Below are positions 1 through 64,000 of a DNA stretch of 64,000 nt, piece after piece (within the stretch, counting starts at the first letter, position 1; the number at the start of each line of letters is the position of its first letter). The notes under the pieces are model-generated. The model was not told the DNA's origin. It made no database searches and saw only the letters and a list, made by a program, of their open reading frames with translations. The DNA is from Escherichia phage nieznany. The stretch lies in sequence record NC_052659.1; one strand, given 5' to 3'. The translations under genes and the position numbers were made by a program.

Positions 1-99
1 CCATTTGCACGGATTCTCACTAATCATTGCACACCTCCATTCTTGTTAAGATATTTCGTACTGTACTTCATACTAATCTATAGATCAAGTATTATTTGT

Positions 100-200
100 A
101 CCTGTTTGTTAGATCTAATAATTATTTATTATTAATATTTAATAATTATTAATCTAGTACGGAGTACAGTACTTGAGTACAGAGTACTACATCAACGACC
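100..200. promoter_or_regulatory. AT-rich repeat-containing region upstream of first plus-strand gene (palindromic AATAATTATT x2, GAGTACAG/AGTACT repeats)
   Basis: Seen in sequence: 10-bp palindrome AATAATTATT at about 122 and 149; GAGTACAG twice at 166-195; no ORF. Confidence 0.3.
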
Positions 201-441
201 TAAAACCTTAACTCGCTGCGCTCGTTAATAGATTTCTAGGGTAACATACTTCGAACACAAAAGTCAAGAGTTTTATTAAAAATTATTTTCTGTGTGCAAA
301 AACCTTGCTTAAACAGGTAGCAATAGTATAGCCTATAACATAAGCTTCATAAGAGGCTGTAGAGCAAGTTTACTTACTAGGTAAGGTGATTTATCATCTT
401 ATATATAAAAAGTGCGTCAGAGACGCGTTTAGGAGGCTAGA

Positions 442-765
442 ATGAGATTTACAAGACAAGAGGTAGTTGTACTTGACGAAGCAATGACAATGATCGTCTT
501 TTACTATGAGGATATCTTCTGTGCAGCATATCATTTAAATGATATTCAGATTGAATGGAAGCAGATAGCATTCCTGTTGGACAAGAGTAATCATTTGGAT
601 GGCTTTGAGTATTTGGAGTGGGATGGTGCAAAGGAAGTTAAAATTGTAGGGTTAAATCACGATCAGATTGTTGACATGCAATGTAAGTTGTGTCATTATC
701 AGTTCTCAAACAGAGTCAAACTCGAAAGGCAATTGGAGGTGGTTAAAGATGATAGCACTAATTAG
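442..765 (+). CDS. hypothetical protein
   Basis: ATG at 442 preceded by AGGAGG; 107 aa ORF. Confidence 0.5.
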   Translation: MRFTRQEVVVLDEAMTMIVFYYEDIFCAAYHLNDIQIEWKQIAFLLDKSNHLDGFEYLEWDGAKEVKIVGLNHDQIVDMQCKLCHYQFSNRVKLERQLEVVKDDSTN

Positions 766-861
766 TGAGAACCCAATCCTGGCAACAATTGTTCTGATTT
801 TTGCCATGTGTGTGGTTCACGATGTTCTGGTAAGCTACTTTGACAACAAAGGAGGTAAGAA

Positions 862-1056
862 ATGAAAGACGTTATTCAAATGGTATTCCGTGTAACGCTA
901 GATGGTATACACGTTGTTAAAGGCACACAGAACTACACAGAAGCTAAAGAACACTTCTTAGAGTGGATTGATACATTGAAGACACAAGATGTGTCCTACA
1001 GCCGTGTTACGCTTACTGGCGACCATACCCCAATCATGGAGTACGTAAAGAAATGA
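862..1056 (+). CDS. hypothetical protein
   Basis: GGAGG RBS then ATG; 64 aa. Confidence 0.4.
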   Translation: MKDVIQMVFRVTLDGIHVVKGTQNYTEAKEHFLEWIDTLKTQDVSYSRVTLTGDHTPIMEYVKK

Positions 1057-1292
1057 GCAACTATCCAATTACAGGCGTAACCTATTCTTGTGTAGCAAAA
1101 GGTGGTTTATATACAGTAGTGGAATTTCCAAAACCTGCCGGAATATCTAAAGTGTTTGATCCTGTGGTTATCTATGAAGATCTTAGAACAGGTCAACGTT
1201 ACTGGAGATTTGTGAATGACTTTTTAGATCGTATGGAGGTAGTAAGTGGCGAAAACACCGAAGAAGTTATCAAAGCCAAAGGACGTTACTAA
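1053..1292 (+). CDS. hypothetical protein
   Basis: ATGA overlap with upstream gene; 79 aa. Confidence 0.4.
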   Translation: MSNYPITGVTYSCVAKGGLYTVVEFPKPAGISKVFDPVVIYEDLRTGQRYWRFVNDFLDRMEVVSGENTEEVIKAKGRY

Positions 1293-1593
1293 GAAACCGA
1301 AAAACGAGGTTCTCAAAGTAGCCAAATCAGTTCCTAAGAAAGATAAATTTGATACGGAGGCATTCGTCTTTGACACACCAATCGAGAAGATTGAAGAAGC
1401 GTTGCAACGTCTTGAGGAGCAGGAGGCAGATCCAATGGCTGAACCACTCACGCAGGATCAACTCTACTGGTGGGGATGGTGGGAATTGCACATGCCAGAT
1501 GCAAAAAGACGTGGCATGACTACAGTTCCAATCTGTGCGAAAGAGTCTGCGGTATTGGGACTTTATGAGAAACCGAGAGGCAGGAAGAAATGA
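1246..1593 (+). CDS. hypothetical lysine-rich protein (GTG start)
   Basis: GGAGG at 1236-1240 then GTG 1246; basic N-terminus. Confidence 0.4.
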   Translation: MAKTPKKLSKPKDVTKKPKNEVLKVAKSVPKKDKFDTEAFVFDTPIEKIEEALQRLEEQEADPMAEPLTQDQLYWWGWWELHMPDAKRRGMTTVPICAKESAVLGLYEKPRGRKK

Positions 1594-2261
1594 GGCTAGT
1601 TCATGGCATAGGTATAAATGATGCAGATCATAGAATAACCGTAAATGAGACGATAGGTGGCAAATTAAAACAAACTTGGATTTGTCCTTACTACTCAACT
1701 TGGAAAGGTATTTTAATGCGCACAAAAGAATCATTTTGGTTAAAGAATCCTACCTATCATGGGTGTAAAATAAATAAAGACTGGTTAAGATTTTCTAACT
1801 TCGAAACCTGGCTAAAGGAACAACCTAGCCATGCCGAGTGGTTAGCCAATCCTAAAGATTGGGCTGTGGATAAAGATTTTGTATTTCCTGGAAATAAGAC
1901 TTATTCCGCAGAAACTTGTTGCCTTTTGCCGCGCTATGTGAATAATGCACTCTTAGATAGTTCCTCTATTCGTGGAGAGTATCCGCTTGGTGTTTCTTAT
2001 CACAAGCAACATAAAAAATTATACAGCTCTATAAAGATAGAGGGTAAACAACATTTCCTTGGCTTACATTCTGATACTAAAGAAGCTCATAAGGCTTGGC
2101 AAGTAGCTAAGATAGACGCGCTGAAAGGTATCCTTACAAGATACAGAAAGGAGAATCATTATGATAATCGTATTTGTCTAAGATTGTTGGATGAAATTTA
2201 CTTAATTGAAGAGGATGTTAAGAATGCAAGAGAAACAAAAAGGTTTGGTCGTATGGCTTGA
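1590..2261 (+). CDS. putative homing endonuclease (AP2-like DNA-binding domain), paralog of 16883..17539
   Basis: Shares WLRFSNFETW / AWFTFSNFDNW and KQHFLGLHSDTKEAHKAW / GKHLGYFATEEEAHFAW motifs with the nrdA-nrdB intergenic ORF. Confidence 0.5.
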   Translation: MRLVHGIGINDADHRITVNETIGGKLKQTWICPYYSTWKGILMRTKESFWLKNPTYHGCKINKDWLRFSNFETWLKEQPSHAEWLANPKDWAVDKDFVFPGNKTYSAETCCLLPRYVNNALLDSSSIRGEYPLGVSYHKQHKKLYSSIKIEGKQHFLGLHSDTKEAHKAWQVAKIDALKGILTRYRKENHYDNRICLRLLDEIYLIEEDVKNARETKRFGRMA

Positions 2262-2586
2262 CGATTTACGTGATCCTAAAGACTACGGCTACCCAGAGGC
2301 TATCTGGGTTAAATCAGCACAAGAGATCTGGAGTTTGTATATGACGCTTCAGGTGAAGAGCATGACGAATGAAGTGACTGAAATTCACTTTGACAATGAC
2401 CTCGGCCCTGGGTACGATGGATATTATGTATTCACCAGACTGGAGAGCATGATTGCTGCTGGAGGTTTTAAAGGTTTGCAGAGTATCTATGTGCATACAT
2501 CCAATCCGGCGGCTGCACAGAAATTCATGCTGGCAAAAGAGCATCTTGCTCGTTACGGTATTGAACTGATTCGTAAACACTATTAA
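2224..2586 (+). CDS. hypothetical protein
   Basis: ATG 2224 with GAGGA upstream; 120 aa. Confidence 0.4.
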   Translation: MQEKQKGLVVWLDDLRDPKDYGYPEAIWVKSAQEIWSLYMTLQVKSMTNEVTEIHFDNDLGPGYDGYYVFTRLESMIAAGGFKGLQSIYVHTSNPAAAQKFMLAKEHLARYGIELIRKHY

Positions 2587-2597
2587 GGAGAGAAAAC

Positions 2598-2813
2598 ATG
2601 AAAATCAAAGATCTGCCAGTAGGCACTAAGTACAAACTAGCTCAAGCCCCACGTATGGATACGACCAGTACGTTTATCGTCGTGGATATTAAGTACATGC
2701 AGGATACTTTCGGCATCCTTGAAGATGAAGTTGGTATGAGCTATTGTATTGACAAGAACGAAATCGTTCCGTGGCGAGGTCACGAACTTTGTGAATGCAT
2801 CATTGTAGAGTAA
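2598..2813 (+). CDS. hypothetical protein
   Basis: AGGAGAG RBS; 71 aa. Confidence 0.4.
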   Translation: MKIKDLPVGTKYKLAQAPRMDTTSTFIVVDIKYMQDTFGILEDEVGMSYCIDKNEIVPWRGHELCECIIVE

Positions 2814-2829
2814 AACAGAAGGGGGGGCT

Positions 2830-2961
2830 ATGTACGTTATCTGGGTAGATGAAGGTGATGGGTGGTATATCTATAAAGAAACAGGCCATTGGCCTGATGT
2901 GCAGAAAGCCCTTGACAGTTTCGATTATTGTTACTATGATTCACACTTTGAAGACGAATAG
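2830..2961 (+). CDS. small hypothetical protein (43 aa, below ORF-track cutoff)
   Basis: GGGGGG RBS then ATG 2830; in-frame to TAG 2959-2961. Confidence 0.3.
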   Translation: MYVIWVDEGDGWYIYKETGHWPDVQKALDSFDYCYYDSHFEDE

Positions 2962-2975
2962 ACAGGAGAAATAAC

Positions 2976-3143
2976 ATGTGGAATAAACCCGCACAAGGTC
3001 AACTTCCTTACCCACATCAGGTGGTGATTGCCATCACACCAGAAGGAAAAGAAGTAGAGATGTATCGTGTCGGTAATCTTTGGTTCCCTGCTGGGGACAG
3101 ATGTTATGTCTACTGGACACCTGAAATGTGGAGGGCTAAGTGA
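2976..3143 (+). CDS. small hypothetical protein (55 aa)
   Basis: AGGAGAAATAAC then ATG 2976; stop TGA 3141-3143. Confidence 0.3.
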   Translation: MWNKPAQGQLPYPHQVVIAITPEGKEVEMYRVGNLWFPAGDRCYVYWTPEMWRAK

Positions 3144-3490
3144 AGGATAATATTTGCTACCAACATCTCTATTGGATTCATGACGAAGAGACTTACGCTC
3201 AACGTGTTATCGTATGTGCGGCTAATAAATACATCCTGACAACTGGGGAAGAACTGGTCGTACCTTGTGTCAGACACGCAAATCCGGTATTATCCCAGCA
3301 GATAAAACTTCTAATGGACGCTGGTTTGTTGTCTAAGTCCTATTGTCATCCAGATGATCAAGGGTTTATTGACCAATATTATAATTGGTGGAATCGTGTA
3401 GATGCATTTATTATTGCAGATCATGCTAATCAAATTGATTATGACAGAAATGGTCATTATCGTGAGTTATTTAGTGAGGGGCTATATTAA
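3140..3490 (+). CDS. hypothetical protein
   Basis: 116 aa ORF, GTGA overlap with upstream. Confidence 0.4.
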   Translation: MKDNICYQHLYWIHDEETYAQRVIVCAANKYILTTGEELVVPCVRHANPVLSQQIKLLMDAGLLSKSYCHPDDQGFIDQYYNWWNRVDAFIIADHANQIDYDRNGHYRELFSEGLY

Positions 3491-3984
3491 TGAGAGATAT
3501 TCTTACAGAACTTGGAGTAAACCACTGTAGTCATAAGCTTGAAGATGACTGGTTAGATTTTTATGCTATTAATTACGCTCAAGCACGTAAGAGCTTTAGT
3601 GAAGCTTTATCTCATGTTCAAGAGTTATTTAATGTAAAAGAAGATAAGGTATTGGCTAAAACATACACAATCAGTTCTTATGATTACACTAACCCTGAGT
3701 TTATGTTAAAATTTTGGAGAGATGTTAATCAGTTCATTAAAGAAAATACATCAAAGGACTGGAGTTTTTCCTATATTACTATTGAAGATACTGAAAAATT
3801 CCTAGACCAATATGATGATTTTGGTGAAGATTGTAAAGAAATTAGCGTTTATGCTTATGTTAAAAGCTTTGACCAGTTTACATCACAAGAGCAAAAAGAT
3901 GCAATCAATACAATGAGGTATTATGAGATGAAGCTGAAAGAAGCAAAAGAAGATTTAGATCGCTATAAAAGGGTGGCATATTAA
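3490..3984 (+). CDS. hypothetical protein
   Basis: 164 aa ORF; TAATG overlap. Confidence 0.45.
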   Translation: MRDILTELGVNHCSHKLEDDWLDFYAINYAQARKSFSEALSHVQELFNVKEDKVLAKTYTISSYDYTNPEFMLKFWRDVNQFIKENTSKDWSFSYITIEDTEKFLDQYDDFGEDCKEISVYAYVKSFDQFTSQEQKDAINTMRYYEMKLKEAKEDLDRYKRVAY

Positions 3985-4538
3985 TGTTTGTGACGAGTGA
4001 CCGCCATTTCTGGCACGATAAAGTTCTTGATTTTCAGGCGCATACCCGCCCATTTTCTAGCTTGGAAGAAATGCACGAGGCGTATATTAAAGAGTGGAAC
4101 GCCTGTGCAACTAAACCTGGTGTTAAAATGTATCACTTGGGAGATTTCAGTTTTGGTCTTGAAGAACAGACAGAAGAGATCTGCAAGCGTTTGCAAGGTG
4201 ATATCACCTTCATCGTGGGGAACCATGACCGCAGCTATACCCGTTCCGTAATGGAGAAGTACGGGCGTGTTGTTTGGTACGACGAAGTGAAATACCAGAA
4301 ACATTTCTTTGTATTGAGTCATTATCCTATGCTTACTTGGAACAAATCTCATAAAGGAAGTATTATGCTTCATGGTCATGAACATGGGAATCTTGTTCAT
4401 TTAGAGCACGAACGTGGAAAAACTATGGATGTTGGTGTAGATGTTCATGGTCGTTTCTTACATTTTGATGAAATCATTGAAGTGATGAAAGACCGTCCTA
4501 TGCGTATGGATCATCGTAAATTTAGATCGGAGGAATAA
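3984..4538 (+). CDS. calcineurin-like metallophosphoesterase
   Basis: Motifs DRHFWHD, GNHD, GHEH typical of metallophosphatase fold. Confidence 0.6.
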   Translation: MFVTSDRHFWHDKVLDFQAHTRPFSSLEEMHEAYIKEWNACATKPGVKMYHLGDFSFGLEEQTEEICKRLQGDITFIVGNHDRSYTRSVMEKYGRVVWYDEVKYQKHFFVLSHYPMLTWNKSHKGSIMLHGHEHGNLVHLEHERGKTMDVGVDVHGRFLHFDEIIEVMKDRPMRMDHRKFRSEE

Positions 4539-4680
4539 TAATGGTAACAATGTATGTACTGTTTGCAATTTTTTATTCTGGTAATGGTAATTCAACTTAT
4601 CAGGCAGAGTTTAACTCGCAAGGGGCTTGCATTATGGCGTTAGAGGAAGGTAAGCGTGTGAAGATTTTTGACCGTGGCAT

Positions 4681-4944
4681 GTGTGTGCCGAAGGGGTGAA
4701 AATGAATATTCCAGATGATTTTTATACCCACGAGAACTCGTGGAGAAAGGCTCTTGAACGTCTTATCGAACTGGAGCCTGTAACTGGTGAACCTGACGAA
4801 GATAACCGTGGGTTTTGGGAACATGAATTACGTGCATTCAATCACGCTTATGAGCAACTTCATAAGGGTTGTCCCCATGATGGTGCTACCTACTATGATA
4901 TGAGTGGGCGTGAACGCTGTGGAATGTGTGGAGGTGATATTTGA
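4681..4944 (+). CDS. hypothetical protein (C-terminal CxxC)
   Basis: 87 aa ORF. Confidence 0.35.
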   Translation: MCAEGVKMNIPDDFYTHENSWRKALERLIELEPVTGEPDEDNRGFWEHELRAFNHAYEQLHKGCPHDGATYYDMSGRERCGMCGGDI

Positions 4945-5126
4945 GAAAACTTATTGTACCATGGCTCTATTGCCCTTGTGGGAGCAGTAAGATTGAAGTA
5001 GAGACTGAAAAAGGTGATGAGTTATACCTCTATTATGGCGACAAAGTGAAATGCCTTGTTTGCGGAAATGAAGGTGAAATCGAAACAGATGATTGCTGCG
5101 CGTATGCAGTGTGGGAGGATGAATGA
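4941..5126 (+). CDS. small zinc-ribbon-like protein
   Basis: CPCG...CLVCG cysteine pairs; 61 aa. Confidence 0.35.
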   Translation: MRKLIVPWLYCPCGSSKIEVETEKGDELYLYYGDKVKCLVCGNEGEIETDDCCAYAVWEDE

Positions 5127-5347
5127 GTACAGCTATTTATGTAAGAGGCGTGAGTGAACACGAGCAATGTCTTTTCTCTTTTGGGGAAGGTGTAGAGATT
5201 GAGGATATGTATCAAGAGATTTGCGAAGTCTTGGATAATGAAGGATTCACTATTGTAAACTCTTTTCTTGTTACATCATCTGAATATTTAGAGGTTGATT
5301 TAACACAGATGATGTTTAGTGTCCAAGAAACAGTTTTTGATTGGTAA
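5123..5347 (+). CDS. hypothetical protein
   Basis: 74 aa ORF with ATGA overlap. Confidence 0.35.
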   Translation: MSTAIYVRGVSEHEQCLFSFGEGVEIEDMYQEICEVLDNEGFTIVNSFLVTSSEYLEVDLTQMMFSVQETVFDW

Positions 5348-5356
5348 GGAGAAATA

Positions 5357-6472
5357 ATGCTGCAATTAAATCCTACATTGTATGGTAAAGACACCAAAGG
5401 TAATATTAAAGAATGGTCTGTCTATACGGATGGTGCAACTGTTACAGTTGGTCATGGTCGTCTTGGTGGGAAGATTACTACGAAATCCTATGAAGCTGAA
5501 GCAAAAAACATTGGTCGTTCCAATGAAACAACACCGGAAGAACAAGCTGAACTTGAAGCTTTTGCCAAATGGACAAAACAGTTAAAGAATGGCTATTATA
5601 AAACAAAAGAAGAAGCTGAAAACCATGTTCCTTCCACACCAATGAAATGCCAGGATTATAAAGATTATCCTGAAAGGGTTGTGTTCCCTGGTTATGCACA
5701 ATACAAACTGAACGGGTTACGTTCTATGATTAACATGAAAGGGGAGTGTTTATCAAAAGCTGGGGAAGTGTACAACCTGCCACCTCATTGGAAAGGTATT
5801 CCAAACTTTATTAGTGAAGTTGTTGGTCATCCTCTTGATGGTGAAGTGTTTGCTGGGTTAGGTGTCCTTAGTCTGCAACAAATTAACAGTGCTTGGAAGA
5901 AGCATAATGCAAATACACCTTTGCTGAATTATTACGTATACGATATTCCAGTTCCAGGTCTACCGTTTGAAAAACGTGTTGATGCTCTTGCTGCTCTTAA
6001 GGCAGTAGTTGAAGATTATGGTCTTGACGAGCTTATTTGTGTAGTTCATACAGAGTATATTGAAAACCAAGAACAGTTTGATGCTTTCTATGAAAAAGCT
6101 TTACTTGAGAAAGCTGAAGGTGTAGTATATCGTAATGCTCACGGAGTTTACGAATTTGATAAACGTTCTTATGACGTTATTAAACGTAAGCCTCGCCACA
6201 CCCTTGAAGTTAAAGTAATAAATTCAAAAAGTGATAAAAATGGTGATGGAGTGTTGACAGGTGAGATGGAAAATGGTAAAGTAGTCGAATTCTTAATGCG
6301 TAAAGATGCTCATGAGACTATCAATTATCGTAAAGCAGAGAATGCTTCTACCTTGATTAATCAGTTCGTTGAAATAGAGTATGAAGAATTTTCAGATGAA
6401 GGTATTCCAACAAAACCTGTTGGTGTTCGTATTCGAGAAATGATCCCAGGCACTTGGGAACCAGCAGAATAA
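5357..6472 (+). CDS. ATP-dependent DNA ligase-like nucleotidyltransferase
   Basis: Motif I variant KLNGLR (KxDGxR with D->N), motif III LDGEVF, motif V EGVVYR, KRK near motif VI; 371 aa like small phage ligases. Confidence 0.6.
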   Translation: MLQLNPTLYGKDTKGNIKEWSVYTDGATVTVGHGRLGGKITTKSYEAEAKNIGRSNETTPEEQAELEAFAKWTKQLKNGYYKTKEEAENHVPSTPMKCQDYKDYPERVVFPGYAQYKLNGLRSMINMKGECLSKAGEVYNLPPHWKGIPNFISEVVGHPLDGEVFAGLGVLSLQQINSAWKKHNANTPLLNYYVYDIPVPGLPFEKRVDALAALKAVVEDYGLDELICVVHTEYIENQEQFDAFYEKALLEKAEGVVYRNAHGVYEFDKRSYDVIKRKPRHTLEVKVINSKSDKNGDGVLTGEMENGKVVEFLMRKDAHETINYRKAENASTLINQFVEIEYEEFSDEGIPTKPVGVRIREMIPGTWEPAE

Positions 6473-6525
6473 GGAGGAAAAATGTTCTTAGCTTATCATT
6501 GTGCAAAATACCTGGAGGCATTTTT

Positions 6526-6708
6526 ATGATAATTTTAGCAACAATTATTATGATGTTGATAGCAATTGCTATTATAATTCTGGCATCTTTTCCGGCGGAT
6601 AAATGGTATTTCAATATTCCACGTATGCTTGTTTTCGGTTTCGCAGGGATTTACATGGGTGAGTCTGTAGTAAATATTAGCAACTTTCTAGAAAGCTATT
6701 TTAAATAA
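6526..6708 (+). CDS. small membrane protein
   Basis: GGAGG then ATG 6526; strongly hydrophobic MIILATIIMMLIAIAIIILA. Confidence 0.4.
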   Translation: MIILATIIMMLIAIAIIILASFPADKWYFNIPRMLVFGFAGIYMGESVVNISNFLESYFK

Positions 6709-6717
6709 GGAGTTATA

Positions 6718-7443
6718 ATGATCGAGAATTTTTTTAAAGATATTAAATTCGATACTGAATTTTTCAAAAATGCAGCAAAGCACGTAATTGATTGGAATGC
6801 CAAAGCACGAGGTGGTGAACAACCTGAATTCACTCAAGAGCTATTTATGTCCCAAATCGGGTTCGTTCGTGAAGAGCTTAAAGAGTATGAAACAGCCGCG
6901 AAAGTAAACGATCATGTAGAACTCTTGGATGCAGCAGCGGATATTTTTGTAGTATCCAGTTATCTTACTTACATGTTCTTTGGTGAAGAACATACGATGA
7001 ATTTCTTGGACTATGCTGTAGGCGATGTTTTTACTCCAACTGTGTATACTGATTTTGATGCTTTGGAACAAACATTTACAGAGCCAGTTCAAATGGCACT
7101 AATGGCTGCTGGTATTATGCGTATGTCTCGTGACACTCTAATCCGTTCAAAATATCCAGAAAAGAAAGTTATTAAAGAGGTATTGAAAAGTAATGATTCC
7201 AAGTATCCAACTAAACAACAGTTGCTGAAAACTTGGAAAACTTCGGATATCGATTCAGCCATTGCACAAGAATGCGCTGCAATTGAAGAACGAAATGCCA
7301 ATCGTCCAGAAGGGGCATACACTGGTGTTCATGCTGTTTATAATGAAAAACAGAAAGTGTATGTGTTCTTTGATGATAAAGGTAAGATCATGAAACCATC
7401 GACCTTTGTCAAACCTAATATTGCAGGTATTATTAATAAGTAA
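6718..7443 (+). CDS. MazG-like nucleoside triphosphate pyrophosphohydrolase
   Basis: EE-x-E...ELLDAAADIFVV helical motif typical of MazG/dUTPase-like all-alpha NTP-PPase. Confidence 0.5.
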   Translation: MIENFFKDIKFDTEFFKNAAKHVIDWNAKARGGEQPEFTQELFMSQIGFVREELKEYETAAKVNDHVELLDAAADIFVVSSYLTYMFFGEEHTMNFLDYAVGDVFTPTVYTDFDALEQTFTEPVQMALMAAGIMRMSRDTLIRSKYPEKKVIKEVLKSNDSKYPTKQQLLKTWKTSDIDSAIAQECAAIEERNANRPEGAYTGVHAVYNEKQKVYVFFDDKGKIMKPSTFVKPNIAGIINK

Positions 7444-7499
7444 TGTTGTAAGCCGCCCTTTATGGGCGGTAATGTGAGATGTATTAAATAGGAGGAAAC

Positions 7500-8378
7500 A
7501 TGTTTGTAAAATCTTTTAAATCCGCTCTGCCTATGGTTGTTGGTGACAATGCTTCTGTAGCATCCCTTAACAGCATTACAGATATTCCTCTGGAATTTGT
7601 AACAGCAGAAGGCTCCCAGTCACACACTATCGGTCTTGTTCGTTTCGAAGATGACTCTAAATTTGTAAAAGAGTTTTCAGATCTTGAACTGCTTAATGTA
7701 GGTCAATCTGTGAAGAAGGTAGATAAAAAGAAAGTTAAACGTATTCTGAATGAACGGCTAGAAGAAATGCGTCAGGACATGGAGAGCGAAGGTAAAGAGT
7801 TTTATGTCGATAAAGAAGTAGTCAAAGCAATGAAGGAAGATATTGAATTTGCACTATTGCCTGAAACAGAACCTGAAGATTTCTTTAACTATGTTGTCTT
7901 GGATAAAACTACGAATCTTCTTTATGTTCTTAATGGAAGTAAAAAGGTTGCAGAAGAGATTACTTCTTTCCTCCGTTCCGTTCTGGGGACTTTCCCTTCG
8001 GTAGGTTTTAGTGTGCATGAAGAAGCTATTGTAAAAGGTTTTGGTGAATTGCTGGAGAATCACGAAGCAGATCGTATTACTCTCGGAAATTATATCAAAA
8101 TGGAGGATAGCGAGGGCGTTGTTGTTTGGAGTAAAGAATCCCTATACGAGTCTAAAGCTGTCGAACTAAAAGAAGATGGTAAAGATGTTGTTGCAATCGG
8201 TCTTGAATATGACGGTGTTGTAGATTTCGTAGTGGATAAAGAGTTTAAACTTTCTAAACTACGTTTTCCGAAATATTTTGCAGACGAAGAAGGCAGTATT
8301 GAAGCTTCAGTCCTTCTGTGCTTCAATGAGATTCGAGGTCTGATGGAAGATTTAACCAAAGCAACAATCCTTAAATAA
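7500..8378 (+). CDS. hypothetical acidic protein
   Basis: 292 aa ORF, GGAGGA RBS. Confidence 0.5.
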   Translation: MFVKSFKSALPMVVGDNASVASLNSITDIPLEFVTAEGSQSHTIGLVRFEDDSKFVKEFSDLELLNVGQSVKKVDKKKVKRILNERLEEMRQDMESEGKEFYVDKEVVKAMKEDIEFALLPETEPEDFFNYVVLDKTTNLLYVLNGSKKVAEEITSFLRSVLGTFPSVGFSVHEEAIVKGFGELLENHEADRITLGNYIKMEDSEGVVVWSKESLYESKAVELKEDGKDVVAIGLEYDGVVDFVVDKEFKLSKLRFPKYFADEEGSIEASVLLCFNEIRGLMEDLTKATILK

Positions 8379-8380
8379 GT

Positions 8381-8440
8381 TCTTGACTTGCGGGATTAGT
8401 TATGATATTATGCCTACCTACTTAATGAGGTAGGCTTTTT
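8381..8440 (+). promoter_or_regulatory. sigma70-like promoter (TTGACT-17-TATTAT) followed by stem-loop GCCTACCT..AGGTAGGC + T-tract
   Basis: Seen in sequence; same promoter plus stem-loop architecture as the minus-strand cassettes at 50-57 kb. Confidence 0.45.
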
Positions 8441-8450
8441 AGGAGGCGTT

Positions 8451-8660
8451 ATGAAAAAGATTCTGACAGTCGTTCTTTTAGCTTTTAGTTTCACAGTAGC
8501 AGCAGGTCAAATTACTTTAATCTTGTCTGATTCTGAAGTTAATGGCAATACAAAATATTGCTACTATTCTAACGCTAACCAAGATGAAGTTATAGCAATC
8601 CCGAAAAGTCGTCAATGTCCGTATACTAAAACATTCTCAACAGAGGATGACGATGAATAA
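8451..8660 (+). CDS. small secreted protein (signal peptide)
   Basis: N-terminal MKKILTVVLLAFSFTVAAG hydrophobic signal; 69 aa. Confidence 0.45.
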   Translation: MKKILTVVLLAFSFTVAAGQITLILSDSEVNGNTKYCYYSNANQDEVIAIPKSRQCPYTKTFSTEDDDE

Positions 8661-8672
8661 TTAGGGGGAAAT

Positions 8673-9791
8673 ATTAGCGGTTATATTTTAATTAAACCTG
8701 AAGATCTTCATTTATATGTCAACGAAGAAACAATAGCTGCAATTGATTATGATCAGATCGCTTTCCAAGCAGCGTCTGCATTAGAGAAAAGAACAATCAT
8801 TGCGAAGCACATCCCTTCAGGTGCTCAAAAGGAATTTAAAAATAAGACAGAGTTTTGGGGTAAAAGCAAGACTAAAATTGGAGGTTGGCTAGGAGATACA
8901 AATGCAGAAAGAGCCTCCAAAAACAAACGTCCCTTCACAAAGGAAGAGTTCGAAATCATTGATAAGCAATACCCGCCAGAAGATATCGGACACACCTTCC
9001 AAGCAGCTAAAACAAAAGTCTTAGGTATTCTAAAACATCTACGTTTAGAAAAATATTGCGGAGTTATTGGCGTAGGAAAAACTTTCAGACACGCCTTCAA
9101 AATGCCTGTAGAATATAAATCTGAACGATTAGATATCAAACCACTTCAGCTTTCAGAAACCAAAGATTATCTTGTGGAGTTCCACAATGGTGATGTTGTT
9201 ACTGTAATAGAAGCTGATGATGAGTTAGAGAAGTATGGTTTCCAAGGTTATAAAGATTATAAAAGGACGGGTAAATTTTCTTATATCGTAGTATCTATAG
9301 ATAAAGATAGTTTACATACTCCTAGTATCCTTTTTAATTTCTACAAAGAGGATGGAGTATTTAAAAATCCAGATATAATTCTTATTGACGAGTCTATTGG
9401 CGATATATGGATCGTAGATAAAGGTAAAAAGAAAGAAGTTAAAGGTTGGGGCAGTTACTGGTTAGCATATCAGATGCTAATGGGAGATAAAACAGATAGT
9501 ATCCGACCTTATCAAGATTTTGATATTAAGTTCGGAGATATTACTTGTTTTAATCTTCTTTCAGCTTGTAAAACTCAAGCAGAACTTTTCCAAACAGTTA
9601 AAGATACTTACTACTCATGGTTCCCAGAGGGTGTTAATTTTACTTCTTGGGATGGAGAAGAAGTCCATATGACAACAGATGAATGGATAGAAACAATTTT
9701 CCAGTTGGTATACATGAAACGCTGGGATAATGACGATACAACATTTGAGAGTATGCTTCAGTCATACATCTCACAACAGGAGGCAGAGTGA
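8673..9791 (+). CDS. rnh: RNase H / 5'-3' exonuclease (FEN family, T4 rnh-like); start codon uncertain (no in-frame ATG/GTG/TTG between 8661 and 9101)
   Basis: IAAIDYDQIAF, IEADDEL, VVSIDKD, LMGDKTDSI match the FEN/T4 RNase H motifs recalled from memory; N-terminal catalytic region lies upstream of the first ATG (9102); ATT at 8673 after GGGGG is a candidate start. Confidence 0.55.
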   Translation: MSGYILIKPEDLHLYVNEETIAAIDYDQIAFQAASALEKRTIIAKHIPSGAQKEFKNKTEFWGKSKTKIGGWLGDTNAERASKNKRPFTKEEFEIIDKQYPPEDIGHTFQAAKTKVLGILKHLRLEKYCGVIGVGKTFRHAFKMPVEYKSERLDIKPLQLSETKDYLVEFHNGDVVTVIEADDELEKYGFQGYKDYKRTGKFSYIVVSIDKDSLHTPSILFNFYKEDGVFKNPDIILIDESIGDIWIVDKGKKKEVKGWGSYWLAYQMLMGDKTDSIRPYQDFDIKFGDITCFNLLSACKTQAELFQTVKDTYYSWFPEGVNFTSWDGEEVHMTTDEWIETIFQLVYMKRWDNDDTTFESMLQSYISQQEAE

Positions 9792-10747
9792 GCAGATTAA
9801 CAGAAGAGCAGAAAGCAGATATCCTTAGTATGAGTGCAGAGGGTATGTCTTCTCGTAATATTGCAGCAATTGTTTTAGGTAGTCCAACAAGAAAAAGCAC
9901 AGTGAACGATTTCCTTGCACGATTTGGAGCAAGTAAACAAGAGCCAGTTAAAAAGAAACAACCCGTTATTAAAATTATTGATGTTGAAACTGCACCAGAG
10001 ATTGCATATACTTTCCGTCGATTCAAAGCCTTCATTTCTCCAGATCAAGTAATTCGTAGGGGTTATTTGTTATCTTACTCTTCTGCTGACCTATATACTG
10101 GTGAAGTGGAAGGTAAGAACTTGTCTTCTTATCCTCTTTTTGATATTGATCATACAGATGATTGGGAGCTTTGCCAAGATCTTTGGAACCTTCTGAATGA
10201 GGCAGATGTAGTTGTGGCACACAACGGGTATAAGTTTGACCGTGCATACATTAACCAACGATTTGCATATCACGATATGGCTCCTCCTTCTAATTATGTA
10301 GTTGTTGATACATTGAAGGCAGCTAAGAAACAATTTGCACTTCCTTCCAACTCCCTTAAAGAAATGGGAGCATATTTCGAAACAGAAAGTGAAAAACTGG
10401 ATAACGAGGGGTTCCCTTTATGGAAAGCATGTTGTGAAGGTGATCGTGATGCTTTTGAACGTATGCAGATTTACAATGATGGTGATGTTGTTTCACTCCG
10501 TGATTTGTATATGAAAATCCTTCCGTGGATTCCACAGCATCCTAACTTATCCGCTTATTACCCAGATGAGAAGGTCCGTTGTTCTCGTTGTGGCAGTGAT
10601 CACGTTCACGTTGTTACTGGTAAACAATACCACACTGCGGTAAGTTCTTTCGATATCATTCGTTGTGAATCTTGCGGAGGTTTGTCACGTAGTAGAGCAA
10701 ACACCAGATCCAAGGATAAACGAGCAGCAACTATCATTGGAATCTAA
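9788..10747 (+). CDS. DnaQ-like (DEDD) 3'-5' exonuclease with N-terminal HTH-like region and C-terminal Cys4 cluster
   Basis: Exo motifs IIDVETA, VAHNGYKFD, YNDGD; CSRCG...CESCGG; GTG start overlapping rnh stop. Confidence 0.5.
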   Translation: MSRLTEEQKADILSMSAEGMSSRNIAAIVLGSPTRKSTVNDFLARFGASKQEPVKKKQPVIKIIDVETAPEIAYTFRRFKAFISPDQVIRRGYLLSYSSADLYTGEVEGKNLSSYPLFDIDHTDDWELCQDLWNLLNEADVVVAHNGYKFDRAYINQRFAYHDMAPPSNYVVVDTLKAAKKQFALPSNSLKEMGAYFETESEKLDNEGFPLWKACCEGDRDAFERMQIYNDGDVVSLRDLYMKILPWIPQHPNLSAYYPDEKVRCSRCGSDHVHVVTGKQYHTAVSSFDIIRCESCGGLSRSRANTRSKDKRAATIIGI

Positions 10748-10753
10748 TAATCA

Positions 10754-10806
10754 GGGAGCTTATTGCTCCCTTTTTTATTGACAAAAATTTGATATTAGTG
10801 TATACT
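10754..10806 (+). promoter_or_regulatory. terminator hairpin (GGGAGCTTATTGCTCCC + T6) immediately followed by promoter TTGACA-17-TATACT
   Basis: Seen in sequence. Confidence 0.5.
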
Positions 10807-10833
10807 CTGCTAACCACAATAAAAGGAGGAAAT

Positions 10834-11061
10834 ATGAGCATTACATTAACAGGTAACGAAATTTTCGAACTGTTTGAAATGTTAGGTTTGAACTATACCA
10901 TCAATAAAGATCCAGATCTTCTTGACGTTGAAATAACAATCCAAGAAGATACAGCAATTTATAATGACGATGGTGATATTATCTATCAAGGTAGGGTAGC
11001 TTATTATGCAGACTACCCAGAAGAAGGTGCAGTAGGAATTCAGGAGGAAAATTATGTCTAA
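10834..11061 (+). CDS. hypothetical protein
   Basis: AAAGGAGG then ATG 10834. Confidence 0.4.
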   Translation: MSITLTGNEIFELFEMLGLNYTINKDPDLLDVEITIQEDTAIYNDDGDIIYQGRVAYYADYPEEGAVGIQEENYV

Positions 11062-11455
11062 TGCTTTTGATAATCAGGTTGACGGTGATCACTACACAAA
11101 AATGGCAATGCAACCTATTGAACTAGCTTATTTGGTTGGTGGCACACCTTGTTTTTGCAAATTGGCAAAATATGCAACACGTATTAAAGGTGAACGTCAG
11201 ATTAACCTAGATAAAGCTATTCATTGTATTGAACTAGAAAGAACCCTTATGCAAAATAACACGTATATGGTTCGTGAAAATTATCCATCTATGACAAATG
11301 CAGCTAAACATGATCAAGCTATGCTTCTTATTGATTTCTTCACAAAAGATCCTTTAATACGAGTAGCACTGAAACACATGTATAACTCTTCTTATGTAGA
11401 TGCAATCGAAGCTATTAAACAACTTAAGGAACGTATTAGTGGCGAGCAATACTAA
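11054..11455 (+). CDS. hypothetical protein (DUF3310-like, tentative)
   Basis: GDHY...MQPIE motif resembles phage DUF3310 family from memory. Confidence 0.3.
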   Translation: MSNAFDNQVDGDHYTKMAMQPIELAYLVGGTPCFCKLAKYATRIKGERQINLDKAIHCIELERTLMQNNTYMVRENYPSMTNAAKHDQAMLLIDFFTKDPLIRVALKHMYNSSYVDAIEAIKQLKERISGEQY

Positions 11456-11543
11456 ACAATATGGAGCAGGAGAAGTTTATAAAATATTCAACCGAAAAGG
11501 TGATAAACTTTTACTAACTTTGACTATTCCAGAAACAATGTGC

Positions 11544-11572
11544 AAGGCGGGGTTAGACCGCCTTTTGTTTTT
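11544..11572 (+). terminator. intrinsic terminator-like hairpin AAGGCGGGGTTAGACCGCCTT + T-tract
   Basis: Seen in sequence. Confidence 0.5.
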
Positions 11573-11622
11573 TAAACATAATATCCCACCAGGGGAATAT
11601 ACAGCTAAAAAGGTGAGCAATA

Positions 11623-12198
11623 TTGGCAGGTGAACCAAAAATAATGTGGGGTGAAGGAACACCCTGGAAAACACAAGCTGAATTTTATACTTATCTTAGG
11701 GGATGTTTTAGAAAAGCATGGATGAGACACCCTAATAAAATTAAGGTTATCAATGCAAGGCGTTTTAAAGTTGATCGCGTAGATAAAGACGGCAATGTAA
11801 TGATAGACAAGAAAACTGGAAAACCAAAACAAGTTTGGAATTGTGAGTGCGAAATATGTGGACATAGAGGAGGAATGAAAGACTTCCAAGTGGATCATAT
11901 TCACGCAGCAAAACAACTTCAATGTTTTGAGGATATTCCCCTTTTTGTTTTCCGTTTAATCTATGTGAAAGAAGAAGATTTGCGCATGGTTTGTAAATTG
12001 TGCAACTCTATTCTTGCTTATGCAGATAAACAAGGTATATCTTTTGAAGAAGCGAAAGCTGAAAAAGAAGCAATAGCTTTGTGTAGAGCTAAGAAAGATA
12101 AAGCTTGGTTGAAGAAGCGTAAAATAGAACCTGAAAGCACAGTAGCGAAACGCCGCAAACAAATAGTCAAAATCCTATTGCAGGAAATTGAAAGTTAG
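11623..12198 (+). CDS. HNH-like nuclease domain protein
   Basis: CECEICGH...QVDHIH...KLCN pattern compatible with HNH/EndoVII zinc-binding nuclease. Confidence 0.35.
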   Translation: MAGEPKIMWGEGTPWKTQAEFYTYLRGCFRKAWMRHPNKIKVINARRFKVDRVDKDGNVMIDKKTGKPKQVWNCECEICGHRGGMKDFQVDHIHAAKQLQCFEDIPLFVFRLIYVKEEDLRMVCKLCNSILAYADKQGISFEEAKAEKEAIALCRAKKDKAWLKKRKIEPESTVAKRRKQIVKILLQEIES

Positions 12199-12234
12199 TA
12201 TAAGATAACTATACTAAAAGAGAGAGGAGGTTTT

Positions 12235-12843
12235 ATGCAGATAGTATGTGATTGGGATTTAGTTGTGGCTCCATTAGATGTTGCTTGGTTAGAATGGTTG
12301 AATAAGATTAGTGGACTTGGTGTTAAGATAGACACATTCACAAAAAATGCAGACTATGATCTTACCAACTACTTTCCTGGTTTCAGGGAGGAGTTCAATA
12401 TAGATCCTTACGGATTTCTGGATAATCCTCATCTCTATGATACAATGGGTTTTGTTCCAGGTATGCCAGATTTCTTAAAGTATGTTTCAAGGAAAGGTAG
12501 CAATCTTTTGATCGCAAGTGTGACAAAAGGTGGTCACTTAAGTTCTAAACATAAGCATGTTTTAAGAACATTAGATACGATTGATTTTAGCAAAGGATCT
12601 GGTAACGGCTTTTTTGCTACGAAAGAAAAATACTTATTGCCTTGTGATATAGCAATAGATGACAGGGCTGATAACCTACTATATTTTCCAGATGAAGTGG
12701 TTAAAATATATTTTAATACGCCTTATAAAGATAACCATCTAGAAGAACTAAAGAAAAAACCAAATGTTGTGATCACAGGTTTAGAAGATCAGTGGCTAAC
12801 ATGTTTGGATGTTTTTAACACTTTGAACAATTTTAAAAACTAA
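12235..12843 (+). CDS. HAD-family 5'(3')-deoxyribonucleotidase-like protein
   Basis: N-terminal CDWDLVV (DxD) and IAIDDRADN resembling NT5C-type nucleotidases. Confidence 0.4.
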   Translation: MQIVCDWDLVVAPLDVAWLEWLNKISGLGVKIDTFTKNADYDLTNYFPGFREEFNIDPYGFLDNPHLYDTMGFVPGMPDFLKYVSRKGSNLLIASVTKGGHLSSKHKHVLRTLDTIDFSKGSGNGFFATKEKYLLPCDIAIDDRADNLLYFPDEVVKIYFNTPYKDNHLEELKKKPNVVITGLEDQWLTCLDVFNTLNNFKN

Positions 12844-12852
12844 GGAGAAAAA

Positions 12853-13851
12853 ATGACAAAACAGATTTCGGCTAGTATTATTGCGCATTCCATCACTGAA
12901 GACGGAAAAGAGATTGTAACTTTTGAACTAGAATATCCACGTATTATTCATTCAGAATTGATGACTCACCGCCTGTTCAGTCGTAATGCTGCTTCTAGCC
13001 GTGCTATACCTGTTAAAACACTGATTGAAATGGTGCGAAATCAACCTGCTCGTCCTTATCGTTTTGGGGCTAACCAACCTGGTATGCAGGATAAAGGTGT
13101 TGATCATGACGCTCTTATTGATGCAGGTTATACTGCTCAAGAGTGGTGGGATCTTGCCGCGCTTAGTGCAGCACGTTTTGCAGAAGAATTCTCTTTGGCA
13201 GGGTACCACAAACAAGTTGCAAACCGTCTTCTGGAACCTTTCCAACGAATTAAAACAGTTCTGACAGCAACAGAATATGAAAATTTCTGGTGGCTACGTG
13301 ATGACAAAGAAGCCGATCCTACTATCGAAGCTTTGGCTAAAGAGATGCACAAAGAGTATGAAGGATCTACACCAGAAGTGCTGAAACCAGGGCAATGGCA
13401 CACACCTTATGTAGACCATTTCTATGATACTATTGGCACAGAAGGTGACGATCATTTTGTTTTTGGTGGATACTACGTTCAAGATGAATCTGGAGAAGTC
13501 GTTGTGCTTACTTTGGAAGAAGCCAAAGCTATTTCAGCTTCGTGTTGTGCACAGGTTAGCTATCGTCGTTTAAATGCAACTAAAGATAAAGCTTTAGATA
13601 TCTATGGTCGCTTGCTGACTGGGCGCAAGGTTCATGCTTCTCCGTTTGAACATCAAGCCACTCCAATGCAAGAAACATGCGAACAATATGGAGAGAACTG
13701 TTTTGAAGATTTGTTTATCAATGCTCCTTGGGATTTTAACTCTTGGGAACCAGGTATTACCCATGTAGATCGTAATGGTAAGTTTTGGTCTGGCAATTTC
13801 AAAGGCTGGATTCAACATCGTCAACTTTTAACAAATCATACTAAATGGTGA
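12853..13851 (+). CDS. thyX: flavin-dependent thymidylate synthase ThyX
   Basis: ThyX-type signature HRLFSRNAASSRA (RHR-x7-S-like); 332 aa. Confidence 0.7.
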   Translation: MTKQISASIIAHSITEDGKEIVTFELEYPRIIHSELMTHRLFSRNAASSRAIPVKTLIEMVRNQPARPYRFGANQPGMQDKGVDHDALIDAGYTAQEWWDLAALSAARFAEEFSLAGYHKQVANRLLEPFQRIKTVLTATEYENFWWLRDDKEADPTIEALAKEMHKEYEGSTPEVLKPGQWHTPYVDHFYDTIGTEGDDHFVFGGYYVQDESGEVVVLTLEEAKAISASCCAQVSYRRLNATKDKALDIYGRLLTGRKVHASPFEHQATPMQETCEQYGENCFEDLFINAPWDFNSWEPGITHVDRNGKFWSGNFKGWIQHRQLLTNHTKW

Positions 13852-13865
13852 TCTGTTTAAATAGT

Positions 13866-13940
13866 TATTGACTTTAGTATTAGTTTTAGTATAATATAGC
13901 ACAATACTGGGAGGAGGTGAGTCCTCCCATTCAAAATGAA
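13866..13940 (+). promoter_or_regulatory. promoter TTGACT..TAATAT followed by 5' stem-loop GGGAGGA..TCCTCCC
   Basis: Seen in sequence. Confidence 0.4.
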
Positions 13941-13949
13941 GGAGAAAAT

Positions 13950-14360
13950 ATGTCATTAGTAAATACTACAACTTGGGCTACCGTAAGCATGTCTACTGTA
14001 ATGTCTACCCCTATCTGGAAACTAGAATCAAATAAACACAATGGCAATATCCCACACGAGAAACAAAATGCTGTTATTAGAGCGTCGCTTGTAATGCTGG
14101 GTATGGCTGAAGATTCACACTATTCTGTTGAGCGTAATGTGAATATCAGAAGCAATAACGATAAGCGAGTAGTGTTTGCAAATACAACGCTTTTCACTTT
14201 CCCTGTTTCACCTAATTGTGGTTTTAAACGAATCTATCAAGAAAATGATATTTTTCATTTTGGTGATGAAGAATTTACAGGTTGGGGTGCGTCACATATT
14301 AAGATGGATGATTTCGGTAACTCTTATGATCCTGCGAAAGCAGATGATACTAATCAATGA
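13950..14360 (+). CDS. hypothetical protein
   Basis: AAGGAG then ATG 13950. Confidence 0.45.
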   Translation: MSLVNTTTWATVSMSTVMSTPIWKLESNKHNGNIPHEKQNAVIRASLVMLGMAEDSHYSVERNVNIRSNNDKRVVFANTTLFTFPVSPNCGFKRIYQENDIFHFGDEEFTGWGASHIKMDDFGNSYDPAKADDTNQ

Positions 14361-14611
14361 GAGGGACAATGACTGATAATAAATATGAAGGCTGTGAAAT
14401 CGAAGTCTATTTTGATGAAACTGTTGGTTGTAATGTAACTGTAATTCTAGACACTTCAAAACGTTTATCTCCTAAAAGACAAGAAGCAGACCGTCGAGCA
14501 AAAGCAAAAGGGTTTGATGACATAACTCATTTTGAAGGTTTTCTATATGCTAATGGACTTTTTAATGAAATGAAGTTCGGTTATGATGTAGATGTTTTGA
14601 ATATGCATTAA
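14357..14611 (+). CDS. hypothetical protein
   Basis: 84 aa ORF, ATGA overlap. Confidence 0.4.
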   Translation: MRGTMTDNKYEGCEIEVYFDETVGCNVTVILDTSKRLSPKRQEADRRAKAKGFDDITHFEGFLYANGLFNEMKFGYDVDVLNMH

Positions 14612-14627
14612 TAATAGGGAGGAGAAG

Positions 14628-16871
14628 TTGATTCGTTTTGTAACTAAATCTAATGGTAAGACAGAGGAGTTTAATCCAGAAAAACTTCGCAAGTGGTCTG
14701 AATTTGCAGCAGGTAAACTAAACTGGTCTGAAATTGAATTAGAAGCTGTGAAGCGGTGTTATGACGGTGTGTCTACACGTGATCTGCATAAAGCAATGAT
14801 TGCAGCGTGTATTGACAAGAAAACACAAGCTTATAGTGATATGGCAGGAAGACTTCTTCTGGGTATGATTTACAAACAGGCTCATGGGGGATACCACAGT
14901 ATCCCTTCACTGAATACCTTTTATCATGATATGGTAGAACGTGGACATTGGGCTAAAATGGATTATACTGATGAAGAGATCAAAGAAATCGGTAAGATTG
15001 TAAAGCATAATAAAAATCTAACTTATGGTTATTCTGTTTTACGTCAGATGGTAGATAAATATCTTATTCGAGATGCAGTAAACGATGTGGTGCATGAGTC
15101 TCCACAATTTCTTTTCATTGGTATCGCAATGAAGGTTATGGAGATCCAACCAAAAGAACGCCGTATAGAAGATATTAAAAAACTTTATACTTATGTTAGC
15201 GATCTTAAGATTAATCTGCCATCGCCGTATCTGACAACTCTACGAACTCCAATCAAAGGAAGTGCGTCTTGTTGTTTATTCCGTGCAGACGATACGGCAG
15301 AGTCTTTAGCCATTGCTAATTACTTAGCTCATGAGTATACGTTGAATAACGCAGGTATTGGTGTTAATCTTCAAACTCGTGCCACAGGTCAAGGTGTTAA
15401 GAATAATCGTATTATTCATGGTGGTCTTCTTCCGTATCTGAAATGGATGGAAGATAGTGTTGGAGCTTCGAAGCAAGCAAGCCGTGGAGGTAGTGCTACA
15501 GTTACCTTCACCATACTTGAACCAGACTTCGACGATCTGATTCGACTGAAGAATCCAACAACACCTATAGATAAACGAGTAGACAAACTGGATTATTCTA
15601 TTGTTGTTAACCGTTCGTTCTTGCGTCGAGCAGCAAAAAACGAAGATTGGATGTTAGTTAGTTGTGATGATGCTCCTGAACTTTATGAAGCTTTGTATAA
15701 AAGTGAAGAAGAGTTTGATGCAGTTTATGACAAAGTAAGCCGTCGTCGCATTAAGAAAAAATTTGTTAAGGCTCGTGATCTTCTGACAGAGATTATTGTT
15801 CAACGTGCAGAAACAGGACGTATTTACATGTTCTTTGCTGACAACGTTAACAACCATACACCTTTCTTGGATACGGTGTATCAATCAAACCTGTGTCAAG
15901 AGATCTTCTTACCAACTAAAGCTTTCCACAGTATGCCGGATCTCTTTACTGGTGAGAATACAGAAGATCAAGAATTGGCTTTATGCTTCTTATCTTCTAT
16001 TGTTGCTGGTCGTGTCTTACCTGAAGAATATGAGGATGTTGCATACTACACTGTATTGACAATTGACAACGTTATTGAAACAATGGATTATCCATTTAAA
16101 CATAACGAAATAACTGCTAAAGCACGTAGATCTATTGGTGTAGGTATTACAAACTTAGCGCATTATTTGGCAAGTAATTTTGTAAATTATTCAGATGCTT
16201 ATGCTAAAAAATTAATGCATGAACTTGCAGAACGTCATTACTTTTGGTTGGCAAAAGCCTCTCTGCGTCTGGCTAAGGAAAAAGGTAATGCGGAATGGAT
16301 CGATAAGACCAAATGGCCTCAAGGTTGGCTACCAATTGACACTTATGCTAAAACAGTAGATAGTATCGGTAATTTTGATCTTAAAATGGACTGGGAAGGC
16401 TTACGTGCTGAAATCATTGAACAAGGTGGTATCCGTAACAGTGTCTTGGCTGCTATTGCACCTAATGAGTCCAGCAGTTTGGTAAGCAATACTACTAACT
16501 CTCTGTACCCTGTTCGTGATACTATTATGTATAAACAAAGTCAGAAAGGTAGCGTATTATTTATTGTTCCAGACTACGAAAAACTGAAAATGTTTTACCA
16601 GTCTGCCTGGGATACTCCGGCTAAAGATCTTGCAGAAATGTATGGTATCTTTACCAAATTCACGGACCAAGGAATTTCTTGTGATTCTTGGCTAGATTAT
16701 TCTAAATTGGTAGGTGGACGTTTATCAGTGAAAGCTGAGATGCAGTTTATTCTGAATTTTGCTAGATTGGGTGGCAAGTCGTTGTATTACCTTAATAGTA
16801 GAACAAAATCAGCAGATTCTTTAGCACAAGAAGATTCTGAAGACGAAGGGTGTAGTGCCTGTAAAATGTAG
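14628..16871 (+). CDS. nrdA: ribonucleoside-diphosphate reductase large subunit (class Ia NrdA), TTG start
   Basis: 747 aa; N-terminal ATP-cone-like region and overall NrdA architecture; GGGAGGAG RBS. Confidence 0.9.
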   Translation: MIRFVTKSNGKTEEFNPEKLRKWSEFAAGKLNWSEIELEAVKRCYDGVSTRDLHKAMIAACIDKKTQAYSDMAGRLLLGMIYKQAHGGYHSIPSLNTFYHDMVERGHWAKMDYTDEEIKEIGKIVKHNKNLTYGYSVLRQMVDKYLIRDAVNDVVHESPQFLFIGIAMKVMEIQPKERRIEDIKKLYTYVSDLKINLPSPYLTTLRTPIKGSASCCLFRADDTAESLAIANYLAHEYTLNNAGIGVNLQTRATGQGVKNNRIIHGGLLPYLKWMEDSVGASKQASRGGSATVTFTILEPDFDDLIRLKNPTTPIDKRVDKLDYSIVVNRSFLRRAAKNEDWMLVSCDDAPELYEALYKSEEEFDAVYDKVSRRRIKKKFVKARDLLTEIIVQRAETGRIYMFFADNVNNHTPFLDTVYQSNLCQEIFLPTKAFHSMPDLFTGENTEDQELALCFLSSIVAGRVLPEEYEDVAYYTVLTIDNVIETMDYPFKHNEITAKARRSIGVGITNLAHYLASNFVNYSDAYAKKLMHELAERHYFWLAKASLRLAKEKGNAEWIDKTKWPQGWLPIDTYAKTVDSIGNFDLKMDWEGLRAEIIEQGGIRNSVLAAIAPNESSSLVSNTTNSLYPVRDTIMYKQSQKGSVLFIVPDYEKLKMFYQSAWDTPAKDLAEMYGIFTKFTDQGISCDSWLDYSKLVGGRLSVKAEMQFILNFARLGGKSLYYLNSRTKSADSLAQEDSEDEGCSACKM

Positions 16872-16882
16872 TAGGAGAACAG

Positions 16883-17539
16883 ATGAAGAAGGGTAAACGT
16901 AAAGTTACCGTTCTCACAGAGAGGGGAGAAATCCCCTTGATTGTGGATGTTGAACGTAGATTGTGGGAAGGTGGTGTTATCAATGGAAAAAGGGTTAATA
17001 CATTCATAGATCCTTCCTATGCAGCTTGGAAAGGCATGTTTAATCGTGCATATCGTATGGAAAACATTAGACCAGGTTATAAAGATGTTACCGTGTGTGA
17101 TGCTTGGTTCACCTTTTCAAACTTTGATAACTGGTATCAAGAACATAACGTGGAAGGCTTTGTTTTAGATAAAGATCTTGTTCTTGAAGGAAATACTGTT
17201 TACTGTCCTGAATATTGTAGGTTTGTTCCTCCTTACATAAATACACTTTTAAGTTATGCTAAGAGGTATGAAAGAAAATACTTACTAGGAGCACATGTTA
17301 GGAAAGATGGTAAGATTTATGCCAAAGCTTCTGGGAGCAAAGGTAAGCATTTAGGTTACTTCGCTACAGAGGAAGAGGCACACTTCGCTTGGCTAAAGGA
17401 TAAAGCTAAGTCAATCAGGGAAACAGCGGATCGTTACAAAGAGGAAGAACATTTTTATCAAGAGGTGTACAACACTCTTGTAAACAAGGCGGATTTCTAT
17501 TGGCATCTGGCTGAAACAAAAACAGTGTTTCGAGGCTAA
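16883..17539 (+). CDS. homing endonuclease-like protein inserted between nrdA and nrdB (AP2-like domain)
   Basis: Paralog of 1590..2261; position equals that of mobE in T4 (established knowledge). Confidence 0.55.
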   Translation: MKKGKRKVTVLTERGEIPLIVDVERRLWEGGVINGKRVNTFIDPSYAAWKGMFNRAYRMENIRPGYKDVTVCDAWFTFSNFDNWYQEHNVEGFVLDKDLVLEGNTVYCPEYCRFVPPYINTLLSYAKRYERKYLLGAHVRKDGKIYAKASGSKGKHLGYFATEEEAHFAWLKDKAKSIRETADRYKEEEHFYQEVYNTLVNKADFYWHLAETKTVFRG

Positions 17540-17545
17540 ATATAA

Positions 17546-17567
17546 AGGGGCTTCGGCCCCCTTTTTT
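17546..17567 (+). terminator. UUCG-tetraloop hairpin GGGGCTTCGGCCCC + T6
   Basis: Seen in sequence. Confidence 0.55.
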
Positions 17568-17584
17568 ATCGAGGAGAATTTTAA

Positions 17585-18673
17585 ATGGCAGCAATTAATT
17601 TACACAATGAAGTTTACAAAACAGGAAAATATCCAGTATTTTTAGGGGAACAATTAGGGATCTTTGATTCTGTTAACGTAACTTATCCAGAAATGCACAA
17701 ACTCTACAAACTTCAAAAAGCACAAGATTGGGATGAGAATGAAGTCAATCTGGATCAGACACGTAAAGATTTCGTAGCTTGTTCTAAAAACAACTATGAT
17801 GTTATGATTAAAAACTTATCTTTCCAATGGGAAAATGATTCTCTTGCAAAATCAATCATCACTTTGTTCTCTCCATTCTTGAGTAACAATGAAGCCTGTG
17901 CTATGATGATGAAGCAGAGTGAAATGGAAGTTCTCCATGCGTTAACGTATTCTGAAATAATCCGTCAATGTACTCCAGATCCAATCGAAGTCATCAATCA
18001 GATTATGATTAATGATAAAATTTTCAATCGTATGGGTATCATTGCTGATATCATGGGTCAGTTGGAAGAAGCTGGTCATAAGTATGCTCTAGGATTGATT
18101 GAAGCTAACGATGAACTTCGACTGCTGATTCTTAAAGGGATGGTAGCCCTGATTGGGTTAGAAGGTATTCAGTTTATATCTTCCTTCTCTGCTACTTTTG
18201 CTATGGCAGAACAACAACTGTTTGTTGGAGCTTGTAAACTGATCCAGAAAATTATGCTAGATGAAATCTTGCATGTTAAGATGGATTATGCTGTAATTGA
18301 TGCATTGATGCATGACCCAATTTGGCGTAAAATTTACGAAGACAACATTGAAGAGTTGACTTTGATTCTTGACACTGTTGTTGAACAAGAGGAACAGTGG
18401 TGTGACTACCTGTTTAGTGAAGGGCGTTTTATTGTAGGTCTTAACGCCGAATTGTCTAAACAATGGGTTTATTTCAATGCTGCTCCTATTTATCGTCGAT
18501 TGAAAATGAAAGCCAAGTTTAAAGCACCTAAACATAGTCCTTTAGCTTGGATGGAAAAATGGTTGAATCCTGATTTGATTCAGTCAGCAGCCCAAGAGAT
18601 TCAGTTAACTAACTACAAATTAAATTCAGCTAACAAAGATCTCTCTGATGATGAGGAGCTTGACTTCGAATGA
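17585..18673 (+). CDS. nrdB: ribonucleoside-diphosphate reductase small subunit NrdB
   Basis: 362 aa, ferritin-like di-iron protein immediately downstream of nrdA. Confidence 0.85.
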   Translation: MAAINLHNEVYKTGKYPVFLGEQLGIFDSVNVTYPEMHKLYKLQKAQDWDENEVNLDQTRKDFVACSKNNYDVMIKNLSFQWENDSLAKSIITLFSPFLSNNEACAMMMKQSEMEVLHALTYSEIIRQCTPDPIEVINQIMINDKIFNRMGIIADIMGQLEEAGHKYALGLIEANDELRLLILKGMVALIGLEGIQFISSFSATFAMAEQQLFVGACKLIQKIMLDEILHVKMDYAVIDALMHDPIWRKIYEDNIEELTLILDTVVEQEEQWCDYLFSEGRFIVGLNAELSKQWVYFNAAPIYRRLKMKAKFKAPKHSPLAWMEKWLNPDLIQSAAQEIQLTNYKLNSANKDLSDDEELDFE

Positions 18674-18879
18674 TTTTGAAATGTGTTGGTATAATCGACA
18701 CATTCAAAGACGTTTTTGATAAAGGGGCTTCTTATGAAGCCTCTGAAATGAAGAATGGTTTTTGTGATGTATTCGGTAAACGCCTGAAGAAAAACGGCGA
18801 TCCTTGGCTAGGAGTTATGTCTTGTGGTCATATTATTGTAAATGGTGTTGCCAAGTTTGAAATAATTAAGGAGGAATAG
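18670..18879 (+). CDS. hypothetical protein
   Basis: 69 aa ORF, ATGA overlap with nrdB. Confidence 0.4.
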   Translation: MILKCVGIIDTFKDVFDKGASYEASEMKNGFCDVFGKRLKKNGDPWLGVMSCGHIIVNGVAKFEIIKEE

Positions 18880-19031
18880 TGGCTGAAAAACTTATTTTTT
18901 GTCCTGTGTGCGGTGGGACGGGACAGATGGAAGTGGAAATTATGGTAACATTTCCTTGCCTGAATTGTCATGGTGAGGGACGAGTAGTAGTCTTTGAAAA
19001 AGGAGGGTTGGAGGTAGAAGATGGAGAGTGA
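18879..19031 (+). CDS. small zinc-ribbon protein (50 aa, GTG start)
   Basis: AGGAGG then GTG; CPVCGG...CLNCHG. Confidence 0.4.
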   Translation: MAEKLIFCPVCGGTGQMEVEIMVTFPCLNCHGEGRVVVFEKGGLEVEDGE

Positions 19032-19185
19032 AAAAGAGTATGTCCGCATTCCACGAGAATTAACAGATCACATTGCAGAAGCAATAGCTTTCGAAGCTAG
19101 ATGTTGTGGAGGTATTGCTTACGATATTTATGAAGCAATTATTAAAGCTGCTCAAGAAGAGGAGGAGATGAATAATGGGTATTGA
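19021..19185 (+). CDS. small hypothetical protein (54 aa)
   Basis: Manual translation MESEKEYVRIP...; below ORF-track cutoff. Confidence 0.3.
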   Translation: MESEKEYVRIPRELTDHIAEAIAFEARCCGGIAYDIYEAIIKAAQEEEEMNNGY

Positions 19186-19501
19186 TATCGAATGGCGTAT
19201 GTTACAGGGTGCACCATATGATAAATGGAAAGAAATATTTGGAGACGACCCACAAGTTGAAGACCAGTTCGATGGGGACTTTAATTGGTTTCTCTGTGAA
19301 GGTTTGGGCTTGGAAAACATTTCCCCGTGGTACGATGCAGATCCTGAAGATTGTGTCTTCGGTGTCAAGCTGTGTAGCGGCTGTGGTGCTTGTGCCATAG
19401 ACCTCACAAGCTTAAATAAAAAAGCAAATGAGATCTATTTTGAACTACTTAATAAGTATAATATTGAAACTGAAACATTAGTGTCACAAAACGTCTGGTA
19501 A
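19175..19501 (+). CDS. hypothetical protein
   Basis: 108 aa ORF. Confidence 0.4.
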   Translation: MGIDIEWRMLQGAPYDKWKEIFGDDPQVEDQFDGDFNWFLCEGLGLENISPWYDADPEDCVFGVKLCSGCGACAIDLTSLNKKANEIYFELLNKYNIETETLVSQNVW

Positions 19502-19510
19502 GGAGAACTG

Positions 19511-20503
19511 ATGCGCTATCTGGTAACAGGTGGTCTTGGTTTTATTGGGAGCGCCGTGGTGCGCTCTCTTTGTCAAGATCCTAATAACGAAGTTTTTGTC
19601 GTTGATAAGATGGGCTATGCAGCAGATATTGAGAATGTAGGCGATATCACTCACGTTAAACTAAGCATGACAGATTTGGCAAACGAAACCCAGGTCAAAA
19701 GTTTAGTAGTAGAGTGCAATCCTGACTTCATCATTCACTTAGCGGCAGAAAGTCATGTGGATAATTCTATCAAGAATCCACGAGTTTTCATCGACTCCAA
19801 TATTATCGGTACATACAATTTATTGGAAGCTGCAAGGCTCCTCCCAAAAAATAAACTGAAGATGTTCGTACACGTCTCCACAGACGAAGTGTACGGCGAT
19901 ATGGCAGACTCTGGCGTTCCCTTTACCGAAGAGACAGCTTATGCCCCTTCAAGCCCGTACAGTGCGTCTAAGGCAGCATCTGACCATCTTGTGAAAGCTT
20001 GGCACCGCACCTACGATTTGCCTGTTGTGATAACCAACTGCTCCAATAACTTTGGGCCTTATCAACATCCAGAAAAGCTGATCCCAAAAATCATCACAAG
20101 TATCTTGACGAATAAAGAGATTCCGGTGTATGGTAAAGGCGACCAGGTGCGAGACTGGCTTTTTGTTGAGGATCATGCGCGAGCTATTCTTCAAGTGGCA
20201 ACAGGTGGAGAACCAGGTCAAACGTATAATGTTGGAACACGTAATCCCAAAACCAATATGGAGATCATCTATATGGTTTGTGACTATATGGATACTGTAC
20301 ATCCAGAAGCAGTAACCTACCCTTCTTCCAACTTGATAACTTTTGTTGAAGATCGTAAAGGACATGACTTGCGTTATGAAATCAATCCTTCTAAGATAGA
20401 GTCTGAACTGGGCTGGAGTGCAAACTCTACATTTGAACAAGATCTCTACTCAACGATTGAATGGTACTTAAACAACCCTCAATGGTGGAGTGAGAAAATT
20501 TAA
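19511..20503 (+). CDS. rmlB: dTDP-glucose 4,6-dehydratase (RmlB)
   Basis: N-terminal [11 protein letters not shown] Rossmann motif; SDR-type dehydratase; first gene of rml cluster. Confidence 0.85.
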
Positions 20504-20511
20504 GGAGGGTT

Positions 20512-21390
20512 ATGAAAGGTATTATTTTGGCGGGAGGAAGTGGAACCCGCCTTCATCCGGTAACACGCAGTGTGAGCAAGCAATTGCTCCCTGTGTATGA
20601 CAAACCCATGATCTACTACCCTTTATCGGTATTGATGTTGGCTGACATTAAGGATATTTTAATCATCACCACACCAGGTGATCAGGAAGACTTTGAGTAT
20701 CTTCTCGGAGATGGGTCTATGTTTGGGATAAAACTCACTTACGCAATCCAATCCGAGCCACGAGGTCTTGCGGAAGCTTTCATCATAGGTAAAGATTTTA
20801 TCGGAGAAGACTCTGTTGCTCTTATTTTAGGTGACAACCTATTCTTCGGACAAAGCTTTGGTAAACTACTGATTAACGCCAGTGAGATGGTAGATGTTTG
20901 GGGAGGAGCTTGTATTTTCGGGTATTTGGTGAAAGATCCTGAACGATTCGGTGTGGTTGAATTTGGGAGTAATCGTCAAGCTATTTCTATTGAAGAGAAA
21001 CCTGAAAATCCTAAATCAGATTATGCTGTCACAGGTTTGTATTTCTATGATAACTCTGTTATTCAACGTGCATTAGAAGTAACCCCTTCCGCGCGTGGAG
21101 AACTGGAGATCACTGATATCAATCGCAGCTACCTAGAAGACAGGAAGTTACAAGTGGAAGTTCTCGGACGAGGATTTACTTGGCTTGACACAGGAACACA
21201 CGCCAGTCTGATGGAAGCTGGTCAATTCGTGCAGACTATTGAGAACTGTCAAGGATTGAAGATTGCGTGCCTGGAAGAAATTGCTTTCAAAAAAGGGTGG
21301 ATTTCTTTAGAGACTTTGGTGTATCATGGAAACTCACTGAAGAAAACAGAGTACGGGCAATACCTACTCAAATTAGCGGAGAGAAAATGA
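20512..21390 (+). CDS. rmlA: glucose-1-phosphate thymidylyltransferase (RmlA)
   Basis: N-terminal [18 protein letters not shown], near-identical to the RmlA signature. Confidence 0.9.
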
Positions 21391-21953
21391 AAGTAGAAAA
21401 AACAAAAATTGAAGGTGCGGTAATTATCAAACCAGACGTTTATAAAGATGATCGTGGTTTCTTTCTAGAAACATATAATGAACAAAAATACGAAGATATT
21501 ATTGGTAGACAAACTTTCGTTCAAGATAACATGTCTAAATCAAACTTCGGTGTTTTGCGAGGAATGCACTTTCAAACAAATAACCCGCAAGGTAAGCTAG
21601 TTCGTTGTGTAAGTGGGGAAGTATTGGATTTCGCTGTAGATTTACGTAAAGATAGTCCAACTTACGGTGCTTGGGACGGTGTTGTTCTTCGTGCACGACA
21701 CCATACGCAGTTTTGGCTTCCGCCTGGTTTGGCTCATGGTTTTATAGTTTTGAGTATGGATGCTATCTTTGAATACAAATGCACAACTCCATACGACCCT
21801 TCTAGTGAACAAAGTTTACGTTGGGATGATCCTGATATAGGGATCGATTGGGGCTTCGATATGATTTTTGACGAAGGTTTTAAACCTATTCTATCAACAA
21901 AAGATGCAATGGCTAAATCTTTTCAACAGTTACGTAGCGAGGGTGTATGCTAA
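21387..21953 (+). CDS. rmlC: dTDP-4-dehydrorhamnose 3,5-epimerase (RmlC)
   Basis: ATGA overlap with rmlA; cupin-type epimerase motifs [14 protein letters not shown]. Confidence 0.8.
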
Positions 21954-22789
21954 CATATCTGGTATTGGGCGGTAATGGACAACTGGGACAAGCTTTACGT
22001 AAAGTGGCTCCTTCAAATGTATCTTTAATTTATCCTAAAGAACGTGTAGATATTACAAATTTTGAAGCTGTGCGAAACGCTATTATTGAAGATTATGTAG
22101 ATGGTGTTATTAATTGCGCCGCTTATACGGCTGTAGATAAAGCAGAACATGATTTTGCTACTGCTTTGGCTGTTAATGCGTATGGACCTGCAAATATTGC
22201 GGCAGTGTGCAGCAAACTTAAAATTGATTTTGTGCATATTTCTACAGACTATATTTTTAATTATTCTCATCCTATTTTTGAAGATACTACACCTAACCCA
22301 ATAAACAATTATGGGTATACGAAAGAACTTGGTGAAAAAATGGTGCGAGGAGTTAACCCAAATGCATATATTATTCGAACAGCCTCGGTATATAGCGAAT
22401 TTGGAAATAACTTTCTAAAAACCATGTTGTCTCGCTATAATGATGGACAACGTGATTTTATTATTGTTGCTGATCAGTTCTCTTGTCCAACATATGCTCC
22501 AGATTTAGCAGAAGCTATTTTTGAAGTATTAAAAACAGGTTGGTCAAGGTCTATTAAGACTTACCATTTTGCAGGAAGCCATCTTATTTCTTGGGCGGAG
22601 TTTGCGGAAAAGATCTTGACACAGATGCCAGAACCTGTTAAGATATCGGCGGTATCAGCTTCAACCTATAATGCTCCAGCAGCACGTCCGGTGAAGTCAC
22701 AACTAGTAACCAGTCACTATCTTACAAAATCAGATTTAAATAAAGGTATTGAACAGTCTTTAGCAGTATTACTTAATAAGGAGAGGTAA
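21947..22789 (+). CDS. rmlD: dTDP-4-dehydrorhamnose reductase (RmlD)
   Basis: N-terminal LVLGGNGQLG; completes the four-gene rml cluster. Confidence 0.8.
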   Translation: MLTYLVLGGNGQLGQALRKVAPSNVSLIYPKERVDITNFEAVRNAIIEDYVDGVINCAAYTAVDKAEHDFATALAVNAYGPANIAAVCSKLKIDFVHISTDYIFNYSHPIFEDTTPNPINNYGYTKELGEKMVRGVNPNAYIIRTASVYSEFGNNFLKTMLSRYNDGQRDFIIVADQFSCPTYAPDLAEAIFEVLKTGWSRSIKTYHFAGSHLISWAEFAEKILTQMPEPVKISAVSASTYNAPAARPVKSQLVTSHYLTKSDLNKGIEQSLAVLLNKER

Positions 22790-23049
22790 TGGAATTTGTA
22801 ATTTTTGGTAAACCTAACTGTCAATTTTGTGAAATGTCAAAACAACTATTAACCATGCGCAATAAACAGTTTGAATATTTAAGTCTTGATCAAGACTATG
22901 ATTTAGAATCAATGACTAAAACAGTTGTTGATCTTACCGGAGTTCCTCCACGCACATTTCCACAAATTCTGTCCGAAGTGAACGGGGAGGTAACATACGT
23001 AGGCGGTTTTACCGAACTGCGTGATCTCATGGCTCAAATTGCGGAGTAA
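22789..23049 (+). CDS. glutaredoxin/NrdH-like thioredoxin-fold protein
   Basis: GKPNCQFC active-site CxxC; 86 aa. Confidence 0.6.
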   Translation: MEFVIFGKPNCQFCEMSKQLLTMRNKQFEYLSLDQDYDLESMTKTVVDLTGVPPRTFPQILSEVNGEVTYVGGFTELRDLMAQIAE

Positions 23050-23054
23050 CAATT

Positions 23055-23204
23055 ATGAAAAGTAAACAGAAACGTAAGATCTTTTCTCGTGCTTTGGCAA
23101 ATGAGCTGAAGTCCAACATAAAGAAAACGAAACCAAAACGTGAAACTTCTCCAGAACATCTGTTGTTTAACGAGTTGGATCACGGAGTAGGAGACGACGA
23201 ATAG
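23055..23204 (+). CDS. small basic protein (49 aa)
   Basis: Manual translation MKSKQKRKIF... Confidence 0.3.
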   Translation: MKSKQKRKIFSRALANELKSNIKKTKPKRETSPEHLLFNELDHGVGDDE

Positions 23205-23211
23205 GAAGTAA

Positions 23212-23712
23212 ATGGCTAAAGTAGTAGATGAGTTTGATATGCTACGAGTCGATGAAGGACTGAAGCTTACTGTTTATCAAGACCATCTTGGTTATTGGAC
23301 AGTCGGCATAGGACACCTTCTGACTAAAATAAAAGATAAAGCAAAGGCTATTCAAATCTTAGATAATCTTCTTGGTCGTAAGACTAATGGAGTTATCACA
23401 GAAAAAGAAGCCCGTCAAATCTTTGCTGATGATGTTGCAAAAGTGAAGAGAGACATAAAAAACAGTGCTATCTTATCACCAATCTATGATAAGGTTAGTG
23501 ATACTCGTAAATTGGGAATAATCAACATGGTTTTCCAGTTGGGGTTAAAAGGTGCTGAAGGGTTTCAAAATAGCTTGACTTTAATCAGCAATGCATATTA
23601 TACTCAAGCAGGTAAAAACATGCGTAAAAGCCGATGGTATAGCCAGACGCCAAACCGTGCTGAACGAGTAATTAAAGTTCTGACTTCTGGAACTTTAGAT
23701 GCTTACAACTAA
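23212..23712 (+). CDS. e: T4-type lysozyme (endolysin e)
   Basis: MLRVDEGLKLTVYQDHLGYWTVGIGHLLTK and SRWYSQTPNRAERVI closely match T4 lysozyme as recalled. Confidence 0.85.
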   Translation: MAKVVDEFDMLRVDEGLKLTVYQDHLGYWTVGIGHLLTKIKDKAKAIQILDNLLGRKTNGVITEKEARQIFADDVAKVKRDIKNSAILSPIYDKVSDTRKLGIINMVFQLGLKGAEGFQNSLTLISNAYYTQAGKNMRKSRWYSQTPNRAERVIKVLTSGTLDAYN

Positions 23713-23713
23713 T

Positions 23714-23731
23714 AAAGGGGCTTCGGCCCCT
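23714..23731 (+). terminator. UUCG-tetraloop hairpin AAGGGGCTTCGGCCCCTT
   Basis: Seen in sequence; no long T-tract. Confidence 0.4.
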
Positions 23732-23749
23732 TCTAAAAGGAGTGCTACT

Positions 23750-24508
23750 ATGGGAAATAAAACCGCAGCTAAAACACAACGGCAGAAACTGGCTAATTCA
23801 GCAAAGATTGAAAGCCGTTATGCAGCAAAAGCGGTAGGTAATGACGATTACCGTTTAGATGAATTTATGCCTGAAGGGGACCAAAATAAGATTGTTCAAA
23901 GCATGATTTGGAATGATCTGACTGTTGTAAATGCTCCGGCAGGGACTGGTAAAACCTCTGTTGCTTTATGGAAAGCTTTGCAGATGCTTCGTTCAGGAGA
24001 CTTCCGTAAACTACTTTTTATCAAGAACCCTACTGAAGTCGGAGATGACCAGATTGGTTTCTTGTCTGGAGATAAAACAGATAAACTAGCAGCACACTAT
24101 GAATCTACAAAACGTATTTTCCAGCAATTCATGACAGCCAACAAATTGGAAAACGACATTGGATCAGGTAAGATCGAATTGAATATTCCTAACTATTTGT
24201 TGGGGGCCACCCTGGATAATACAATCGTCATTATTGACGAAGCACAACTTATGTCAACAGAAACACTTAAACTTCTTATTGAACGTGCAGGTATTAATAC
24301 GCATGTTATTGTATTAGGCGATGTTCGCCAGACATATGCAATTAAAAAACGTAGCAATGGTCTGCATCAAATTTTGGAACTTTTATATCCAGAAAATGAA
24401 GAAGGTGTTCGTGAGCCAATTGTAGATTTTATTGGATACGTTGAACTGACAACGGACGATAATAAACGTGGACGTTTGTCTAAACTGATTACTGAAGTGT
24501 TTATTTAA
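23750..24508 (+). CDS. phoH: PhoH-like ATPase
   Basis: Walker A GTGKTSVAL, PhoH-like architecture; start placed at ATG 23750 after hairpin and AAGGAG RBS. Confidence 0.75.
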   Translation: MGNKTAAKTQRQKLANSAKIESRYAAKAVGNDDYRLDEFMPEGDQNKIVQSMIWNDLTVVNAPAGTGKTSVALWKALQMLRSGDFRKLLFIKNPTEVGDDQIGFLSGDKTDKLAAHYESTKRIFQQFMTANKLENDIGSGKIELNIPNYLLGATLDNTIVIIDEAQLMSTETLKLLIERAGINTHVIVLGDVRQTYAIKKRSNGLHQILELLYPENEEGVREPIVDFIGYVELTTDDNKRGRLSKLITEVFI

Positions 24509-24540
24509 TAACATGGCAGGGAAGCCATTTATAAGGAGGA

Positions 24541-25044
24541 TTGATGGGTGTAGCAACAATAGCTATCGGAAGAAGCGGTATAGATGAGTGCTATCAAACG
24601 GGACTCGTAAAACCTAACGAATTTCGTCAAATTTGTGTAAACCATATTGAAAAAGAGATTGCTCTTACTTTAGAGAATATGACCCTCCGAGATAAACTGG
24701 AAATGTTTAAATGTTGGTGTCTAGGAGAAGATTGGCTTTTAAACCATTTTCAAGAACTTTCTGATAGTAAAGAAAGCTTGTTTGATTGTATAATAGGAAT
24801 AGCTGGCTCCGATCCTAGCCTTCTGCACATAACAGAAGAAGAGGCGAAGTTACTGTTCTTAAGTAATTTGTTTAATAAGAAAGCACTGCTTGTTCGTGAT
24901 TGCAGTGATCTTCTTAATAACCCGCTCGCAACGTCTGATCAAATTTTTGTTGACAAAGAGACACTACGTGCGATAGAATACATCTGCAAATATGTGAATG
25001 GCGGGAAAGCGGTTCTTAAAACATTAACAGAGGAGGAAGAATAG
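24541..25044 (+). CDS. hypothetical protein
   Basis: 167 aa ORF directly upstream of, and overlapping, the HslV-like gene. Confidence 0.45.
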   Translation: MMGVATIAIGRSGIDECYQTGLVKPNEFRQICVNHIEKEIALTLENMTLRDKLEMFKCWCLGEDWLLNHFQELSDSKESLFDCIIGIAGSDPSLLHITEEEAKLLFLSNLFNKKALLVRDCSDLLNNPLATSDQIFVDKETLRAIEYICKYVNGGKAVLKTLTEEEE

Positions 25045-25736
25045 TGACGACAATTATTGCAACCAAAAATAAGATTTTGAGTGACGGTAAGGTAACTTTT
25101 GGTGGACGTGTAGATTCTATTAATTTCAAAAAGGTCCGAAAAATTGGAGATTACCTTGTGGGTGGTGCTGGTCGTCTGACCTCCGTGCTTTCTTTCTTTC
25201 AATGGTTTGAACAAAATCTACAGTGCGAAGCAGCACGTGATGCTGTCCCTGGTTTGATGATTCACTCTGATCCAGATAAAGAAGATGAAGAGTTTATTGC
25301 ACTTGTTGTTCATCCAGACGGACGTATTTTCCTGCACGAAGGTAACAACCCAACACGTGCATATCCGATTGATGAAGAATATTATGCGGTAGGAAGTGGG
25401 TCAGACTTTGCTTTAGCTGCTCTTGATGCAGGGGCAACACCAGAACAGGCTATGGAAGTAGCTAAAAAGCGAGATGCTTTTTCTGGTGGTGAAACATTTA
25501 TTGAAGAACAAGACGAGATTATTGAATTAACAGACGATGATTTAGAAAACTTCTCCAAAGAAGAATTGATCAATCTTTTGAAATTCGGTAATCCCTACGG
25601 TGAAGAAGAACCTCGTAACGTGGCAGGCAACGAGGCGGATACTGAAGAAAAATATGTTGCAGAAAACAACTTGACTTCTAAATCTGAAAATATTAATCTC
25701 GTAAATGTGGCGGATTTCGAAGGAACCGCTATTTAA
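25044..25736 (+). CDS. HslV / proteasome beta-subunit-like Ntn-hydrolase peptidase with acidic C-terminal extension
   Basis: GTG start; M-TTIIA N-terminus (catalytic Thr after Met removal), KKVRK, VGGAG and YAVGSGSDFALAA match HslV TTIV...KKVRR...AGGTADA...GSGG as recalled. Confidence 0.7.
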   Translation: MTTIIATKNKILSDGKVTFGGRVDSINFKKVRKIGDYLVGGAGRLTSVLSFFQWFEQNLQCEAARDAVPGLMIHSDPDKEDEEFIALVVHPDGRIFLHEGNNPTRAYPIDEEYYAVGSGSDFALAALDAGATPEQAMEVAKKRDAFSGGETFIEEQDEIIELTDDDLENFSKEELINLLKFGNPYGEEEPRNVAGNEADTEEKYVAENNLTSKSENINLVNVADFEGTAI

Positions 25737-25742
25737 CAAACT

Positions 25743-25756
25743 GCCCCTTCGGGGGC
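25743..25756 (+). terminator. hairpin GCCCCTTCGGGGGC
   Basis: Seen in sequence. Confidence 0.4.
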
Positions 25757-25781
25757 ATTTCTTAAACATAGGAGATTAATA

Positions 25782-26216
25782 ATGTTACAAGTTCCTGCTA
25801 AGTTTGTTGAAGGCGCTATCCACTCTTACCGTCAAACATGTAAGAGGGCAAGAAACTGTTTAGATGGTCTGGTGGCAAAAACCTATACTGTTGAAAAGAA
25901 AAAACGTTGGTTTGGCAAAGATGTTTACGAAGTTAATATTTTTGGTGAACATAAACTAAACCACGATACTCCTGAAAACATGTTAGAAATATTTCTAAGA
26001 GATGACAAAATATCTCCTATGGATTACCAACTTTTAAAATTTTATGATTCTTCTTTAGCTATTGATAAGTTTGTTGAAGATATTCTGTCTAGAAAAACAG
26101 ATAAAAACACTTATCCTCTAGAGGCTGATCAAATAGGATTATTAAACGAGATTTCATCCTTTAAAGAGTTGGATAATATTACAAAAGAGGAGATTTTAGA
26201 TGGCATTAGATTATGA
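25782..26216 (+). CDS. hypothetical protein
   Basis: 144 aa ORF. Confidence 0.45.
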   Translation: MLQVPAKFVEGAIHSYRQTCKRARNCLDGLVAKTYTVEKKKRWFGKDVYEVNIFGEHKLNHDTPENMLEIFLRDDKISPMDYQLLKFYDSSLAIDKFVEDILSRKTDKNTYPLEADQIGLLNEISSFKELDNITKEEILDGIRL

Positions 26217-26709
26217 TCGCCCAACGAGCGATTATTATCCGACACCGCAAAAAGCAATCAACAGTTTGTTTAGTGTTATAGATTTCAAAAATCTAAAGGA
26301 AGAAGGTTGGGTTTTTGCAGAACCTTGTAGAGGTGAAGCTGAAGCGATTTATCGCCATTTTCCTGAAGGTTCAGAATATTGTGAACTTGAAGAAGGTAAA
26401 GATTATTTTAGTCATGAATGGGAAAATCGTCCCGACATTATAATCACAAATCCTCCATTCAAGTTAGCAATGGAGTTCTTGGAAAAGAGCTTAAAAGAGG
26501 CGGATGTTTGTATTTATCTTCTTCGGTTGGGCTTCTTGGAGTCAAAGAAACGACGAGAGTTCCATCAAAAGAATCCACCAACAAACCTTATAGTCCTTTC
26601 AGAACGGCCTTCGTTTGTTGCAGGTGGAACAGATAAGACAGCATACGCTTGGTATGTATACGACCCAAAGAATCGTTTGGGCCTCTCTCAACCATTTTAT
26701 TTTGTTTAA
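26200..26709 (+). CDS. phage Dam-like N6-adenine DNA methyltransferase (small form)
   Basis: IITNPPF motif IV; size about 170 aa typical of small phage Dam family. Confidence 0.5.
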   Translation: MALDYDRPTSDYYPTPQKAINSLFSVIDFKNLKEEGWVFAEPCRGEAEAIYRHFPEGSEYCELEEGKDYFSHEWENRPDIIITNPPFKLAMEFLEKSLKEADVCIYLLRLGFLESKKRREFHQKNPPTNLIVLSERPSFVAGGTDKTAYAWYVYDPKNRLGLSQPFYFV

Positions 26710-26721
26710 GGAGTGTGAACT

Positions 26722-26958
26722 ATGGGTAAACTAATTATGACAGTGGCTATTGATTTTGATGAAGTAGATGAAAGCCTCAACCTTTCACTTTCTACTGACG
26801 TAGATGGCGAAATGGATAATATTGAAGCAGCTACTGCTCTTTTCTTCAAAAAAGCCATTGAAGTTTATGCCGAACATGCTGCAAATCAGGCAGTAGATTA
26901 CGGTGGTATCGTGCGAGCTTTGGTTCACTCTACCGAGGACAATGACTGGGAAGACTAA
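26722..26958 (+). CDS. hypothetical acidic protein
   Basis: 78 aa ORF. Confidence 0.4.
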   Translation: MGKLIMTVAIDFDEVDESLNLSLSTDVDGEMDNIEAATALFFKKAIEVYAEHAANQAVDYGGIVRALVHSTEDNDWED

Positions 26959-27161
26959 TGGCTTACAATTATTACTGCATTTATGCACATGAAAAGAAGA
27001 AAGGTGACACTGGGACTAACGTTTATGCGGAGTCTGAATCTCATGCAAAAGAGATTGGTGCTATCCTTTTATCACGCTGGACTGGAAATAATTACAGTGC
27101 AGAAGATATGTTTGCAGAAGTGGATTCTAGTATCCAAGAAGGCAACATAACAACTACGTGA
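26958..27161 (+). CDS. hypothetical protein
   Basis: 67 aa ORF. Confidence 0.35.
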   Translation: MAYNYYCIYAHEKKKGDTGTNVYAESESHAKEIGAILLSRWTGNNYSAEDMFAEVDSSIQEGNITTT

Positions 27162-27180
27162 TATACTTATACTCCCTTCT

Positions 27181-27206
27181 CGGAGGGAGTATTTTTAAGG
27201 AGGGAT
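27181..27206 (+). terminator. hairpin ACTCCCTTCTCGGAGGGAGT + T-tract
   Basis: Seen in sequence. Confidence 0.5.
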
Positions 27207-27207
27207 T

Positions 27208-27402
27208 ATGCAGAGCGGAGAAGAACTTTTAGAGAAACAATTCTCAACGCGTCAACAAGCTTTAAGTTATATGGTTTTTCTAAGCAATCTTGATGTGAAT
27301 GAGATACTTTTACGGCGCGAAGGTAATTTCTGGAGCGTTAAATATCATGCAACAAGGTCTGTAATCTACCTGGAAGAGGCGGAATTCTCTTTGGTAGAAT
27401 GA
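27208..27402 (+). CDS. hypothetical protein
   Basis: 64 aa ORF. Confidence 0.35.
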   Translation: MQSGEELLEKQFSTRQQALSYMVFLSNLDVNEILLRREGNFWSVKYHATRSVIYLEEAEFSLVE

Positions 27403-27416
27403 TCCGAGGAGTAGTT

Positions 27417-27830
27417 ATGCGTTCAACTTTCACTGGCAAAATAAATGCTGGTTTGATTTTTACAGCAGTAAGCATTCTTAGCAAAAAGTTTAAAGTTGTT
27501 AACCTACCTGTGTGTGTCGATTTTGATCATGTTTTTGATCCTTCGAACCCCACTCGTTGCATAGTAAGGAGTAATGTTGAAAACCCAACAGAAAATCTTT
27601 TTTATGTAACAAAACCATCTCAAAGCATACTTAACCAGGTTGAGGCGAAATTGATACCTAACGGTAAATATTACTCCTTTTTACCTTGTAAGTCGGTTGA
27701 AGTAGAGAATAGCAGTACTTTCGCTAACAACTTGTCTGTATTCGTTTTCTTTGTTTCGCACGAAGATGAAACAGATGAAATGGTAGCAACAGTGAGATCA
27801 CTTTATGACTCTTTAGGGGGTTGTTTATAG
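27417..27830 (+). CDS. hypothetical protein
   Basis: GAGGAG then ATG 27417. Confidence 0.4.
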   Translation: MRSTFTGKINAGLIFTAVSILSKKFKVVNLPVCVDFDHVFDPSNPTRCIVRSNVENPTENLFYVTKPSQSILNQVEAKLIPNGKYYSFLPCKSVEVENSSTFANNLSVFVFFVSHEDETDEMVATVRSLYDSLGGCL

Positions 27831-28000
27831 TCAACAAGTGTGCGAAAATAATAAAGCCTGTGTAGATTTCATTATCAACGGTATTTGTGTTTGTAGAGTA
27901 GAATCTTTTTGGCTGCACGATACATATGTGACTGTAGCAGAGGTTATATCTGAACCAAAATTTAGTCATGCGGTTTCGTTAATAATTTGAGGAGGAAGGA

Positions 28001-28330
28001 ATGGAAATTACTACAGAACAAGCCCTTATCGACGAGGGTCGTAAAATCTTAGAAAAGCATTTAGGGGAGATTCATAAAACTCCTGGCTATTTGGGTTGGA
28101 GAATTGTTGAAGCTGTAGATTTCCTTCCTCGTAACAGTAAAAGCGTCGAAATGCGATCTCTTTTCTTATTAGTAAAGGTGGATGGGGATACACCTTTTAA
28201 AGATGCCGCAGAGCATATTGAAAAAGTTGAAGAGAAAGCTTATGCAGAATTTGCAGATCTTGTTTTAGAACAAGAGATTGAAGGAAAGGTAAATATTTTT
28301 ATTTTCTTAGATTTTGAGGAGGATAAGTGA
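28001..28330 (+). CDS. hypothetical protein
   Basis: GGAGGAAGGA then ATG. Confidence 0.45.
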   Translation: MEITTEQALIDEGRKILEKHLGEIHKTPGYLGWRIVEAVDFLPRNSKSVEMRSLFLLVKVDGDTPFKDAAEHIEKVEEKAYAEFADLVLEQEIEGKVNIFIFLDFEEDK

Positions 28331-29070
28331 TCATACATAGAGAAATTACTGTTAAAAGCGATCAAGATCTTTTTATAATTGGAGATCTACATGGTTGTTA
28401 TAATTTGTATGAAAAAGGAAAGGCAAAGTTAGGTATCCGAGATACAGATGTGGTTGTATCTTTAGGAGATCTTACTGACCGTGGAAAGCAAAACTTTCGT
28501 TGTGTTTTAGAATTTACTCGTAAACACAATCGCTACGCTATTCGTGGAAATCATGAAGACATGATGATTAAAGGTATGCTGGAAGGAGATCGTAGCTACT
28601 TCGAGTGTTGGTATCAAAATGGAGGATATACAGTCCTTGAAGAATGTGGTGAAGAAGGAGCTACAGCCTTAGCAATGATGACAGAAGATTTACCTGTTGT
28701 TCTCATTGTTAACTACAGAGGCATGAAACTTGCGTTTATTCATGGTGGGTATCCATCTTCTTTGGAATATCTCCCTATAACAGATATTCCAGAATACACT
28801 TTGAAGATGACAAAAACACAAGAAAACCGTTTTGCTGAAGCACTTATGTGGGACAGAGATATGGTGGACTGTGCTAAAGAGGGAATGAAACTTCCTGTTG
28901 TGATGGGTGTGGACTATGTGTTTCATGGACACTCTTATGTAAAAACACCTATTATCAATGCGAATCGTGTTTATATGGATACTGGATCTGTGTTCAATAA
29001 TAACTTAACATTTGCTTATTTCGATATGGACGGTGGTCTTCAATTTTATTCAACTCTTGAGGAGGATTAA
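28327..29070 (+). CDS. Ser/Thr protein phosphatase (PPP-family metallophosphatase, lambda-phosphatase-like)
   Basis: GDLHGC, GDLTDRG, RGNHED motifs. Confidence 0.7.
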   Translation: MIIHREITVKSDQDLFIIGDLHGCYNLYEKGKAKLGIRDTDVVVSLGDLTDRGKQNFRCVLEFTRKHNRYAIRGNHEDMMIKGMLEGDRSYFECWYQNGGYTVLEECGEEGATALAMMTEDLPVVLIVNYRGMKLAFIHGGYPSSLEYLPITDIPEYTLKMTKTQENRFAEALMWDRDMVDCAKEGMKLPVVMGVDYVFHGHSYVKTPIINANRVYMDTGSVFNNNLTFAYFDMDGGLQFYSTLEED

Positions 29071-29378
29071 TGTATAAGATTACAATTATTCAAAGTGTAG
29101 GTAATATCCGTAAAGAAGTTATCTTAGAAACAGAAGATGTTAATCTTGTTCGTGAGATTGTTTTTAAGGAAGATAACCTGCAAGCTGTAGAATCGGATGC
29201 ACCGAATCTTATGGTGGATCAAGAATATTCTGAACTTCGTCGTATTTTTGAAGAGATTCAGAAGAAAGAAACACAACCTACCATAAAACCTTTTGGTCCT
29301 TATGATCCGAGCAATCCTAGCAGTCCTTGGATCATGAGAAATACAGAACCATATACACCTTTTGAAATTACTTGCTGA
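29070..29378 (+). CDS. hypothetical protein
   Basis: 102 aa ORF. Confidence 0.4.
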   Translation: MYKITIIQSVGNIRKEVILETEDVNLVREIVFKEDNLQAVESDAPNLMVDQEYSELRRIFEEIQKKETQPTIKPFGPYDPSNPSSPWIMRNTEPYTPFEITC

Positions 29379-29385
29379 GGTGTTT

Positions 29386-29967
29386 ATGGCAGAATTGTTT
29401 TATACGGGAGTTGGAAGTAGAGACATCTCCGAAGAAGAGTGGGCTTTGATGGTAGGCATAGGGAAATGGCTTTCCAACCTTGGATTTAAATTAAGGTCTG
29501 GGAAGGCAGAGGGTAGTGATTCTGCTTTTGAAACAGGTGTCCAAGAGTCTGAAAATCCTACCAACAAGGAGATTTATGTACCTTGGGAAAATTTCAAAGG
29601 TAATCAGATTCCAGGTGATGTTATTGTTCTTGCAAAACCAGATACAATGAACTATGCTATCTCTGTGCAATGGATCAAAGATGTTCACCCAGCTTATGAA
29701 AAGCTTAAGCAGGGCGCTAGAAAATTGCACCAACGTAATGTGCATCAGGTGTTAGGTAAAGATTTGGAGAATCCTGCTCCATCATGTTTCTTGTTGGCTT
29801 GTGCCGATACTGATAAACACGGAGATGCAAAAGGCGGAACAGCTACGGCTTGGAAGATAGCTAAAGCAAATAATGTTCCTTGTTTAAACATTCGTGGGAA
29901 AACAAAACAAGAGATTTACGATTTTCTACGACCTTTGGTAATGAGGGCAATAACAAGTGATTCCTAA
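29386..29967 (+). CDS. DprA/SLOG-like Rossmann-fold protein (tentative)
   Basis: TGVGSRDIS and SGKAEGSDSAFETG resemble DprA GTR...SGxAxGID motif. Confidence 0.35.
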   Translation: MAELFYTGVGSRDISEEEWALMVGIGKWLSNLGFKLRSGKAEGSDSAFETGVQESENPTNKEIYVPWENFKGNQIPGDVIVLAKPDTMNYAISVQWIKDVHPAYEKLKQGARKLHQRNVHQVLGKDLENPAPSCFLLACADTDKHGDAKGGTATAWKIAKANNVPCLNIRGKTKQEIYDFLRPLVMRAITSDS

Positions 29968-30469
29968 ACGTAAACGTGGTGAACAAAGAACAAACTTGGC
30001 AGAAATCTTAGATTACAACATGGTTAATGATGTGACAAAAGAAATTCTCCCTGTTGTAGAAGATATTCTTCATAGAGGGTTACGATTCTGCTTTGATCGG
30101 GTGCATTTCATGTGGACACATAAAAGTGACTCCGCTTTGAATTTCTATCCTTTGGACTATACTCTGAACAATACAGAGATGAAAGATATCAACAAATACT
30201 TAATGGGATATAAAGATATAACCGAAACTGTTCTTGGAGAATTAGCAGAAATCTTGGCTAACGATATCCTTAGAAATATTAATAAGGCTCTTGACAGAAG
30301 CCCAGCAGGAGTAGTAGTATCTTTTGCTGTGCCAGATATGGTTAAATATGAGTCTACAATACCTAATAAAGCTTATGCCTTTCTTCGGAGAGACGTTCGT
30401 GGAAATGTGTTGGAGATGGAGTCAAACTACAAAATTGAGGAGGTTTTATGGCAGAGTTCGGATCAGTAA
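29957..30469 (+). CDS. hypothetical protein
   Basis: 170 aa ORF. Confidence 0.45.
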   Translation: MIPKRKRGEQRTNLAEILDYNMVNDVTKEILPVVEDILHRGLRFCFDRVHFMWTHKSDSALNFYPLDYTLNNTEMKDINKYLMGYKDITETVLGELAEILANDILRNINKALDRSPAGVVVSFAVPDMVKYESTIPNKAYAFLRRDVRGNVLEMESNYKIEEVLWQSSDQ

Positions 30470-30738
30470 CAAGTTTTGAAAGTAACTTCGTTACCGCTTG
30501 GGAAGCTTGGGATGAAATGGGTGTTGGTGAACTTTATTTTTACAATGTAACACTACGCCCAGAGTATGCTTACCTGGTACCAGAAGGTACAGTTCAAATT
30601 GGTATGTATTTGTCTTCTCAAGACGGTGTTGTTCAATTTGAGTTTTATTCAAACACAACGGACAACGAATTTACATATCGTGCATTTCATGTCACCATGT
30701 CTTTAGGAGAGGAGAAATTTTATGACGACCAAGTTTAA
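30448..30738 (+). CDS. hypothetical protein
   Basis: 96 aa ORF. Confidence 0.4.
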   Translation: MAEFGSVTSFESNFVTAWEAWDEMGVGELYFYNVTLRPEYAYLVPEGTVQIGMYLSSQDGVVQFEFYSNTTDNEFTYRAFHVTMSLGEEKFYDDQV

Positions 30739-30919
30739 AACAGTAGAAGAAGCCGTAAAAGCAGCTTATGATGCTTTAGCGGAAGCAGAGCAGTTAGCAG
30801 ACGAGACTGGAGAAGGTTTCCGTTTCTCCCCTGAATATGGGATGGGTGGTTATTATGATCCAGAAGATGAAAATGAGAATACTGGGACAAATTGGCATCC
30901 ATCTTCTTTAAGTTGTTAA
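30722..30919 (+). CDS. small acidic protein ending in WHPSSLSC (paralog family, C-terminal Cys)
   Basis: Shares C-terminal motif with 31206..31424 and 31434..31706. Confidence 0.4.
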   Translation: MTTKFKTVEEAVKAAYDALAEAEQLADETGEGFRFSPEYGMGGYYDPEDENENTGTNWHPSSLSC

Positions 30920-30930
30920 TAGGAGGTAAA

Positions 30931-31206
30931 GTGGGAATCGAAGATATCAAAGGTTATAAGGCGCATACTGACGATAAGATTGGCAAGGTTAACGCTATTA
31001 AAGATGCAGAAGAGCGTTTAGGTTTAATCTTCAAAGCTTTAGAGGAAGAGTATTGTGAAGCATATCATGGGTCTTTTGACGGCACAGAAAAAGAATTAGA
31101 TGTTGCATACGAGCGTATTGATCAAATCCGTTGTGCTATTAAACATTTAAAAGAAGCTAGTATGTGGGCTTGTCGTTCAGTTTTCCAACCGGAGGAGAAA
31201 TACTAA
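30931..31206 (+). CDS. hypothetical protein (GTG start)
   Basis: AGGAGG then GTG 30931. Confidence 0.35.
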   Translation: MGIEDIKGYKAHTDDKIGKVNAIKDAEERLGLIFKALEEEYCEAYHGSFDGTEKELDVAYERIDQIRCAIKHLKEASMWACRSVFQPEEKY

Positions 31207-31424
31207 TGAGTGATCGTAATGTTGAAGAATTAACTGAAAAAGCCCAAGCTATTATGGCTTTAGTGGACGAACTTACAAAAGAAGCTGAAGATGCTGGTTT
31301 TGGTCTTAGTTTAGAAGATAACGCAATCTGTTTTGAGGATTGGCAATCCTCTTCTTGTTATGGTGAAGGTGATGATGGTTTCGTCGTTAATTCTCAAGGC
31401 GTTTGGCACAGTAGTAGCTGTTAA
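31206..31424 (+). CDS. small acidic protein ending in WHSSSC (paralog family)
   Basis: GGAGGAG then ATG 31206. Confidence 0.4.
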   Translation: MSDRNVEELTEKAQAIMALVDELTKEAEDAGFGLSLEDNAICFEDWQSSSCYGEGDDGFVVNSQGVWHSSSC

Positions 31425-31433
31425 GGAGAGATT

Positions 31434-31706
31434 GTGGAGTCTGAAGGCGAACTGCTGATAAAAAAGAAAGTTAAAGAGATGGAACAAGCACAAAGAAAGT
31501 TTCGTAAGGAAATCGAAGAACTTTGTGAACAGTTTCAGGAACAAGCTTGGATAGGTGACTACGGTAACGGAGAAACTTATTACCCTACAGGAACGCCAGC
31601 CGCAGATCACTATATTGATTTCATTTGTGAAGATTATGGTGTAGAGTTGGATGAAAATGGTTTAACCACAAGAGGTGTTTGGATCTCTTCTTCCTCAATG
31701 TGTTAG
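31434..31706 (+). CDS. small acidic protein ending in WISSSSMC (paralog family)
   Basis: 90 aa ORF. Confidence 0.4.
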   Translation: MESEGELLIKKKVKEMEQAQRKFRKEIEELCEQFQEQAWIGDYGNGETYYPTGTPAADHYIDFICEDYGVELDENGLTTRGVWISSSSMC

Positions 31707-31726
31707 TAAATAATAACCCGCTTCGG

Positions 31727-31776
31727 CGGGTTTTTTATTGACAGAAATCTGGAAGCTTGATAAACTTAACCTATCA
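31727..31776 (+). promoter_or_regulatory. terminator hairpin CCCGCTTCGGCGGG + T6 followed by promoter TTGACA-17-TAAACT
   Basis: Seen in sequence. Confidence 0.5.
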
Positions 31777-31796
31777 ACCAATAGAGGAGAAATATT

Positions 31797-32738
31797 ATGG
31801 TGTTAATTGGTAGCCGTGCATTACAAATTCATGCTATGGATATGGGAAAAGACTTGTATCGCCCTTGTGTAGATTTAGATTACCTCTGTACAGAACAAGA
31901 ATGGGAAGAATTATCAAAAATGTTCTCTCAAGATGAGTTTGTTGAACTTGTAGAGCGTAAAGGGAACAAGGGCCATGTCAAAATGATAGCTGGTGCACAT
32001 TTGGAATACGATATTGCTTCTCAAGGAGATAGCACAGAAGCTTTGATTAGTTATTGTGAAGACTCTGATGATATTCGTCGAACTTACGCTGGACACGTTG
32101 TTGCTCCTTTAGATGTGCTCTACCTTCTTAAAATGAGTCATCGTTTTAAAAAGGATAGTCCTCACTTCTTTAAAACTATGAAAGATATTCATTTCATGCG
32201 ATCACTAGGCGCAAAGATCCCAGAAAATCTTAAGAGTATTTATGAGTTGCGTGAGAAAGAAACATACACTTACTCTCATCCAAACTTAAACGTGAGAAGT
32301 AAAGACTTCTTTAAAGGTGATGAGGTTCCGTATGTTTATGATCATGACTCTATTCATGAAGCAATCGCAGTAATGGATGCTCCAGCATATAAATCTTATA
32401 TGAAAGATGGAAGTGAAGTTATGACCAGCAAAGAAAAGTTTTTTGCTCAACCAAAACATGTGCGCCTGTTAGGTGTTTATGAAGAAGCGTGTGTTTTGGC
32501 TTTGGAACGTTCACAAATTCCTTTCGGTGAAGAGATCGGAGGTCCAACCCCTAAGCAAAGTTTTATGATGGCTTTATCTAAAGTTTGCACATCTATCACT
32601 AGTGGTTGGTTTAGGGAATATGCTTGGGAGAACTTTTATATTGTTACTAAACTATATGAAAACATGGGTGAAAACGACTATGTTGAACGTTTTAAAGCTA
32701 ATCGACATGTAGTTAAGCCTTTTGAAGGAGGTTATTAA
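31797..32738 (+). CDS. hypothetical protein; possible nucleotidyltransferase-fold (GS...DxD) - weak
   Basis: N-terminal LIGSRALQ...CVDLDYL loosely resembles a minimal NTase motif; 313 aa. Confidence 0.4.
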   Translation: MVLIGSRALQIHAMDMGKDLYRPCVDLDYLCTEQEWEELSKMFSQDEFVELVERKGNKGHVKMIAGAHLEYDIASQGDSTEALISYCEDSDDIRRTYAGHVVAPLDVLYLLKMSHRFKKDSPHFFKTMKDIHFMRSLGAKIPENLKSIYELREKETYTYSHPNLNVRSKDFFKGDEVPYVYDHDSIHEAIAVMDAPAYKSYMKDGSEVMTSKEKFFAQPKHVRLLGVYEEACVLALERSQIPFGEEIGGPTPKQSFMMALSKVCTSITSGWFREYAWENFYIVTKLYENMGENDYVERFKANRHVVKPFEGGY

Positions 32739-32739
32739 T

Positions 32740-33135
32740 ATGTGTGGATATCTTTCAGAAAGTTATTTCAAAGTGACGCATGAGGATTTAGAAAAAGCAC
32801 GATTGAAATTGACAGCTATTATTGAATACTCTAATACTGTTGATCACAGATTAAAGACTACTAAAGTATCTGTTCCTTGTTGGTTAGGTTTACGGCATAA
32901 AACAATGTCTCAACATGATCATGTTGTTCGAGAGATGCATGGTTGGTGTTGGTTTCACGATGTGGCTTTGCATTTTGGTTATATTACAGAAGAAGAACAT
33001 AGATTCTGTGAACTAACGTATCGTATTCCAACCCTTCACGATCTAGATTTGTGGAAGAAAGCAAACGAGATTTTTCTTACAGAAAGTGATTGGCGTAAAG
33101 TTATGGCTTGTCTTGAATGGAGGGGTAATGAGTAA
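32740..33135 (+). CDS. hypothetical protein
   Basis: GAAGGAGG then ATG 32740. Confidence 0.4.
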   Translation: MCGYLSESYFKVTHEDLEKARLKLTAIIEYSNTVDHRLKTTKVSVPCWLGLRHKTMSQHDHVVREMHGWCWFHDVALHFGYITEEEHRFCELTYRIPTLHDLDLWKKANEIFLTESDWRKVMACLEWRGNE

Positions 33136-33811
33136 AACAGTTTTGTCTATGTTTGACGGATCTGGGATCATGGTGTTACGTTATGCTGAAGCAGGTCACA
33201 AGTGTTTTTGTGTAAACGCTGATGAAGGGGACCACGGTAAATACGAGGTTAGGATGGAGCACCCAAACATAACCTATGTGAATGCTTGGATAGATTCTAC
33301 ATTCAACCCTGAAGATCATGGAATACCTAAACCCGATATTATTTTTGGATTTCCACCTTGCACTATGTTAGCAGGTAGTGGTAGCAAACACGAACGCAGC
33401 ACAGAGGAATTAGATGAAGCTTTAGCTAATATTCGTGTAGTGGAAGCTTTGGGTAACAAATACAATGTTCCTTGGATGATTGAGAACCCAGTAGGTAAAC
33501 TTTCAACCTTATGGCGTAAACCCGATTTTTACTTTGATCCTTATGAGTATGGTGGGTATTTGTTTGAAGAGGAAGGAAGCTTTCATCCTAAAATGCCTAC
33601 CCGCGATGGGTATACAAAGAAAACTTGTATTTGGCACGGGAATGGTTTTGTTCAACCAGTGAAGAAACCAGTAGATCATATAGGCTGCTTCTGGGGTTGG
33701 AAAAGCTTAGGCGGAGCTAGTGCAAAAACAAAACAACTTAGATCACTAACCGCACGTGGTTTTGCTCGTGCAGTGTTTTTGTCTAACAATCTTCTAGATA
33801 AGGAGAAATAA
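33128..33811 (+). CDS. minimal C5-cytosine methyltransferase-like protein (catalytic core motifs, no obvious target-recognition domain)
   Basis: Motif I FDGSG, motif IV GFPPC, motif VI ENP(V)G in canonical order within about 130 aa; total only about 227 aa. Confidence 0.45.
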   Translation: MSKTVLSMFDGSGIMVLRYAEAGHKCFCVNADEGDHGKYEVRMEHPNITYVNAWIDSTFNPEDHGIPKPDIIFGFPPCTMLAGSGSKHERSTEELDEALANIRVVEALGNKYNVPWMIENPVGKLSTLWRKPDFYFDPYEYGGYLFEEEGSFHPKMPTRDGYTKKTCIWHGNGFVQPVKKPVDHIGCFWGWKSLGGASAKTKQLRSLTARGFARAVFLSNNLLDKEK

Positions 33812-34464
33812 TGTCAAATTCCAAACCAGTAGTTGCTTATCAAGTAGATCGTAATGATGGTGAAGGAAGTGTTGTTATTTTCAGTACACACGGTCTTGAG
33901 GCTCGTCGAAAAGGTGCGTATCGTTTAGAATGTGAGTTTGAAGACTGCACAAGCCACCGTGTCAAACAATTTGATCAATATGCAGATAAAGGTTTTGTCC
34001 CTATCAAAGCCTTGCTGGAAGATGGTTGGTGGGTATATTCCGCTTTTGACTACTCAAAGTTGGAGGAGTCAGCTTCGTGCGCATCCGAGATCGAATATGA
34101 TGATTACTATGACACTCTCTACCTTCCAGAATGGCTTGTCTTTTCCCCTGATGAGAGAAGCGTCTGGAAAACTTGGGAAGAAATGGAGAGACATGCATAT
34201 AGCATCAATGAAGCCTTAGATCGTAAAGCTTGGTTTATTGAGGCAGTAAAGGCGGCATACCCTCAATTTTCATTCTGTGATTTCACTGGTGGCCCAGGGT
34301 ACATTACACATACAGCCTCTTTTGAGTTCCCTGGTTCACGTTATAAAGGTAACGTTTATTGGGATTGGGATGAAAATAAACAACCTTCGGCTCAAGACTT
34401 CCGTTGCTATGTTTGCCAAGGTGATCAAGAAGCCCTTGACAAATACCTACAAAGTCTGGTATAG
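33811..34464 (+). CDS. hypothetical protein
   Basis: 217 aa ORF, TAATG overlap. Confidence 0.45.
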   Translation: MSNSKPVVAYQVDRNDGEGSVVIFSTHGLEARRKGAYRLECEFEDCTSHRVKQFDQYADKGFVPIKALLEDGWWVYSAFDYSKLEESASCASEIEYDDYYDTLYLPEWLVFSPDERSVWKTWEEMERHAYSINEALDRKAWFIEAVKAAYPQFSFCDFTGGPGYITHTASFEFPGSRYKGNVYWDWDENKQPSAQDFRCYVCQGDQEALDKYLQSLV

Positions 34465-34522
34465 TGCCAACATCTGAACAAAGCCTCCTGTTTCAGGGGG
34501 CTTTTCTTTTATAGGAGGGAAT

Positions 34523-34996
34523 ATGTTTCAAGTAAATGTCAATGTGCATAATAGTTACTCTGATTGTGAGACGTGTGGCTATAATTCATCTAATGTTGTT
34601 CGTATTAGTGGCGATTTAGGAGAAGCTTCTTTTGGAGAAGAAGCAAGTTGCTTTAGTGGTATGGATGCAGAATGGAACGATATTGCACATTGGTTGGTGA
34701 GCAAACTAAAAGAAAAAGAGAAACCATTTCCTACTCTGCTTGATCGTTCTCTTGTAGAAGATGCAGGTAAAGCATATGCAGACTATGCGTATGCAGACGG
34801 GAAATATTTGGAAGATGATAAGGCTAACCATTTGCTTTATGTTTACTATGAAGCTGAATCTGCCTACGATAATTATTATAGCATGTCTAACATCCTACGT
34901 CTGTTTGCAGAGTTTGATATTTATTTCGAAGTAGAATTTTCAGAAGATGATACTTACGAATATGATTCTTATGATCCATTTGAGGAGGACGAATAA
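34523..34996 (+). CDS. hypothetical highly acidic protein
   Basis: 157 aa ORF, D/E/Y-rich C-terminus. Confidence 0.45.
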   Translation: MFQVNVNVHNSYSDCETCGYNSSNVVRISGDLGEASFGEEASCFSGMDAEWNDIAHWLVSKLKEKEKPFPTLLDRSLVEDAGKAYADYAYADGKYLEDDKANHLLYVYYEAESAYDNYYSMSNILRLFAEFDIYFEVEFSEDDTYEYDSYDPFEEDE

Positions 34997-35796
34997 TGCC
35001 AAGACGTGTATATTTTATTAGTGGTGCGGGACTAAGTGCTGACAGCGGAATCCAAACATTTCGCACAGAAACAGATTCTGGAAAGGCATTATGGGATGAA
35101 TACGATTTAACAGAAGTCTGTGACATTTTCAACTTCCGTGACGGTTATCAGCAAGAACAGGGTATTCCTGATGCTATGGGTGGCTTAGATGTGGAAGGAT
35201 ATAACCTCTACCGTAAAACTCACGACTTCTACAATAAACGTCGCGTGGAATTAGAGAAAGTTGACCCGAATCCAGCACATCTTCAGATTGGAGAATGGTT
35301 CGAAAAATACGGTGCAGAAAGGATTATTAACATTACTACTAACGTTGACGATCTATTAGAACGCGCTGGAATCGATAGAGAAGAAATATTGCACGTTCAT
35401 GGTTTCTTGCCAGAAGTTGTTGTTGATAACAAAATTATCAAAGATGTGGGTTACGCAGCTATTGATGTAGACGATTACAAATATGTGAAGCCTAATGTGG
35501 TGTTTTTTGGTGAGAATGCACCACTCTACACAGACATGTATCACAAACTGGATCAACTAACATCACAAGATATGGTTATCGTTGTAGGCTGCTCTAACCA
35601 AGTAATCAACTTCAACTGGGAACTCTTCCCTGCCCTGAATATTGGGGTTAAGATGGTTGTAGTTAACCCAGGTTTGAATTTTGTAGAACAAACTCTCTAC
35701 GAAGAACGTGGAGTGCTTGTCTACCGAGAGAAAGCAGGAACAGTCTTCAGTGATGAAGGCTTTATCAAAATGGTTGAAGACCATTTAAACAAATAA
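34996..35796 (+). CDS. Sir2 (sirtuin)-family NAD-dependent protein, lacking the zinc-ribbon cysteines
   Basis: GAGLSADSGIQTFR (GAGIS..GIPxFR), TTNVDDLLERAG (TQNID), catalytic HVHG, VVFFGE, VVGCS. Confidence 0.7.
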   Translation: MPRRVYFISGAGLSADSGIQTFRTETDSGKALWDEYDLTEVCDIFNFRDGYQQEQGIPDAMGGLDVEGYNLYRKTHDFYNKRRVELEKVDPNPAHLQIGEWFEKYGAERIINITTNVDDLLERAGIDREEILHVHGFLPEVVVDNKIIKDVGYAAIDVDDYKYVKPNVVFFGENAPLYTDMYHKLDQLTSQDMVIVVGCSNQVINFNWELFPALNIGVKMVVVNPGLNFVEQTLYEERGVLVYREKAGTVFSDEGFIKMVEDHLNK

Positions 35797-35804
35797 ACCA
35801 CTCA

Positions 35805-35822
35805 AGGGGCTTCGGCCCCTTT
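35805..35822 (+). terminator. UUCG-tetraloop hairpin AAGGGGCTTCGGCCCCTT
   Basis: Seen in sequence. Confidence 0.45.
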
Positions 35823-35839
35823 CTTATTAGGAGAATAAA

Positions 35840-36112
35840 ATGACTGAAGAAATCCGTGATTACTACCTTGCACATTACGTTTACTACTTTGCTAATGCTA
35901 CACAAAAAGGGGAAGGTAATCTTTACTTGGCAACAGGACATGGAACAGGTGTTAGGAAATCAAATATTGATAATGCCTTGGCTCAAGTAGCTGCGGGGCT
36001 AGAAGATAAACTTCAAACACCTGTAGTTGCAGTGATGCAAAATATAAGTTACCTAGCAAGTTGTACTGAAACCGAATTTAACGCATCTGAAACGCAATCT
36101 AACGAAGAATAA
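35840..36112 (+). CDS. hypothetical protein
   Basis: 90 aa ORF. Confidence 0.4.
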   Translation: MTEEIRDYYLAHYVYYFANATQKGEGNLYLATGHGTGVRKSNIDNALAQVAAGLEDKLQTPVVAVMQNISYLASCTETEFNASETQSNEE

Positions 36113-36115
36113 AAC

Positions 36116-36140
36116 AAAGGCACCCAAGTGGGTGCCTTTT
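36116..36140. terminator. bidirectional terminator hairpin AAAGGCACCCAAGTGGGTGCCTTTT at the convergence of plus and minus blocks
   Basis: Seen in sequence; flanked by A/T tracts on both sides. Confidence 0.6.
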
Positions 36141-36181
36141 CTATTTTAGAGCGTCTCTGTTCGATTTAGGTGGGTTCTAGC

Positions 36182-36412
36182 TTACTTGTGCAGTGCTCTC
36201 TCGTATAACTCAACAATCAATTCATCCTCTACTGTAATACGCGCCATTTGATCCGTCTTAAGAATTGTTGGTTGGTAGTGATGCATTTCACTATTAATAC
36301 TACAATCCCATTCATCATTACCTAAATACTCTCCTACATGAATCTTAACCATAAACGGAAACGGGTTATCTACCAAAAATGCCATACAACCTTCTTCGAT
36401 TTTATTTAACAC
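36182..36412 (-). CDS. hypothetical protein
   Basis: 76 aa ORF. Confidence 0.4.
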   Translation of the reverse strand: MLNKIEEGCMAFLVDNPFPFMVKIHVGEYLGNDEWDCSINSEMHHYQPTILKTDQMARITVEDELIVELYERALHK

Positions 36413-36503
36413 ACGACCTCCTATTGCTACAGATATGAAAAAACCCGCCGAAGCGGGTTCTATTGCTACGATAGAATCACTATCCTATAGTATTGTTTCT
36501 GTG

Positions 36504-36785
36504 TCAAGCCTTAGCGTAGAAAAACTTCTCATATTCAGCTTTTGTTACGATTGTGGGGCAACCTTTTGTTCCATCCTCGATAACAGGGGCTTCTACCATT
36601 CTGGTGTTGAATAAGCAATAAGTTCCACGCATATAAATACCCAGTTTTGTTTGTACAATGTGCTCTTTACTTACGCTTGAAAACTTAATCTCACCATCGG
36701 AGTCTCTTATAGCAATAAGCGCATGTTCGGGCCAATCTTTTCCTTTTGCTCCTAAAGCATTATACAGTTCTTGAACGAGTTCCAT
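36504..36785 (-). CDS. hypothetical protein
   Basis: 93 aa ORF. Confidence 0.4.
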   Translation of the reverse strand: MELVQELYNALGAKGKDWPEHALIAIRDSDGEIKFSSVSKEHIVQTKLGIYMRGTYCLFNTRMVEAPVIEDGTKGCPTIVTKAEYEKFFYAKA

Positions 36786-36797
36786 ATTACCTCCTTA

Positions 36798-36971
36798 TTA
36801 AATAACAAATTTTTCTTCTTCTGGTTTATCGTAATCTGGAGAATAAACATGTGCAGGATTAAAACCTTTAAAATTTCCGCGACCTTTACGTGGACAATTG
36901 AATGTGCGAGCTTGATGATCCCCAAAAGATTTCCCACAATGCATACATTTAAAATCAGTGCGTTTAGTCAT
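36798..36971 (-). CDS. small zinc-finger protein
   Basis: AAAGGAG then ATG; CMHCG...CPRKG. Confidence 0.4.
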   Translation of the reverse strand: MTKRTDFKCMHCGKSFGDHQARTFNCPRKGRGNFKGFNPAHVYSPDYDKPEEEKFVI

Positions 36972-37134
36972 GCCGTATCTCCTTTTAAAAGGCTGCACCT
37001 ATTGAAGATGCAGCTTTGATAGATTATTTAGATGAGTCTAAAATGTCTTTTACTTTTGCCGTGATAACGTCTTGATATTTGTTAATAAGATAGCCTACAA
37101 CTACACCTACGATAAATGAAACCATTATTTCTCC

Positions 37135-37743
37135 TTACTTAAGTGGTGAGAGAACAATCTCTCGGTTTTTTAAGAACCAAAGCATGTCATCTTGATCATA
37201 ATCTGATCCCTCTGTAGTAGAATTTTTGATAGAATCAAAAAACCAACGAGGTATACCAAAACAACTTCCAGATGACTGCACGTCTTTCTGTGACATTTTA
37301 AATGTGATTGGAAAATCACAATTATCAATCTCTCGAATATCTGCTGAAGATAAGATTGTAACTTCAACCAGTTCGTCGTTAGATGTAGTATCGTTGTCTT
37401 CCTGAATAATGTCAAATGCTTTTTGCACATCTTTTGCATCTAATGTTAAACCTGTGGCTTTCTGAAAAGCCGAAACAAAAATGAGAGCTTCTTCAGAGCA
37501 AGGGGCTTCCAGCAAATGAGCCATAATAGGTGACAAGCAAATGTTAAGATTTTTGTCATACCAACGAACAATCCACACAGGTGTTGATCCGTTTTGTTTG
37601 TCACGAGCCAAAATTGTAACGTGCTGACCCTCTTCTGGTATATGATACAAACCAGAAAAACCAGGGCCTGTAGTAGATTTTTTGACACGTGCTACATGTC
37701 CCACTTCTAAAGGATCTTTACCATCCCAAATCTTCTCTTCCAT
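37135..37743 (-). CDS. hypothetical protein
   Basis: 202 aa ORF. Confidence 0.5.
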   Translation of the reverse strand: MEEKIWDGKDPLEVGHVARVKKSTTGPGFSGLYHIPEEGQHVTILARDKQNGSTPVWIVRWYDKNLNICLSPIMAHLLEAPCSEEALIFVSAFQKATGLTLDAKDVQKAFDIIQEDNDTTSNDELVEVTILSSADIREIDNCDFPITFKMSQKDVQSSGSCFGIPRWFFDSIKNSTTEGSDYDQDDMLWFLKNREIVLSPLK

Positions 37744-37751
37744 ATAACCTC

Positions 37752-38015
37752 CTAAATAACATCTTTGAAATAGTGAATCACTTCAATATTATGATACAAA
37801 GTGCTTCGCTCTTTTGTGTACTCTGTTTTAGTAACAAACACTTTTGCAATACCGTACTTATGTGCTGGTAGGTTTGGATTAGTTTGCATAATTTCTTTCA
37901 CTACGCTTATAGTTTCGTGCTCGGATTCCCAATAAGTGAAGTAACCCTCACTATCAACGATTAAAGACTCGTTTTCAAGATCTACAAAACAGAAAAATAT
38001 TGACGGATGGCTCAT
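37752..38015 (-). CDS. hypothetical protein
   Basis: 87 aa ORF. Confidence 0.4.
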   Translation of the reverse strand: MSHPSIFFCFVDLENESLIVDSEGYFTYWESEHETISVVKEIMQTNPNLPAHKYGIAKVFVTKTEYTKERSTLYHNIEVIHYFKDVI

Positions 38016-38175
38016 TCTTTTTCTTCAACCTTCCTCAAAGCTTTTTGATCGAATATGGCGTGTTGCAATTCCCCGTTTTCATCGAACCAAGTTACTTTAC
38101 AAGATTCACCATAACTTTCTATTACTGTCATTTGTTTGTTTGCACCTTTAAGGCAAACCACATCACCTACTTGCA

Positions 38176-38625
38176 TCATGATTGAGTTCCTTTTTGTTTT
38201 TCAATAGCTGCACGAATTTCTGCTAAAGGTTCTGCTACCAAGTCTTCAACTTCTTGGATTTGTTCATTCATCACATCACGAACCATTTGAATACGCTCTT
38301 CAAGGGAAACAGCAAGTTCATCTGCATAAGCCATATTAAGAACGTGGTAGAAATTTTCTTGTGCACTTAAAGCACCAGATAACAAATAATCCTGATCTTC
38401 CTCTGGTAAAAGCATGTGTTGCTCATATTCAGCAAAAGTGTTTTTGTTAATCTCAAGCAAAGCACCCATCATAACATCATACTGATAATCTTTATGACCA
38501 GGATTGTTTAAAATAATATCTTCAAAGATATTAAGAAGAATCTTAGTAACAAAAGCATTGTTTTCGGCACCTTCCATCTGACGGATTACCGTGATTACTT
38601 CTTTTTCTTTAGCGTTTTGGCTCAT
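38176..38625 (-). CDS. hypothetical protein
   Basis: 149 aa ORF. Confidence 0.45.
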   Translation of the reverse strand: MSQNAKEKEVITVIRQMEGAENNAFVTKILLNIFEDIILNNPGHKDYQYDVMMGALLEINKNTFAEYEQHMLLPEEDQDYLLSGALSAQENFYHVLNMAYADELAVSLEERIQMVRDVMNEQIQEVEDLVAEPLAEIRAAIEKQKGTQS

Positions 38626-38815
38626 AGTGTTTCTCCTCTGATTCTATTTCGATATAGCCTGTGGTTTTGCACGGGTTACACTCGTAAATTTGACCTACAT
38701 CCGCCATAACATATCCTGCACCACCACAATAGGGGCAAGGCATAGGAGGACAAGGTATGGACGTAGTGATTGTTACGACATTATCAATTTCCAACATTTT
38801 CGCCATTATTACCAT
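38609..38815 (-). CDS. small zinc-ribbon protein
   Basis: CPPMPCPYCGG...CNPCK. Confidence 0.35.
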   Translation of the reverse strand: MVIMAKMLEIDNVVTITTSIPCPPMPCPYCGGAGYVMADVGQIYECNPCKTTGYIEIESEEKHYEPKR

Positions 38816-39057
38816 TCCGCTATTAACGTCAAACCAAGTGCATCGTTAAAACGCTCAACATTTGAGTATAGGTATGGAGGGGTTATTTGCTCTAAAATTT
38901 GTGCTGCTTCCACTTGGTGTTCTATGTTTTGAGAAGTTCGGGCATAAACTAAGACACCCATTTTATTCAAAATAAAAACAGAATCAGACCCATCCAGCTT
39001 ATCAACGGCTGCATACATTTTAGTCATATTTTCTCCTGGATTACCATTCAGCAACAA
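38809..39057 (-). CDS. hypothetical protein
   Basis: 82 aa ORF. Confidence 0.4.
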   Translation of the reverse strand: MLLNGNPGENMTKMYAAVDKLDGSDSVFILNKMGVLVYARTSQNIEHQVEAAQILEQITPPYLYSNVERFNDALGLTLIAEW

Positions 39058-39256
39058 GACTAGGATTCATAGCAAAAGCTTTGAAAGTTGTTATGTCATG
39101 ACTAACATTAAAACTAACACCTTTTACTTTCTCTAATATTTGAACTTTCGTCTCTCCGTCCCACGGTAGGATGATAACACCATCTTCTGTGATCAACCAC
39201 CAATGGTTCTCTCCATCTCGTGAATCTTTTGCTTTGTATAGAAAATTGGAACTCAT
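39041..39256 (-). CDS. hypothetical protein
   Basis: 71 aa ORF. Confidence 0.4.
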   Translation of the reverse strand: MSSNFLYKAKDSRDGENHWWLITEDGVIILPWDGETKVQILEKVKGVSFNVSHDITTFKAFAMNPSLVAEW

Positions 39257-39616
39257 TCTTCCTCCTGTTCGGTATTATTCACCTGTGAGACACAATGTAA
39301 CACAAGTTTTGTGAGTTTGTCAAGGATCTAATTACATTCTACAGAAGAAGAGGGTTAATAACTATAGGAATAGTCTTACTATAGGTGCAATACTAGTTAA
39401 GAGTTAGATTGATAGGTAAGACTTATCTTAAACAGATAATTGATAGGTGAGTCACCATTGACTTTTTCAAAAAAGTATGGTACCCTAAACATATGTTTAC
39501 GAGCGATAGCGAGTAGTAGATTTCTATATAATAATGTTTCATGTTACTCACGATAGTGAGGTATGAAACGTAAGTGAAGGTAGATAAACTATGATCATCT
39601 ATCTACCATCTATTAA

Positions 39617-39826
39617 TCAATATAGATCTAATGTTAGACTAACAGTTATCCAACAAACAATAGCAGTCCATATAACAAGTAATGATCTACAAACTACATC
39701 CCATTCGAATACATTGTATGTTAACCATTCTCCCATCACAACACAAGAACCTAACCAACATCCGACAATAACTATAATCCAATAAAAGAATCCTACAGTA
39801 GAGTATACAGCAAAAGCTTTTAACAT
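39617..39826 (-). CDS. small membrane protein
   Basis: GGAGGAAAG then ATG; hydrophobic with Trp-rich TM segments. Confidence 0.4.
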   Translation of the reverse strand: MLKAFAVYSTVGFFYWIIVIVGCWLGSCVVMGEWLTYNVFEWDVVCRSLLVIWTAIVCWITVSLTLDLY

Positions 39827-40053
39827 CTTTCCTCCAGAAGTTGTTCAACAGTTTGACGAGTATGATTGTCCCAGTAAACCTTAGTGAAGTCAAGAGTTCC
39901 TTGTTCGTTTCTCTTAGTTTCGAAGAAGTATCCGCCTTCTCTTTCTACTCTGTCTCTAATGTGCTCTATGAGGTGCTTTTTACAAGATGCTGATAAACAA
40001 TAGTCATACTCCCCACGAAGTAACGCTATAGCTGCAAGTCTGTTATCACCAAC

Positions 40054-40239
40054 TTAAGATATTGTCCAAGAAAGCATACTACCTTCTATACCTAAAGGTG
40101 TTTGTCGAATGGAATATCCACCATGCCGACTGATAGAAATTATGGCAAGTGGTTCTCCTGTTAGAGATCTTCCTAATGCACCTTCTGTTGGACTTCCTTC
40201 AACAATACGTTTGAAAAAAGCTTTGATCTTACCTAACAT
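40054..40239 (-). CDS. hypothetical protein (followed in-frame, after one TAA, by a 77-codon start-less open frame 39823..40053)
   Basis: AGGGGGA then ATG 40239. Confidence 0.4.
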   Translation of the reverse strand: MLGKIKAFFKRIVEGSPTEGALGRSLTGEPLAIISISRHGGYSIRQTPLGIEGSMLSWTIS

Positions 40240-40256
40240 AAGTCCCCCTTAAAAAC

Positions 40257-40391
40257 TTACTTGTTTAAAGTATCTCTTACTTGTTCTGCTTGACGTTTAG
40301 TAATAAAAGTCCCAACCGAAACGTTAAACTCATTGACTACAGAGAACGATCCATCACGGTTCTCACGAATATTAAACAATTTCTTACTCAT
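40257..40391 (-). CDS. small hypothetical protein (44 aa)
   Basis: GGAGGAGG then ATG; manual translation MSKKLFNIREN... Confidence 0.35.
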   Translation of the reverse strand: MSKKLFNIRENRDGSFSVVNEFNVSVGTFITKRQAEQVRDTLNK

Positions 40392-40587
40392 TTCTACCTC
40401 CTCCGATGCTTTGTGCCGTACCATCCCAAGCCATTAGAATATTTGCCAATAGTTCACGAGGCTCTTTAAACCAAACTTCCATTTCATCAAGAATCTCGTC
40501 CGTGTCGTAAGTATAACCTGGAACACCAAGTTCACATTTCTTAAGATAGCTTTCTAACCAGCGGTGATAATTCTTAACCCCATTCAT
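40384..40587 (-). CDS. hypothetical protein
   Basis: 67 aa ORF. Confidence 0.4.
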   Translation of the reverse strand: MNGVKNYHRWLESYLKKCELGVPGYTYDTDEILDEMEVWFKEPRELLANILMAWDGTAQSIGGGRNE

Positions 40588-40912
40588 ACTGTGCTACCTT
40601 TTCTTTTACCCAATCTACACGATCTTTATCATAATGTTGAGTGCCAAGGAAAAGACCATTGTGGAAACTTTCCTCACCGAAAGGATAAATCGGATCTAAA
40701 CCATCTTCTTCAAATAACATTTTTAGTCTCTGTGATGTAGATTTCTTAGTTTCTGAGTTGTAGCTTGTGGTTATAAGCCAATCTTCCAAACAACGACACA
40801 AACCTTGACGAGAATCCCAAGGAAAAACACAATCTCCGACAGGAGCTTGTTCAGCCCATTTCAACCAGCCTTTAAAAAAGTTATACAGTATGTAGTCTTC
40901 AGTGTAATACAT
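40574..40912 (-). CDS. hypothetical protein, member of 3-copy paralog family (GLC..PF..RVxWVKxRV)
   Basis: AAGGAGGAG then ATG 40912; motif RVDWVKEKV. Confidence 0.45.
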   Translation of the reverse strand: MYYTEDYILYNFFKGWLKWAEQAPVGDCVFPWDSRQGLCRCLEDWLITTSYNSETKKSTSQRLKMLFEEDGLDPIYPFGEESFHNGLFLGTQHYDKDRVDWVKEKVAQYEWG

Positions 40913-40963
40913 TATCTCCTCCTTTACGTATACAATAACACCCCGAAGAACGGGGTGCAACTG

Positions 40964-41575
40964 TTATTTAATCTGTTTGAAAATTTCGTTTGGAACGGTA
41001 CCGTTTAAAATACCTTCTACGATCTCCTGTGCAGATGTGTAAGAGAGTCCAAAAGAAGCTACGCCTAAAATTGCCTCCTTCAAAGGATCTGGCAGGGGTT
41101 CAAAATTACCTGCAACAAAGCCACCTGCACAAGCAGCGCCTTCATCATCCCAGAAAACAACTGCTACATCGTTACCATGCGAAGTTGTGCGATGTGCAAT
41201 AACTTCAACTTCGGTGCCTTCTTTAGGAACAGAATAAGAACTGTCCCAAGAATATCTTTCCAAATCAGGAACAAAGATAACCTTTTCACCTACTGGCGGC
41301 AGTTCACAACGATAATACCAAGAATTTTTTTCGTTCATTGTTTTATTTTCCTCCACGTCTTCAAAAGTAACGATCCAATCGTAGCCGTAAGAAAACGGAT
41401 ATTTTAGATCTAAAGAATAAGTTTGACCTAGATCGTCCTCAACAAGAACCATCCTGTCAAAGTTTGCGATGTTAGGATTATGTTTAATGATAGGGTATGT
41501 TTCCCCTACAGTAAATTGTCCCAAATGGTAAAGTTCATCTCTCCAAGTAATTTGGATATGAGTGCATTGAATCAT
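40964..41575 (-). CDS. hypothetical protein
   Basis: 203 aa ORF. Confidence 0.5.
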   Translation of the reverse strand: MIQCTHIQITWRDELYHLGQFTVGETYPIIKHNPNIANFDRMVLVEDDLGQTYSLDLKYPFSYGYDWIVTFEDVEENKTMNEKNSWYYRCELPPVGEKVIFVPDLERYSWDSSYSVPKEGTEVEVIAHRTTSHGNDVAVVFWDDEGAACAGGFVAGNFEPLPDPLKEAILGVASFGLSYTSAQEIVEGILNGTVPNEIFKQIK

Positions 41576-41579
41576 AAAA

Positions 41580-41852
41580 TCACCCCCAAGAAATATTTAT
41601 ATATCTTACAATGTTTGCACTGTCTAAAGCCATGTTTGCACCACACCCACGCTCGCGCCAGTAACTAACAATACCTTCACAGATACTTTCTTGTATCTTC
41701 TTATCACTTGGCATTTCTAGTATAAGACTTGGGTTGTGGATGTTTATGTTATAATATCCTTCCTCTGCGGCTTGAGCTACCAATTTACTTACTTTTTCAA
41801 AGTACGGGGAATTAGTGGCATCTGCCATTGTTTTTAAGGTTTGTCTATCCAT
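41580..41852 (-). CDS. hypothetical protein
   Basis: 90 aa ORF. Confidence 0.4.
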   Translation of the reverse strand: MDRQTLKTMADATNSPYFEKVSKLVAQAAEEGYYNINIHNPSLILEMPSDKKIQESICEGIVSYWRERGCGANMALDSANIVRYINISWG

Positions 41853-42217
41853 TATTCTGCCTCATCATAGAAGAAATCCAACTCTTGTTCCAGTTGTTTA
41901 ACTCGATCCTTAACCCACTGTACACGTTTTTCATTAAACATGCAACGTTTTTCCTTACACTCTTGCTCAAAAGATTTTGCTGTGTTAAATGGGAAAGTTG
42001 TATCTAAGCCAGCGTTTTCAAAACTGGCTAATTGCATACCATAAACAGAATATGCTAAAGAATGATCGGCTCGAAATTCATCACTTATATACATACGTAG
42101 ACCTCGGCATAAGCCAACATCAGCGTAACCACTTTCTCGTGGAAAGAGACGGAGGTGTTCTAACCAATTATTATAGAAATCTAAAAGAATCCTTTTACAC
42201 TTCAAATCAATTGTCAT
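41852..42217 (-). CDS. hypothetical protein, paralog family member (RVQWVKDRV)
   Basis: AAGGAG then ATG 42217. Confidence 0.45.
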   Translation of the reverse strand: MTIDLKCKRILLDFYNNWLEHLRLFPRESGYADVGLCRGLRMYISDEFRADHSLAYSVYGMQLASFENAGLDTTFPFNTAKSFEQECKEKRCMFNEKRVQWVKDRVKQLEQELDFFYDEAE

Positions 42218-42617
42218 AAAAAGTTTCTCCTTCGTCGAACAAGTTGGCAAGATTGTTCACGGCAATCTGCGTGGAAAGAAGACAACTGTTTGCAGACACA
42301 TAAGCACGAGCTATTTTGTAAACATAGGCTTTCGTATTACAATTGTCCAGGATCGGAAGACTTTCGTCGATAGCATCTATAACACTAAACATCACATCTA
42401 AAACTTTAATGGTGAGTGTTGTATTTGTATCTTCGTAACCTTTTTCAATCCGACCTGAATAGAAAGCATAGTCCTCAACAGTTCGTCGTTTAAACTGCCG
42501 CATAAAATCGGAACCATCTGTAGCAGAATTGAACAAATTTTCAAAAAATACGTCCCATCCGGCAAAAAGGGCTGACAGCATGATTAAGTGATCTACAGAT
42601 TCATTTTCTTGTTTCAT
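42207..42617 (-). CDS. hypothetical protein
   Basis: 136 aa ORF. Confidence 0.45.
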   Translation of the reverse strand: MKQENESVDHLIMLSALFAGWDVFFENLFNSATDGSDFMRQFKRRTVEDYAFYSGRIEKGYEDTNTTLTIKVLDVMFSVIDAIDESLPILDNCNTKAYVYKIARAYVSANSCLLSTQIAVNNLANLFDEGETFYDN

Positions 42618-42625
42618 ATCCTCTC

Positions 42626-43303
42626 CTATTTAATGTTAAGTCTGGCACACAAACGAGAAACAGTTTTAGCATCCCATTTACCACCACGTGCTGTTGCTAT
42701 TTTCTTACTATTGAATTTTTCAGCAATAGTTTTGTAAGGTGTATTTAAATCTCTAAGGATCTCCAAGCGTTCACGGAATGTCTCTGCAAAAGCGTCTGCT
42801 TTAACAGAGTTGTATTCCATTTTTCCTTTTCTACGTGCAGCGGCAGTTTTAGGATTAGCACTACCTAATAAAACACCTTTACTTTTTGCTACAGCAAGAC
42901 CCTTTTTAATGCGATCAGCAATGCCTCTAACTTCTTGTTCAGCCAGAACAGATAGAAGTTGTATAACCATTTTATCTGCGTCTGGCATGATGGCTATCTT
43001 AACATCGATCATTTCTAGAAGAGTTGCTACGGAGGCGTTGTTACGACCCAAGCGGTCAACTTTAGCTACCAATAAAGTTGCTCCGGTAGCTTTACACATT
43101 TCAACCGCTTTAACCAGTTCCTTACGTTGCTTCCAATCGCCCTTACCCGAATAGTATTCAGAAAATTGACCAATAACTTCAGCATCAGGCACAGAGTCTA
43201 AGAAGTAACGGATATCGTTCTCTTGGCTCTCCATACCATATTGTGCCTCACCTTTTTTCTGTTTAGAAAGACGACTGTAAACAACAAACTTTTTCATAAC
43301 CAC
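42626..43303 (-). CDS. serine recombinase (resolvase/invertase family) with C-terminal HTH
   Basis: VYSRLSKQKK (catalytic Ser region), VAKVDRLGRN, C-terminal HTH-like KTIAEKFNSKKIATARGG; own TTGACA-17-TAAAGT promoter. Confidence 0.75.
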   Translation of the reverse strand: MVMKKFVVYSRLSKQKKGEAQYGMESQENDIRYFLDSVPDAEVIGQFSEYYSGKGDWKQRKELVKAVEMCKATGATLLVAKVDRLGRNNASVATLLEMIDVKIAIMPDADKMVIQLLSVLAEQEVRGIADRIKKGLAVAKSKGVLLGSANPKTAAARRKGKMEYNSVKADAFAETFRERLEILRDLNTPYKTIAEKFNSKKIATARGGKWDAKTVSRLCARLNIK

Positions 43304-43367
43304 TCCTAAACCATTGCTGTATTCTCACTTTACAAAACGAATAAACACTTGTCAAGGTATTTATTAT

Positions 43368-43580
43368 TTACAGCCATTCTACTCTTAAGCAGTATTCCTC
43401 GACATGTTGTTTACGCTTGTTTTTATCTATGTAAGTGTATTCAACAAATGTTCCAAGATAGTCCTTGTCTACATTGTGTGGGCTATTGATTGGACATTTA
43501 GTACGACAAACCCGTTGCCACTGACGAAGAATTACGGCTTTGTTTTTAGGATCAAAGGGATGAGGGTAATGTACCTTCAT
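43368..43580 (-). CDS. hypothetical protein
   Basis: 70 aa ORF. Confidence 0.4.
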   Translation of the reverse strand: MKVHYPHPFDPKNKAVILRQWQRVCRTKCPINSPHNVDKDYLGTFVEYTYIDKNKRKQHVEEYCLRVEWL

Positions 43581-43904
43581 TCACGCCTCCTGTTTTAGTC
43601 GAAAAATATTTTGAATAACTAGAGATGTATAGTTATCACTTAGTCCCATAAGTTCTACTTCCAAGTTTCGAATATCTTCTACTGTAGGAGGATATGTTGG
43701 TAAAAATGCTTGAGCATTACCAGATCCAACCTCATTGCTGTAAGCAGTTGTAAAATTGTAAGATACAAAACATGAAACACCTTTTTGTCGGTACCCGATT
43801 AATCGACGAATACACCAGATAAGAGCCAAACCTATGAGAACACCTCCTAAACCAGCTAACAAGAAGGATAAGTTCATAATAGCTTCGTTAACAACTGCTT
43901 GCAT
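43581..43904 (-). CDS. membrane protein (one N-terminal TM helix)
   Basis: LSFLLAGLGGVLIGLALIWCI hydrophobic segment. Confidence 0.4.
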   Translation of the reverse strand: MQAVVNEAIMNLSFLLAGLGGVLIGLALIWCIRRLIGYRQKGVSCFVSYNFTTAYSNEVGSGNAQAFLPTYPPTVEDIRNLEVELMGLSDNYTSLVIQNIFRLKQEA

Positions 43905-43914
43905 TCTTTTCTCC

Positions 43915-44214
43915 TTAGTTATGTAAACCCAAATGTGCTACAACTTCTCTACGATAAGATAACTGCATAGCAATTTTATAGCCAGGATGAAAACCATTTA
44001 CATCAATGTCATCAAACCAAACCTCAAACGAACCGTGCTTAAGAGTCATTAAGTTGATATACCATTCGATAATATAATGATCGTCAGCAATACCTTCGAT
44101 GTAAAATTCTCGGCAACAGTGAGATAGGTCTTCACTTGTTTCACGTTTCCAGTCCTTGATAGCACCTTTCTCTTTGGCTTCATTCAAAATTTTGATCAGG
44201 TCTTCAACTTGCAT
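43915..44214 (-). CDS. hypothetical protein
   Basis: 99 aa ORF. Confidence 0.4.
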   Translation of the reverse strand: MQVEDLIKILNEAKEKGAIKDWKRETSEDLSHCCREFYIEGIADDHYIIEWYINLMTLKHGSFEVWFDDIDVNGFHPGYKIAMQLSYRREVVAHLGLHN

Positions 44215-44267
44215 ATCTATCTCCTTTGTGGTTAATCTTTATATTTTAAATATTGTACCGTCTTCTA

Positions 44268-44681
44268 TCAAATAGCCTCTTTCTCTAAAACAACTCTTTG
44301 GATCACAACATCTTCAATGTTTGCCAAACAATGACCCAAAGTCAATCCTGCCTTGAAAGGTGCTTGTAGTTTGGACTCGGCTTCTACGCGAATAGAATGT
44401 TCCGCTCCACACATCGTGTAATCTACACGGTAAACGTTTAAACCTAAGAACATAGATTCTTCTTCCTCACAACAAGGATTGAGTTCAGCCCATTCCCAAG
44501 CATCTCCTTCTAAAGCAAATGGAGTGTTGTAATTGAAGAAAGTGCAGCGCGGATACTCCCCGTTGAAAGAATCTTTCAACAAGATATATTTCTTACCGTT
44601 TGCGTGGAAGAGTTCTCCTTTGATAACCTTGCCTACAAGGATATCACTGTTAGTAGAACGGGTGCAGATAAACTTTTTCAT
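44268..44681 (-). CDS. hypothetical protein
   Basis: 137 aa ORF. Confidence 0.45.
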   Translation of the reverse strand: MKKFICTRSTNSDILVGKVIKGELFHANGKKYILLKDSFNGEYPRCTFFNYNTPFALEGDAWEWAELNPCCEEEESMFLGLNVYRVDYTMCGAEHSIRVEAESKLQAPFKAGLTLGHCLANIEDVVIQRVVLEKEAI

Positions 44682-44743
44682 GATTTTCTCCTCTTTGTTT
44701 TGATGAGATGATTATGACAAAGACAGATCCTTCTGTCAACGAT

Positions 44744-44965
44744 TTATTTCCACTCGCCTTGATGTTCTTTGATCTCGTAAGAGTAGTATTCGAACATGCT
44801 CATACAAACCACACCTGCCATTTCTAAACAAAGAGGTTTGTCATTATAGAAGGCACTTACTGCTCTTCCTGCTTTATGTGCTGCTTCTTCGGAATCACAA
44901 CCGCAAACGTTATGCACCCAAGGATCAGGGCCATCATATTTAAGACGTACAATCCACATGATCAT
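44744..44965 (-). CDS. hypothetical protein
   Basis: ATGA overlap with upstream gene. Confidence 0.35.
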   Translation of the reverse strand: MIMWIVRLKYDGPDPWVHNVCGCDSEEAAHKAGRAVSAFYNDKPLCLEMAGVVCMSMFEYYSYEIKEHQGEWK

Positions 44966-45189
44966 TCTTCCATCTCGAACCATTCAGGGAACACTTTGTG
45001 GAAGACACGTGTTGTTTCTAAGAGAAATTCCAACTCTTTTTCCAAATCTGCGTTCCAACCGTTTATTTTAACACGGATTGCCAATGCACTTGCACGGCGA
45101 CTCAATTCTTGACAGATTGGATCACGCAGAACTATTGAGTCATAAAACTGACAAACAGCCTCAAGTTCATACCAGTTATAATCCGACAT
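44962..45189 (-). CDS. hypothetical protein
   Basis: 75 aa ORF. Confidence 0.4.
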   Translation of the reverse strand: MSDYNWYELEAVCQFYDSIVLRDPICQELSRRASALAIRVKINGWNADLEKELEFLLETTRVFHKVFPEWFEMEE

Positions 45190-45515
45190 TATTCATCCTC
45201 CTCTGCAATACGATCTCTTACCCAATTAATCCTGTCCACGTTCAGGTGACATACCTTTGCATCTGATTCTAAGACATATGCATCGTAGTTCTCATTGAAA
45301 GGGAGTTCTTGACTCAACCCTTTGTGGTAAAACTGTGCGTGCATTTCATCTGACAAGGTTGTTATAATGGGGTTGTAATTACCTCTGTGCACATAATCGA
45401 ACAAGTTGGCACACAAACCACAATCCCGCCGAAAAGGTTTACCATCAGGAGCACCAACATCAATCCATGCTAGATAAATTTTATAAAACTCCATCAAATC
45501 TTTACTTGTTTTCAT
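45189..45515 (-). CDS. hypothetical protein, paralog family member (RINWVRDRI)
   Basis: 108 aa ORF. Confidence 0.45.
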   Translation of the reverse strand: MKTSKDLMEFYKIYLAWIDVGAPDGKPFRRDCGLCANLFDYVHRGNYNPIITTLSDEMHAQFYHKGLSQELPFNENYDAYVLESDAKVCHLNVDRINWVRDRIAEEDE

Positions 45516-45859
45516 TATTTTACCTCGATCACGTTGATAAATACATCTTCACGACAATCTTTATCGTCCCCGTAGATTTGACCTAATCGTACACATGCGT
45601 TAAAGGCGGATTTTGCGGGAATTTGATATTTACGGACAGGACCATTGTCTTTTGTGTAGGAAACCTCAAAGAGACGAATAGTGTCATCCTCAATTACATG
45701 AAACCGACCACAATCCATAATCAAAGAGATACACAGGGTATCCCCTTCTTCGTCTGTAATATAAAACAAACCTGGATTATCTATAACTTGGGAAGCTAGA
45801 TACTGCTTACCCTCTTTAAGGAACTCGACAGAAGACTCTGCACATAAAAGTTTAATCAT
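45515..45859 (-). CDS. hypothetical protein
   Basis: 114 aa ORF. Confidence 0.45.
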   Translation of the reverse strand: MIKLLCAESSVEFLKEGKQYLASQVIDNPGLFYITDEEGDTLCISLIMDCGRFHVIEDDTIRLFEVSYTKDNGPVRKYQIPAKSAFNACVRLGQIYGDDKDCREDVFINVIEVK

Positions 45860-45920
45860 TTTTCTCTCCTTATCTGTGTTGATAATGTATGTATACCATA
45901 CATAAAAGAAATGTCAAAGT

Positions 45921-46121
45921 TTATCGACACAGATAGTTGTAACGATCCGCTTTATCCTCTGCTTCAGCAAAGTCAGCAATCAAGGAAGTTTTGAGTTCTT
46001 CCAACTCTTTCACCCAAGAGTCGTAATCGTTCTGTGTTTCTCCAATAGTTTGGAGAAAACAATCGTCGTAGCCAATAGACATGGCTAACTCGATAATACG
46101 TTCCAGTTTTTCTTCCATCAC
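45921..46121 (-). CDS. hypothetical protein
   Basis: 66 aa ORF. Confidence 0.35.
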   Translation of the reverse strand: MMEEKLERIIELAMSIGYDDCFLQTIGETQNDYDSWVKELEELKTSLIADFAEAEDKADRYNYLCR

Positions 46122-46480
46122 TTCTCTCCTTCTACAGACTTCTGTTTAACATAAAAGTAAGCACCACGAGCAAGATACAAATCATGTTCAATATCGCTCA
46201 CAGGAAAACCATCTGGATTTTTAAAACCGTCTTCTACAGCCAAAATGAGAGATCGTAAACTGATAGCTAACAACTCCATTTGATCTTGTAGTTTTCTATT
46301 TTCTGCATAAAGGTTTTTGCATTTTTGTTCTGCATTTTTCCATTGTTCTAATGCATGATCATAGTTTCGCATAAGGATAGCTTTTTCTTGTTCACGTTTA
46401 AAAGTTTCTTCACAAATGAAACCTGTGCCTAAACCAGTTTCTTCATCTTTGACAAACACTTCAACAAAATCTTTAGACAT
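46118..46480 (-). CDS. hypothetical protein (coiled-coil-like)
   Basis: AGGAG then ATG 46480. Confidence 0.4.
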   Translation of the reverse strand: MSKDFVEVFVKDEETGLGTGFICEETFKREQEKAILMRNYDHALEQWKNAEQKCKNLYAENRKLQDQMELLAISLRSLILAVEDGFKNPDGFPVSDIEHDLYLARGAYFYVKQKSVEGEK

Positions 46481-46481
46481 A

Positions 46482-46745
46482 TTATCTCCTATTTGCTTTT
46501 GGATACTCCCAACCTTCTGGGAGATCTTCTTTACACATCCACTCAAAAGGCCAGCGACAATAACTATGCCACTTTCCATCGAGATATAAGCAATCTTCAT
46601 CCACTGGTCCACAAGGATTGATAACTACAACACACCCTTTTGCTCGCCAATATTGAACTATTTCGGGGTAAAAACAAGAAACGTCGGTCCACTCCCAGAT
46701 ACGTTCATCATTCAAACGATATGCTGCTGGCAATGTTTCTTCCAT
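46482..46745 (-). CDS. hypothetical protein
   Basis: 87 aa ORF. Confidence 0.4.
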   Translation of the reverse strand: MEETLPAAYRLNDERIWEWTDVSCFYPEIVQYWRAKGCVVVINPCGPVDEDCLYLDGKWHSYCRWPFEWMCKEDLPEGWEYPKANRR

Positions 46746-46749
46746 ATTA

Positions 46750-47196
46750 TTAAACCTCTGTCAAAGAGAAACGCCAATCCTTACTACTACCTACACCAAG
46801 GAAGATATAGTCTCCGGTACTAACGGAATATCCCCCAGCGGGAATCCAATCAGGAATCTCTGGCTTATGGCTGTAGCCATAACGCTCGCCACTCGAATCT
46901 GTTGCAATATAATTAACAAATTCAGGAACCTCTAAAGTTTCACCTTGATACTCTACACGCTTGAAGCCATCTTCCACTTCTTTCTCACCTTCTACCAGAG
47001 AAGCAAGAAGTTTGATGTGAGGGCAAGTGAAATCTTGTCCTGGATAACGTGAACGGATATCAGTTAACAATGCGATCACAGCATCAGATAACTCTTTATA
47101 ATCCTCATATCTTACAAATGTGCCTTCTGTCGGATCATCAGGACACAAACGCCAAACATCATTGCAGTTTACAGCATAATGTCGCACTTTAGTCAT
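46750..47196 (-). CDS. hypothetical protein
   Basis: 148 aa ORF. Confidence 0.45.
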   Translation of the reverse strand: MTKVRHYAVNCNDVWRLCPDDPTEGTFVRYEDYKELSDAVIALLTDIRSRYPGQDFTCPHIKLLASLVEGEKEVEDGFKRVEYQGETLEVPEFVNYIATDSSGERYGYSHKPEIPDWIPAGGYSVSTGDYIFLGVGSSKDWRFSLTEV

Positions 47197-47206
47197 AAAT
47201 ACCCCC

Positions 47207-47605
47207 TTATCGTTGCGTACAATCAGCTTCTAGAGTAAGAACATTCGTTATTGTTTTATCATTTTTTAGAAATGCAAACCAAGCTAAAGTGTCCCGATAT
47301 TCTGTGCGTAGCATAACCACTTCAGTAGTGCCAATAAATTGTTGTGAACCGTACATAGCACTACCATCTTTACTTTTTTCTCCTGTGTATTGCAGAATGC
47401 CACTCATCAAAGCACCACCTGAATTTTTAAGGATAAAGGAGTTATCTTTATTAATGACAACAGAAGCCATTTTCTTAGGACCAGAAATCACTTCACCTTT
47501 CAGATTTTTAACAACCACATCTGACACACACTCATAAACTTGAGACGCATTTGCTGTTCCAAGTGATGCAATGAGTAACAAGAAACCTACGATGATCTTT
47601 TTCAT
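47207..47605 (-). CDS. secreted/periplasmic protein (signal peptide)
   Basis: MKKIIVGFLLLIASLGTANA signal. Confidence 0.45.
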   Translation of the reverse strand: MKKIIVGFLLLIASLGTANASQVYECVSDVVVKNLKGEVISGPKKMASVVINKDNSFILKNSGGALMSGILQYTGEKSKDGSAMYGSQQFIGTTEVVMLRTEYRDTLAWFAFLKNDKTITNVLTLEADCTQR

Positions 47606-47701
47606 ATAAACTCTCCTCTTTGTTTACCCGATGCGCCCCCTGTTGGGCAGAAAGGGTTGTACGCAAAATTTTTAGCTCCAATCGTCGGGTGTCCCGACTC
47701 C

Positions 47702-47908
47702 TTACGCTTTTAATGTTTTAACAGAATGACAAGCTTTGCAAACAATAACCGGAACAAGTTCATCTCCATTATCCGCATAAATCACTGTTTTCTTCATTCT
47801 GCCACCGCATGAACAATACTCTGTATGATCCGCAGGAATATTAAATATTCCGTAATCACTTTCATACTGTTTCTTACATATGGACACTGCTTTCGTAAAA
47901 CAAGACAT
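47702..47908 (-). CDS. small zinc-ribbon protein
   Basis: CSCGG...CKACH. Confidence 0.35.
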   Translation of the reverse strand: MSCFTKAVSICKKQYESDYGIFNIPADHTEYCSCGGRMKKTVIYADNGDELVPVIVCKACHSVKTLKA

Positions 47909-47910
47909 GC

Positions 47911-48132
47911 CTACTCCGCAAGAACCTTCACTTCGTCAGAGAAGAATACGTAATCACAACCTTCCCAAACATCTTCTTCAAACCACTCCCATCCCTCGAC
48001 TTTGGACATTTCTTCTATCGTAACAAAGAATGTTGTCATATCCTCACTAACAAGATGTGCTTCAACAACAAAAGGAATCTGAACATTCTCAAAACCAACA
48101 TAACCCAATACATCACAAACTCTAATTTTCAT
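47911..48132 (-). CDS. hypothetical protein
   Basis: 73 aa ORF. Confidence 0.4.
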   Translation of the reverse strand: MKIRVCDVLGYVGFENVQIPFVVEAHLVSEDMTTFFVTIEEMSKVEGWEWFEEDVWEGCDYVFFSDEVKVLAE

Positions 48133-49780
48133 ATTATGCTCCTTTGTAGATTATGTTGGTGCGTTCACACTCTGCCACCAGCAAGCCAAGCTTTGTAAAA
48201 CTTCATTAGACGTAAGCTACTCAACGGAACATTTTTACTCTCTTGCATGATAATCTCCTCTCATCGTTAGCCATCTTTCATGGCAATCATCAATCACCAA
48301 CATCATACGATCAATCTTAGGGAATTACAATCGAATTATCATAGGGGATTCCTATCAATTATCCCCTATATACCGATTATTTTTGACACCCCACTCTTGT
48401 ATAAAAAGTAACCCAAAATATCTACGGGGAGAGATTATTTCGGGACACCCTGTTTCATGGCAATCATGGCAAGAATATCTAATAGAATCAATATCATATG
48501 GCAAAAATCATGGCGCATACGTAAGAAGTGCTTAACGCGAATTTTCGGGCCGTCAGGTCCACGCAGCGACAATTCCCAAATATCATGCGAATGAGAATAA
48601 TTATCATTCGTATTCAATGACTTATGCAAAGCTCATGCCAACGTAGCGACAAGGTGGGCCACTTGATTATAAATCACACAAACACTTATTTATCAATGGT
48701 TTGGCAACCTCATCATATGACGGAACAATGTCAACTAATCCCGCTCATGACAAGCAGACTATTATTTATATGAGAATGATTATTATTTAAACGTTTATTA
48801 ATATAAAAACTAGAATAAATCAAGATTATTCTGATTTTATTTACGTTTAAGAGAAGGTGCTCAACATATCGCGTAGCGATAGTATTCGCCCCCCAAAAGA
48901 TTAGCCTTTATTTTCTTGTATGTTTATACACTATGTGCACACTATGCAACCTGTCGCTATTCGCTCATGTTGCTACGTGCAATTATTCATCTTGCTAATG
49001 ATGATCACACTGAACGATAGTGATAACTCTTGTAATTACCACAATGATTATTGTTATTGCGCTAATGTTATGATCTTGGTAATTACATATAATGCTAATA
49101 ATAAGCCAGCGCAATAAGTGTAAGCGTCATTACGCTTGCAATTATTGCAAGCTACGCAGTAACAAGAAATAACCGTCACCGATGGTTATGATTGTTGGGG
49201 TGTAGTTGGCTTATTATTAGCTCGCTATGTGTCCGGCATAGCGTGCTAATGATGACTCTGTGAATGATTAGTTTTGTAATGATTTCATTCAGGCACTATT
49301 TTGCTAATAGTTATTATTTTAATGGTTTCGTTTGTTATTGTTCGTTAGTTGGTTGTTTTGTCATGTTATCGTTATTTTGCTTAGTATTCATCATGGTTTG
49401 ATTGTTTGTCGTTATCAATCATCTTGCTATTATTCCTTTGATTATGATTAGTTTGCTTATTGTTTTATGTTGTTTGTTGGTTAGTTGTTGCGAACTATTA
49501 TCAACATTATAGTTATGCACTTATATTGCATAGATAAACATGGATAGATGATAATGGTTATCATTGCACCAGAAAGGAGGTAAAAGGGTGTTTTTGATGG
49601 TTTGTTGTTGGTTGTTGATCGATTTTAACCGCTTTAAATGGCTCTCTAACAGCCTGTAACCCTGGGATGTATGGTTATTCGTTTGCTGGTTGATTAGCTC
49701 GATACCACGATTTATTCAGTTTTGTTCTGTGTCGGTTTTTCATAGGCGAAAGCTATCAACATTGTTCGGGCAAAAAGAAA
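48133..49780. other. 1.65 kb noncoding, repeat-rich, strand-compositionally skewed region (G/T-rich tract 49300-49520; repeated GCTAAT(G/A)(A/T)T and CGTAGCGAC motifs)
   Basis: No convincing ORF; low-complexity GT-skew; at least five GCTAATGATGA-like copies (about 48991, 49058, 49092, 49243, 49303) and CGTAGCGAC-like copies in both orientations. Confidence 0.5.
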
Positions 49781-49797
49781 GGGCGCTTGGTGCGCCC
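49781..49797 (-). terminator. terminator hairpin GGGCGCACCAAGCGCCC followed by U-tract on minus strand (same element repeated at 52132)
   Basis: Identical 17-nt hairpin with AAAGAAA/TTTCTTT flanks at 49781 and 52132. Confidence 0.55.
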
Positions 49798-49813
49798 CTT
49801 GTTTTGTTGTCGA

Positions 49814-50047
49814 TTATAACGCTTCATAGATTGAGTAGATCCGGTTTGCCAGGTCATTACGAAAGCGGAATTTTTCATCACGTTTGATCATCAGATCCTT
49901 AAAACCATATTCTTTCAATGCTTCATTAACTTTATGGCGGCAAACGTTCATATTATCCTGCGCGTCACCAATAAACTTATTACTGTGATGCATTGCTTTG
50001 ATCTCTTCCTCTAATACCAGGGCAACTACTGCGATCATCTTTTTCAT
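49814..50047 (-). CDS. hypothetical small protein (PeSL-array gene)
   Basis: ORF preceded by stem-loop and promoter cassette. Confidence 0.4.
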   Translation of the reverse strand: MKKMIAVVALVLEEEIKAMHHSNKFIGDAQDNMNVCRHKVNEALKEYGFKDLMIKRDEKFRFRNDLANRIYSIYEAL

Positions 50048-50101
50048 GCGTCTATCCTCTTCCTATTGCGTTTAATGGGGCGTTACCGCCCCGCTTATGG
50101 T

Positions 50102-50338
50102 TTATTGATTGATGTTATGATGAAAGTTATTTTCTTCAATAGCTTTTAAAATAAAAGCCGTGATCGCTTTCGTGTCTACTTGTTCGAACGTATCAGAATA
50201 AGCCCAATAATAATCATCCCCTACTTTCGGCGGGTAAACCTGGACAAGGAGATCGCCACCTGGTTGATCTATAAGCTCAACATGCAAGCCGGATGATTCA
50301 GCGGTTTTAACGGCGTTTAATACTGTTGCAATACTCAT
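50102..50338 (-). CDS. hypothetical small protein
   Basis: 78 aa ORF. Confidence 0.4.
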   Translation of the reverse strand: MSIATVLNAVKTAESSGLHVELIDQPGGDLLVQVYPPKVGDDYYWAYSDTFEQVDTKAITAFILKAIEENNFHHNINQ

Positions 50339-50382
50339 AATCTTTTCCTTTCTGATGTGGGGCGTTGCCGCCCCTTTGTTGA

Positions 50383-50682
50383 TTAGATCGCTGTTTCCAG
50401 TAGTTCGGCTAACGTCTTACCGCCTGATAGTTGGTCTAACGTTTGCTCTTCTGGCAAGAAATTAGCTGATATTAAACCGACTTGATTCCCTTTGTGCCAG
50501 TTAGCCTGGCGGATGATTCCATCCTTTAAGGATTTTACCGCCATTGTGCAACCGTCGCCAAATGATTCATTTTTATGGTCCATCACTTCATAAGCGCCCA
50601 GTTTGCTGCTGTTAGGCACCATTAACGCGAACACATCACCAACAACCAGTTTTTCTACGGTAACAATAGCGATAGTTTCCAT
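50383..50682 (-). CDS. hypothetical small protein
   Basis: 99 aa ORF. Confidence 0.4.
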   Translation of the reverse strand: METIAIVTVEKLVVGDVFALMVPNSSKLGAYEVMDHKNESFGDGCTMAVKSLKDGIIRQANWHKGNQVGLISANFLPEEQTLDQLSGGKTLAELLETAI

Positions 50683-50758
50683 TTTATTTTCCTCATTATC
50701 GGCGGCACCATTGCCGCCCTACAAGATACATATTACCAGACTAAGCCGACTTGTCAAA

Positions 50759-50869
50759 CTATTTTTTCTTTTTCTTTGCTTCCAACCGTCTAAGGTTACG
50801 GCTGGACTTATTACGCAAGGCGCTCAGATCGTCGTACCCTTTCCATGCTTGCATATCTTTCGGATTCAT
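50759..50869 (-). CDS. small basic peptide (36 aa)
   Basis: AGGGGGTAAC then ATG; manual translation. Confidence 0.25.
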   Translation of the reverse strand: MNPKDMQAWKGYDDLSALRNKSSRNLRRLEAKKKKK

Positions 50870-50878
50870 GTTACCCCC

Positions 50879-51079
50879 TTACTTGTTAGCCGGATCATAT
50901 ACCAGGACCGCGCCACTTGCTTTCACGCTTTCCGCTTCATAGTTGCGCAAATCGTTTTCTGTAAGATTGAGCGCGATCACTTCCTCGATCTCGATACCAG
51001 TGGCAAGGGCGATCTCTTTGATAATGTCTGCTATTTTCATGGTGTGTACCTTATAAGATGATTGATAAGATAGTGACAA
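50879..51079 (-). CDS. hypothetical small protein
   Basis: 66 aa ORF. Confidence 0.4.
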   Translation of the reverse strand: MSLSYQSSYKVHTMKIADIIKEIALATGIEIEEVIALNLTENDLRNYEAESVKASGAVLVYDPANK

Positions 51080-51267
51080 CGAAAGCGATTATACTGATGG
51101 CAAATGTCATCTTTTTACCTTCGGATACTGCCGGATTCTCTACCGTGTATTCTACTGTGTACTTGCTCATCGTGTAATCCTCTCGTTTGCTTTGGGGACT
51201 ATTCCCGCCGCCCTATGAATTAAATATACACTATCTCAAAATGATTGCAAGCCTTTTTCTAAATTAT

Positions 51268-51582
51268 TTATGCAGTAAACAAACCATCATTTACAACGGC
51301 GGCGATGATCTCCCGTGCCATTGATTCAGGGAAAGGGGCGCTATAGTCCTGGCTTGTCTCGTCGGTGTCAGTGATACAATGATAAGCTAACGAGTAAAAG
51401 CCTTTACTAACTGTTTTCAGTGAGACGATGATCACTCGGTCAAGCTTATTGGTGAATGTTGCCGTTAATGTGTTACCCTCCTGCGTCATGTTGGACAAGT
51501 AAGCGAGATCATTAATCAGGGAAAACATTAGCACGGTGTTAGCTTTACTCATGATTGCATCCTCAAAGGGGCGCGGCACCAT
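51268..51582 (-). CDS. hypothetical protein
   Basis: 104 aa ORF. Confidence 0.4.
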   Translation of the reverse strand: MVPRPFEDAIMSKANTVLMFSLINDLAYLSNMTQEGNTLTATFTNKLDRVIIVSLKTVSKGFYSLAYHCITDTDETSQDYSAPFPESMAREIIAAVVNDGLFTA

Positions 51583-51623
51583 TGCCGCCCTACACGATAA
51601 CTATAACACAATGTAAAACAGGA

Positions 51624-51830
51624 TCAACCTTTATTTTTCCACGGTGTCAGCTTGTTAATCATTGGTGATAAATAGCGTTTACCAACGTAAAACAGTACGC
51701 CAACTGATGCAACGGCGGCGACCTCATGCATAGCCGACGGGAAACGGGTATCATAATAAGATCCAATAATAGCGATAGCGGCAACGGCTGCAACGTCGAT
51801 AATGATTTTTTCTTGTTTTGCGGTGATCAT
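51624..51830 (-). CDS. small membrane protein
   Basis: hydrophobic segments VAAVAAIAIIGSY. Confidence 0.4.
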   Translation of the reverse strand: MITAKQEKIIIDVAAVAAIAIIGSYYDTRFPSAMHEVAAVASVGVLFYVGKRYLSPMINKLTPWKNKG

Positions 51831-51915
51831 AATATTTACCTTTTTGTATGGTGGGGAACTATTCCCCGCCTGATGTAATACAGTTTAACAGGTCCGGTTA
51901 TGGTGTCAACCGTTT

Positions 51916-52101
51916 TTAAAGATATTTTATGCTAATAACGTTTTCCGGTTTAACCTTGTTATAATGTGCATCAACATAGATCAAACCATCGTCAGAAAAG
52001 CCCAGGATCACGCCCTGCGCAATAAAACCGTATTCGTCACGGTAACGCACGGCTATTTTTAATGTTGCGCTGTACGCTGTTTTAAGCTCGTTTAAAATCA
52101 T
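51916..52101 (-). CDS. hypothetical small protein
   Basis: 61 aa ORF. Confidence 0.35.
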   Translation of the reverse strand: MILNELKTAYSATLKIAVRYRDEYGFIAQGVILGFSDDGLIYVDAHYNKVKPENVISIKYL

Positions 52102-52156
52102 TTTTGTTTATCCTCTACATGTAAAAAGAAAGGGCGCTTGGTGCGCCCTTGTTATG

Positions 52157-52303
52157 TTAATCCTCTAAATCCATCCAATTATATTTGTCACTCTTCCCGC
52201 GCTTTGTTTTATTACGCTTGTCGCCTTTGCGGATCACTTCCTCGTTCCAGGCCTTGCGGATCTTGGAAGATTGAATTTTTTCTGCGCGATTAGATGTATT
52301 CAT
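52157..52303 (-). CDS. small basic protein (48 aa)
   Basis: Manual translation MNTSNRAEKIQSSK...; terminator hairpin immediately downstream. Confidence 0.3.
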   Translation of the reverse strand: MNTSNRAEKIQSSKIRKAWNEEVIRKGDKRNKTKRGKSDKYNWMDLED

Positions 52304-52382
52304 TTTGTTTCCTCTTCATATGAGCGGCACCATTGCCGCTATATTGTTAATTTAAACTGTTTTGTAAAATTGTCAAGGTTTA

Positions 52383-52736
52383 TCATTCATAAGAGCAAGC
52401 AAGGATCACGCCTGCAATATAAAGCCAATAATTTTCCCTTTCTCGTTGGATTTTATCATCGCGGCTATTCTCTTTAATGTATCCCCAGGATGTTAACAGG
52501 CGATCAATTTCCCAATATTCGAAAGCGATATTGATATCTGATGGCAAACCTTGTAACCATGATGCAAGTGCTTTAACAATACTATAATTAAAACGTGATT
52601 GGTTATCAGGGTACCAGTACTCGGAATTAAAACGGCGCATCAATTCCGCGATCTTCTCTTTTTCGGTTGTAATACCGTAATCATTAAAATCGATAGCGGC
52701 AAGGATGTACTCTTTAATTGCATTTTGTGCTTTCAT
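52383..52736 (-). CDS. hypothetical protein
   Basis: 117 aa ORF. Confidence 0.4.
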   Translation of the reverse strand: MKAQNAIKEYILAAIDFNDYGITTEKEKIAELMRRFNSEYWYPDNQSRFNYSIVKALASWLQGLPSDINIAFEYWEIDRLLTSWGYIKENSRDDKIQRERENYWLYIAGVILACSYE

Positions 52737-52815
52737 GGTCTTTCTCTCTTTTTGAGCGGGAGCTATTCCCGCCCTACGTGTAACAGTTTACTGAAAATTA
52801 AATCCGTGTCAAGCT

Positions 52816-53037
52816 TTATTTTGTTACTACCATTTGGTACCCTGTTTCAATGTTAGTAAATACTGTTATCCCGTCCTGGCGTTCACTCATTAGCATACAA
52901 GGCGCTAACATCCTTTCTACTGCCTTGCACTCGTTGTAAACGGCGGTTATATCTCCTGCGGCCTTGTCTTCTGTAGTAAATGTCTCGTTTACGTAAACCT
53001 GACCAGCAACAACGGCGACAATAGCAAAAGTGATCAT
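52816..53037 (-). CDS. small secreted/membrane protein
   Basis: MITFAIVAVVAGQVYV hydrophobic N-terminus. Confidence 0.35.
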   Translation of the reverse strand: MITFAIVAVVAGQVYVNETFTTEDKAAGDITAVYNECKAVERMLAPCMLMSERQDGITVFTNIETGYQMVVTK

Positions 53038-53116
53038 AATGTTTTTTCTCTTTATGTGTTTCGTTTCAATTAGTTGATAATACAGCAATTTGCAGATTAG
53101 TCTTTAGCAATTCATG

Positions 53117-53335
53117 CTATTTACTCACAACAATATCGAAAACAAATTTTTCTTTGTTGTCTAAGCTCACGTATCCGATTCGACCACGCAATCCGAGAGT
53201 AGTGCCGTATTCGTAACCATCAAGACCTTTAACCTTCCAATCCATGCCCATTAAAACCGCATTATATTTCTGACCAACTACAAAAGCGCCACCAGTTGAT
53301 TCAATGCAAACAACTTTAATTTTACGGATTGCCAT
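53117..53335 (-). CDS. hypothetical small protein
   Basis: 72 aa ORF. Confidence 0.4.
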   Translation of the reverse strand: MAIRKIKVVCIESTGGAFVVGQKYNAVLMGMDWKVKGLDGYEYGTTLGLRGRIGYVSLDNKEKFVFDIVVSK

Positions 53336-53413
53336 TTTCTTTCTCTCTTTCTGGTGATTGGTTTCTCTTCTCTATAGCGCCCATTATAAGGCGCTATAAC
53401 GAAAAGTCAACGA

Positions 53414-53581
53414 TTATTTTTTAAGGCTTAAAGTACCTAACTTGTCAGCATGACGTAGACCAGGGAAGATCCATTTTCCTGATTCATCTTTTACAGGGGC
53501 TTTAAGCGTAGCGCCCAGGTTGGCGGCGTTAACTTTACGTGCAACGTTGCGAGCGGCTTCACGGGTAGCGAAAGTGATCAT
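53414..53581 (-). CDS. small hypothetical protein (55 aa)
   Basis: GAGGAAA then ATG; manual translation MITFATREAARN... Confidence 0.3.
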   Translation of the reverse strand: MITFATREAARNVARKVNAANLGATLKAPVKDESGKWIFPGLRHADKLGTLSLKK

Positions 53582-53676
53582 GATATTTTCCTCTTCTCTT
53601 TGTTAGGCGGTGGACCATTCCGCCGCCTTGATGTAATACAGTTTACTCTTTTTCTTTCCCGTGTCAACAATCTTTT

Positions 53677-53904
53677 TCAGATTAATTCATCCAGGCATAA
53701 CAGGCGATCAACGTTGAGATCGGTCAGGCTGATGGTTGGCACCTGGTAGGATTCGATGTACTCGACGCTTGCATATTCCCCAAAATTAGCAATAGCCCAC
53801 TTATTCAAGATCTCACATACATCATTAATCTTTTTGTTTGTTACAACTGCAATAACCTGGGAAGTGCCAACGGTGCCGGATACGCGAACAATATTGATAG
53901 CCAT
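53677..53904 (-). CDS. hypothetical small protein
   Basis: 75 aa ORF. Confidence 0.4.
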   Translation of the reverse strand: MAINIVRVSGTVGTSQVIAVVTNKKINDVCEILNKWAIANFGEYASVEYIESYQVPTISLTDLNVDRLLCLDELI

Positions 53905-53995
53905 AATCTTTAATCTCTCTGTTGTTGGCGGGAAACCACTTCCCGCCCTATGTGATACATCTTACACTAATTTTAAACGTTGTCAACTGTTTTTA

Positions 53996-54235
53996 TTACA
54001 TTCCAACCATCGCGGCGCGGATCGCTGTAGTGCTATACTTGAAACCGTCTGGAGTTTTATCTTGTCCAGTTTGTTCCAGGAATAACATCATATCACGGGC
54101 AGCATCATTACGATTAGTATTAGCGGCGATAAATTCTTTCGCCAACCGATATAATGATTCATCGTTATTAATCCAAAGGCTTACATTCCAGTGAGTTTTA
54201 TTTTTGTGACCTAAGAACATTTTTGATTTAGCCAT
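53996..54235 (-). CDS. hypothetical small protein
   Basis: 79 aa ORF. Confidence 0.4.
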   Translation of the reverse strand: MAKSKMFLGHKNKTHWNVSLWINNDESLYRLAKEFIAANTNRNDAARDMMLFLEQTGQDKTPDGFKYSTTAIRAAMVGM

Positions 54236-54324
54236 GATATTAATCTCTTTTTCAGTGAGGCGGGAAGTATTCCCGCTCTCTATGTAATACAGTTTACTCT
54301 TTTTATTCGTGCTGTCAATGCTTT

Positions 54325-54690
54325 TTATAAATCTTTTTTACGTTTAACATCGCTCGCATGACTGTATACAGTGATCCCATTGTCACGGCAAAAACGGGAA
54401 AGATACGCGCCGCGTGAAAACTCTTTACCTTCCATATTAATAACCTTGCTAAATTCTTCCAGGGCGACGGTATCAAAATGATCACCATAGCCATATTGAA
54501 ACGGAACGTTAACCACCTCGATCAGTTTACCGCCGATCTCAACGTCAACCATTAAAGAAAAATATGTGTTACCGTAAGACTGTTGAAACCAGCGACGGGC
54601 GCTAATGTGCACCGCTTCAATGCTGGATAATTCAATTTTAGCCGTGTTAGCCAGGGTAGCATAAGCGGAAACATTGATATTAATAGCCAT
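54325..54690 (-). CDS. hypothetical protein
   Basis: 121 aa ORF. Confidence 0.4.
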   Translation of the reverse strand: MAININVSAYATLANTAKIELSSIEAVHISARRWFQQSYGNTYFSLMVDVEIGGKLIEVVNVPFQYGYGDHFDTVALEEFSKVINMEGKEFSRGAYLSRFCRDNGITVYSHASDVKRKKDL

Positions 54691-54787
54691 GATGATAATC
54701 TCTCTTTTTGGTTAGTGGGAAGTATTCCCGATAAAAGTTATTATGCTTATACTATCACTCATTGTCAATAGTATAAGACTAAAACTT

Positions 54788-54967
54788 TTAACGATAATCG
54801 TTATAGGCTTTATTGACCTGGCGAATGTAACATTCGAAAGCAAGATCAATGTATTCGTATTCACGCACATAATCACCATAGGTCACTACATACATTTTTA
54901 AAGTTTCCTCATAAGCCAGGAGGATCGAATCTAAACCTATAATCTCAGTTTTTGCAATGATAGCCAT
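54788..54967 (-). CDS. small hypothetical protein (59 aa)
   Basis: Manual translation MAIIAKTEIIGLDS... Confidence 0.3.
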   Translation of the reverse strand: MAIIAKTEIIGLDSILLAYEETLKMYVVTYGDYVREYEYIDLAFECYIRQVNKAYNDYR

Positions 54968-54987
54968 GATGTTAACCTTTTATTGTT

Positions 54988-55044
54988 GGCGGCACCATTG
55001 CCGCCCTACGTGATAAACTATACCAGAAGTTTAAACAGTGTCAA
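54988..55044 (-). promoter_or_regulatory. exemplar PeSL cassette: -35 TTGACA (55044-55039), -10 TATAGT (55023-55018), hairpin GGCGGCAATGGTGCCGCC (55005-54988)
   Basis: Seen in sequence. Confidence 0.6.
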
Positions 55045-55050
55045 CCGTTT

Positions 55051-55413
55051 TTATTCGTAAATTTTACCGCTTTCGGCCCATACCATAACGCGGCGCATAC
55101 TATCCCAAGTGTTTTGATCCAAGTTTAAGCCGTGCAACTCTTCGGTACTTCCCAGACCAGGTACCGCTTTGTTGTAAGTCGCATATAAGCGCCCTTGATA
55201 CTCATACGCCAGAGTAAGATCCGTTTGAATCATCTTTTTAAGCATAGCATTAAGCATCATATTAGCGGCATGTTGATCACGTTTTAGCGGTAACATGTCA
55301 ATAAGGGCGCGATAAGCTGAAACATGAATATCAACCGTTTCACGTGGTAAATTTTTCATATCATCGCGGAAAGATACCAGATTAAACATGATAGTATTGA
55401 TTTGCTTGCTCAT
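55051..55413 (-). CDS. hypothetical protein
   Basis: 120 aa ORF. Confidence 0.4.
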   Translation of the reverse strand: MSKQINTIMFNLVSFRDDMKNLPRETVDIHVSAYRALIDMLPLKRDQHAANMMLNAMLKKMIQTDLTLAYEYQGRLYATYNKAVPGLGSTEELHGLNLDQNTWDSMRRVMVWAESGKIYE

Positions 55414-55681
55414 TGTGTTACCCTTTTTTGTTTTGGCGGGGAAGTATTCCGCCGCCCTATGTGATACATCTTATCAGATTAAAAAACGTTGTCAAGAATA
55501 TTTTTAGAAAATAATAGCCGCTACTACAACCCAAAATGGAACGGCTAGAATGATAGCGTTAATCGTTCCAACCGTCAAGCTATTTTCTTTATTAATCATT
55601 GTAAGCCTCTTGCATAATTTCACTATGAGCGGCACCATTGCCGCCCTACGTGGTAAATATTATGCCAGTGGCGGCGATATG

Positions 55682-56248
55682 TCAAAGACTATTTTCAAAG
55701 TTTTCTAGTGCGATCCTTTTTTCTTCCTCTGTCGGCTGATAATCAGGAAAAGCATCAACACACAACAACGGCGGGATCTCTTCGTACTCTTCCTCTTCCG
55801 TTGTCTCCTCGTCTTCCTCCTGGGCTATGGCTGCAATTTTGGCTAATTTTCTTTCAGCTTGAATCAATTTACCATCAAGTACGTTTTTTGCCATGTTGTA
55901 AGCGGTCCAGGTGATGCGCTTACTTTCCAGGGCCTGATCGAGCGCCGCTATCTTGCTGGGGTATTCATCCAGGACACGAAAAGCTGGATCAACTTTGTAC
56001 AAAGGATTATCTTTCGCGCCGTCGCTCGCATCTTCCGCACTGGATAAATCAGCGTTACCATTTGCCAGCCAGCCAGGGCGCACATAACGCGCTTTTACGT
56101 TGCCGTTACTACGTGCTAATCTGTTACCTATTTGCTCACCACTATATCCCGTGGATTCATCGATAAGATGATCGGGAATGATGCGCGGATCATCTGCTTC
56201 ATGTTTTACCCAAGACTGGATCACATATTCGCGGCCCATATTAACCAC
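55682..56248 (-). CDS. hypothetical protein with acidic C-terminal region
   Basis: 188 aa ORF. Confidence 0.45.
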   Translation of the reverse strand: MVNMGREYVIQSWVKHEADDPRIIPDHLIDESTGYSGEQIGNRLARSNGNVKARYVRPGWLANGNADLSSAEDASDGAKDNPLYKVDPAFRVLDEYPSKIAALDQALESKRITWTAYNMAKNVLDGKLIQAERKLAKIAAIAQEEDEETTEEEEYEEIPPLLCVDAFPDYQPTEEEKRIALENFENSL

Positions 56249-56498
56249 CTTTTTTCAACAATTGGCATACTTTAAAAAGACTTGCTGAATCCTTGCAAGG
56301 GTAGAAAGATGTACGATAATCACGTACGCCAACCTTGAGGATCTCGATGTTCTCGCATGTTGTTTGATCAAAGATATTTATTTCATCACGCCCCCTTATA
56401 TAAACATAGTGGGGATGTATTAACGCATATTTTGCTAATCTGTAAAAAGCGTTATCTTTGAACGCGATCACGTGACCTTTTAATTTGATGTAAAACAT
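56241..56498 (-). CDS. hypothetical small protein
   Basis: 85 aa ORF. Confidence 0.4.
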   Translation of the reverse strand: MFYIKLKGHVIAFKDNAFYRLAKYALIHPHYVYIRGRDEINIFDQTTCENIEILKVGVRDYRTSFYPCKDSASLFKVCQLLKKGG

Positions 56499-56574
56499 TC
56501 TACCACCTTACAAATAGCGGGAACTATTCCCGCTTTATGTAACATATTAACAAATTATTCGTTAATGTCAAGCC

Positions 56575-56847
56575 TTAAAGCAAAAACGCTACATCTTGCG
56601 CTTTTAATGTAGTGTCAACCATTTTCGGGCTTTTATAATCAACAAAGCGCGCGGTTTTTTCAATAGCAAAACCGAGATAATCTTGTTTATTGAATTTACA
56701 TTCTTTCTTAAATGTTTCCCGCGCCACGGTGATCGCTGCGTCCAGGGATAAACGCCCGTCAATATTGATATTAGCGAAAGATCCGCCACCGCTCATAGGT
56801 TTACCAGTTGTGCCAGCTACGATCATTGTTGCGCTATATGATGCCAT
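56575..56847 (-). CDS. hypothetical small protein
   Basis: 90 aa ORF. Confidence 0.4.
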   Translation of the reverse strand: MASYSATMIVAGTTGKPMSGGGSFANINIDGRLSLDAAITVARETFKKECKFNKQDYLGFAIEKTARFVDYKSPKMVDTTLKAQDVAFLL

Positions 56848-56937
56848 GATGATAATCTCTCTTCTGTTACGAGCGGGAAACCACTTCCCGCCCTATGTGA
56901 TACATCTTATCAGGTTGTTGTTTGTTGTCAATAGTTT

Positions 56938-57135
56938 TTATTCTATTCCTGCAATTTGATTAACGCGCTTGCATTTTGTAGCGTGCTGGTCTTCTGTAAT
57001 GACTCCCATTTCTAACAGGGAATCAATGAAAGATAAAACCGTTTCATGATCATCCTGGGGGTGACTGAACTCAGTAAAACCGTTTACCACTACGTTGATT
57101 TGTCCAGCTTTCGCCACAATGTGCAATGTTGCCAT
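56938..57135 (-). CDS. hypothetical small protein
   Basis: GGAG then ATG 57135. Confidence 0.35.
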   Translation of the reverse strand: MATLHIVAKAGQINVVVNGFTEFSHPQDDHETVLSFIDSLLEMGVITEDQHATKCKRVNQIAGIE

Positions 57136-57321
57136 GATCTTAACTCCAAATAGTGAGCGGCACCATTGCCGCCCTACAAGATGAATACTACGCCGCCGTC
57201 TGGTTAACGTCAACCATTTTTCAATCTTTTTTATTTTCTTTTTGCTTGCTATATATAAAGAAAAGGGCTATTATCTTTCTACCGCGCCAACCAGGGCGCA
57301 CAACAAAGAAAGGGCGATACC

Positions 57322-57585
57322 ATGACAACTACATTACACCTTATGCACTCATTGGGCTGGCAAGGCGGCACGGTGCACCAGGTAGCAAGCGCAACGGGCT
57401 TAAAGGTTGAAACAGTTCTCAACCTGGGCGATCATAGGGTGGAAGAAATAGATCATTTTGATACGTTCGCAAATGGTTATCTATGGGCTTGCAGTGGCGG
57501 CGGGGAAAGCAAGATACCACCAGGGGCGCGGGGCGATATGTATTTTTGGTTAGGTGTCCTATCCTGGCAAGAAAACAAAAAATAA
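57322..57585 (+). CDS. hypothetical protein in GC-rich island (plus strand, opposite to neighbours); coding status uncertain
   Basis: 87 aa ORF with AAGGG upstream; local GC content visibly higher than surrounding phage DNA. Confidence 0.3.
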   Translation: MTTTLHLMHSLGWQGGTVHQVASATGLKVETVLNLGDHRVEEIDHFDTFANGYLWACSGGGESKIPPGARGDMYFWLGVLSWQENKK

Positions 57586-57587
57586 TC

Positions 57588-57616
57588 TTGACAAGCCCAG
57601 GGATCGGGCTTATACT
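57588..57616 (+). promoter_or_regulatory. near-consensus sigma70 promoter TTGACA-17-TATACT on plus strand
   Basis: Seen in sequence; spacer AGCCCAGGGATCGGGCT is itself an inverted repeat. Confidence 0.5.
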
Positions 57617-57845
57617 GTTTTACATACAGAAGAGGAAGCGCCACCCCCACGGCGTAAAGGCGGGGCTAACATACCAGGGGGCACTGGTTGGAAGGTTGAT
57701 CGCCGGTAGGCTGGGCGCTATATATTTGTAAAGAAATGTAAAGATAAAATAATCGCTTGCTTTCCTAGCTGGATCTGTTATTCTTATTACATGGCGAGGG
57801 GACACGGGAGCGCGAGACAAACACCGCCCCTGCGCGTCATTCTCT

Positions 57846-57953
57846 AAATGAGATTGATTCTTATTTAATAAGGTAAATGACAATCATTCTCATTTATAAA
57901 CTTAAATGCGAATCATTATCATTTGCATTTCCATATGAGAACTCTTCTCATTT
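57846..57953. repeat. four 21-bp palindromic sites (AAATGAGA-N5-TCTCATTT type) at exact 29-bp periodicity: iteron/operator-like array
   Basis: Sites begin at 57846, 57875, 57904, 57933. Confidence 0.6.
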
Positions 57954-57975
57954 TCACCTGCATAAAAATTTTTGT

Positions 57976-58152
57976 AAACTTTAAATTTTGCTTTTGTACT
58001 TTCATTTTTGTAAAAGCAAAAAAACTTTAAATACTGTGGGCGCGCAAAATTTTTAAAATTTTCCTTGACTTTTGAGTTTTGTTTTGTATCTAACATTTTA
58101 AGATAATTTTCCTAAACTTTAAATTTTGGTTTTCAACTTTCACTTTTGTAAA
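57976..58152. repeat. two copies of a 39-bp direct repeat AAACTTTAAATTTTG(C/G)TTTT..ACTTTCA(T/C)TTTTGTAAA (57976-58014 and 58114-58152) in an AT-rich noncoding region
   Basis: Seen in sequence. Confidence 0.55.
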
Positions 58153-58394
58153 TTCTTAAAAAGTTTAAATAATTTGAGGGATTTTTGAGATAAAAGATAG
58201 TGGGAATTTGATATAACCTTTAATCTTATTGGTAAACCTTCAGGAACCCACTCAGATCGAATCCTAGTGATGCAAACTGAAAAAGACAAGGGTTTGTATA
58301 GGACAAAATAACAGGCTCTCTACGGTGCTGTAGGAGCCTTATTTCTGGGCTACAAAGTGACACCTTTGTTCTAAAAATGAAAAAAGTTAAAATA

Positions 58395-58937
58395 TCACAA
58401 ATATCGTCTTTGCGGTATTTTGTCTGGGAAAAGTATTTCGATCAGTTTATTATGATATTTGCCTAAAAGATTCTGCCCTTTCCAGGTAGCAGGGTTTAGC
58501 ACCCCTGGTTCATACATTCCCATTCCAATACCGTAAACCTTATCGTAAGGACTTGCTTCAACAAACGTTTTGTATTGGTAAAGGTGTAAGTCTGCATACA
58601 AATCTGGATTCTGTACATATTTCAAGCATAAGCCTCGCATAACAATACGCTCACGGTTCTCTTCCCACATATCATTATTAAAACCAGATACCGCTCGACC
58701 CATACGTTTGTAGTATGCTTGTTTCCTCTCGTTGTCACGTATAGTTGAGTGATCAAGGATAGCTGCTGCAATCGCATGATCCTTGAACAGCAAAGCCTTA
58801 CGCCACATCATATATTGCTCAACACAACAGAAAGTCTCATTGTAACCTGGTTCAGTTTCTGTAAAGGGTGCAATATACCAATTACTAAACACATCTTTAT
58901 GTGAAAAGAAGAATACATATTCATCAGTTATTCTCAT
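58395..58937 (-). CDS. NADAR / YbiA-like (DUF1768) domain protein
   Basis: N-terminal YVFFFSHKDVFSNWYIAPF and EQYMMWRKALLFKD resemble the NADAR family signature. Confidence 0.5.
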   Translation of the reverse strand: MRITDEYVFFFSHKDVFSNWYIAPFTETEPGYNETFCCVEQYMMWRKALLFKDHAIAAAILDHSTIRDNERKQAYYKRMGRAVSGFNNDMWEENRERIVMRGLCLKYVQNPDLYADLHLYQYKTFVEASPYDKVYGIGMGMYEPGVLNPATWKGQNLLGKYHNKLIEILFPDKIPQRRYL

Positions 58938-59149
58938 TTTTTCATGCCTTCTAAAACTTTAGCTTGCCCGTCTTGAAAAGCTTTCATCAGAACTATCTTA
59001 AGATTGACTTCCAAACGTTCTTCATCCTCTCTATAACAATCCAACACTGCTTTAAGTTCATCATAGTGGTTCAGAATAGGTTTAAAGATTTCATGATCTG
59101 CTAAACGTGCCATAGTTTCTCCTTTGTTAGTCCATCCACCAGTAGCCAT
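58934..59149 (-). CDS. hypothetical protein
   Basis: 71 aa ORF. Confidence 0.4.
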   Translation of the reverse strand: MATGGWTNKGETMARLADHEIFKPILNHYDELKAVLDCYREDEERLEVNLKIVLMKAFQDGQAKVLEGMKK

Positions 59150-59492
59150 AAACTGCGTCTGCGTCGATGAGTTTGTGTTTGTTGTTCCGCATGTAGTCTA
59201 AGATAAGTAGACGTTTATTGTATCTGGAGAGATTATGACCCTCTTTTCCGCCATAGTCAAAATATTTTGCAAGATCTTTACACTCAAACAAAATCAGTTC
59301 GGGAGTTTCTTCACACTGGTCTGTCTGGTACACTTGACGAATGATCATGTATACATCGTCGTCTTCCGCTAAATGCTCTACTGGTCCACATCCAGCAGGA
59401 ACAAATTCATAGTCCCATCTGATCAGATGTTTCTCTACTGCTTCAAAGAAATCCATCCTTTCATTGCGCATAATTTGAACGTCAACTAACAT
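59127..59492 (-). CDS. hypothetical protein
   Basis: 121 aa ORF. Confidence 0.4.
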   Translation of the reverse strand: MLVDVQIMRNERMDFFEAVEKHLIRWDYEFVPAGCGPVEHLAEDDDVYMIIRQVYQTDQCEETPELILFECKDLAKYFDYGGKEGHNLSRYNKRLLILDYMRNNKHKLIDADAVYGYWWMD

Positions 59493-60946
59493 GTTTCCTC
59501 CTCTCTCATTATTCCACCTGCTTGGTTGATAGCACTTAAGACGATAGCCAAATCCTCGCGCAGGAAGGTTTCACTATGACCATCTTTCATGTGCAAGCGT
59601 TCTACACAGCCAATAGACGGTAGAATCTGATCAGTCTTAGACTTTAGCTTACTCTCTAACGCCCTGCAAGCTTGGTAGGACGGCAGATCGAACAATGCTA
59701 TACGGCGCATAGAGTAATTGTTGTTTGCATTCTGCCCTTTGATCCTGATATCACTGTCCTTTGCAATCCCCAACTTGTAAGCTCCCGTGTCTTCTCCGTA
59801 CTCATCAAGAATAATATTGATGTAAAATTCTTGCATATTTCTGTTCTTACAGCCTGGACAACCTTTCCCATTGAGATAATCGGTAGGTGTGATCGTTTGC
59901 TCTCCATGCTCCCTACATAGATATTTAAACTTGCTGTTATTGCTTACCTTATCAATGAATCCTATAAATTGATCCCCTCGTTCCTGGCAAGCTTTGGTCA
60001 TACGGTAGGCCCATTGTTCAGGAGTGTAATGATAATATTTAGAACAACGGCAAGGAAGGCCACCCCTTTTCAAATGACTCATCTTCATCTCAAATTTATT
60101 ATCGCATAAGCCTTCTTTACAATAATCATCCTCTGCACATATAGGACATTCTACAATCCAGTAAACCTGACGACCTAATCTATCTACTCTATCGCTACGA
60201 TAATATTTACGCTCTACATTATCAGGACAAGCTTTTATAAAATCTTCAACATGTTGTTTATCCTCCATAGTATTCCTTTGTTTCGTCATTTCTCTTTGAC
60301 AACTGTAGCATCCAGTCCCTTGTTTAGCACTGTTTACAGTGGTAGTGCACCATTGACCATGAACCTTACACTCACAAATCAACTTAGTGCGGGAACCGTT
60401 CCACGGTTCCACATAGCCTCTAACAATCCAGGGTTTTTCTTTATAAGCTTCTTCTACTTCTTCTTTATGTTTCTCCCATGCAATCGATGTTCTTTCTCTG
60501 TTTGCTTCTCCCATACACTTCCTGCATCCACTCCCGTTTTTCGCAGAAGATATAGAAGTAGACCTCCACTCCCCATGTAAAGCACAACAACAAACCAGTT
60601 TAGTATTCCATCCTTTCCATTCTCCGTGCCATCCTGTAACAGTCCAAAACTTACCTGCCTGATTGTAAGTGGTTTGCACTTCTTCTTTATATTGCTCCCA
60701 GGTTTTTGATTTGTTTATAGATACTGCTTTACTTATAATCTCCCTACCGCATTCTGGACAACCCCTCCCTAGTTTAGCGGTATTTATGCTTGTTGTTTTC
60801 CATTCTCCATGCAGAGCACAGATGCATCTAAGTTTAGTTTTATTGCCGTTCCACGGCTCAATATAATCTACAACAGTCCAAGACTTACCTTGATAAGCTT
60901 GTTTTATATCTGTTTTATATTGTTCCCAAGTGACTATTTTTGGCAC
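59486..60946 (-). CDS. zinc-finger repeat protein (three or four about 65-aa Cys/His modules) with possible C-terminal GIY-YIG-like nuclease domain
   Basis: Repeated W..Y.EPWNG..TKL.C.C..HGEW.T....AK.G.GC..C modules; C-terminal FYINIIL-x9-YKLGIA-x6-R resembles GIY-(10)-YIG-R. Confidence 0.35.
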   Translation of the reverse strand: MPKIVTWEQYKTDIKQAYQGKSWTVVDYIEPWNGNKTKLRCICALHGEWKTTSINTAKLGRGCPECGREIISKAVSINKSKTWEQYKEEVQTTYNQAGKFWTVTGWHGEWKGWNTKLVCCCALHGEWRSTSISSAKNGSGCRKCMGEANRERTSIAWEKHKEEVEEAYKEKPWIVRGYVEPWNGSRTKLICECKVHGQWCTTTVNSAKQGTGCYSCQREMTKQRNTMEDKQHVEDFIKACPDNVERKYYRSDRVDRLGRQVYWIVECPICAEDDYCKEGLCDNKFEMKMSHLKRGGLPCRCSKYYHYTPEQWAYRMTKACQERGDQFIGFIDKVSNNSKFKYLCREHGEQTITPTDYLNGKGCPGCKNRNMQEFYINIILDEYGEDTGAYKLGIAKDSDIRIKGQNANNNYSMRRIALFDLPSYQACRALESKLKSKTDQILPSIGCVERLHMKDGHSETFLREDLAIVLSAINQAGGIMREEETC

Positions 60947-61034
60947 ACCTCCCCCTTTAGCTATTAGTGCGAGCCTACAACAAAAGAATAACTAAAATCC
61001 CTCCATAACAAATGCCCCTTGCGGGGCATCTTTA

Positions 61035-62174
61035 TTAGAACACGCTACCAAGTGTAGTGGAACGTTGTGTTACAGGCTCCAGCACCACTCGCAAAGTGTT
61101 TCCTGGTGTAGTGCTCATAACCAGAATCTTACCACCTTCAATCAGATCACAAGTTAGACCATCAGCCGTTGCACATAGATCAATATGTGGATCACCATCT
61201 TCATCCAGGATAACATAACTGTTGGTTTCCATTGCTTCCACTTCATCATCTTTCAAACTTTGTAGATAGATGTTCAGGGAACAAGCACCCGACAAAAACT
61301 TAGTAGGGGTGAAGTCGTGCCAGTTATTGATCCAATTCACCTTCAAGGTTTTGCCATTAGCTACGATAGAAGCCACATTCCATTTAGCATCGTTCCCTAA
61401 AGAAATACCCATCATTTCAAGACATTCTTTAAAAGTCATTTTTGGATAGAAATTCAATTCTTCTACAATGCCTTGAATAACATCGAAAGACAACTCTGTG
61501 CTAACATCCCATAAACGTTGGAAGTTATCTACGTGCTTTTTATTTACCAAGTTCTTATCCAAGTAATCTAACATAGTTTCACTAGACAGTTTATCGTAAT
61601 TGAAACTGTAGTAGATACGACTAGGACGGTTTACAAAATATTCCGAGATATAACCACTATTTTTAGTGAGGATGTAAAGTTTATTCCCACTTCCTGTTCC
61701 ATCCAACAAGGTCAACAGTGCTTCCTGATCTTCTTTCTTAGCGTACACTTTATCAAATTCGTCAAATAAAACAACAGCACGATCTGTAATTTTACTCATA
61801 AATTCTAAGAAGCCAGCATCTGTGTAAGGCTGTGTAACCAAAATGGTTGGAATACCTAAACCTTCTGTGGACATTAGAGACATGCTAATCAGTTTAGCTA
61901 ACATCGTCTTACCACTGCCTTTTGTCCCTGTCAGTAACACCCCAGTATTTTTACCTTCTTTACTACGACGAGCAAATGTTTTAATAACATGTGCGGCGCG
62001 ATTTTTAGTTTCCCCATAAAGAGTGTTCGGAAGAGAGAAACTTTCACCACGCACTAAAGAGTAGTTACCGTGCGGATCGCAGTTGACAACCCAAACTCCA
62101 GCAGGAAGTTTATTAGCTTCAACGCCATATTCCTTATTTACAACAGCTACATCTCCAAAAATAGTGTATTTCAT
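61035..62174 (-). CDS. AAA-family ATPase
   Basis: Walker A GTKGSGKT, Walker B VVLFDEFDK, sensor-1-like ILTKN and RPSRI. Confidence 0.6.
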   Translation of the reverse strand: MKYTIFGDVAVVNKEYGVEANKLPAGVWVVNCDPHGNYSLVRGESFSLPNTLYGETKNRAAHVIKTFARRSKEGKNTGVLLTGTKGSGKTMLAKLISMSLMSTEGLGIPTILVTQPYTDAGFLEFMSKITDRAVVLFDEFDKVYAKKEDQEALLTLLDGTGSGNKLYILTKNSGYISEYFVNRPSRIYYSFNYDKLSSETMLDYLDKNLVNKKHVDNFQRLWDVSTELSFDVIQGIVEELNFYPKMTFKECLEMMGISLGNDAKWNVASIVANGKTLKVNWINNWHDFTPTKFLSGACSLNIYLQSLKDDEVEAMETNSYVILDEDGDPHIDLCATADGLTCDLIEGGKILVMSTTPGNTLRVVLEPVTQRSTTLGSVF

Positions 62175-62530
62175 TAGAACGTTTCTCCTTTTAAAATAAT
62201 TACTGTAAACTTTGCAGTTTTTTCACTCTTAATATTCTTGACTAATAAGTATTCTCCTCCAGGGGCATCTTTGTATTGTTTAATAGCTACTATTTCATTT
62301 TTGCAAGTAGCTATAATCGAATAAAAAGGACGTTCCGTGTTATCTTCTTTTCCCGTATATGCCTCAACATCTTTACACTCTTCTAGAACACCATTCCCAG
62401 GTGTATAGTAAAACTTGTTGCCTGTGATCACAACATCTTTACCAATATCTGTTTTAACTGCTACAAATTTTTGAGCGTAAGTGGTGAAGCTTACGGTAGC
62501 CAGCAATGTGGCTAAGATTAGTTTTTTCAT
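62174..62530 (-). CDS. secreted protein (signal peptide)
   Basis: GGAGGGAAG then ATG 62530; MKKLILATLLATVSFTTYA signal. Confidence 0.45.
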   Translation of the reverse strand: MKKLILATLLATVSFTTYAQKFVAVKTDIGKDVVITGNKFYYTPGNGVLEECKDVEAYTGKEDNTERPFYSIIATCKNEIVAIKQYKDAPGGEYLLVKNIKSEKTAKFTVIILKGETF

Positions 62531-62541
62531 AAACTTCCCTC

Positions 62542-62706
62542 CTATTCCCACAACATACAAATCGCAGCGACAAACATATTAGCAATAGCCGCACCAAGAA
62601 CTATAAACATCGCCAGTTCAGAACAATATTCACCAACCAAAGGGGATACTATTGCACAGAGTAACCCCAATGTCAAACACAAGTTGATGATGAAGTTTAA
62701 AATCAT
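62542..62706 (-). CDS. small membrane protein (54 aa)
   Basis: AAGGAGAGAAT then ATG; hydrophobic manual translation MILNFIINLCLTLGLLCA... Confidence 0.3.
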   Translation of the reverse strand: MILNFIINLCLTLGLLCAIVSPLVGEYCSELAMFIVLGAAIANMFVAAICMLWE

Positions 62707-62715
62707 ATTCTCTCC

Positions 62716-62907
62716 TTACAACCAACCTTTTGCCTGATAGCCTTTAGAAAATCCATCTTCCCATTCTTCGAATTCCTTTTTGTGTGTCATTGGACAATAT
62801 GGATTTACTTTATTAAACATACCAAACTTGAACCCTGCGGTATACCCCTTCTTAAAAGCTATTGATTCTAAAGAGATCATATTCTTTCTCCTCTTAGAAC
62901 TCGACAA
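62716..62907 (-). CDS. hypothetical small protein
   Basis: 63 aa ORF. Confidence 0.35.
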   Translation of the reverse strand: MSSSKRRKNMISLESIAFKKGYTAGFKFGMFNKVNPYCPMTHKKEFEEWEDGFSKGYQAKGWL

Positions 62908-63145
62908 TGATTTTGTCTAAGTGTTCTGCTTCAACTTGGGATAATGTTAACACCTGCACCAAACCTCTGTCAATACCAATTTTAATGACTTGCAAATAAT
63001 CACCAAAAAGATCTGATAAAGAAATAGCATGTTCCGTAACTACAATAACTTCATTACCTTTAGTGTATTCTTTCCACACCCGACCACATTTATAAATGTA
63101 ATCTTTTTGATCTTCAGTAATCATTTTAGGTTTGATACTTAGCAT
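62894..63145 (-). CDS. hypothetical protein
   Basis: 83 aa ORF. Confidence 0.4.
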   Translation of the reverse strand: MLSIKPKMITEDQKDYIYKCGRVWKEYTKGNEVIVVTEHAISLSDLFGDYLQVIKIGIDRGLVQVLTLSQVEAEHLDKIIVEF

Positions 63146-63483
63146 TAAAGACTCCCGTATTCTGGTTCAATATTATGTTTACGACAAATAGTATCCCAAC
63201 GTTCATTACCAAAACTTCTTCCATGTAGAGCGTTAAATGCGAAATGCTCTGCCAACCACAATACTACATCATCAGGATCTGTGTCAAGAGGAATTCTAAA
63301 CTCTCGATCATAACGCATACGCAGAATAAAATCCTTATCATCTTCAAGGAGATACATGTGACTTTTAGCCCGTGATGCCAAATCAAAGAAAGGAGGCTCG
63401 TCTTTCCAAACGTGACGCTCAACTTCAACACCATGATCAACTACCAGAGTAGCGATCACCTCTCTCATTTCTTTACTAAACAT
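63145..63483 (-). CDS. hypothetical protein
   Basis: GGAGG then ATG 63483. Confidence 0.4.
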   Translation of the reverse strand: MFSKEMREVIATLVVDHGVEVERHVWKDEPPFFDLASRAKSHMYLLEDDKDFILRMRYDREFRIPLDTDPDDVVLWLAEHFAFNALHGRSFGNERWDTICRKHNIEPEYGSL

Positions 63484-63493
63484 ATTACCTCCA

Positions 63494-63682
63494 TTAACCA
63501 ATTAGTTCAACCGATTTGCAAATGTAGATCCAAACTGGAGTGAGCATAAGAGCTATACCGAATGCACAATTCCACTTAATTCCCATTTCCTCTATTAGAG
63601 ACATGATTAAGCCAACAGCACTAATAATCAGATAGATCCCTAAGAAAGCCATTGTGAAGAATTCAGACATATTTAGCTCCAA
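63494..63682 (-). CDS. small membrane protein
   Basis: hydrophobic MAFLGIYLIISAVGLIMSLI. Confidence 0.35.
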   Translation of the reverse strand: MELNMSEFFTMAFLGIYLIISAVGLIMSLIEEMGIKWNCAFGIALMLTPVWIYICKSVELIG

Positions 63683-63984
63683 AGATTATCAAAATAATTA
63701 GCGAATAAAAGACGGCCTTCTAATCGTGCCTTCCTTTGATCTTCAGCATACACGATTTCTGGATTACCACTATCAATAAAAGCATTCTCCATCTTTTCTA
63801 AAATATTTAACCACTCTCTTCTACCTGTCTCCTCTTCTTCATCTGTATACGGCGCACTTCTATTTGGATACAAAACACGCATCAGTTTAGTTGGGATCAT
63901 GACAAACGTGCTATTGTTTGCCTTCTCACGGAAGGCTTTAATTCCTGCATAGATTACCTTCCCCAAAGCTGCATCCAAATCCAT
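63673..63984 (-). CDS. hypothetical protein
   Basis: 103 aa ORF. Confidence 0.4.
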   Translation of the reverse strand: MDLDAALGKVIYAGIKAFREKANNSTFVMIPTKLMRVLYPNRSAPYTDEEEETGRREWLNILEKMENAFIDSGNPEIVYAEDQRKARLEGRLLFANYFDNLWS

Positions 63985-64000
63985 CAGGTCACTTTCTTCT

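Follow-up and report, generated by a model that had tools for sequence, protein, structure and literature searches.

What a phosphatase gene contributes to infection by a coliphage, and whether that gene belongs to a dedicated island directed against the host, are the questions raised by positions 28327-29070 of a 64,000-nucleotide stretch of Escherichia phage nieznany (NC_052659.1; the whole stretch is referred to here as the window). The window derives from a Phapecoctavirus genome and is 98-99% identical to deposited Escherichia phages, and deposited near-identical genomes already name the gene 'NinI-like serine-threonine phosphatase'. Homologues were found by tblastn in 1,354 phage records; those in T5-like Demerecviridae, Eneladusvirus/PBECO4-type jumbo phages and Vibrio phages are 28-36% identical and nearly full-length. 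The gene is an unremarkable accessory gene in phAPEC8-like coliphages, has been annotated before and is not new. It probably encodes a catalytically intact two-metal phosphoprotein phosphatase of the bacterial/phage PPP type, which would strip phosphate from host or phage phosphoproteins.

The coding sequence occupies exactly the positions on the + strand at which it had earlier been claimed, and the same CDS is annotated as a phosphatase ORF in phage ukendt (RefSeq). The gene and its immediate flanks are organized as follows:

28001-28330, + strand: upstream 109-aa ORF, PHROG 15398 (function unknown), translationally coupled to the phosphatase gene
28316-28322, + strand: Shine-Dalgarno sequence GAGGAGG of the phosphatase gene, four bases before the GTG, as read from the sequence
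28327-29070, + strand: phosphatase CDS, lambda-PP/NinI-type bacterial PPP, 247 aa plus stop, GTG start
29044-29067, + strand: conserved C-terminal FYSTLEED of the phosphatase, from the family alignment and the sequence read
29070-29378, + strand: downstream 102-aa ORF, PHROG 15301 (function unknown), coupled to the phosphatase gene

The GTG start and the stop codon of the upstream ORF overlap as GTGA, with the Shine-Dalgarno sequence built from the terminal Glu-Glu-Asp codons of that ORF. The start is credible because it combines this strong Shine-Dalgarno sequence and the GTGA overlap with the same CDS call in the RefSeq record of ukendt. At the distal end, the final phosphatase codons (GAG GAG GAT) form the Shine-Dalgarno sequence of the downstream ORF, and the two genes overlap as TAATG. 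Judged from these junctions, the phosphatase gene belongs to a run of genes that overlap and are translationally coupled. Scanning the small flanking ORFs (28001-28330, 29070-29378 and others) against Pfam yielded no match; a weak homologue of the 102-aa ORF is located at the equivalent position in a distant relative. The acidic tail FYSTLEED was also considered as a docking motif, a proposal that was dropped because the overlapping GAGGAGG of the next gene explains the tail at least partly.

The residues that bear on catalysis, together with one insertion, are located as follows:

28381-28398, + strand: PPP motif I, GDLHGC (aa 19-24), with D20 and H22 as predicted metal ligands
28465-28485, + strand: PPP motif II, GDLTDRG (aa 47-53), with D48 as predicted bridging ligand
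28543-28560, + strand: PPP motif III, RGNHED (aa 73-78), with N75 as predicted metal ligand and H76 as predicted general acid
28741-28743, + strand: H139, predicted metal ligand in an HGG context, aligned with lambda-PP H139
28762-28842, + strand: clade-specific insertion relative to lambda-PP, at about aa 146-172, from gaps in the 1g5b alignment and the family alignment
28855-28857, + strand: R177, predicted phosphate-binding Arg, aligned with lambda-PP R162, invariant
28927-28932, + strand: G201-H202, the last metal-binding His with its preceding Gly, both invariant
28975-28986, + strand: MDTG (aa 217-220), corresponding to the bacterial-type (I/L/V)D(S/T)G motif, with D218 aligned with lambda-PP D202

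All three motifs quoted in the earlier note (GDLHGC, GDLTDRG and RGNHED) are read in the ORF translation. The catalytic residues of lambda phosphatase known from the 1g5b structure (D20, H22, D49, N75, H139, H186, H76, R53 and R162) correspond to D20, H22, D48, N75, H139, H202, H76, R52 and R177, respectively. Lambda H186 and D202 are confirmed in the literature (PMC535813). Under careful alignment, the metal-binding motifs hold: D20, H22, D48, N75, H139 and H202 all match lambda and are invariant in the family, as are H76, D51, R52 and R177, which likewise align with lambda residues. By the same alignment, within motif II, D51 would pair with H76 and R52 would bind phosphate. Invariant positions of the family alignment comprise D20, H22 and G23 in motif I, D48, D51, R52 and G53 in motif II, and G74, N75 and H76 in motif III. 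MDTG aligns with lambda IDTG, with Met in place of I/L/V; its D218 does not vary, and T219 and G220 are almost invariant (90% or more of sequences). Across 33 relatives with identities of 23-83%, no catalytic residue varies, indicating purifying selection on the active site. It is therefore hard to credit the gene as an inactive leftover that survives in the operon only as a spacer or binding protein, and the odds of this are minute: no catalytic residue is lost or altered down to 23% identity, the predicted fold is of high confidence and the ORF is full-length in all relatives, whereas nothing specific favors decay beyond its being common in accessory phage genes and a neighbouring gene being truncated by a one-base insertion.

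Family and structure searches converge on lambda phosphatase. The product matches Pfam Metallophos (E 2.9e-13) and PHROG 246, 'NinI-like serine-threonine phosphatase' (E 9.5e-75), and its best solved-structure match is lambda phosphatase itself (PDB 1g5b; E 9.2e-27, residues 10-230; 36% identity over 201 aligned residues). The AlphaFold (AF2) model (pLDDT 95.9) superposes on 1g5b, its best Foldseek match (E 4.8e-20, rmsd 2.5 A), with TM scores of 0.78 when normalized to the query and 0.87 to the target; the folds of ApaH-like, PP1 and Pnkp phosphatases fall well below this (TM about 0.5-0.65). Together with the motifs and the complete set of catalytic residues, these sequence and fold matches bear out the lambda-phosphatase-type PPP label given earlier. 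All PPP family signatures (PMC535813) are present, namely GDXHG (aa 19-23), GDXXDRG (aa 47-53) and GNH(E/D), here as GNHE (aa 74-77). Lambda-PP, PrpA and PrpB fall within PPP group III, and the hallmarks of bacterial-type PPPs are (I/L/V)D(S/T)G after the last strand, which corresponds to lambda beta9, a Gly directly preceding the final metal-binding His (lambda H186) and the absence of SAPNY (PMC535813). The phosphatase carries MDTG and G201-H202, and SAPNY is absent from the whole sequence; on these three grounds the description 'eukaryotic-like' in the earlier note is imprecise. NCBIfam models of the PrpA type (NF008516, 95.4 bits) and PrpB type (NF007425, 83 bits) match the protein full-length (residues 3-230). 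Function is not transferable from PrpA or PrpB, since these scores are far under the equivalog cut-offs of 326 and 332, respectively. On sequence grounds, the protein is a bacterial/phage-type PPP, not a eukaryotic-type one, and no equivalog of PrpA or PrpB.

On the model of lambda phosphatase, two divalent metals (Mn2+ or similar) would be held by D20, H22, D48, N75, H139 and H202 and would prime a bridging water to attack a phosphomonoester in line, with R52 and R177 holding the phosphate and H76, oriented by D51, protonating the leaving group. The product is most likely a metal-dependent, broad-specificity phosphoprotein phosphatase in the infected cell. Most likely it would dephosphorylate Ser, Thr or Tyr residues, and possibly His, in proteins of the host or the phage during infection, and host phospho-signalling or stress responses would be damped as a result. 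In vitro, lambda-type PPPs accept a wide range of substrates, and lambda phosphatase also cleaves phosphodiesters and 2',3'-cyclic phosphates; because of this promiscuity, the fold does not fix the physiological substrate. To our knowledge, that substrate is known for no lambda-type phage phosphatase, lambda's own included. The insertion at aa 146-172, which amounts to roughly 15 extra residues over three gaps relative to 1g5b and is modelled by AlphaFold as two helices (151-158 and 163-175), could alter specificity. No protein kinase partner was seen in the genome parts examined. Lambda ninI and P1 ppp are non-essential (PMC10695390), and the phosphatase is probably, like them, dispensable under laboratory conditions. 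Literature searches found no report on activity, substrate or expression for this phage clade, on a tested anti-defence role of phage PPP phosphatases, or on Stephanstirmvirinae transcriptomics.

The wider surroundings of the gene include the following features:

3984-4538: 'phosphoesterase' elsewhere in the window, PHROG 547
25044-25736: HslV-like ORF, PHROG 1040 (E 2.7e-63) and PDB HslV 1m4y (E 4.9e-9)
25742-25757, + strand: terminator-like hairpin after the HslV-like gene
26200-26709: small NPPF methyltransferase, PHROG match and expected motifs
29362/29386-29967, + strand: 'DprA-like' stand-alone SLOG-fold protein, PHROG 768, 193 aa from the ATG at 29386
31715-31732, + strand: terminator-like hairpin, followed by a promoter-like TTGACA-N17-TAAACT at 31738-31766
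33086/33128-33811: C5-methyltransferase-like ORF, PHROG match and expected motifs
34996-35796: Sir2 ORF, Pfam E 1.4e-20

All neighbours named in the earlier note are present as ORFs, but their labels are supported no further than family or superfamily level. The HslV-like ORF, read for the N-terminal Thr nucleophile of HslV, starts MTTII, and its alignment to PDB 5ji3 begins at residue 1; its NCBIfam score is 32 bits, under the cut-off of 137, and no HslU partner was seen. The 'DprA-like' protein, at 193 aa, is too short for the additional DprA domains. The copy in the window is without a Pfam match, while 20 of its 32 relatives weakly match PF02481 (best E 2e-6) and five match PF18306 (SLOG cluster4). 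PDB sequence searches with the protein and its profile returned no match, and it is placed by fold search only: the AF2 model (pLDDT 95.7) has the Rossmann domain of H. pylori DprA as its top Foldseek match (E 4e-6, TM about 0.5), and the nucleotide-binding SLOG domains of ThsA and ShosA are among its structural neighbours. In ThsA, this domain binds gcADPR.

This neighbour bears on an alternative activity, in which the phosphatase would be a phosphoesterase of nucleotides or nucleic acids instead of proteins, acting on Ap4A and dinucleoside polyphosphates, on defence second messengers, or in Pnkp-like healing of RNA 2',3'-cyclic-phosphate ends, and could work together with the adjacent SLOG-fold protein. 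The fold family includes ApaH, PrpE and the Pnkp phosphatase domain, for which NCBIfam models give 37 (PrpE), 32 (ApaH) and 23 (Pnkp) bits; PDB 2qjc matches with E 1e-5, 2qjc and 4j6o reach TM about 0.6 in Foldseek, and the SLOG neighbour, with its resemblance to the ThsA/ShosA domains, is kept in a distant relative. PHROG 8238, 'RNA ligase', matches residues 9-146 (E 6e-10), implying that some phages carry this domain fused to RNA-repair enzymes. However, the PrpE/ApaH models stay far from their cut-offs (NF010148, 37 bits against 340; NF001204, 32 against 176; TIGR00668, 16 against 223), and nucleotide-hydrolase models cover the shared N-terminal motifs only, the Ap4A-hydrolase matches being confined to residues 16-80, whereas protein-phosphatase models and lambda-PP match end to end. 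The separate PHROG 547 phosphoesterase is the more natural RNA-repair candidate, and in the three contexts examined, homologues in T5-like, jumbo and Vibrio phages are without a SLOG neighbour. A nucleotide or nucleic-acid substrate is thus unlikely, and phosphoproteins remain the preferred targets. In phage ukendt, a 'phosphoesterase' at the position corresponding to the PHROG 547 gene adjoins an RNA ligase; the two genomes are not alike over that stretch. Scans of the window for Rfam families and tRNAs gave no match.

The hairpins at 25742-25757 and 31715-31732 are the probable upstream and downstream limits, respectively, of the phosphatase transcription unit (25.8-31.7 kb); further terminators are predicted at 34480, 35804 and 36116. 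A sigma-70 promoter scan recovered 52 sites against 43 +/- 7 in shuffles, showing no enrichment, and placed none between the upstream terminator and the next gene; as sites do not exceed those in shuffles, the scan assigns the gene to no temporal class.

The earlier note had described the 24.5-36 kb segment as a host-takeover or anti-defence island. Spelled out further, the proposal would have the phosphatase reverse phosphorylation by host defence or abortive-infection kinases, as one component of a dedicated early island. The segment is rich in enzymes of host-target type (PhoH, the HslV-like protein, two orphan methyltransferases, Sir2 and the SLOG protein) as well as many unknowns. Phosphorylation is a weapon in phage-host conflict, as illustrated by the phage T7 kinase (PMC13645617), though phosphatase serves in that study as a reagent only. 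Another phage metallophosphoesterase, mycobacteriophage gp48, is reported to counter host defence; it acts as a nuclease-like toxin and is no lambda-type PPP (PMC12287305).

Composition and conservation do not support an island. GC content is 0.37-0.40 over 22-36 kb, equal to the rest of the + strand block, and the sole change of sign in GC skew falls at the strand switch near 36.1 kb. The segment is collinear, at 95-100% coverage, in about 60 Phapecoctavirus records; the 60 records counted each span 80% or more of 24500-36150, and the best of them run collinear at 95-99% identity. Relative to phage ukendt, the only indel in the segment is a single base, with no gene-sized indels, and window positions 18000-39999 align as a single block; variable spots lie elsewhere in the window (1572-5379, 16840-17546 and 48-54 kb). 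The segment forms the distal end of a co-directional + strand block shared with ribonucleotide reductase, ThyX, DNA ligase and exonucleases, and it is the opposite-strand block past 36.1 kb that contains many tiny unknown ORFs, a pattern typical of takeover genes. PADLOC, which models defence systems, returned weak methyltransferase matches only, plus one marginal match for the phosphatase (E 0.0046). Relatives in this phage group are reported to be exceptionally sensitive to restriction-modification systems (PMC8594841), and the promoter-like sites, not above shuffles, do not point to early timing. A dedicated early island is accordingly quite improbable, and a broad-specificity phosphoprotein phosphatase within a conserved gene block is favored.

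Synteny of the segment core extends to a relative with a 46% identical phosphatase, which speaks against a variable island; that this gene set stays together counts for the host-takeover proposal. PhoH, the 167-aa ORF at 24541-25044, the HslV-like gene, the phosphatase, the 102-aa ORF, the SLOG gene and the small methyltransferase are kept together there, with the SLOG gene still adjoining the phosphatase, and they stay grouped in two diverged sets of myoviruses of roughly 140-155 kb. Conceivably, the seven form one coordinated counter-defence module, in which the phosphatase reverses defence-kinase phosphorylation or hydrolyses a nucleotide immune signal and the SLOG protein binds the same signal; this is a highly speculative reading with only a slim chance of being correct. 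Phosphatase specificity would, in such a module, come from the clade-specific insertion.

The gene has little discovery value, being annotated in dozens of Phapecoctavirus genomes and belonging to a family present in more than a thousand phage records. The labels 'eukaryotic-like' and 'island' are corrected here, as both would make the finding look larger than it is. A well-conserved member from a virulent phage, with fixed neighbours (the HslV-like peptidase and the SLOG protein), would make a reasonable model for phosphoproteomics.

Among known systems, ApaH/PrpE and the Pnkp domain share the calcineurin-like superfamily and the N-terminal metal-binding motifs with the phosphatase, but match over about the first 80 residues or at TM about 0.6, with scores far under family cut-offs. 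NinI-like phosphatases of T5-like, jumbo and Vibrio phages belong to the same PHROG 246 family, but their neighbours are not common to the locus described here: BLASTP found no HslV-like, SLOG or methyltransferase homologues within 4 kb in the three contexts examined. Synteny with these phages was rejected, as the phosphatase alone is shared, plus one small ORF with the jumbo phage. The apparent resemblance to them lies in annotation words only (ATP-dependent protease, endolysin, thioredoxin and phosphatase).

E. coli PrpA and PrpB (protein-serine/threonine phosphatases 1 and 2) belong to the same PPP group III, and their models match full-length; the phosphatase is a relative rather than an orthologue. 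PrpA has dual specificity and has been linked to CpxRA and heat-shock signalling (PMC6213207), a Cpx/heat-shock role that is not transferable because the phosphatase is not an orthologue. The closest parallel is lambda NinI (1g5b), also a phage accessory gene product, which has the same fold (TM 0.87, rmsd 2.5 A), the three PPP motifs, six metal ligands, the general-acid His, both phosphate-binding Arg and the D-T-G. The two are about 36% identical, and the phosphatase described here is 26 residues longer, owing to extra residues inserted past the H139 strand (aa 146-172) and to a further C-terminal strand with the acidic tail. Their contexts also differ: lambda NinI is encoded in the nin region of a temperate phage, whereas its counterpart lies near HslV-like and SLOG genes in a 150-kb virulent myovirus.

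The phosphatase ORF of Escherichia phage nieznany lies exactly at 28327-29070 (plus strand; 247 aa), as the earlier note had placed it. It begins with GTG, is preceded by GAGGAGG (28316-28322) and overlaps its neighbours at both ends: GTGA joins the upstream stop to its start (junction 28316-28330), and TAATG joins its stop to the ATG of the ORF that follows (29059-29072). The quoted PPP motifs are all present, namely GDLHGC (aa 19-24), GDLTDRG (aa 47-53) and RGNHED (aa 73-78), and the protein matches Pfam Metallophos (E 2.9e-13), PHROG 246 (E 9.5e-75) and, across residues 10-230, the bacteriophage lambda Ser/Thr phosphatase (lambda-PP; NinI; PDB 1g5b; E 9.2e-27; 36% identity over 201 aligned positions). 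The metal-binding motifs, whose loss had been named as counting against the assignment, are retained on careful alignment to 1g5b: in the HMMER alignment lambda D20, H22, D49, D52 and R53 pair with D20, H22, D48, D51 and R52, and lambda N75, H76, H139, R162 and H186 with N75, H76, H139, R177 and H202. Across the phosphatase and 32 relatives (23-83% identical), drawn from 5.8 billion searched proteins, D20, H22, D48, D51, R52, N75, H76, H139, R177, G201, H202 and D218 are invariant. These alignments show the lambda-type active site to be intact and under purifying selection. An AlphaFold2 model built from the family alignment (mean pLDDT 95.9) most closely matches 1g5b in a Foldseek comparison with solved structures (E 4.8e-20; target-normalised TM 0.87; rmsd 2.5 Å), with an ApaH-like protein, PP1, PPZ1 and the phosphatase domain of Clostridium thermocellum Pnkp far lower (TM ~0.5-0.65). 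Motifs, alignment and fold match thus bear out the assignment to the lambda-phosphatase-type PPP enzymes.

Calling the enzyme 'eukaryotic-like' is accurate only loosely, insofar as eukaryotes share the superfamily. Bacterial-type PPP enzymes are recognized by an (I/L/V)D(S/T)G motif, a glycine before the last metal-binding histidine and the lack of the eukaryotic SAPNY loop (PMC535813). Because the phosphatase carries MDTG at aa 217-220, aligned with lambda IDTG, has G201 before H202 and contains no SAPNY in its sequence, it classifies by sequence as a bacterial/phage-type PPP of the lambda/PrpA/PrpB group. The NCBIfam PrpA and PrpB models match it end to end, but their scores (95 bits for a cut-off of 326 and 83 bits for one of 332) rule out an equivalog of Escherichia coli PrpA/PrpB. 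Given this end-to-end resemblance to lambda-PP, PrpA and PrpB, the protein is best read as a broad-specificity phosphoprotein phosphatase that would act in the infected cell, phosphoproteins being the substrate we infer. A nucleotide or RNA end is a possible alternative substrate, given the promiscuity of a fold family to which ApaH and Pnkp also belong. Two observations weaken this alternative: the Ap4A-hydrolase models PrpE and ApaH match only partially (37 and 32 bits; N-terminal 80 residues only; NCBIfam), and the window encodes a separate PHROG 547 'phosphoesterase' (3984-4538). In the annotated relative ukendt (NC_052661), the 'phosphoesterase' at that position adjoins an RNA ligase, in a stretch that differs between the two phages. 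Neither lambda ninI nor P1 ppp is essential under laboratory conditions (PMC10695390), and PrpA has been connected with CpxRA and heat-shock signalling (PMC6213207).

The gene is an ordinary one that public records already annotate. When positions 27000-31000 were compared by megablast with deposited phage genomes, 63 records matched at 95-99% identity. Almost all belong to Escherichia phages in the genus Phapecoctavirus (Stephanstirmvirinae), which are ~150-kb phAPEC8-like myoviruses; Escherichia phage AV126 ranks first (98.9%). In RefSeq the ukendt counterpart is labelled 'NinI-like serine-threonine phosphatase', with a record note citing the phAPEC8 annotation 'putative serine/threonine protein phosphatase', and the same product name is among the annotated genes of a related phage in a 2026 genome paper (PMC13096147). 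More broadly, tblastn with the protein finds homologues in 1,354 of 50,697 phage records, including T5-like Demerecviridae, jumbo phages (PBECO4, Eneladusvirus), lambdoid phages and many Vibrio phages, most of them already labelled Ser/Thr phosphatases. A close clade in a large protein collection (42-99% identity; 244-260 aa) is encoded on contigs of ~137-157 kb wherever long contigs exist; beyond it, identity falls to 23-34% and the few named proteins are bacterial metallophosphoesterases.

The proposal that the 24.5-36 kb segment forms an early host-takeover or anti-defence island can be judged from the gene's surroundings, of which the main members are as follows.

23699-24508, PhoH (Pfam E 1.2e-36)
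25044-25736, plus strand, HslV-like peptidase (PHROG 1040 E 2.7e-63; PDB HslV E 4.9e-9; below the NCBIfam cut-off)
26200-26709, small methyltransferase (NPPF motif; PHROG 799 match)
29386-29967, plus strand, 'DprA-like' ORF (193 aa; 29386 is the probable start; weakest of the neighbour labels)
33086/33128-33811, C5-methyltransferase-like ORF (PHROG 757; weak PADLOC cytosine-methylase matches)
34996-35796, plus strand, Sir2 (Pfam E 1.4e-20)

GC content is flat across the region (0.37-0.40), and the only sign change in GC skew falls at the strand switch near 36.1 kb. Window 24500-36150 is covered to at least 80% in 60 records, the best of them collinear (95-100% coverage; 95-99% identity); in more distant phages coverage falls to ~70%, at 75% identity. 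Window 18000-39999 aligns with ukendt as a single block, the differences between the two phages lying elsewhere (1572-5379, 16840-17546 and 48-54 kb). A distant relative, represented by a 137-kb Klebsiella KP13-16-like contig, has a phosphatase of 46% identity and carries, in order, NrdA, NrdB, glutaredoxin, lysozyme, PhoH, a homologue of the 167-aa ORF (24541-25044), HslV-like peptidase, phosphatase, a homologue of the 102-aa ORF (29070-29378), SLOG protein and small methyltransferase. Flat composition, conservation, lack of gene-sized indels and deep synteny therefore mark the phosphatase cluster as stably and vertically inherited in these genomes, and the terms 'island', 'early' and 'anti-defence' are unsupported by composition, variability or position. 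Takeover genes more usually appear as many tiny unknown ORFs, and a block of these occupies the opposite strand beyond 36.1 kb. A specific anti-defence role of the phosphatase would be speculative, and the exceptional sensitivity to restriction-modification systems reported for relatives of this phage group argues against it (PMC8594841).

Several other genes merit comment. The HslV-like protein starts MTTII, placing a putative nucleophilic Thr at its N-terminus, retains a GSG motif and bears an acidic C-terminal extension of ~70 residues lacking in HslV; no HslU-like ATPase was seen near its gene, and it may therefore work with host HslU or alone. The Sir2 protein, which among solved structures is closest to CobB-type and archaeal sirtuin deacylases, retains the catalytic His region. 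It may be a zinc-less sirtuin, since its alignment to 1ma3 has no Cys at the positions of the 1ma3 Cys pairs, which we take to be that sirtuin's zinc-binding module. The nieznany 'DprA-like' protein has no Pfam or PDB sequence match; its relatives match PF02481 weakly (20/32) or SLOG cluster4 (5/32). The nearest structural match of its AlphaFold2 model (pLDDT 95.7) is the Helicobacter pylori DprA Rossmann domain (E 4e-6; TM ~0.5), followed by LOG and Moco-carrier proteins, ShosA and the ThsA SLOG domain; the protein is a stand-alone SLOG-fold domain, for which DprA orthology cannot be shown. GxGSR, RSGxAxGxD, HxRN and GGT are invariant in this protein, and its structural neighbours ShosA and ThsA (Thoeris) are defence proteins with ligand-binding SLOG domains. 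The homologue of gp152 (190 aa in ukendt; PHROG 4806, dubiously named 'histidyl tRNA synthetase') has only 143 aa in the window (27399-27990), owing to one extra G in the run at 27816-27820 (GGGGG against GGGG in ukendt); its missing C-terminus is readable in the next frame (27838-27990), and the disruption reflects either a genuine frameshift or a sequencing error in the homopolymer. A 313-aa protein (31797-32738, plus strand) combines DUF7277 (E 8e-14) and DUF7275 (E 6e-76), recently defined Pfam domains of unknown function; its gene is conserved in the cluster, with its own promoter-like site (31738-31766) and a terminator upstream. Four dTDP-rhamnose pathway genes (RmlB/A/C/D-like; ~19500-22800, plus strand; positioned by correspondence), as annotated in phAPEC8-like phages, are located between the ribonucleotide reductase genes and glutaredoxin. 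An HNH-type endonuclease ORF (16883-17539, plus strand; 218 aa; PHROG 953 E 2e-56) separates the genes for the large and small subunits of ribonucleotide reductase and, as ukendt lacks it, resembles an inserted free-standing homing endonuclease; a paralogue lies at 1590-2261, within the 1572-5379 stretch that differs from ukendt.

Hairpins resembling terminators outnumber those in shuffles (20 against 9.9 +/- 3.3), with intergenic examples at 25742-25757, 31715-31732, 34480-34504, 35804-35821 and 36116-36139. The last is bidirectional, situated where two opposed gene blocks converge; it is a perfect hairpin, AAAGGCACCC-AAGT-GGGTGCCTTT, and coincides with the GC skew sign change. The phosphatase probably belongs to a transcription unit spanning 25.8-31.7 kb. 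Promoter-like sites show no enrichment (52 against 43 +/- 7 in shuffles), so temporal class is unreadable from sequence, and the literature search yielded no transcriptome study for this phage group.

The C-terminal tail of the phosphatase, FYSTLEED, is conserved across the phage clade in the family alignment. At both successive gene junctions, C-terminal Glu-Glu-Asp codons (GAGGAGGAT) form the Shine-Dalgarno of the next gene: those ending the upstream ORF supply that of the phosphatase, and its own final codons, GAG GAG GAT, supply that of the gene downstream. Because of this double use, FYSTLEED was not adopted as a docking motif and its conservation may in part be imposed at the nucleotide level; such acidic C-termini may owe their conservation to translational coupling rather than protein function. 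Compared with lambda-PP, the phosphatase is longer by 26 residues, with two modelled helices (aa 146-172) inserted after the H139 strand and an additional C-terminal strand leading into this tail.

Follow-up and report, generated by a model that had tools for sequence, protein, structure and literature searches.

Gene content of the locus

The window analysed here, a 64-kb stretch of DNA taken as a whole, comes from an E. coli Phapecoctavirus. Three small open reading frames on its + strand (ORFs A, C and D) carry the Cys-ending tails that the earlier note had described (Table 1). In all three products the last residue is a Cys, a Trp stands 5–7 residues before it and a Ser-Ser pair lies between the two. 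When all six frames of the 64 kb were scanned for the pattern W.[SP]SS.{0,2}C, four matches were returned, every one within these ORFs, and the HMM search found no further paralogs elsewhere in the window. ORF C contains an internal WQSSSC, which is the fourth match, then a YGEG and the terminal WHSSSC, and its shortened tail is a rarer form within the family.

The products are small and acidic, as claimed previously, with pI values of 4.1, 4.05 and 4.4 for ORFs A, C and D, respectively, and net charges of -10 to -13. A Shine-Dalgarno-like GGAG/AGGAG can be read upstream of each ORF, and the ATG start of ORF C overlaps the stop codon of the preceding gene (TAATG). The phrog_899 profile HMM matched ORF A (E 6.1e-13), ORF C (E 9.5e-6) and ORF D (E 5.1e-14), each aligning at the C-terminal end of the profile, positions ∼148–221. 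As all three match this phage protein family, which is annotated as function unknown, they are true paralogs, which bears out the paralogy proposed for them.

The three ORFs had also been taken for neighbours. Strictly, this did not hold, as an Acb2/Tad1-hairpin gene separates ORF A from ORF C. The product of the interposed gene matched PF24729 (E 1.3e-16; score 60.9 bits, cutoff 27), and ORFs A, C and D gave no match to that family at E <= 1. Its counterpart in phage ukendt is annotated as 'vs.4 gene product', and Acb2 is an anti-CBASS sponge. Just downstream of ORF D, a co-oriented gene encodes a nucleotidyltransferase. The interposed Acb2 gene and this enzyme, both absent from the earlier note, are the most informative context of the tail-bearing ORFs. 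A predicted terminator and a separate predicted promoter, the latter preceding the enzyme gene, lie between; the tail genes and the enzyme would therefore not be strictly co-transcribed in the window.

Table 1. Features of the tail-gene locus and their positions in the window.
Feature	Position	Strand	Description	Basis
ORF A	30722..30919	+	65 aa, 'YGMGG' subtype, ends NWHPSSLSC	ORF list and sequence, phrog_899 match
ORF A tail motif WHPSSLSC	30893..30916	+	stop codon directly after	motif scan
Acb2/Tad1-hairpin gene, T4 vs.4 homolog	30931..31206	+	91 aa, GTG start, outside the tail family	Pfam PF24729
ORF C	31206..31424	+	72 aa, 'double-motif' subtype, ends VWHSSSC	ORF list and sequence, phrog_899
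ORF C internal motif copy WQSSSC	31341..31358	+	away from the C-terminus	motif scan
ORF C terminal tail WHSSSC	31404..31421	+	shortened variant W-x-S-S-S-C	motif scan, variant census
ORF D	31434..31706	+	90 aa, GTG start, 'GDYGNGETYYP' subtype, ends VWISSSSMC	ORF list and sequence
ORF D tail motif WISSSSMC	31680..31703	+		motif scan
Intrinsic-terminator-like hairpin AACCCGC-TTCG-GCGGGTT and T-run	31715..31740	+	after ORF D	
Sigma-70-like promoter	31738..31766	+	TTGACA, 17-nt spacer, TAAACT, TG before -10	consensus match only
Nucleotidyltransferase gene	31797..32738	+	313 aa, MenT/AbiEii-like	Pfam DUF7277 and DUF7275

Conservation of the C-terminal tail

The small proteins form a widespread, uncharacterised phage family. 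The alignment and HMM search called for by the earlier note gathered 295 clusters at 50% identity (profile search, E <= 1e-3), which are small proteins save for a few outliers; the family is present in 445 phage records. Among the 169 family proteins with sequences in hand, 161 end in Cys, and in 155 of these 161 a Trp lies exactly 7 residues before it. In the family alignment of 140 sequences, W83, S86 and C90 show no variation and 139 of the sequences have S87, at a mean column identity of 17%. The conserved Trp/Ser/Cys tail is thus real, and its conservation goes well beyond what the three ORFs alone could reveal, but the motif first given for it, W-(H/I)-(P/S)-S-S-x-C, is replaced by the family consensus W-x-(S/P/A)-S-S-x-x-C-COOH.

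An unbiased census of the Cys-ending ORFs upstream of the enzyme gave 0–3 residues between the Ser-Ser and the Cys, with variants such as W-x-x-S-S-C, W-x-S-S-x-C and W-x-S-S-S-x-x-x-C. Read from these sequences, the general form of the tail is a Trp, 1–2 residues, Ser-Ser, 0–3 residues and Cys as the last residue. This range led us to reject a constant Ser(-3)...Cys(0) distance, from which a lanthionine or AviCys ring might have been suspected. Around half of the tail-bearing ORFs close to the enzyme have no YGxG loop, and some tail-bearing ORFs have bodies of 146–172 aa that the tail-less family HMM missed, with the tail still kept. Across the proteins surveyed, the tail is the sole universal feature of the family.

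The tail is also conserved in related phages. Homologs of ORF A at 58–94% identity retain it, as do homologs at 40–57% identity in T4-like phages. ORF D has homologs in Enterobacter phage Entb_45 and Edwardsiella phage PEi20, and the double-motif type of ORF C recurs in T4-like phages (e.g., L002, 4289–4522, and L048, 5706–5951). The D-like, YGMGG-like and double-motif types are all kept in both Phapecoctavirus and T4-like phages. An origin of the tail in frame misassignment is ruled out by the Shine-Dalgarno sequences, by the protein conservation in distant phages, since the T4-like homologs retain the tail, and by a structural model with a pLDDT of 96.

The terminal Cys is invariant in the alignment and the only conserved Cys, 82 of the 140 members having exactly one. 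This would suit the metal binding raised by the earlier note, or more widely a metal, redox or sulfur role, in which several chains of a helical oligomer hold a metal or cluster through their terminal Cys residues, or these residues bear a persulfide or thioester; the long N-terminal amphipathic helix could drive the oligomerisation. We regard such a role as very unlikely, because one ligand per chain is too few without an oligomer, the 140-sequence alignment holds no conserved His, Asp or second Cys ligand, and nothing in the idea ties it to the conserved nucleotidyltransferase partner.

Predicted structure of the small proteins

The AF2 model of ORF D reached a pLDDT of 95.9. A long amphipathic helix occupies the N-terminus, in agreement with the helical N-terminal part that had been claimed. 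Residues 82–85 were modelled as a β-strand and residues 86–90 as ordered; the tail is thus predicted to lie inside a confidently folded domain (pLDDT 92–98) and not as a floppy appendage. The fold search with the small proteins gave no match to known mimics or sponges, the PDB profile search gave no match, and comparison with HepT, PII, CitD and ACP revealed no sequence or fold similarity. Judged by this model, the small-protein fold appears novel, without a solved relative.

An acidic helical N-terminal part in front of a Ser-rich, Cys-ending C-terminus is also what lanthipeptide and AviCys precursors look like, and here too several genes accompany one enzyme. Prochlorosin-type clusters likewise hold multiple precursors per enzyme. 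The small proteins could accordingly be pictured as RiPP-like precursors with an acidic helical leader and, behind it, a Ser/Cys core that would undergo lanthionine- or AviCys-like dehydration and cyclisation or be cleaved off. This picture is scarcely credible for the present family. The tail belongs to a confidently folded domain and is not a free core peptide, and the Ser-to-Cys spacing is not fixed. The partner is a nucleotidyltransferase, not a known RiPP dehydratase. Pfam detected no tailoring-enzyme domains among the neighbouring ORFs at ∼27.4–35.8 kb (four of them scanned only to E 0.001), whether lanthipeptide synthetase, LanD-type decarboxylase, radical-SAM, protease or transporter. 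The sub-threshold match of ORF C to an NCBIfam class IV lanthipeptide family (SflA; E 0.11, 12.4 bits where the cutoff is 25) is most likely noise.

Linkage with the nucleotidyltransferase gene

Between one and four motif ORFs were found in 76 of the 80 loci seeded with the enzyme; 168 of these 172 ORFs lie on the same strand as the enzyme and nearly all lie upstream of it. Conversely, the enzyme was located 0.1–1.6 kb downstream in 34 of the 36 loci seeded with a small protein, and the two loci without it are a truncated contig and a second locus in a jumbo phage. Over 93 non-redundant loci, a median of 308 bp separated the enzyme start from the nearest small ORF upstream, the last of its array. 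Cys-ending ORFs accounted for 262 of 1305 upstream of the enzyme vs. 24 of 1076 downstream, and an upstream tail ORF was present in 30 of 32 enzyme clusters (single linkage, 60% identity).

Both halves of the module occur in BASEL Mosigvirus, phAPEC8-like, Acinetobacter and Aeromonas T4-like, and jumbo phages, and RB69 carries the small protein only. The enzyme was detected in 734 phage records (2212 protein clusters at 90% identity) against five loci, all of them MAG contigs, in a set of genomes representing 185,579 species. No tail ORFs were found within 5 kb of distant homologs that have DUF7275 only (Streptomyces, Gordonia, Vibrio, roseophage). Some distant DUF7275 genes adjoin an RNA ligase or Pnkp. 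An RNA-repair link as a general feature was rejected, as such a gene stands beside an enzyme-family gene in just 1–2 of ∼120 loci. Our literature search returned no account of the small-protein family, of the enzyme family or of a module made of the two.

These results suggest that the small proteins and the nucleotidyltransferase constitute a two-part system, possibly for protein tagging or enzyme regulation. One enzyme acting with several proteins that bear a common tag would be the simplest reading of the linkage. The near-obligate tie to one nucleotidyltransferase gene also lends indirect support to the earlier suggestion of a common modification or interaction.

The linkage bears directly on the idea that the small proteins are stand-alone effectors, such as nucleotide-signal sponges, acidic nucleic-acid mimics or defence inhibitors, with the enzyme merely co-inherited in a mobile accessory cassette. 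In favour of it, Acb2 is embedded in the array and an Acb2 homolog lies 5–6 kb from the enzyme gene in 20 T4-like loci. A size of 65–90 aa, acidity and a phage-only distribution are typical of anti-defence proteins, and a pocket for a phosphate or base might arise from the Gly-rich YGxG loop together with aromatic residues and the Ser-Ser. The sponges Acb2, Tad1, Tad2, Acb4, Sequestin and Lockin are likewise small phage-only proteins of accessory early regions. In the sponge-discovery preprint (bioRxiv 10.1101/2025.07.12.664507), sponge genes are described as clustering or fusing with one another and Sequestin is assigned to PF21825; the Sequestin passage of that preprint contains no match to the small-protein family. 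Whereas known sponges are independent of a partner enzyme gene, this family depends on one, and hitch-hiking is hard to square with a near-obligate linkage in both directions across unrelated phages. In addition, the small proteins had no Pfam or PADLOC match to known sponge families, and the YGxG loop is missing in many members. The acidic mimics Ocr, ArdA, Arn and Gp5.9 have the strong negative charge of ORFs A, C and D in common with them, but neither sequence nor fold similarity. We therefore hold a stand-alone role to be quite improbable.

That one enzyme is accompanied by several paralogs, with only the tail and the helix in common, could also mean that the small proteins are specificity adaptors, the tail docking each protein on the enzyme and the variable body bringing a host target for nucleotidylation. 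The paralog types are conserved between Phapecoctavirus and T4-like phages and may therefore have distinct, stable roles, as adaptors would. Against this stand three observations: no target is known for any small protein, docking motifs rarely need an invariant terminal Cys together with Ser-Ser, and no small protein-enzyme fusion was found among 120 enzyme homologs or the longer family members. There is, in our judgement, little likelihood that the proteins are adaptors.

Features of the partner enzyme

The residues G5, S6, D26 and D28 are invariant in 62 enzyme homologs and E70 is invariant among the aligned homologs; R22 predominates at its position but falls outside the invariant and >=90% lists. 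The arrangement I-G5-S6 followed by R22-P-C-V-D26-L-D28, with a 19-residue spacing, fits motifs I and II of DUF1814, including R-x-x-x-D-x-D. Motifs I–IV of that family, including hG[G/S]-x(n)-DhD and a family-specific Arg, are defined in PMC3985639. By sequence, K112-M-S-H-R-F-K-K119 has only a loose likeness to motif III (KLxAaxxR), and in K129-D130-I-H-F the second Asp of motif IV (+DxxD) is missing. From its invariant residues, the enzyme looks active. The best structural matches were the toxins MenT1, MenT3/TglT and MenT4, whose fold it shares. Pfam returned only DUF7275 and DUF7277 at E <= 0.1 and no DUF1814/AbiEii match, PADLOC gave no match and the PDB sequence-profile search gave no MenT match. 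The enzyme contains an extra conserved helical region of ∼150 aa, within DUF7275, and is acidic overall (pI 5.7).

The MenT-like fold raises a regulator or antitoxin-like function, whereby the small proteins inhibit or modulate a nucleotidyltransferase that acts on host tRNA, another nucleic acid or a small molecule, thereby setting the timing or the extent of an activity that shuts off the host. They might bind the enzyme via the helix and/or via the acidic tail, which would occupy the active site as a pseudo-substrate, or else induce auto-phosphorylation of the enzyme, as MenA antitoxins do. The structural matches and the retained R-x-x-x-D-x-D motif of DUF1814 type speak for such a function, and the NinI-like Ser/Thr phosphatase found near the module in two lineages would fit a phospho-regulated nucleotidyltransferase. 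The order of the genes, with the small gene(s) upstream of the nucleotidyltransferase, is that of menA-menT and abiEi-abiEii; MenA1, a protein of 68 aa encoded upstream of MenT1, blocks the MenT1 active site (PMC10435456).

The differences from MenAT and AbiE are nevertheless considerable. A single inhibitor would do, and those systems have one partner, yet each enzyme here has 1–4 ancient, divergent small partners. Unlike toxin-antitoxin systems, the module is encoded by virulent phages and is essentially absent from bacterial genomes. The small proteins have no sequence similarity to MenA1 or AbiEi, which lack the W..SS..C-COOH tail that is invariant here, and their PDB profile search came back empty. 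An invariant Ser-Ser and terminal Cys would be expected where residues react or are modified, more than where a surface serves for docking, and Pfam assigns the enzyme outside DUF1814, with the DUF7275 helical region as an extra. We regard regulation of the enzyme as rather unlikely, though it is the chief rival of the reading that we favour.

Proposed role of the tail

The reading that we favour, as a possibility short of an even chance, is that the tail is the interface with the nucleotidyltransferase, most likely as a nucleotide acceptor, in a module whose carriers have variable bodies. In many unrelated large virulent phages, 1–4 divergent, same-strand tail genes stand immediately upstream of one enzyme. 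The common tail would be the element that the enzyme recognises, and the enzyme may then move an NMP, possibly several, onto the hydroxyl of a tail serine. As substrates or carriers, the small proteins would be switched or armed by the enzyme, and the variable body of each paralog could direct it to a different target in the infected cell. The module might serve host takeover or counter-defence, a role faintly hinted at by the early-type region, the interleaved Acb2 and the near-absence from bacterial chromosomes.

Hydroxyl groups are the NMP acceptors of Pol-beta-fold nucleotidyltransferases, some of which work on partner proteins. Thus, MntA poly-AMPylates HepT, and CitX loads a Ser of the small acidic carrier CitD; GlnD and GlnE are further examples. 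In HepT-MntA, GlnD/GlnE and CitX-CitD alike, the enzyme modifies a side-chain hydroxyl of a dedicated partner encoded alongside it, and carriers of the CitD/ACP type combine small size and acidity with a modified Ser that is invariant. The present module differs in that the putative acceptor lies in a Cys-ending C-terminal tail and several paralogs accompany each enzyme.

Several points weigh against nucleotide acceptance. The closest structural relatives, MenT1, MenT3 and MenT4, modify tRNA and not proteins, and the small genes upstream of them are inhibitors, which favours regulation. The tail serines may be structural and not exposed acceptors, since W-I-S-S forms a β-strand within a sheet in the AF2 model. 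The enzyme and the small proteins are both acidic. The spacing from Ser-Ser to Cys varies, and the proposal does not account for the invariant terminal Cys. Furthermore, the predicted terminator and promoter split ORF D from the enzyme gene in the window, and the distant DUF7275-only homologs lack nearby tail ORFs.

A bolder version, which we consider unlikely, would treat the tail as a covalent-modification tag. The MenT-like enzyme might build a nucleotide or short oligonucleotide on the serine in a protein-primed manner, or activate the serine to react with the terminal Cys, and the protein-nucleotide conjugates or cross-linked proteins would act as decoys for, or inhibit, host immunity that relies on nucleotides or tRNA. 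If true, phages would possess a system of post-translational tagging not described before, complete with a tag, a writer and several carriers. The T4 internal proteins offer a parallel, in that diverse small proteins from hyperplastic regions bear one short terminal tag for one phage machine. Their tag is N-terminal and cleaved by the prohead protease and the proteins are basic, whereas the tag here is C-terminal, the proteins are strongly acidic and nothing ties them to the virion.

Implications for phage biology

The module is common in model and therapeutic phage groups, where both of its halves are annotated as 'hypothetical', and the family of the enzyme has until now been one of bacterial toxins that poison tRNA. 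Should the enzyme write on the tail, the module would represent viral protein tagging of a new kind. Should the small proteins instead restrain the enzyme, it would amount to a toxin-antitoxin pair carried by phages, with multiple inhibitors, and used in host takeover. Knowledge of what the module does would assign a function to hundreds of hypothetical genes that lie beside known anti-defence genes.

Small Acidic Proteins With a Common C-Terminal Tail

Positions 29300-33200 of the window were 97-99% identical to ~60 Escherichia phages of the genus Phapecoctavirus in a sequence search, the closest being phage AV126 (98.8%). Phapecoctavirus belongs to the Stephanstirmvirinae, myoviruses of roughly 150 kb. 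Phage ukendt has a RefSeq record in which every gene at issue is annotated as "hypothetical protein". The three small ORFs described in the earlier note (A, C and D) were present with exactly the C-termini that it quoted, each preceded by a GGAG-type ribosome-binding site, and their acidic character was borne out by a pI of 4.05-4.4 and a net charge of -10 to -13. The HMM search agreed with the proposed paralogy: ORFs A, C and D all matched phrog_899, a PHROG of unknown function (E = 6e-13, 1e-5 and 5e-14, respectively), and are therefore true paralogs, while no other ORF of the window matched a family HMM. They share one stretch as the note had it, but are not strictly tandem, as an Acb2/Tad1-hairpin ORF separates A from C. 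When all six reading frames of the 64 kb were scanned for W.[SP]SS.{0,2}C, four matches came up, namely the three termini and an internal WQSSSC of ORF C.

Word-indexed searches retrieved close relatives as well as 40-57% identical proteins of T4-like phages (e.g., Enterobacter phage Entb_45 and Edwardsiella phage PEi20), all terminating in WISSS-x-MC; the tail is thus kept in related phages. A tblastn search with one such homolog reached 445 phage records, and a profile run against 1.84 billion cluster representatives yielded 295 matches at E <= 1e-3. Nearly all of the 150 matches listed were 65-175 aa long and aligned through to the last residue. Cysteine was the last residue in 161 of the 169 family proteins collected, and was the only cysteine in most members; in 155 of these 161, tryptophan stood exactly seven residues before it (W-x-(S/P/A)-S-S-x-x-C-COOH). 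An alignment of 140 sequences with a mean column identity of 17% showed that W83, S86 and C90 were invariant and S87 was present in 139, with the "YGxG" loop residues Y43, G44, G46 and Y49 conserved at >90%. The tail is not rigidly spaced: in an unbiased census of Cys-ending ORFs upstream of the partner enzyme gene (see below), Ser-Ser and Cys were separated by 0-3 residues. WHSSSC of ORF C is a rarer, short form. The YGxG loop was missing from about half of the tail-bearing ORFs adjoining the enzyme gene, and some ORFs of 146-172 aa, whose N-terminal parts went undetected by a tail-less family HMM, still ended in ...W-x-S-S-S-x-x-C. The tail is the universal element of these proteins.

T4-like phages hold counterparts of each paralog type of the window: D-like "GDYGNGETYYP", A-like "YGMGG" and the C type with its double motif. 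The paralogs must thus be old, each conserved in its own right, rather than products of recent duplication. In the double-motif type, an internal W-x-S-S-(S)-C is joined directly to a Y-G-E-G/D loop in addition to the terminal tail. This layout suggests that tail and YGxG loop are in mutual contact in the canonical fold. One or two residues follow the cysteine in a few members (profile-search proteins P0066, P0067, P0089 and P0109, and homologous locus L083, 5262-5480), giving the ends ...EGCS, ...QACR, ...DLCY, ...YNCS and ...SGCSY; the Cys may thus not strictly need a free carboxylate, or else the genes concerned may be in decay. The profile search also returned P0047 (1695 aa), which has six separate matches to the YGxG-loop region only (profile positions 33-58), does not end in Cys and could be an unrelated repeat protein with the same Gly/Tyr loop.

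Genomic Linkage to a Partner Gene

The main new result is that the small proteins have a conserved partner gene, which encodes a predicted nucleotidyltransferase. In the T4-like Mosigvirus ChristianSchoenbein, three tandem paralogs (ending AWVSSSALC, GWVASSHTC and GWVSSSYSC) precede a 318-aa homolog of the 313-aa window ORF. Of six further phages examined at the outset, five showed the same order: a Yersinia phage, an Erwinia jumbo phage, a Pseudomonas Otagovirus (four paralogs), an Acinetobacter T4-like phage and a Stenotrophomonas phage. Among IMG/VR loci seeded with the enzyme, 76 of 80 carried 1-4 motif-ending ORFs, on the same strand in 168 of 172 cases and nearly all within ~2 kb upstream. 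Conversely, loci seeded with a small-protein subfamily had the enzyme gene 0.1-1.6 kb downstream in 34 of 36; the exceptions were a contig ending 350 bp past the small genes and the second locus of a 305-kb phage with the enzyme gene elsewhere. Across 93 non-redundant loci, the enzyme gene began a median of 308 bp after the last small ORF. As a control, Cys-ending stop-to-stop ORFs numbered 262 of 1305 in the 2.5 kb upstream of the enzyme gene vs 24 of 1076 over an equal length downstream.

An upstream tail ORF was found in 30 of 32 enzyme clusters (60% identity), and of the apparent exceptions, one has a divergent tail (WTPSGCSY) and another a member on the opposite side of the enzyme gene. 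The module occurs in Straboviridae, Stephanstirmvirinae, Otagovirus, Menderavirus and several jumbo phages. In prokaryotes, by contrast, a search of representative genomes for 185,579 species found the enzyme at only five loci, all on MAG contigs. No tail ORF lay within 5 kb of the distant DUF7275-only homologs (Streptomyces, Gordonia, Vibrio phi-ST2 and roseophage DSS3_VP1). The two-way linkage of tail family and enzyme is tight in virulent phages.

The Partner Enzyme

The 313-aa protein, acidic overall (pI 5.7), comprises Pfam DUF7277 (residues 1-87) and DUF7275 (residues 107-297). Its cluster relatives number 2212. Matches were found in 734 phage records, a few of which carry the annotation "putative nucleotidyltransferase". 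G5-S6, D26-x-D28 and E70 were invariant among 62 homologs; with the preceding R22 they yield R-x-x-x-D-x-D, the arrangement described for AbiEii/DUF1814 (PMC3985639). Many more invariant residues, including K112, H115, H123, H161, H183-D184 and H187, lie in the C-terminal two-thirds. The enzyme is thus a minimal nucleotidyltransferase of the Pol-beta fold, nearest the MenT/AbiEii group. As the DUF1814 profile gave no match and motifs III and IV were recognisable only in part, we label it MenT-like rather than a family member.

Local Gene Organisation

Features of the window and of homologous loci (L handles; own coordinates)
Feature	Location	Strand	Details
NinI-like calcineurin-type Ser/Thr phosphoesterase	28327-29070	+	Pfam Metallophos, E 3e-13; ~2.7 kb upstream of module
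DprA-like (SLOG-type) protein	29386-29967	+	phrog_768, E 2e-62
ORF A	30722-30919	+	65 aa, ...NWHPSSLSC
Acb2/Tad1-hairpin protein	30931-31206	+	91 aa; PF24729, 60.9 bits vs cutoff 27
ORF C	31206-31424	+	72 aa, ...GVWHSSSC; ATG overlaps preceding stop (TAATG)
Internal motif of ORF C	31341-31358		double-motif paralog
ORF D	31434-31706	+	90 aa, GTG start, ...GVWISSSSMC
Strong hairpin and T-run	31715-31740	+	after ORF D
Promoter-like site	31738-31766	+	TTGACA-17-TAAACT, extended -10; before enzyme gene
Partner enzyme	31797-32738	+	313 aa
Sir2-family protein	34996-35796	+	PF02146, E 1e-20
Other double-motif paralogs	L002 4289-4522; L048 5706-5951		internal and terminal motif
Phosphoesterase homologs	L004 5645-6394; also L026, L029-L032, L035, L036, L042
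phrog_3723 ORF	L003 4340-4591; similar in L053, L056, L061-L064, L066, L076, L077
RNA-repair neighbours	L008 2265-3810; L009 2824-3483; L004 1-3

ORF A, the Acb2 gene and ORFs C and D are closely packed. Given the hairpin after ORF D and the promoter-like site that follows, the two module parts are adjacent yet probably separately transcribed in the window. Another terminator-like hairpin prediction (31335-31351) overlaps the coding stretch of ORF C and is probably fortuitous. The Acb2 ORF is a homolog of T4 vs.4, an anti-CBASS nucleotide sponge. Its position within the array, together with 20 T4-like loci where an Acb2 homolog follows the enzyme gene at a distance of 5-6 kb, would fit small proteins that act as stand-alone sponges or mimics, which we consider less likely.

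A NinI-like phosphoesterase was nearby in 22 of ~120 loci, and in jumbo-phage loci followed the enzyme gene at 0.3-1.7 kb; this proximity could be coincidental, or the phosphoesterase could be an eraser of a serine modification. T4-like phages have an ORF of 83 aa that contains Cys and matches phrog_3723 (function unknown); it separates the enzyme gene from the last tail-bearing one and is absent from the window. In roseophage DSS3_VP1 and a Streptomyces phage, distant DUF7275-type genes adjoin genes for RNA ligase and metallophosphoesterase, and the Erwinia jumbo phage has a polynucleotide kinase gene directly before a tail-bearing ORF. RNA ligase or Pnkp neighbours were seen at only 1-2 of ~120 loci, and an RNA-repair link was rejected as a general feature. 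The DprA-like and Sir2-family genes flank the region, two DNA methyltransferases are annotated nearby in phage ukendt, and this part of the genome as a whole has the look of an accessory or host-interaction region.

Possible Function of the Module

The analysis establishes the small-protein family with its invariant tail and novel modelled fold, the NTase fold of the neighbouring gene product, and their close genomic linkage in both directions; the functional readings below are inferences. One enzyme gene with several divergent proteins that have nothing but a short invariant tag in common would most simply be read as an enzyme that recognises the tag. Enzymes of the Pol-beta fold attach NMPs to hydroxyl groups, some of them on partner proteins, as with MntA on HepT, GlnD/GlnE, and CitX on the small acidic CitD. 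Since the tag holds two essentially invariant serines, we tentatively favour, at somewhat less than even confidence, that the enzyme nucleotidylates a tail serine and in this way would switch or arm several small acidic effectors. The requirement for the terminal Cys is accounted for by no model so far.

The main rival, modelled on the closest relatives of the enzyme, is that the small proteins inhibit or regulate a tRNA-directed nucleotidyltransferase, as MenA1, encoded by an upstream small gene, does with MenT1 (PMC10435456). We give this reading a lower probability than tail-serine nucleotidylation: the paralogs are several and ancient, bacteria lack the module apart from the five MAG-contig loci, and Ser-Ser and Cys are invariant in a manner that looks catalytic. 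Less likely than either are readings in which the small proteins serve as adaptors, take part in metal or redox chemistry, or undergo RiPP-like processing.

We found no paper on the small-protein or the enzyme family. The module resembles the MenAT/AbiE and HepT-MntA pairs in gene order and enzyme fold, but differs in that it is viral, has multiple partners per enzyme, partners whose modelled fold is new, and a defining C-terminal W..SS..C tag. The module may represent a new type of viral protein-tagging system, a proposal to which we assign a low probability.

Follow-up and report, generated by a model that had tools for sequence, protein, structure and literature searches.

Escherichia phage nieznany [NC_052659.1] encodes a 227-aa protein of the phrog_757 type that is most likely a DNA cytosine-C5 methyltransferase, dependent on SAM but self-sufficient. 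Its likely target is CCWGG, and its likely roles are in anti-restriction and, at the same time, as a retron trigger. The gene is already catalogued; it belongs to a large family of uniformly short phage DNA cytosine-C5 methyltransferases, its own product being very short.

Structure of the gene and identical proteins in related phages

The whole stretch of DNA analyzed in this work (64,000 nucleotides, hereafter the window) originates from a Phapecoctavirus, a phAPEC8-like myovirus of E. coli. The open reading frame was confirmed at the position where it had been reported in the preliminary description, with the same length of 227 aa; it begins with ATG at 33128–33130 and ends with a TAA stop codon at 33811. 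The gene and its ribosome-binding site are as follows:

33128..33811 (including the stop codon), + strand: coding sequence of a 227-aa Dcm-like short DNA cytosine-C5 methyltransferase
33119..33123, + strand: Shine-Dalgarno sequence GGAGG, read from the sequence, 4 nt 5' of the ATG

A GTG codon at 33086 was rejected as the start because the ATG at 33128 is preceded by GGAGG, matches the N-termini of the family and agrees with RefSeq, where the same ATG is annotated as the start in phages ukendt and phAPEC8.

RefSeq phage records already contain the identical protein under the name "DNA methyltransferase/Dcm", and the products YP_009986795.1 (ukendt, "Dcm") and YP_007348443.1 (phAPEC8) do not differ from it in any residue. 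The gene has 12 nucleotide differences from that of ukendt and 12 from that of phAPEC8, with 0 amino-acid changes in either comparison; all 12 differences from phAPEC8 were scored as synonymous (dN/dS = 0). The gene is under purifying selection.

A family of short phage methyltransferases

The protein matched phrog_757 ("DNA methyltransferase") with an E-value of 1.8e-84, its residues 1–225 aligning with profile positions 13–223 of 247. Homologues were revealed in 1,486 phage records and form 965 clusters at 50% identity (E ≤ 1e-3); almost all listed full-length members of the family are 200–260 aa long. In the alignment of 63 sequences on which conservation was scored (mean identity to the query about 38%), lengths range from 209 to 260 aa with a median of 236, and the 227-aa protein falls within this range and carries no additional domain. 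Short length is a trait of the family.

It had been noted at the outset that this is an unusually short C5-methyltransferase-like protein with no ordinary target-recognition domain (TRD), and both the fold search (see below) and the family membership agree with this view. By comparison, M.HhaI has 327 residues, M.HaeIII 328 and the catalytic domain of DNMT3A 285. In the proposed comparison with the PF00145 profile, the match covered only aa 4–92 (E 0.18), and its score of 11.6 bits is below the gathering cut-off of 22. Among 120 homologues listed, a precomputed PF00145 match was present in a single one (P0064). A search of NCBIfam with the 227-aa protein gave no hit, and sequence searches of Pfam, NCBIfam and PDB, whether started from the protein itself or from the profile of its family, reached only aa 4–92, with non-significant E-values. 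We conclude with good confidence that annotation as a phage Dcm-like DNA cytosine-C5 methyltransferase is justified and that the protein need not be treated as an orphan fold.

Catalytic motifs

Three motifs of C5-methyltransferases were located in the N-terminal part of the protein:

33152..33166, + strand (aa 9–13): motif I, FDGSG, SAM-binding loop, resembling the DNMT3 motif I sequence SLFDG
33347..33361, + strand (aa 74–78): motif IV, GFPPC, with the catalytic nucleophile Cys78 (codon 33359–33361)
33482..33490, + strand (aa 119–121): motif VI, ENP, with Glu119 as the presumed cytosine-N3 protonating residue

They occur in the canonical order I–IV–VI, as originally described, with motif I having the form FxGxG, and in alignments each falls on its counterpart in HaeIII, Dcm and DNMT3A. 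In the 63-sequence alignment C78, E119 and P121 are invariant, F75, P76 and N120 are conserved in at least 90% of sequences, and conservation of the motif I glycines is not strict. Given the invariance of C78, E119 and P121 at such a low mean identity, the set of motifs is not a chance pattern. Strand 2 ends with an acidic residue, D30, in at least 90% of the sequences, but with Asn in the 227-aa protein; Asn likewise occupies this position in the Dcm of phage KarlJaspers, whose K42 version is the experimentally tested enzyme.

According to the established chemistry of C5-methyltransferases, a flipped-out cytosine would be attacked at C6 by Cys78 of the PPC motif and protonated at N3 by Glu119 of the ENP motif. 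SAM, bound in the FDGSG loop, would donate its methyl group to C5, and the DNA would be held by K164/K165 and the conserved C-terminal blocks.

Predicted fold

Structure prediction, recommended in the preliminary description as a check, resulted in an AlphaFold model with a pLDDT of 93.6 and a pTM of 0.91, and the fold search assigned it to the C5-methyltransferase catalytic-domain fold. The best structural match was DNMT3 (PDB 6u8p, 5yx2), and DNA C5-methyltransferases outscored Dnmt2. When the family profile was compared with DNMT3A by hhalign, an E-value of 8.7e-5 was obtained, significant over motifs I–IV only; with E. coli Dcm alone, or with an alignment of Dcm from viral contigs, the probability was 1.3–1.6%. 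The scan of viral contigs yielded only close relatives of Dcm (64–100% identity), so the template profile is too shallow and the alignment paths serve only as hints.

C-terminal half and target recognition

The following elements were distinguished in the C-terminal half:

33536..33610, + strand (aa 137–161): conserved segment PYEYGGYL...HP..P.RD, a candidate DNA-contact element that would replace the classical TRD
33611..33640, + strand (aa 162–171): motif VIII-like block YTKKTCIWHG, in which K164/K165 are the counterparts of K175/K176 in K42 Dcm
33662..33721, + strand (aa 179–198): the sole variable loop of the C-terminal half, 20 aa, its length varying across the family
33728..33778, + strand (aa 201–217): motif IX-like block K201..R205-S-L-T-A-R-G-F-A-R-A-V-F, leading into the terminal helix aa 210–224

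The segment aa 137–161 lies between predicted strands aa 134–136 and 166–171; within it P138 is invariant, Y144 is conserved in at least 90% of sequences, and the mean top-residue frequency is 0.53. A QxRxR motif VIII is not recognisable in the 227-aa protein, and its place seems to be taken by Y162-x-K164-K-T166-C-x-W169, where Y162 and W169 are invariant and conservation of K164 and T166 reaches at least 90%. In an hhalign path of low confidence the YTKKTCIWHG block falls on RARYFWGN of DNMT3A, and K175/K176 of K42 Dcm were structurally aligned to DNMT3A by the authors of the K42 study (bioRxiv 10.1101/2023.08.16.553469).

It was initially stated that the C-terminal 100 aa do not resemble motifs IX/X. 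A GN-type motif X (GNxVxP helix) is not recognisable, the protein ending after the helix aa 210–224 defined from the AlphaFold secondary structure. As for motif IX, a block resembling it in sequence is present: R205 is invariant, P209, G211 and A215 are conserved in at least 90% of the family (the window protein has Ala209 in place of this Pro), and R205-S-L-T-A-R-G-F-A falls on RRLTPRECA of Dcm in an hhalign path of low confidence. A phmmer comparison of the C-terminal consensus with PDB gave no match.

Only about 33 residues (aa 172–204) separate the motif VIII-like block from the motif IX-like one, and no large hypervariable TRD is recognisable there; variability is confined to aa 179–198, in columns 250–290 of the alignment. 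Since the length of this loop varies across the family, it could modulate specificity. The classical large TRD appears to be replaced by short segments, aa 137–161 and 172–204, that are conserved family-wide; therefore, one recognition mode is probably common to the whole family.

Relation to the Dcm of phage K42, a trigger of retron Ec86

BLASTP revealed 50% end-to-end identity (E 1e-71, aa 5–220) between the 227-aa protein and the "Dcm-like C5 cytosine methyltransferase" of phage KarlJaspers. The KarlJaspers gene shares its length of 711 bp and the numbering of C82/E128/K175/K176 with the dcm gene of K42, a KarlJaspers strain whose Dcm was identified as the trigger of retron Ec86 (bioRxiv 10.1101/2023.08.16.553469; Cell Rep 2024;43:114857). 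When K42 Dcm was expressed in E. coli from a pBAD plasmid, without other phage genes, 5mC on Ec86 msDNA increased, as measured by LC-MS, and no such rise was caused by the C82A/E128A/K175A/K176A mutant (bioRxiv 10.1101/2023.08.16.553469). All four residues, mutated together in K42 Dcm, are conserved in the window protein as C78, E119, K164 and K165. By analogy with K42 Dcm, the orthologue from the window would also produce 5mC, and it would likely carry the same liability, that of acting as a trigger sensed by retron Ec86 (Retron-Eco1).

Target site

The target is presumed to be CCWGG, the Dcm site, and the likely role of the enzyme would be to pre-empt CCWGG-directed restriction in those hosts, or under those growth conditions, in which methylation by host Dcm is lacking or only partial. 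CCWGG sites are not avoided either in the window (91 observed vs. 84 expected) or in KarlJaspers (125 vs. 121), whereas CCSGG is nearly eliminated from both (0 vs. 8.8 and 2 vs. 11.7, respectively). Many further palindromes are depleted; in the window CTGCAG and GGATCC do not occur, and GGCC and CCGG are depleted. The non-avoidance of CCWGG could equally stem from the host Dcm. In the K42 study, CCWGG was taken to be the site of the phage enzyme on the basis of host Dcm and of motif mutants of msDNA (bioRxiv 10.1101/2023.08.16.553469).

A less likely alternative is an active DNA C5-methyltransferase with a specificity unlike that of host Dcm, which would modify the outer C of CCWGG or a shorter or relaxed motif, or would prefer hairpin or single-stranded DNA. 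Relaxed or altered specificity might be expected of so small a recognition module, having no classical TRD and a sole variable loop of 20 aa, and the closest fold, DNMT3, reads only CpG. In dcm+ MG1655 the 5mC content of msDNA was low until the phage enzyme was expressed (bioRxiv 10.1101/2023.08.16.553469). This is odd if the phage enzyme and host Dcm share specificity and would be explained if they do not, but the low methylation could also arise because msDNA is shielded or through the dosage of the enzyme. The authors of the same study mention toxicity of Dcm itself, which fits a differing specificity, while replacement of the msDNA CCTGG by AATGG, ACTGG or CATGG abolished defence, which speaks for CCWGG (bioRxiv 10.1101/2023.08.16.553469). 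Two further observations argue in the same direction. First, it is CCWGG and not CCSGG that escapes avoidance in two phages carrying the gene. Second, DNA of Pantoea phage AAS23 behaved as Dcm-methylated in digests; this phage encodes a protein described by its authors as a DNA cytosine methyltransferase, in which no conserved domain was found and which matched a Dcm structure in HHpred at 99.7%.

Other explanations

Three suggestions of the preliminary description, namely an incomplete enzyme that needs a partner, another C5 chemistry, and a nucleotide- or RNA-directed enzyme, are not supported.

A catalytic subunit dependent on a separate DNA-recognition or activating partner, as DNMT3A is with DNMT3L, would be in keeping with a short protein that has no recognisable motif X and TRD, with the oligomeric state in which its best structural match, DNMT3, works, and with the overlap of the gene with both of its neighbours (32740..33135 and 33811..34464). 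We nevertheless consider it very unlikely: K42 Dcm alone, expressed from pBAD, both raised 5mC and triggered the retron. The neighbouring genes belong to PHROGs of unknown function, and neither they nor the five flanking genes examined are methyltransferase-related. No neighbour gene is common to the Phapecoctavirus locus and KarlJaspers, where neither neighbour and none of the five flanking proteins tested (0/5) has a homologue; a conserved phage partner was rejected on this ground. A host-encoded partner or homo-oligomerisation is possible.

The chance that a non-methyl group is transferred, for example a carboxymethyl group from Cx-SAM to give 5-carboxymethylcytosine, as by phage CmoX, is smaller still. 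The resemblance consists in SPPC and an Arg replacing N304 of HhaI in CmoX, compared with FPPC and the invariant Arg205 in the phrog_757-type family. E. coli makes Cx-SAM through its own CmoA. However, the equivalence of R205 to R350 of CmoX is only putative; hhalign aligns R205 either with motif IX or with the TRD loop of DNMT3A. Verification of the DNMT3A sequence showed that its GRSW motif X likewise contains an Arg. This Arg occupies the HhaI N304 position, and DNMT3A is nevertheless a methyltransferase. In the case of the 50%-identical homologue, LC-MS detected 5mC itself, and this, together with the FPPC rather than SPPC motif, led us to reject membership in CmoX. CmoX usually adjoins CmoA and CmoY (PMC12783734), and the five flanking genes that were examined do not include a CmoA.

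Just as improbable is a C5-methyltransferase acting on RNA (tRNA, Dnmt2-like) or on a free nucleotide (dCMP), as Dnmt2 scores below the DNA enzymes, the homologue methylates msDNA, and strong restriction-site avoidance persists in the window (CCSGG, CTGCAG and GGATCC at 0; GGCC and CCGG depleted), which speaks against cytosine being replaced throughout the genome at the nucleotide level, a variant that was rejected.

Significance for phages and hosts

Phapecoctaviruses probably methylate cytosines in their own DNA, which bears on restriction evasion, on prediction of host range in phage therapy and on methylation-aware sequencing. Retron Ec86/Eco1, which is set off when enzymes of this Dcm-like family methylate DNA, may also sense these phages.

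The residual interest lies in specificity and in an architecture of about 230 aa that would read DNA without a normal TRD and motif X. It can be tentatively suggested, at rather low probability, that the phrog_757-type family represents the smallest known self-sufficient architecture of DNA cytosine-C5 methyltransferases (about 210–240 aa), without a classical TRD or recognisable motif X, with a family-conserved recognition module and with a specificity perhaps unlike that of host Dcm. If specific, such a compact enzyme could serve as a minimal scaffold for engineering.

Comparison with known systems

The catalytic domains of DNMT3A and DNMT3B have only 15–18% identity with the phage protein. 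DNMT3, at about 285 aa, exceeds the phage protein by 60 residues and possesses a clear motif X (GRSWSVPV); in the phage protein the chain stops after the motif IX-like helix. DNMT3 reads CpG through its TRD loop and works as a hetero- or homo-tetramer. Compared with E. coli Dcm and other M.EcoRII-type CCWGG methyltransferases (PF00145; 472 aa; structures 3lx6 and 3me5 of the Shigella orthologue), the phage protein has less than half the length and is devoid of the large TRD, the QFGNSV motif X and the N-terminal extension. CmoX (333 aa in the crystal chain; PDB 8yf3; PMC12783734) is defined by SPPC and R350, while the window protein has FPPC.

With the phrog_757 members of phAPEC8 and ukendt nothing differs, this being the same gene in a sister isolate. 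The KarlJaspers Dcm (Bas06, bas06_0055, QXV82308.1, record MZ501090) has 236 aa vs. 227 aa and belongs to the same family with the same architecture, including the common C-terminal block RSLT(P/A)RGFARAVF, although the lineages differ: KarlJaspers is a siphovirus of the Drexlerviridae, and the window gene comes from a Phapecoctavirus myovirus.

The methyltransferase gene and its surroundings

The gene encoding the Dcm-like protein overlaps both adjacent ORFs, and the following features were delineated around it:

31797..32738, plus strand, 313-aa protein with DUF7277 (aa 1-87) and DUF7275 (aa 107-297), phrog_2141, two genes upstream
32740..33135, upstream ORF, its end overlapping the methyltransferase start
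33128..33811, plus strand, Dcm-like methyltransferase ORF (ATG start, TAA stop, 227 aa)
33811..34464, downstream ORF, its ATG overlapping the methyltransferase stop
34996..35796, plus strand, Sir2-family protein of 266 aa (PF02146, E 1.4e-20; phrog_2162, E 1.1e-96), two genes downstream

The boundaries of the methyltransferase ORF and the motifs FDGSG (aa 9-13), GFPPC (aa 74-78) and ENP (aa 119-121) are all as the preliminary description had them, and a GGAGG is placed four bases before the ATG. The window belongs to Phapecoctavirus, the phAPEC8-like E. coli myoviruses, and the 4-kb region around the gene shows 99% identity to phages AV126 and KKP 3954 and 91% to phAPEC8. Both phAPEC8 and phage ukendt encode proteins identical to the window protein, with 12 nucleotide differences and no amino-acid changes in either comparison (every one of the differences from phAPEC8 scored as synonymous, dN/dS = 0). 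The ORF is therefore a genuine coding gene under purifying selection. Its RefSeq label is "DNA methyltransferase", to which the ukendt record adds the note "Dcm".

The proteins flanking the methyltransferase fall into PHROGs of unknown function. The arrangement with the Sir2 gene is also annotated in phAPEC8 and ukendt, and in close relatives a Sir2-like gene lies within the matched region. A second short methyltransferase-like ORF was found at 26200..26709 (plus strand, 169 aa). Its product matched phrog_799 'DNA methyltransferase' (E 2.8e-59), with the alignment confined to profile positions 206-373 of 458, gave no match in a Pfam search and has a counterpart in ukendt, gp156, annotated 'DNA methyltransferase'; it could represent a fragment or a further minimal enzyme. 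No tRNA or tmRNA genes were detected in the 64-kb window by ARAGORN.

Fold and family

A confident AlphaFold2 model (mean pLDDT 93.6, pTM 0.91; input alignment of 69 sequences) has the C5-methyltransferase fold and not a different one. DNMT3A/B were matched by Foldseek at E ~1e-8 with probability 1.00, and the top matches in a viral structure library were other short phage "DNA-cytosine methylases" (TM up to 0.94). The family profile aligned significantly with the DNMT3A catalytic domain (sequence identical to PDB 5yx2_A) over motifs I-IV (E 8.7e-5, probability 60%).

The gene has been catalogued before: it belongs to a large phage family of short, Dcm-like DNA cytosine-C5 methyltransferases. 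The Pfam profile PF00145, proposed earlier as a check, did align with the protein, but over aa 4-92 only and at 11.6 bits, under its cut-off of 22. An NCBIfam search gave no match, and PADLOC C5-methyltransferase models matched the N-terminal half weakly (best E 1.2e-4). The match to phrog_757 "DNA methyltransferase" is end-to-end (E 1.8e-84). Homologues were found by tblastn in 1,486 records of Escherichia, Klebsiella, Salmonella, Shigella, Vibrio and other phages with genomes of ~40 kb to >160 kb; those annotated are named cytosine methylase or Dcm. Among 1.84 billion cluster representatives, 965 clusters matched at E<=1e-3, and tightening the cut-off to E<=1e-10 left 380.

The compactness of the protein, described at first as unusual, is real. 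Almost all full-length family members among the matches listed are 200-260 aa long; shortness is therefore the family norm rather than a sign of truncation. Outside the window, the short module is one domain of two very large proteins of uncultured Caudovirales, BFVD A0A6J5SE15 (1397 aa) and A0A6J5NPY6 (1126 aa), one of them annotated 'Helicase/UvrB, N-terminal' (query-normalised TM 0.62-0.69 and 24-26% identity to the window protein), and therefore may also work fused to motor proteins.

The C-terminal half

The invariant residues in a 63-sequence alignment (~38% average identity to the window protein) are C78, G85, E119, P121, P138, Y162, W169, P177 and R205. Conservation in the C-terminal half equals or exceeds that in the N-terminal one, and variable segments are limited to aa 179-198 and, in the N-terminal half, aa 31-68. 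The view of the C-terminal part as non-canonical held only partly: sequence tools give no canonical match beyond ~aa 90 and no GN-type motif X is recognisable in the window protein, but conserved motif VIII- and IX-like blocks are present. The elements that follow ENP are:

aa 134-136, short strand (AlphaFold2 model)
after this strand, conserved 25-residue segment PYEYGGYL..HP..P.RD
aa 166-171, strand preceded by Y162-T-K-K-T (AlphaFold2 model)
between this strand and the K201 block, loop of ~33 residues
conserved block K201..R205-S-L-T-A-R-G-F-A-R-A-V-F, leading into the terminal helix aa 210-224

A low-confidence hhalign path lays Y162-T-K-K-T and strand 166-171 on the DNMT3A motif VIII RARYFWGN. 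Judging by its residues, the K201..F217 block looks like canonical motif IX; one hhalign path paired it with Dcm RRLTPRECA and the other placed it on the DNMT3A TRD loop KVRTITTRS, both without statistical support.

Activity and substrate

A 236-aa homologue, the Dcm of phage K42 (a KarlJaspers/Bas06 strain), was characterised in a study of retron Ec86 (bioRxiv 10.1101/2023.08.16.553469, later Cell Rep 2024;43:114857). All four K42 mutants selected for escape from the retron had lesions within or just upstream of the 711-bp dcm. Expressed alone from pBAD, dcm was toxic only in retron-carrying cells and increased 5mC in retron msDNA, as measured by LC-MS, while C82A/E128A/K175A/K176A Dcm produced neither toxicity nor a 5mC rise (bioRxiv 10.1101/2023.08.16.553469).

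In the KarlJaspers record (MZ501090) the gene, 711 bp long, is bas06_0055, "Dcm-like C5 cytosine methyltransferase"; Cys82, Glu128, Lys175 and Lys176 are all present in the encoded protein. This protein and the window protein share 50% identity across aa 5-220 (E 1e-71), and the four residues are all conserved in the latter, as C78, E119, K164 and K165. The window protein is probably an active DNA m5C methyltransferase. Its aa 30 (nt 33215..33217), at the position of the acidic motif II residue that binds ribose, is Asn, against Asp in at least 90% of a diverse family alignment. The equivalent Asn, at the end of strand 2, also occurs in the KarlJaspers Dcm and in alignment member P0122, and the change appears to be compatible with activity because K42 Dcm is active.

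It had been suggested that the enzyme might be incomplete and need a partner. Five flanking proteins were compared with the first 50 kb of KarlJaspers (genome length 51.5 kb) and no homologue of any was found; of the genes compared, only the methyltransferase is common to both loci. Together with the finding that K42 Dcm is active when expressed by itself, this argues against a phage-encoded partner.

Another early suggestion was a different C5 chemistry. The phage C5-methyltransferase homologue CmoX transfers carboxymethyl from Cx-SAM to DNA cytosine; its hallmarks are an SPPC motif, an Arg replacing HhaI N304 and, usually, CmoA nearby (PMC12783734). The short phage family does have an invariant Arg205, whose equivalence to the CmoX Arg is not established, but carries FPPC rather than SPPC. 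Moreover, motif X of DNMT3A (GRSW) also contains an Arg, and DNMT3A is a methyltransferase despite it. The 50%-identical homologue produced 5mC (bioRxiv 10.1101/2023.08.16.553469), and we regard carboxymethyl transfer by the window enzyme as highly improbable. RNA- or nucleotide-directed activity, raised in the preliminary description too, is given a similarly slight chance: in the fold search DNA enzymes rank above Dnmt2, and the homologue's demonstrated substrate is msDNA. The early suspicion of an incomplete or repurposed enzyme is not supported.

Target sequence

Observed / Markov-expected site counts in the window (1..64000) and KarlJaspers (1..50000)
CCWGG: window 91 / 84; KarlJaspers 125 / 121
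CCSGG: window 0 / 8.8; KarlJaspers 2 / 11.7
CTGCAG: window 0 / 12.4
GGATCC: window 0 / 9.8
GGCC: window 27 / 76.5
CCGG: window 26 / 62
CTSAG: window 8 / 46.8
GTAC: window 83 / 182

Many palindromic restriction sites are under strong selective avoidance in the window, while the Dam site GATC and the Dcm site CCWGG are at expectation; KarlJaspers shows a similar contrast, with several to many 6-bp palindromes at zero. The counts favour CCWGG as the target, weakly and circumstantially, since protection from host Dcm would yield a like pattern. In the preprint the host-Dcm specificity (CCWGG) of the phage enzyme is an assumption, not a mapping; defence was lost when CCTGG in the msDNA stem was replaced by AATGG, ACTGG or CATGG, and msDNA from dcm+ MG1655 had low 5mC until phage Dcm was expressed (bioRxiv 10.1101/2023.08.16.553469). 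We confirmed that MG1655 has the dcm gene; such low 5mC would not be expected of phage and host enzymes that both recognise CCWGG. It could reflect a phage enzyme specificity unlike that of host Dcm, or else shielding or enzyme dosage. On balance, the chances that CCWGG is the target of the window enzyme are slightly better than even. Genome-wide cytosine replacement in the phage DNA is argued against by the persisting site avoidance.

Comparison with known enzymes

SLFDG is found both in the short phage family and in DNMT3, and PC-T-D-L of the former resembles PC-N-D-L of the latter. In Pantoea phage AAS23, gp52 has been described as a DNA cytosine methyltransferase in which no conserved domain is recognised; HHpred matched it to a Dcm structure at 99.7%, and the phage DNA behaved as Dcm-methylated in restriction digests. 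The protein is a possible member of the short family. The short phage Dcm-like family itself is already known, and one of its members, K42 Dcm, has published functional data.
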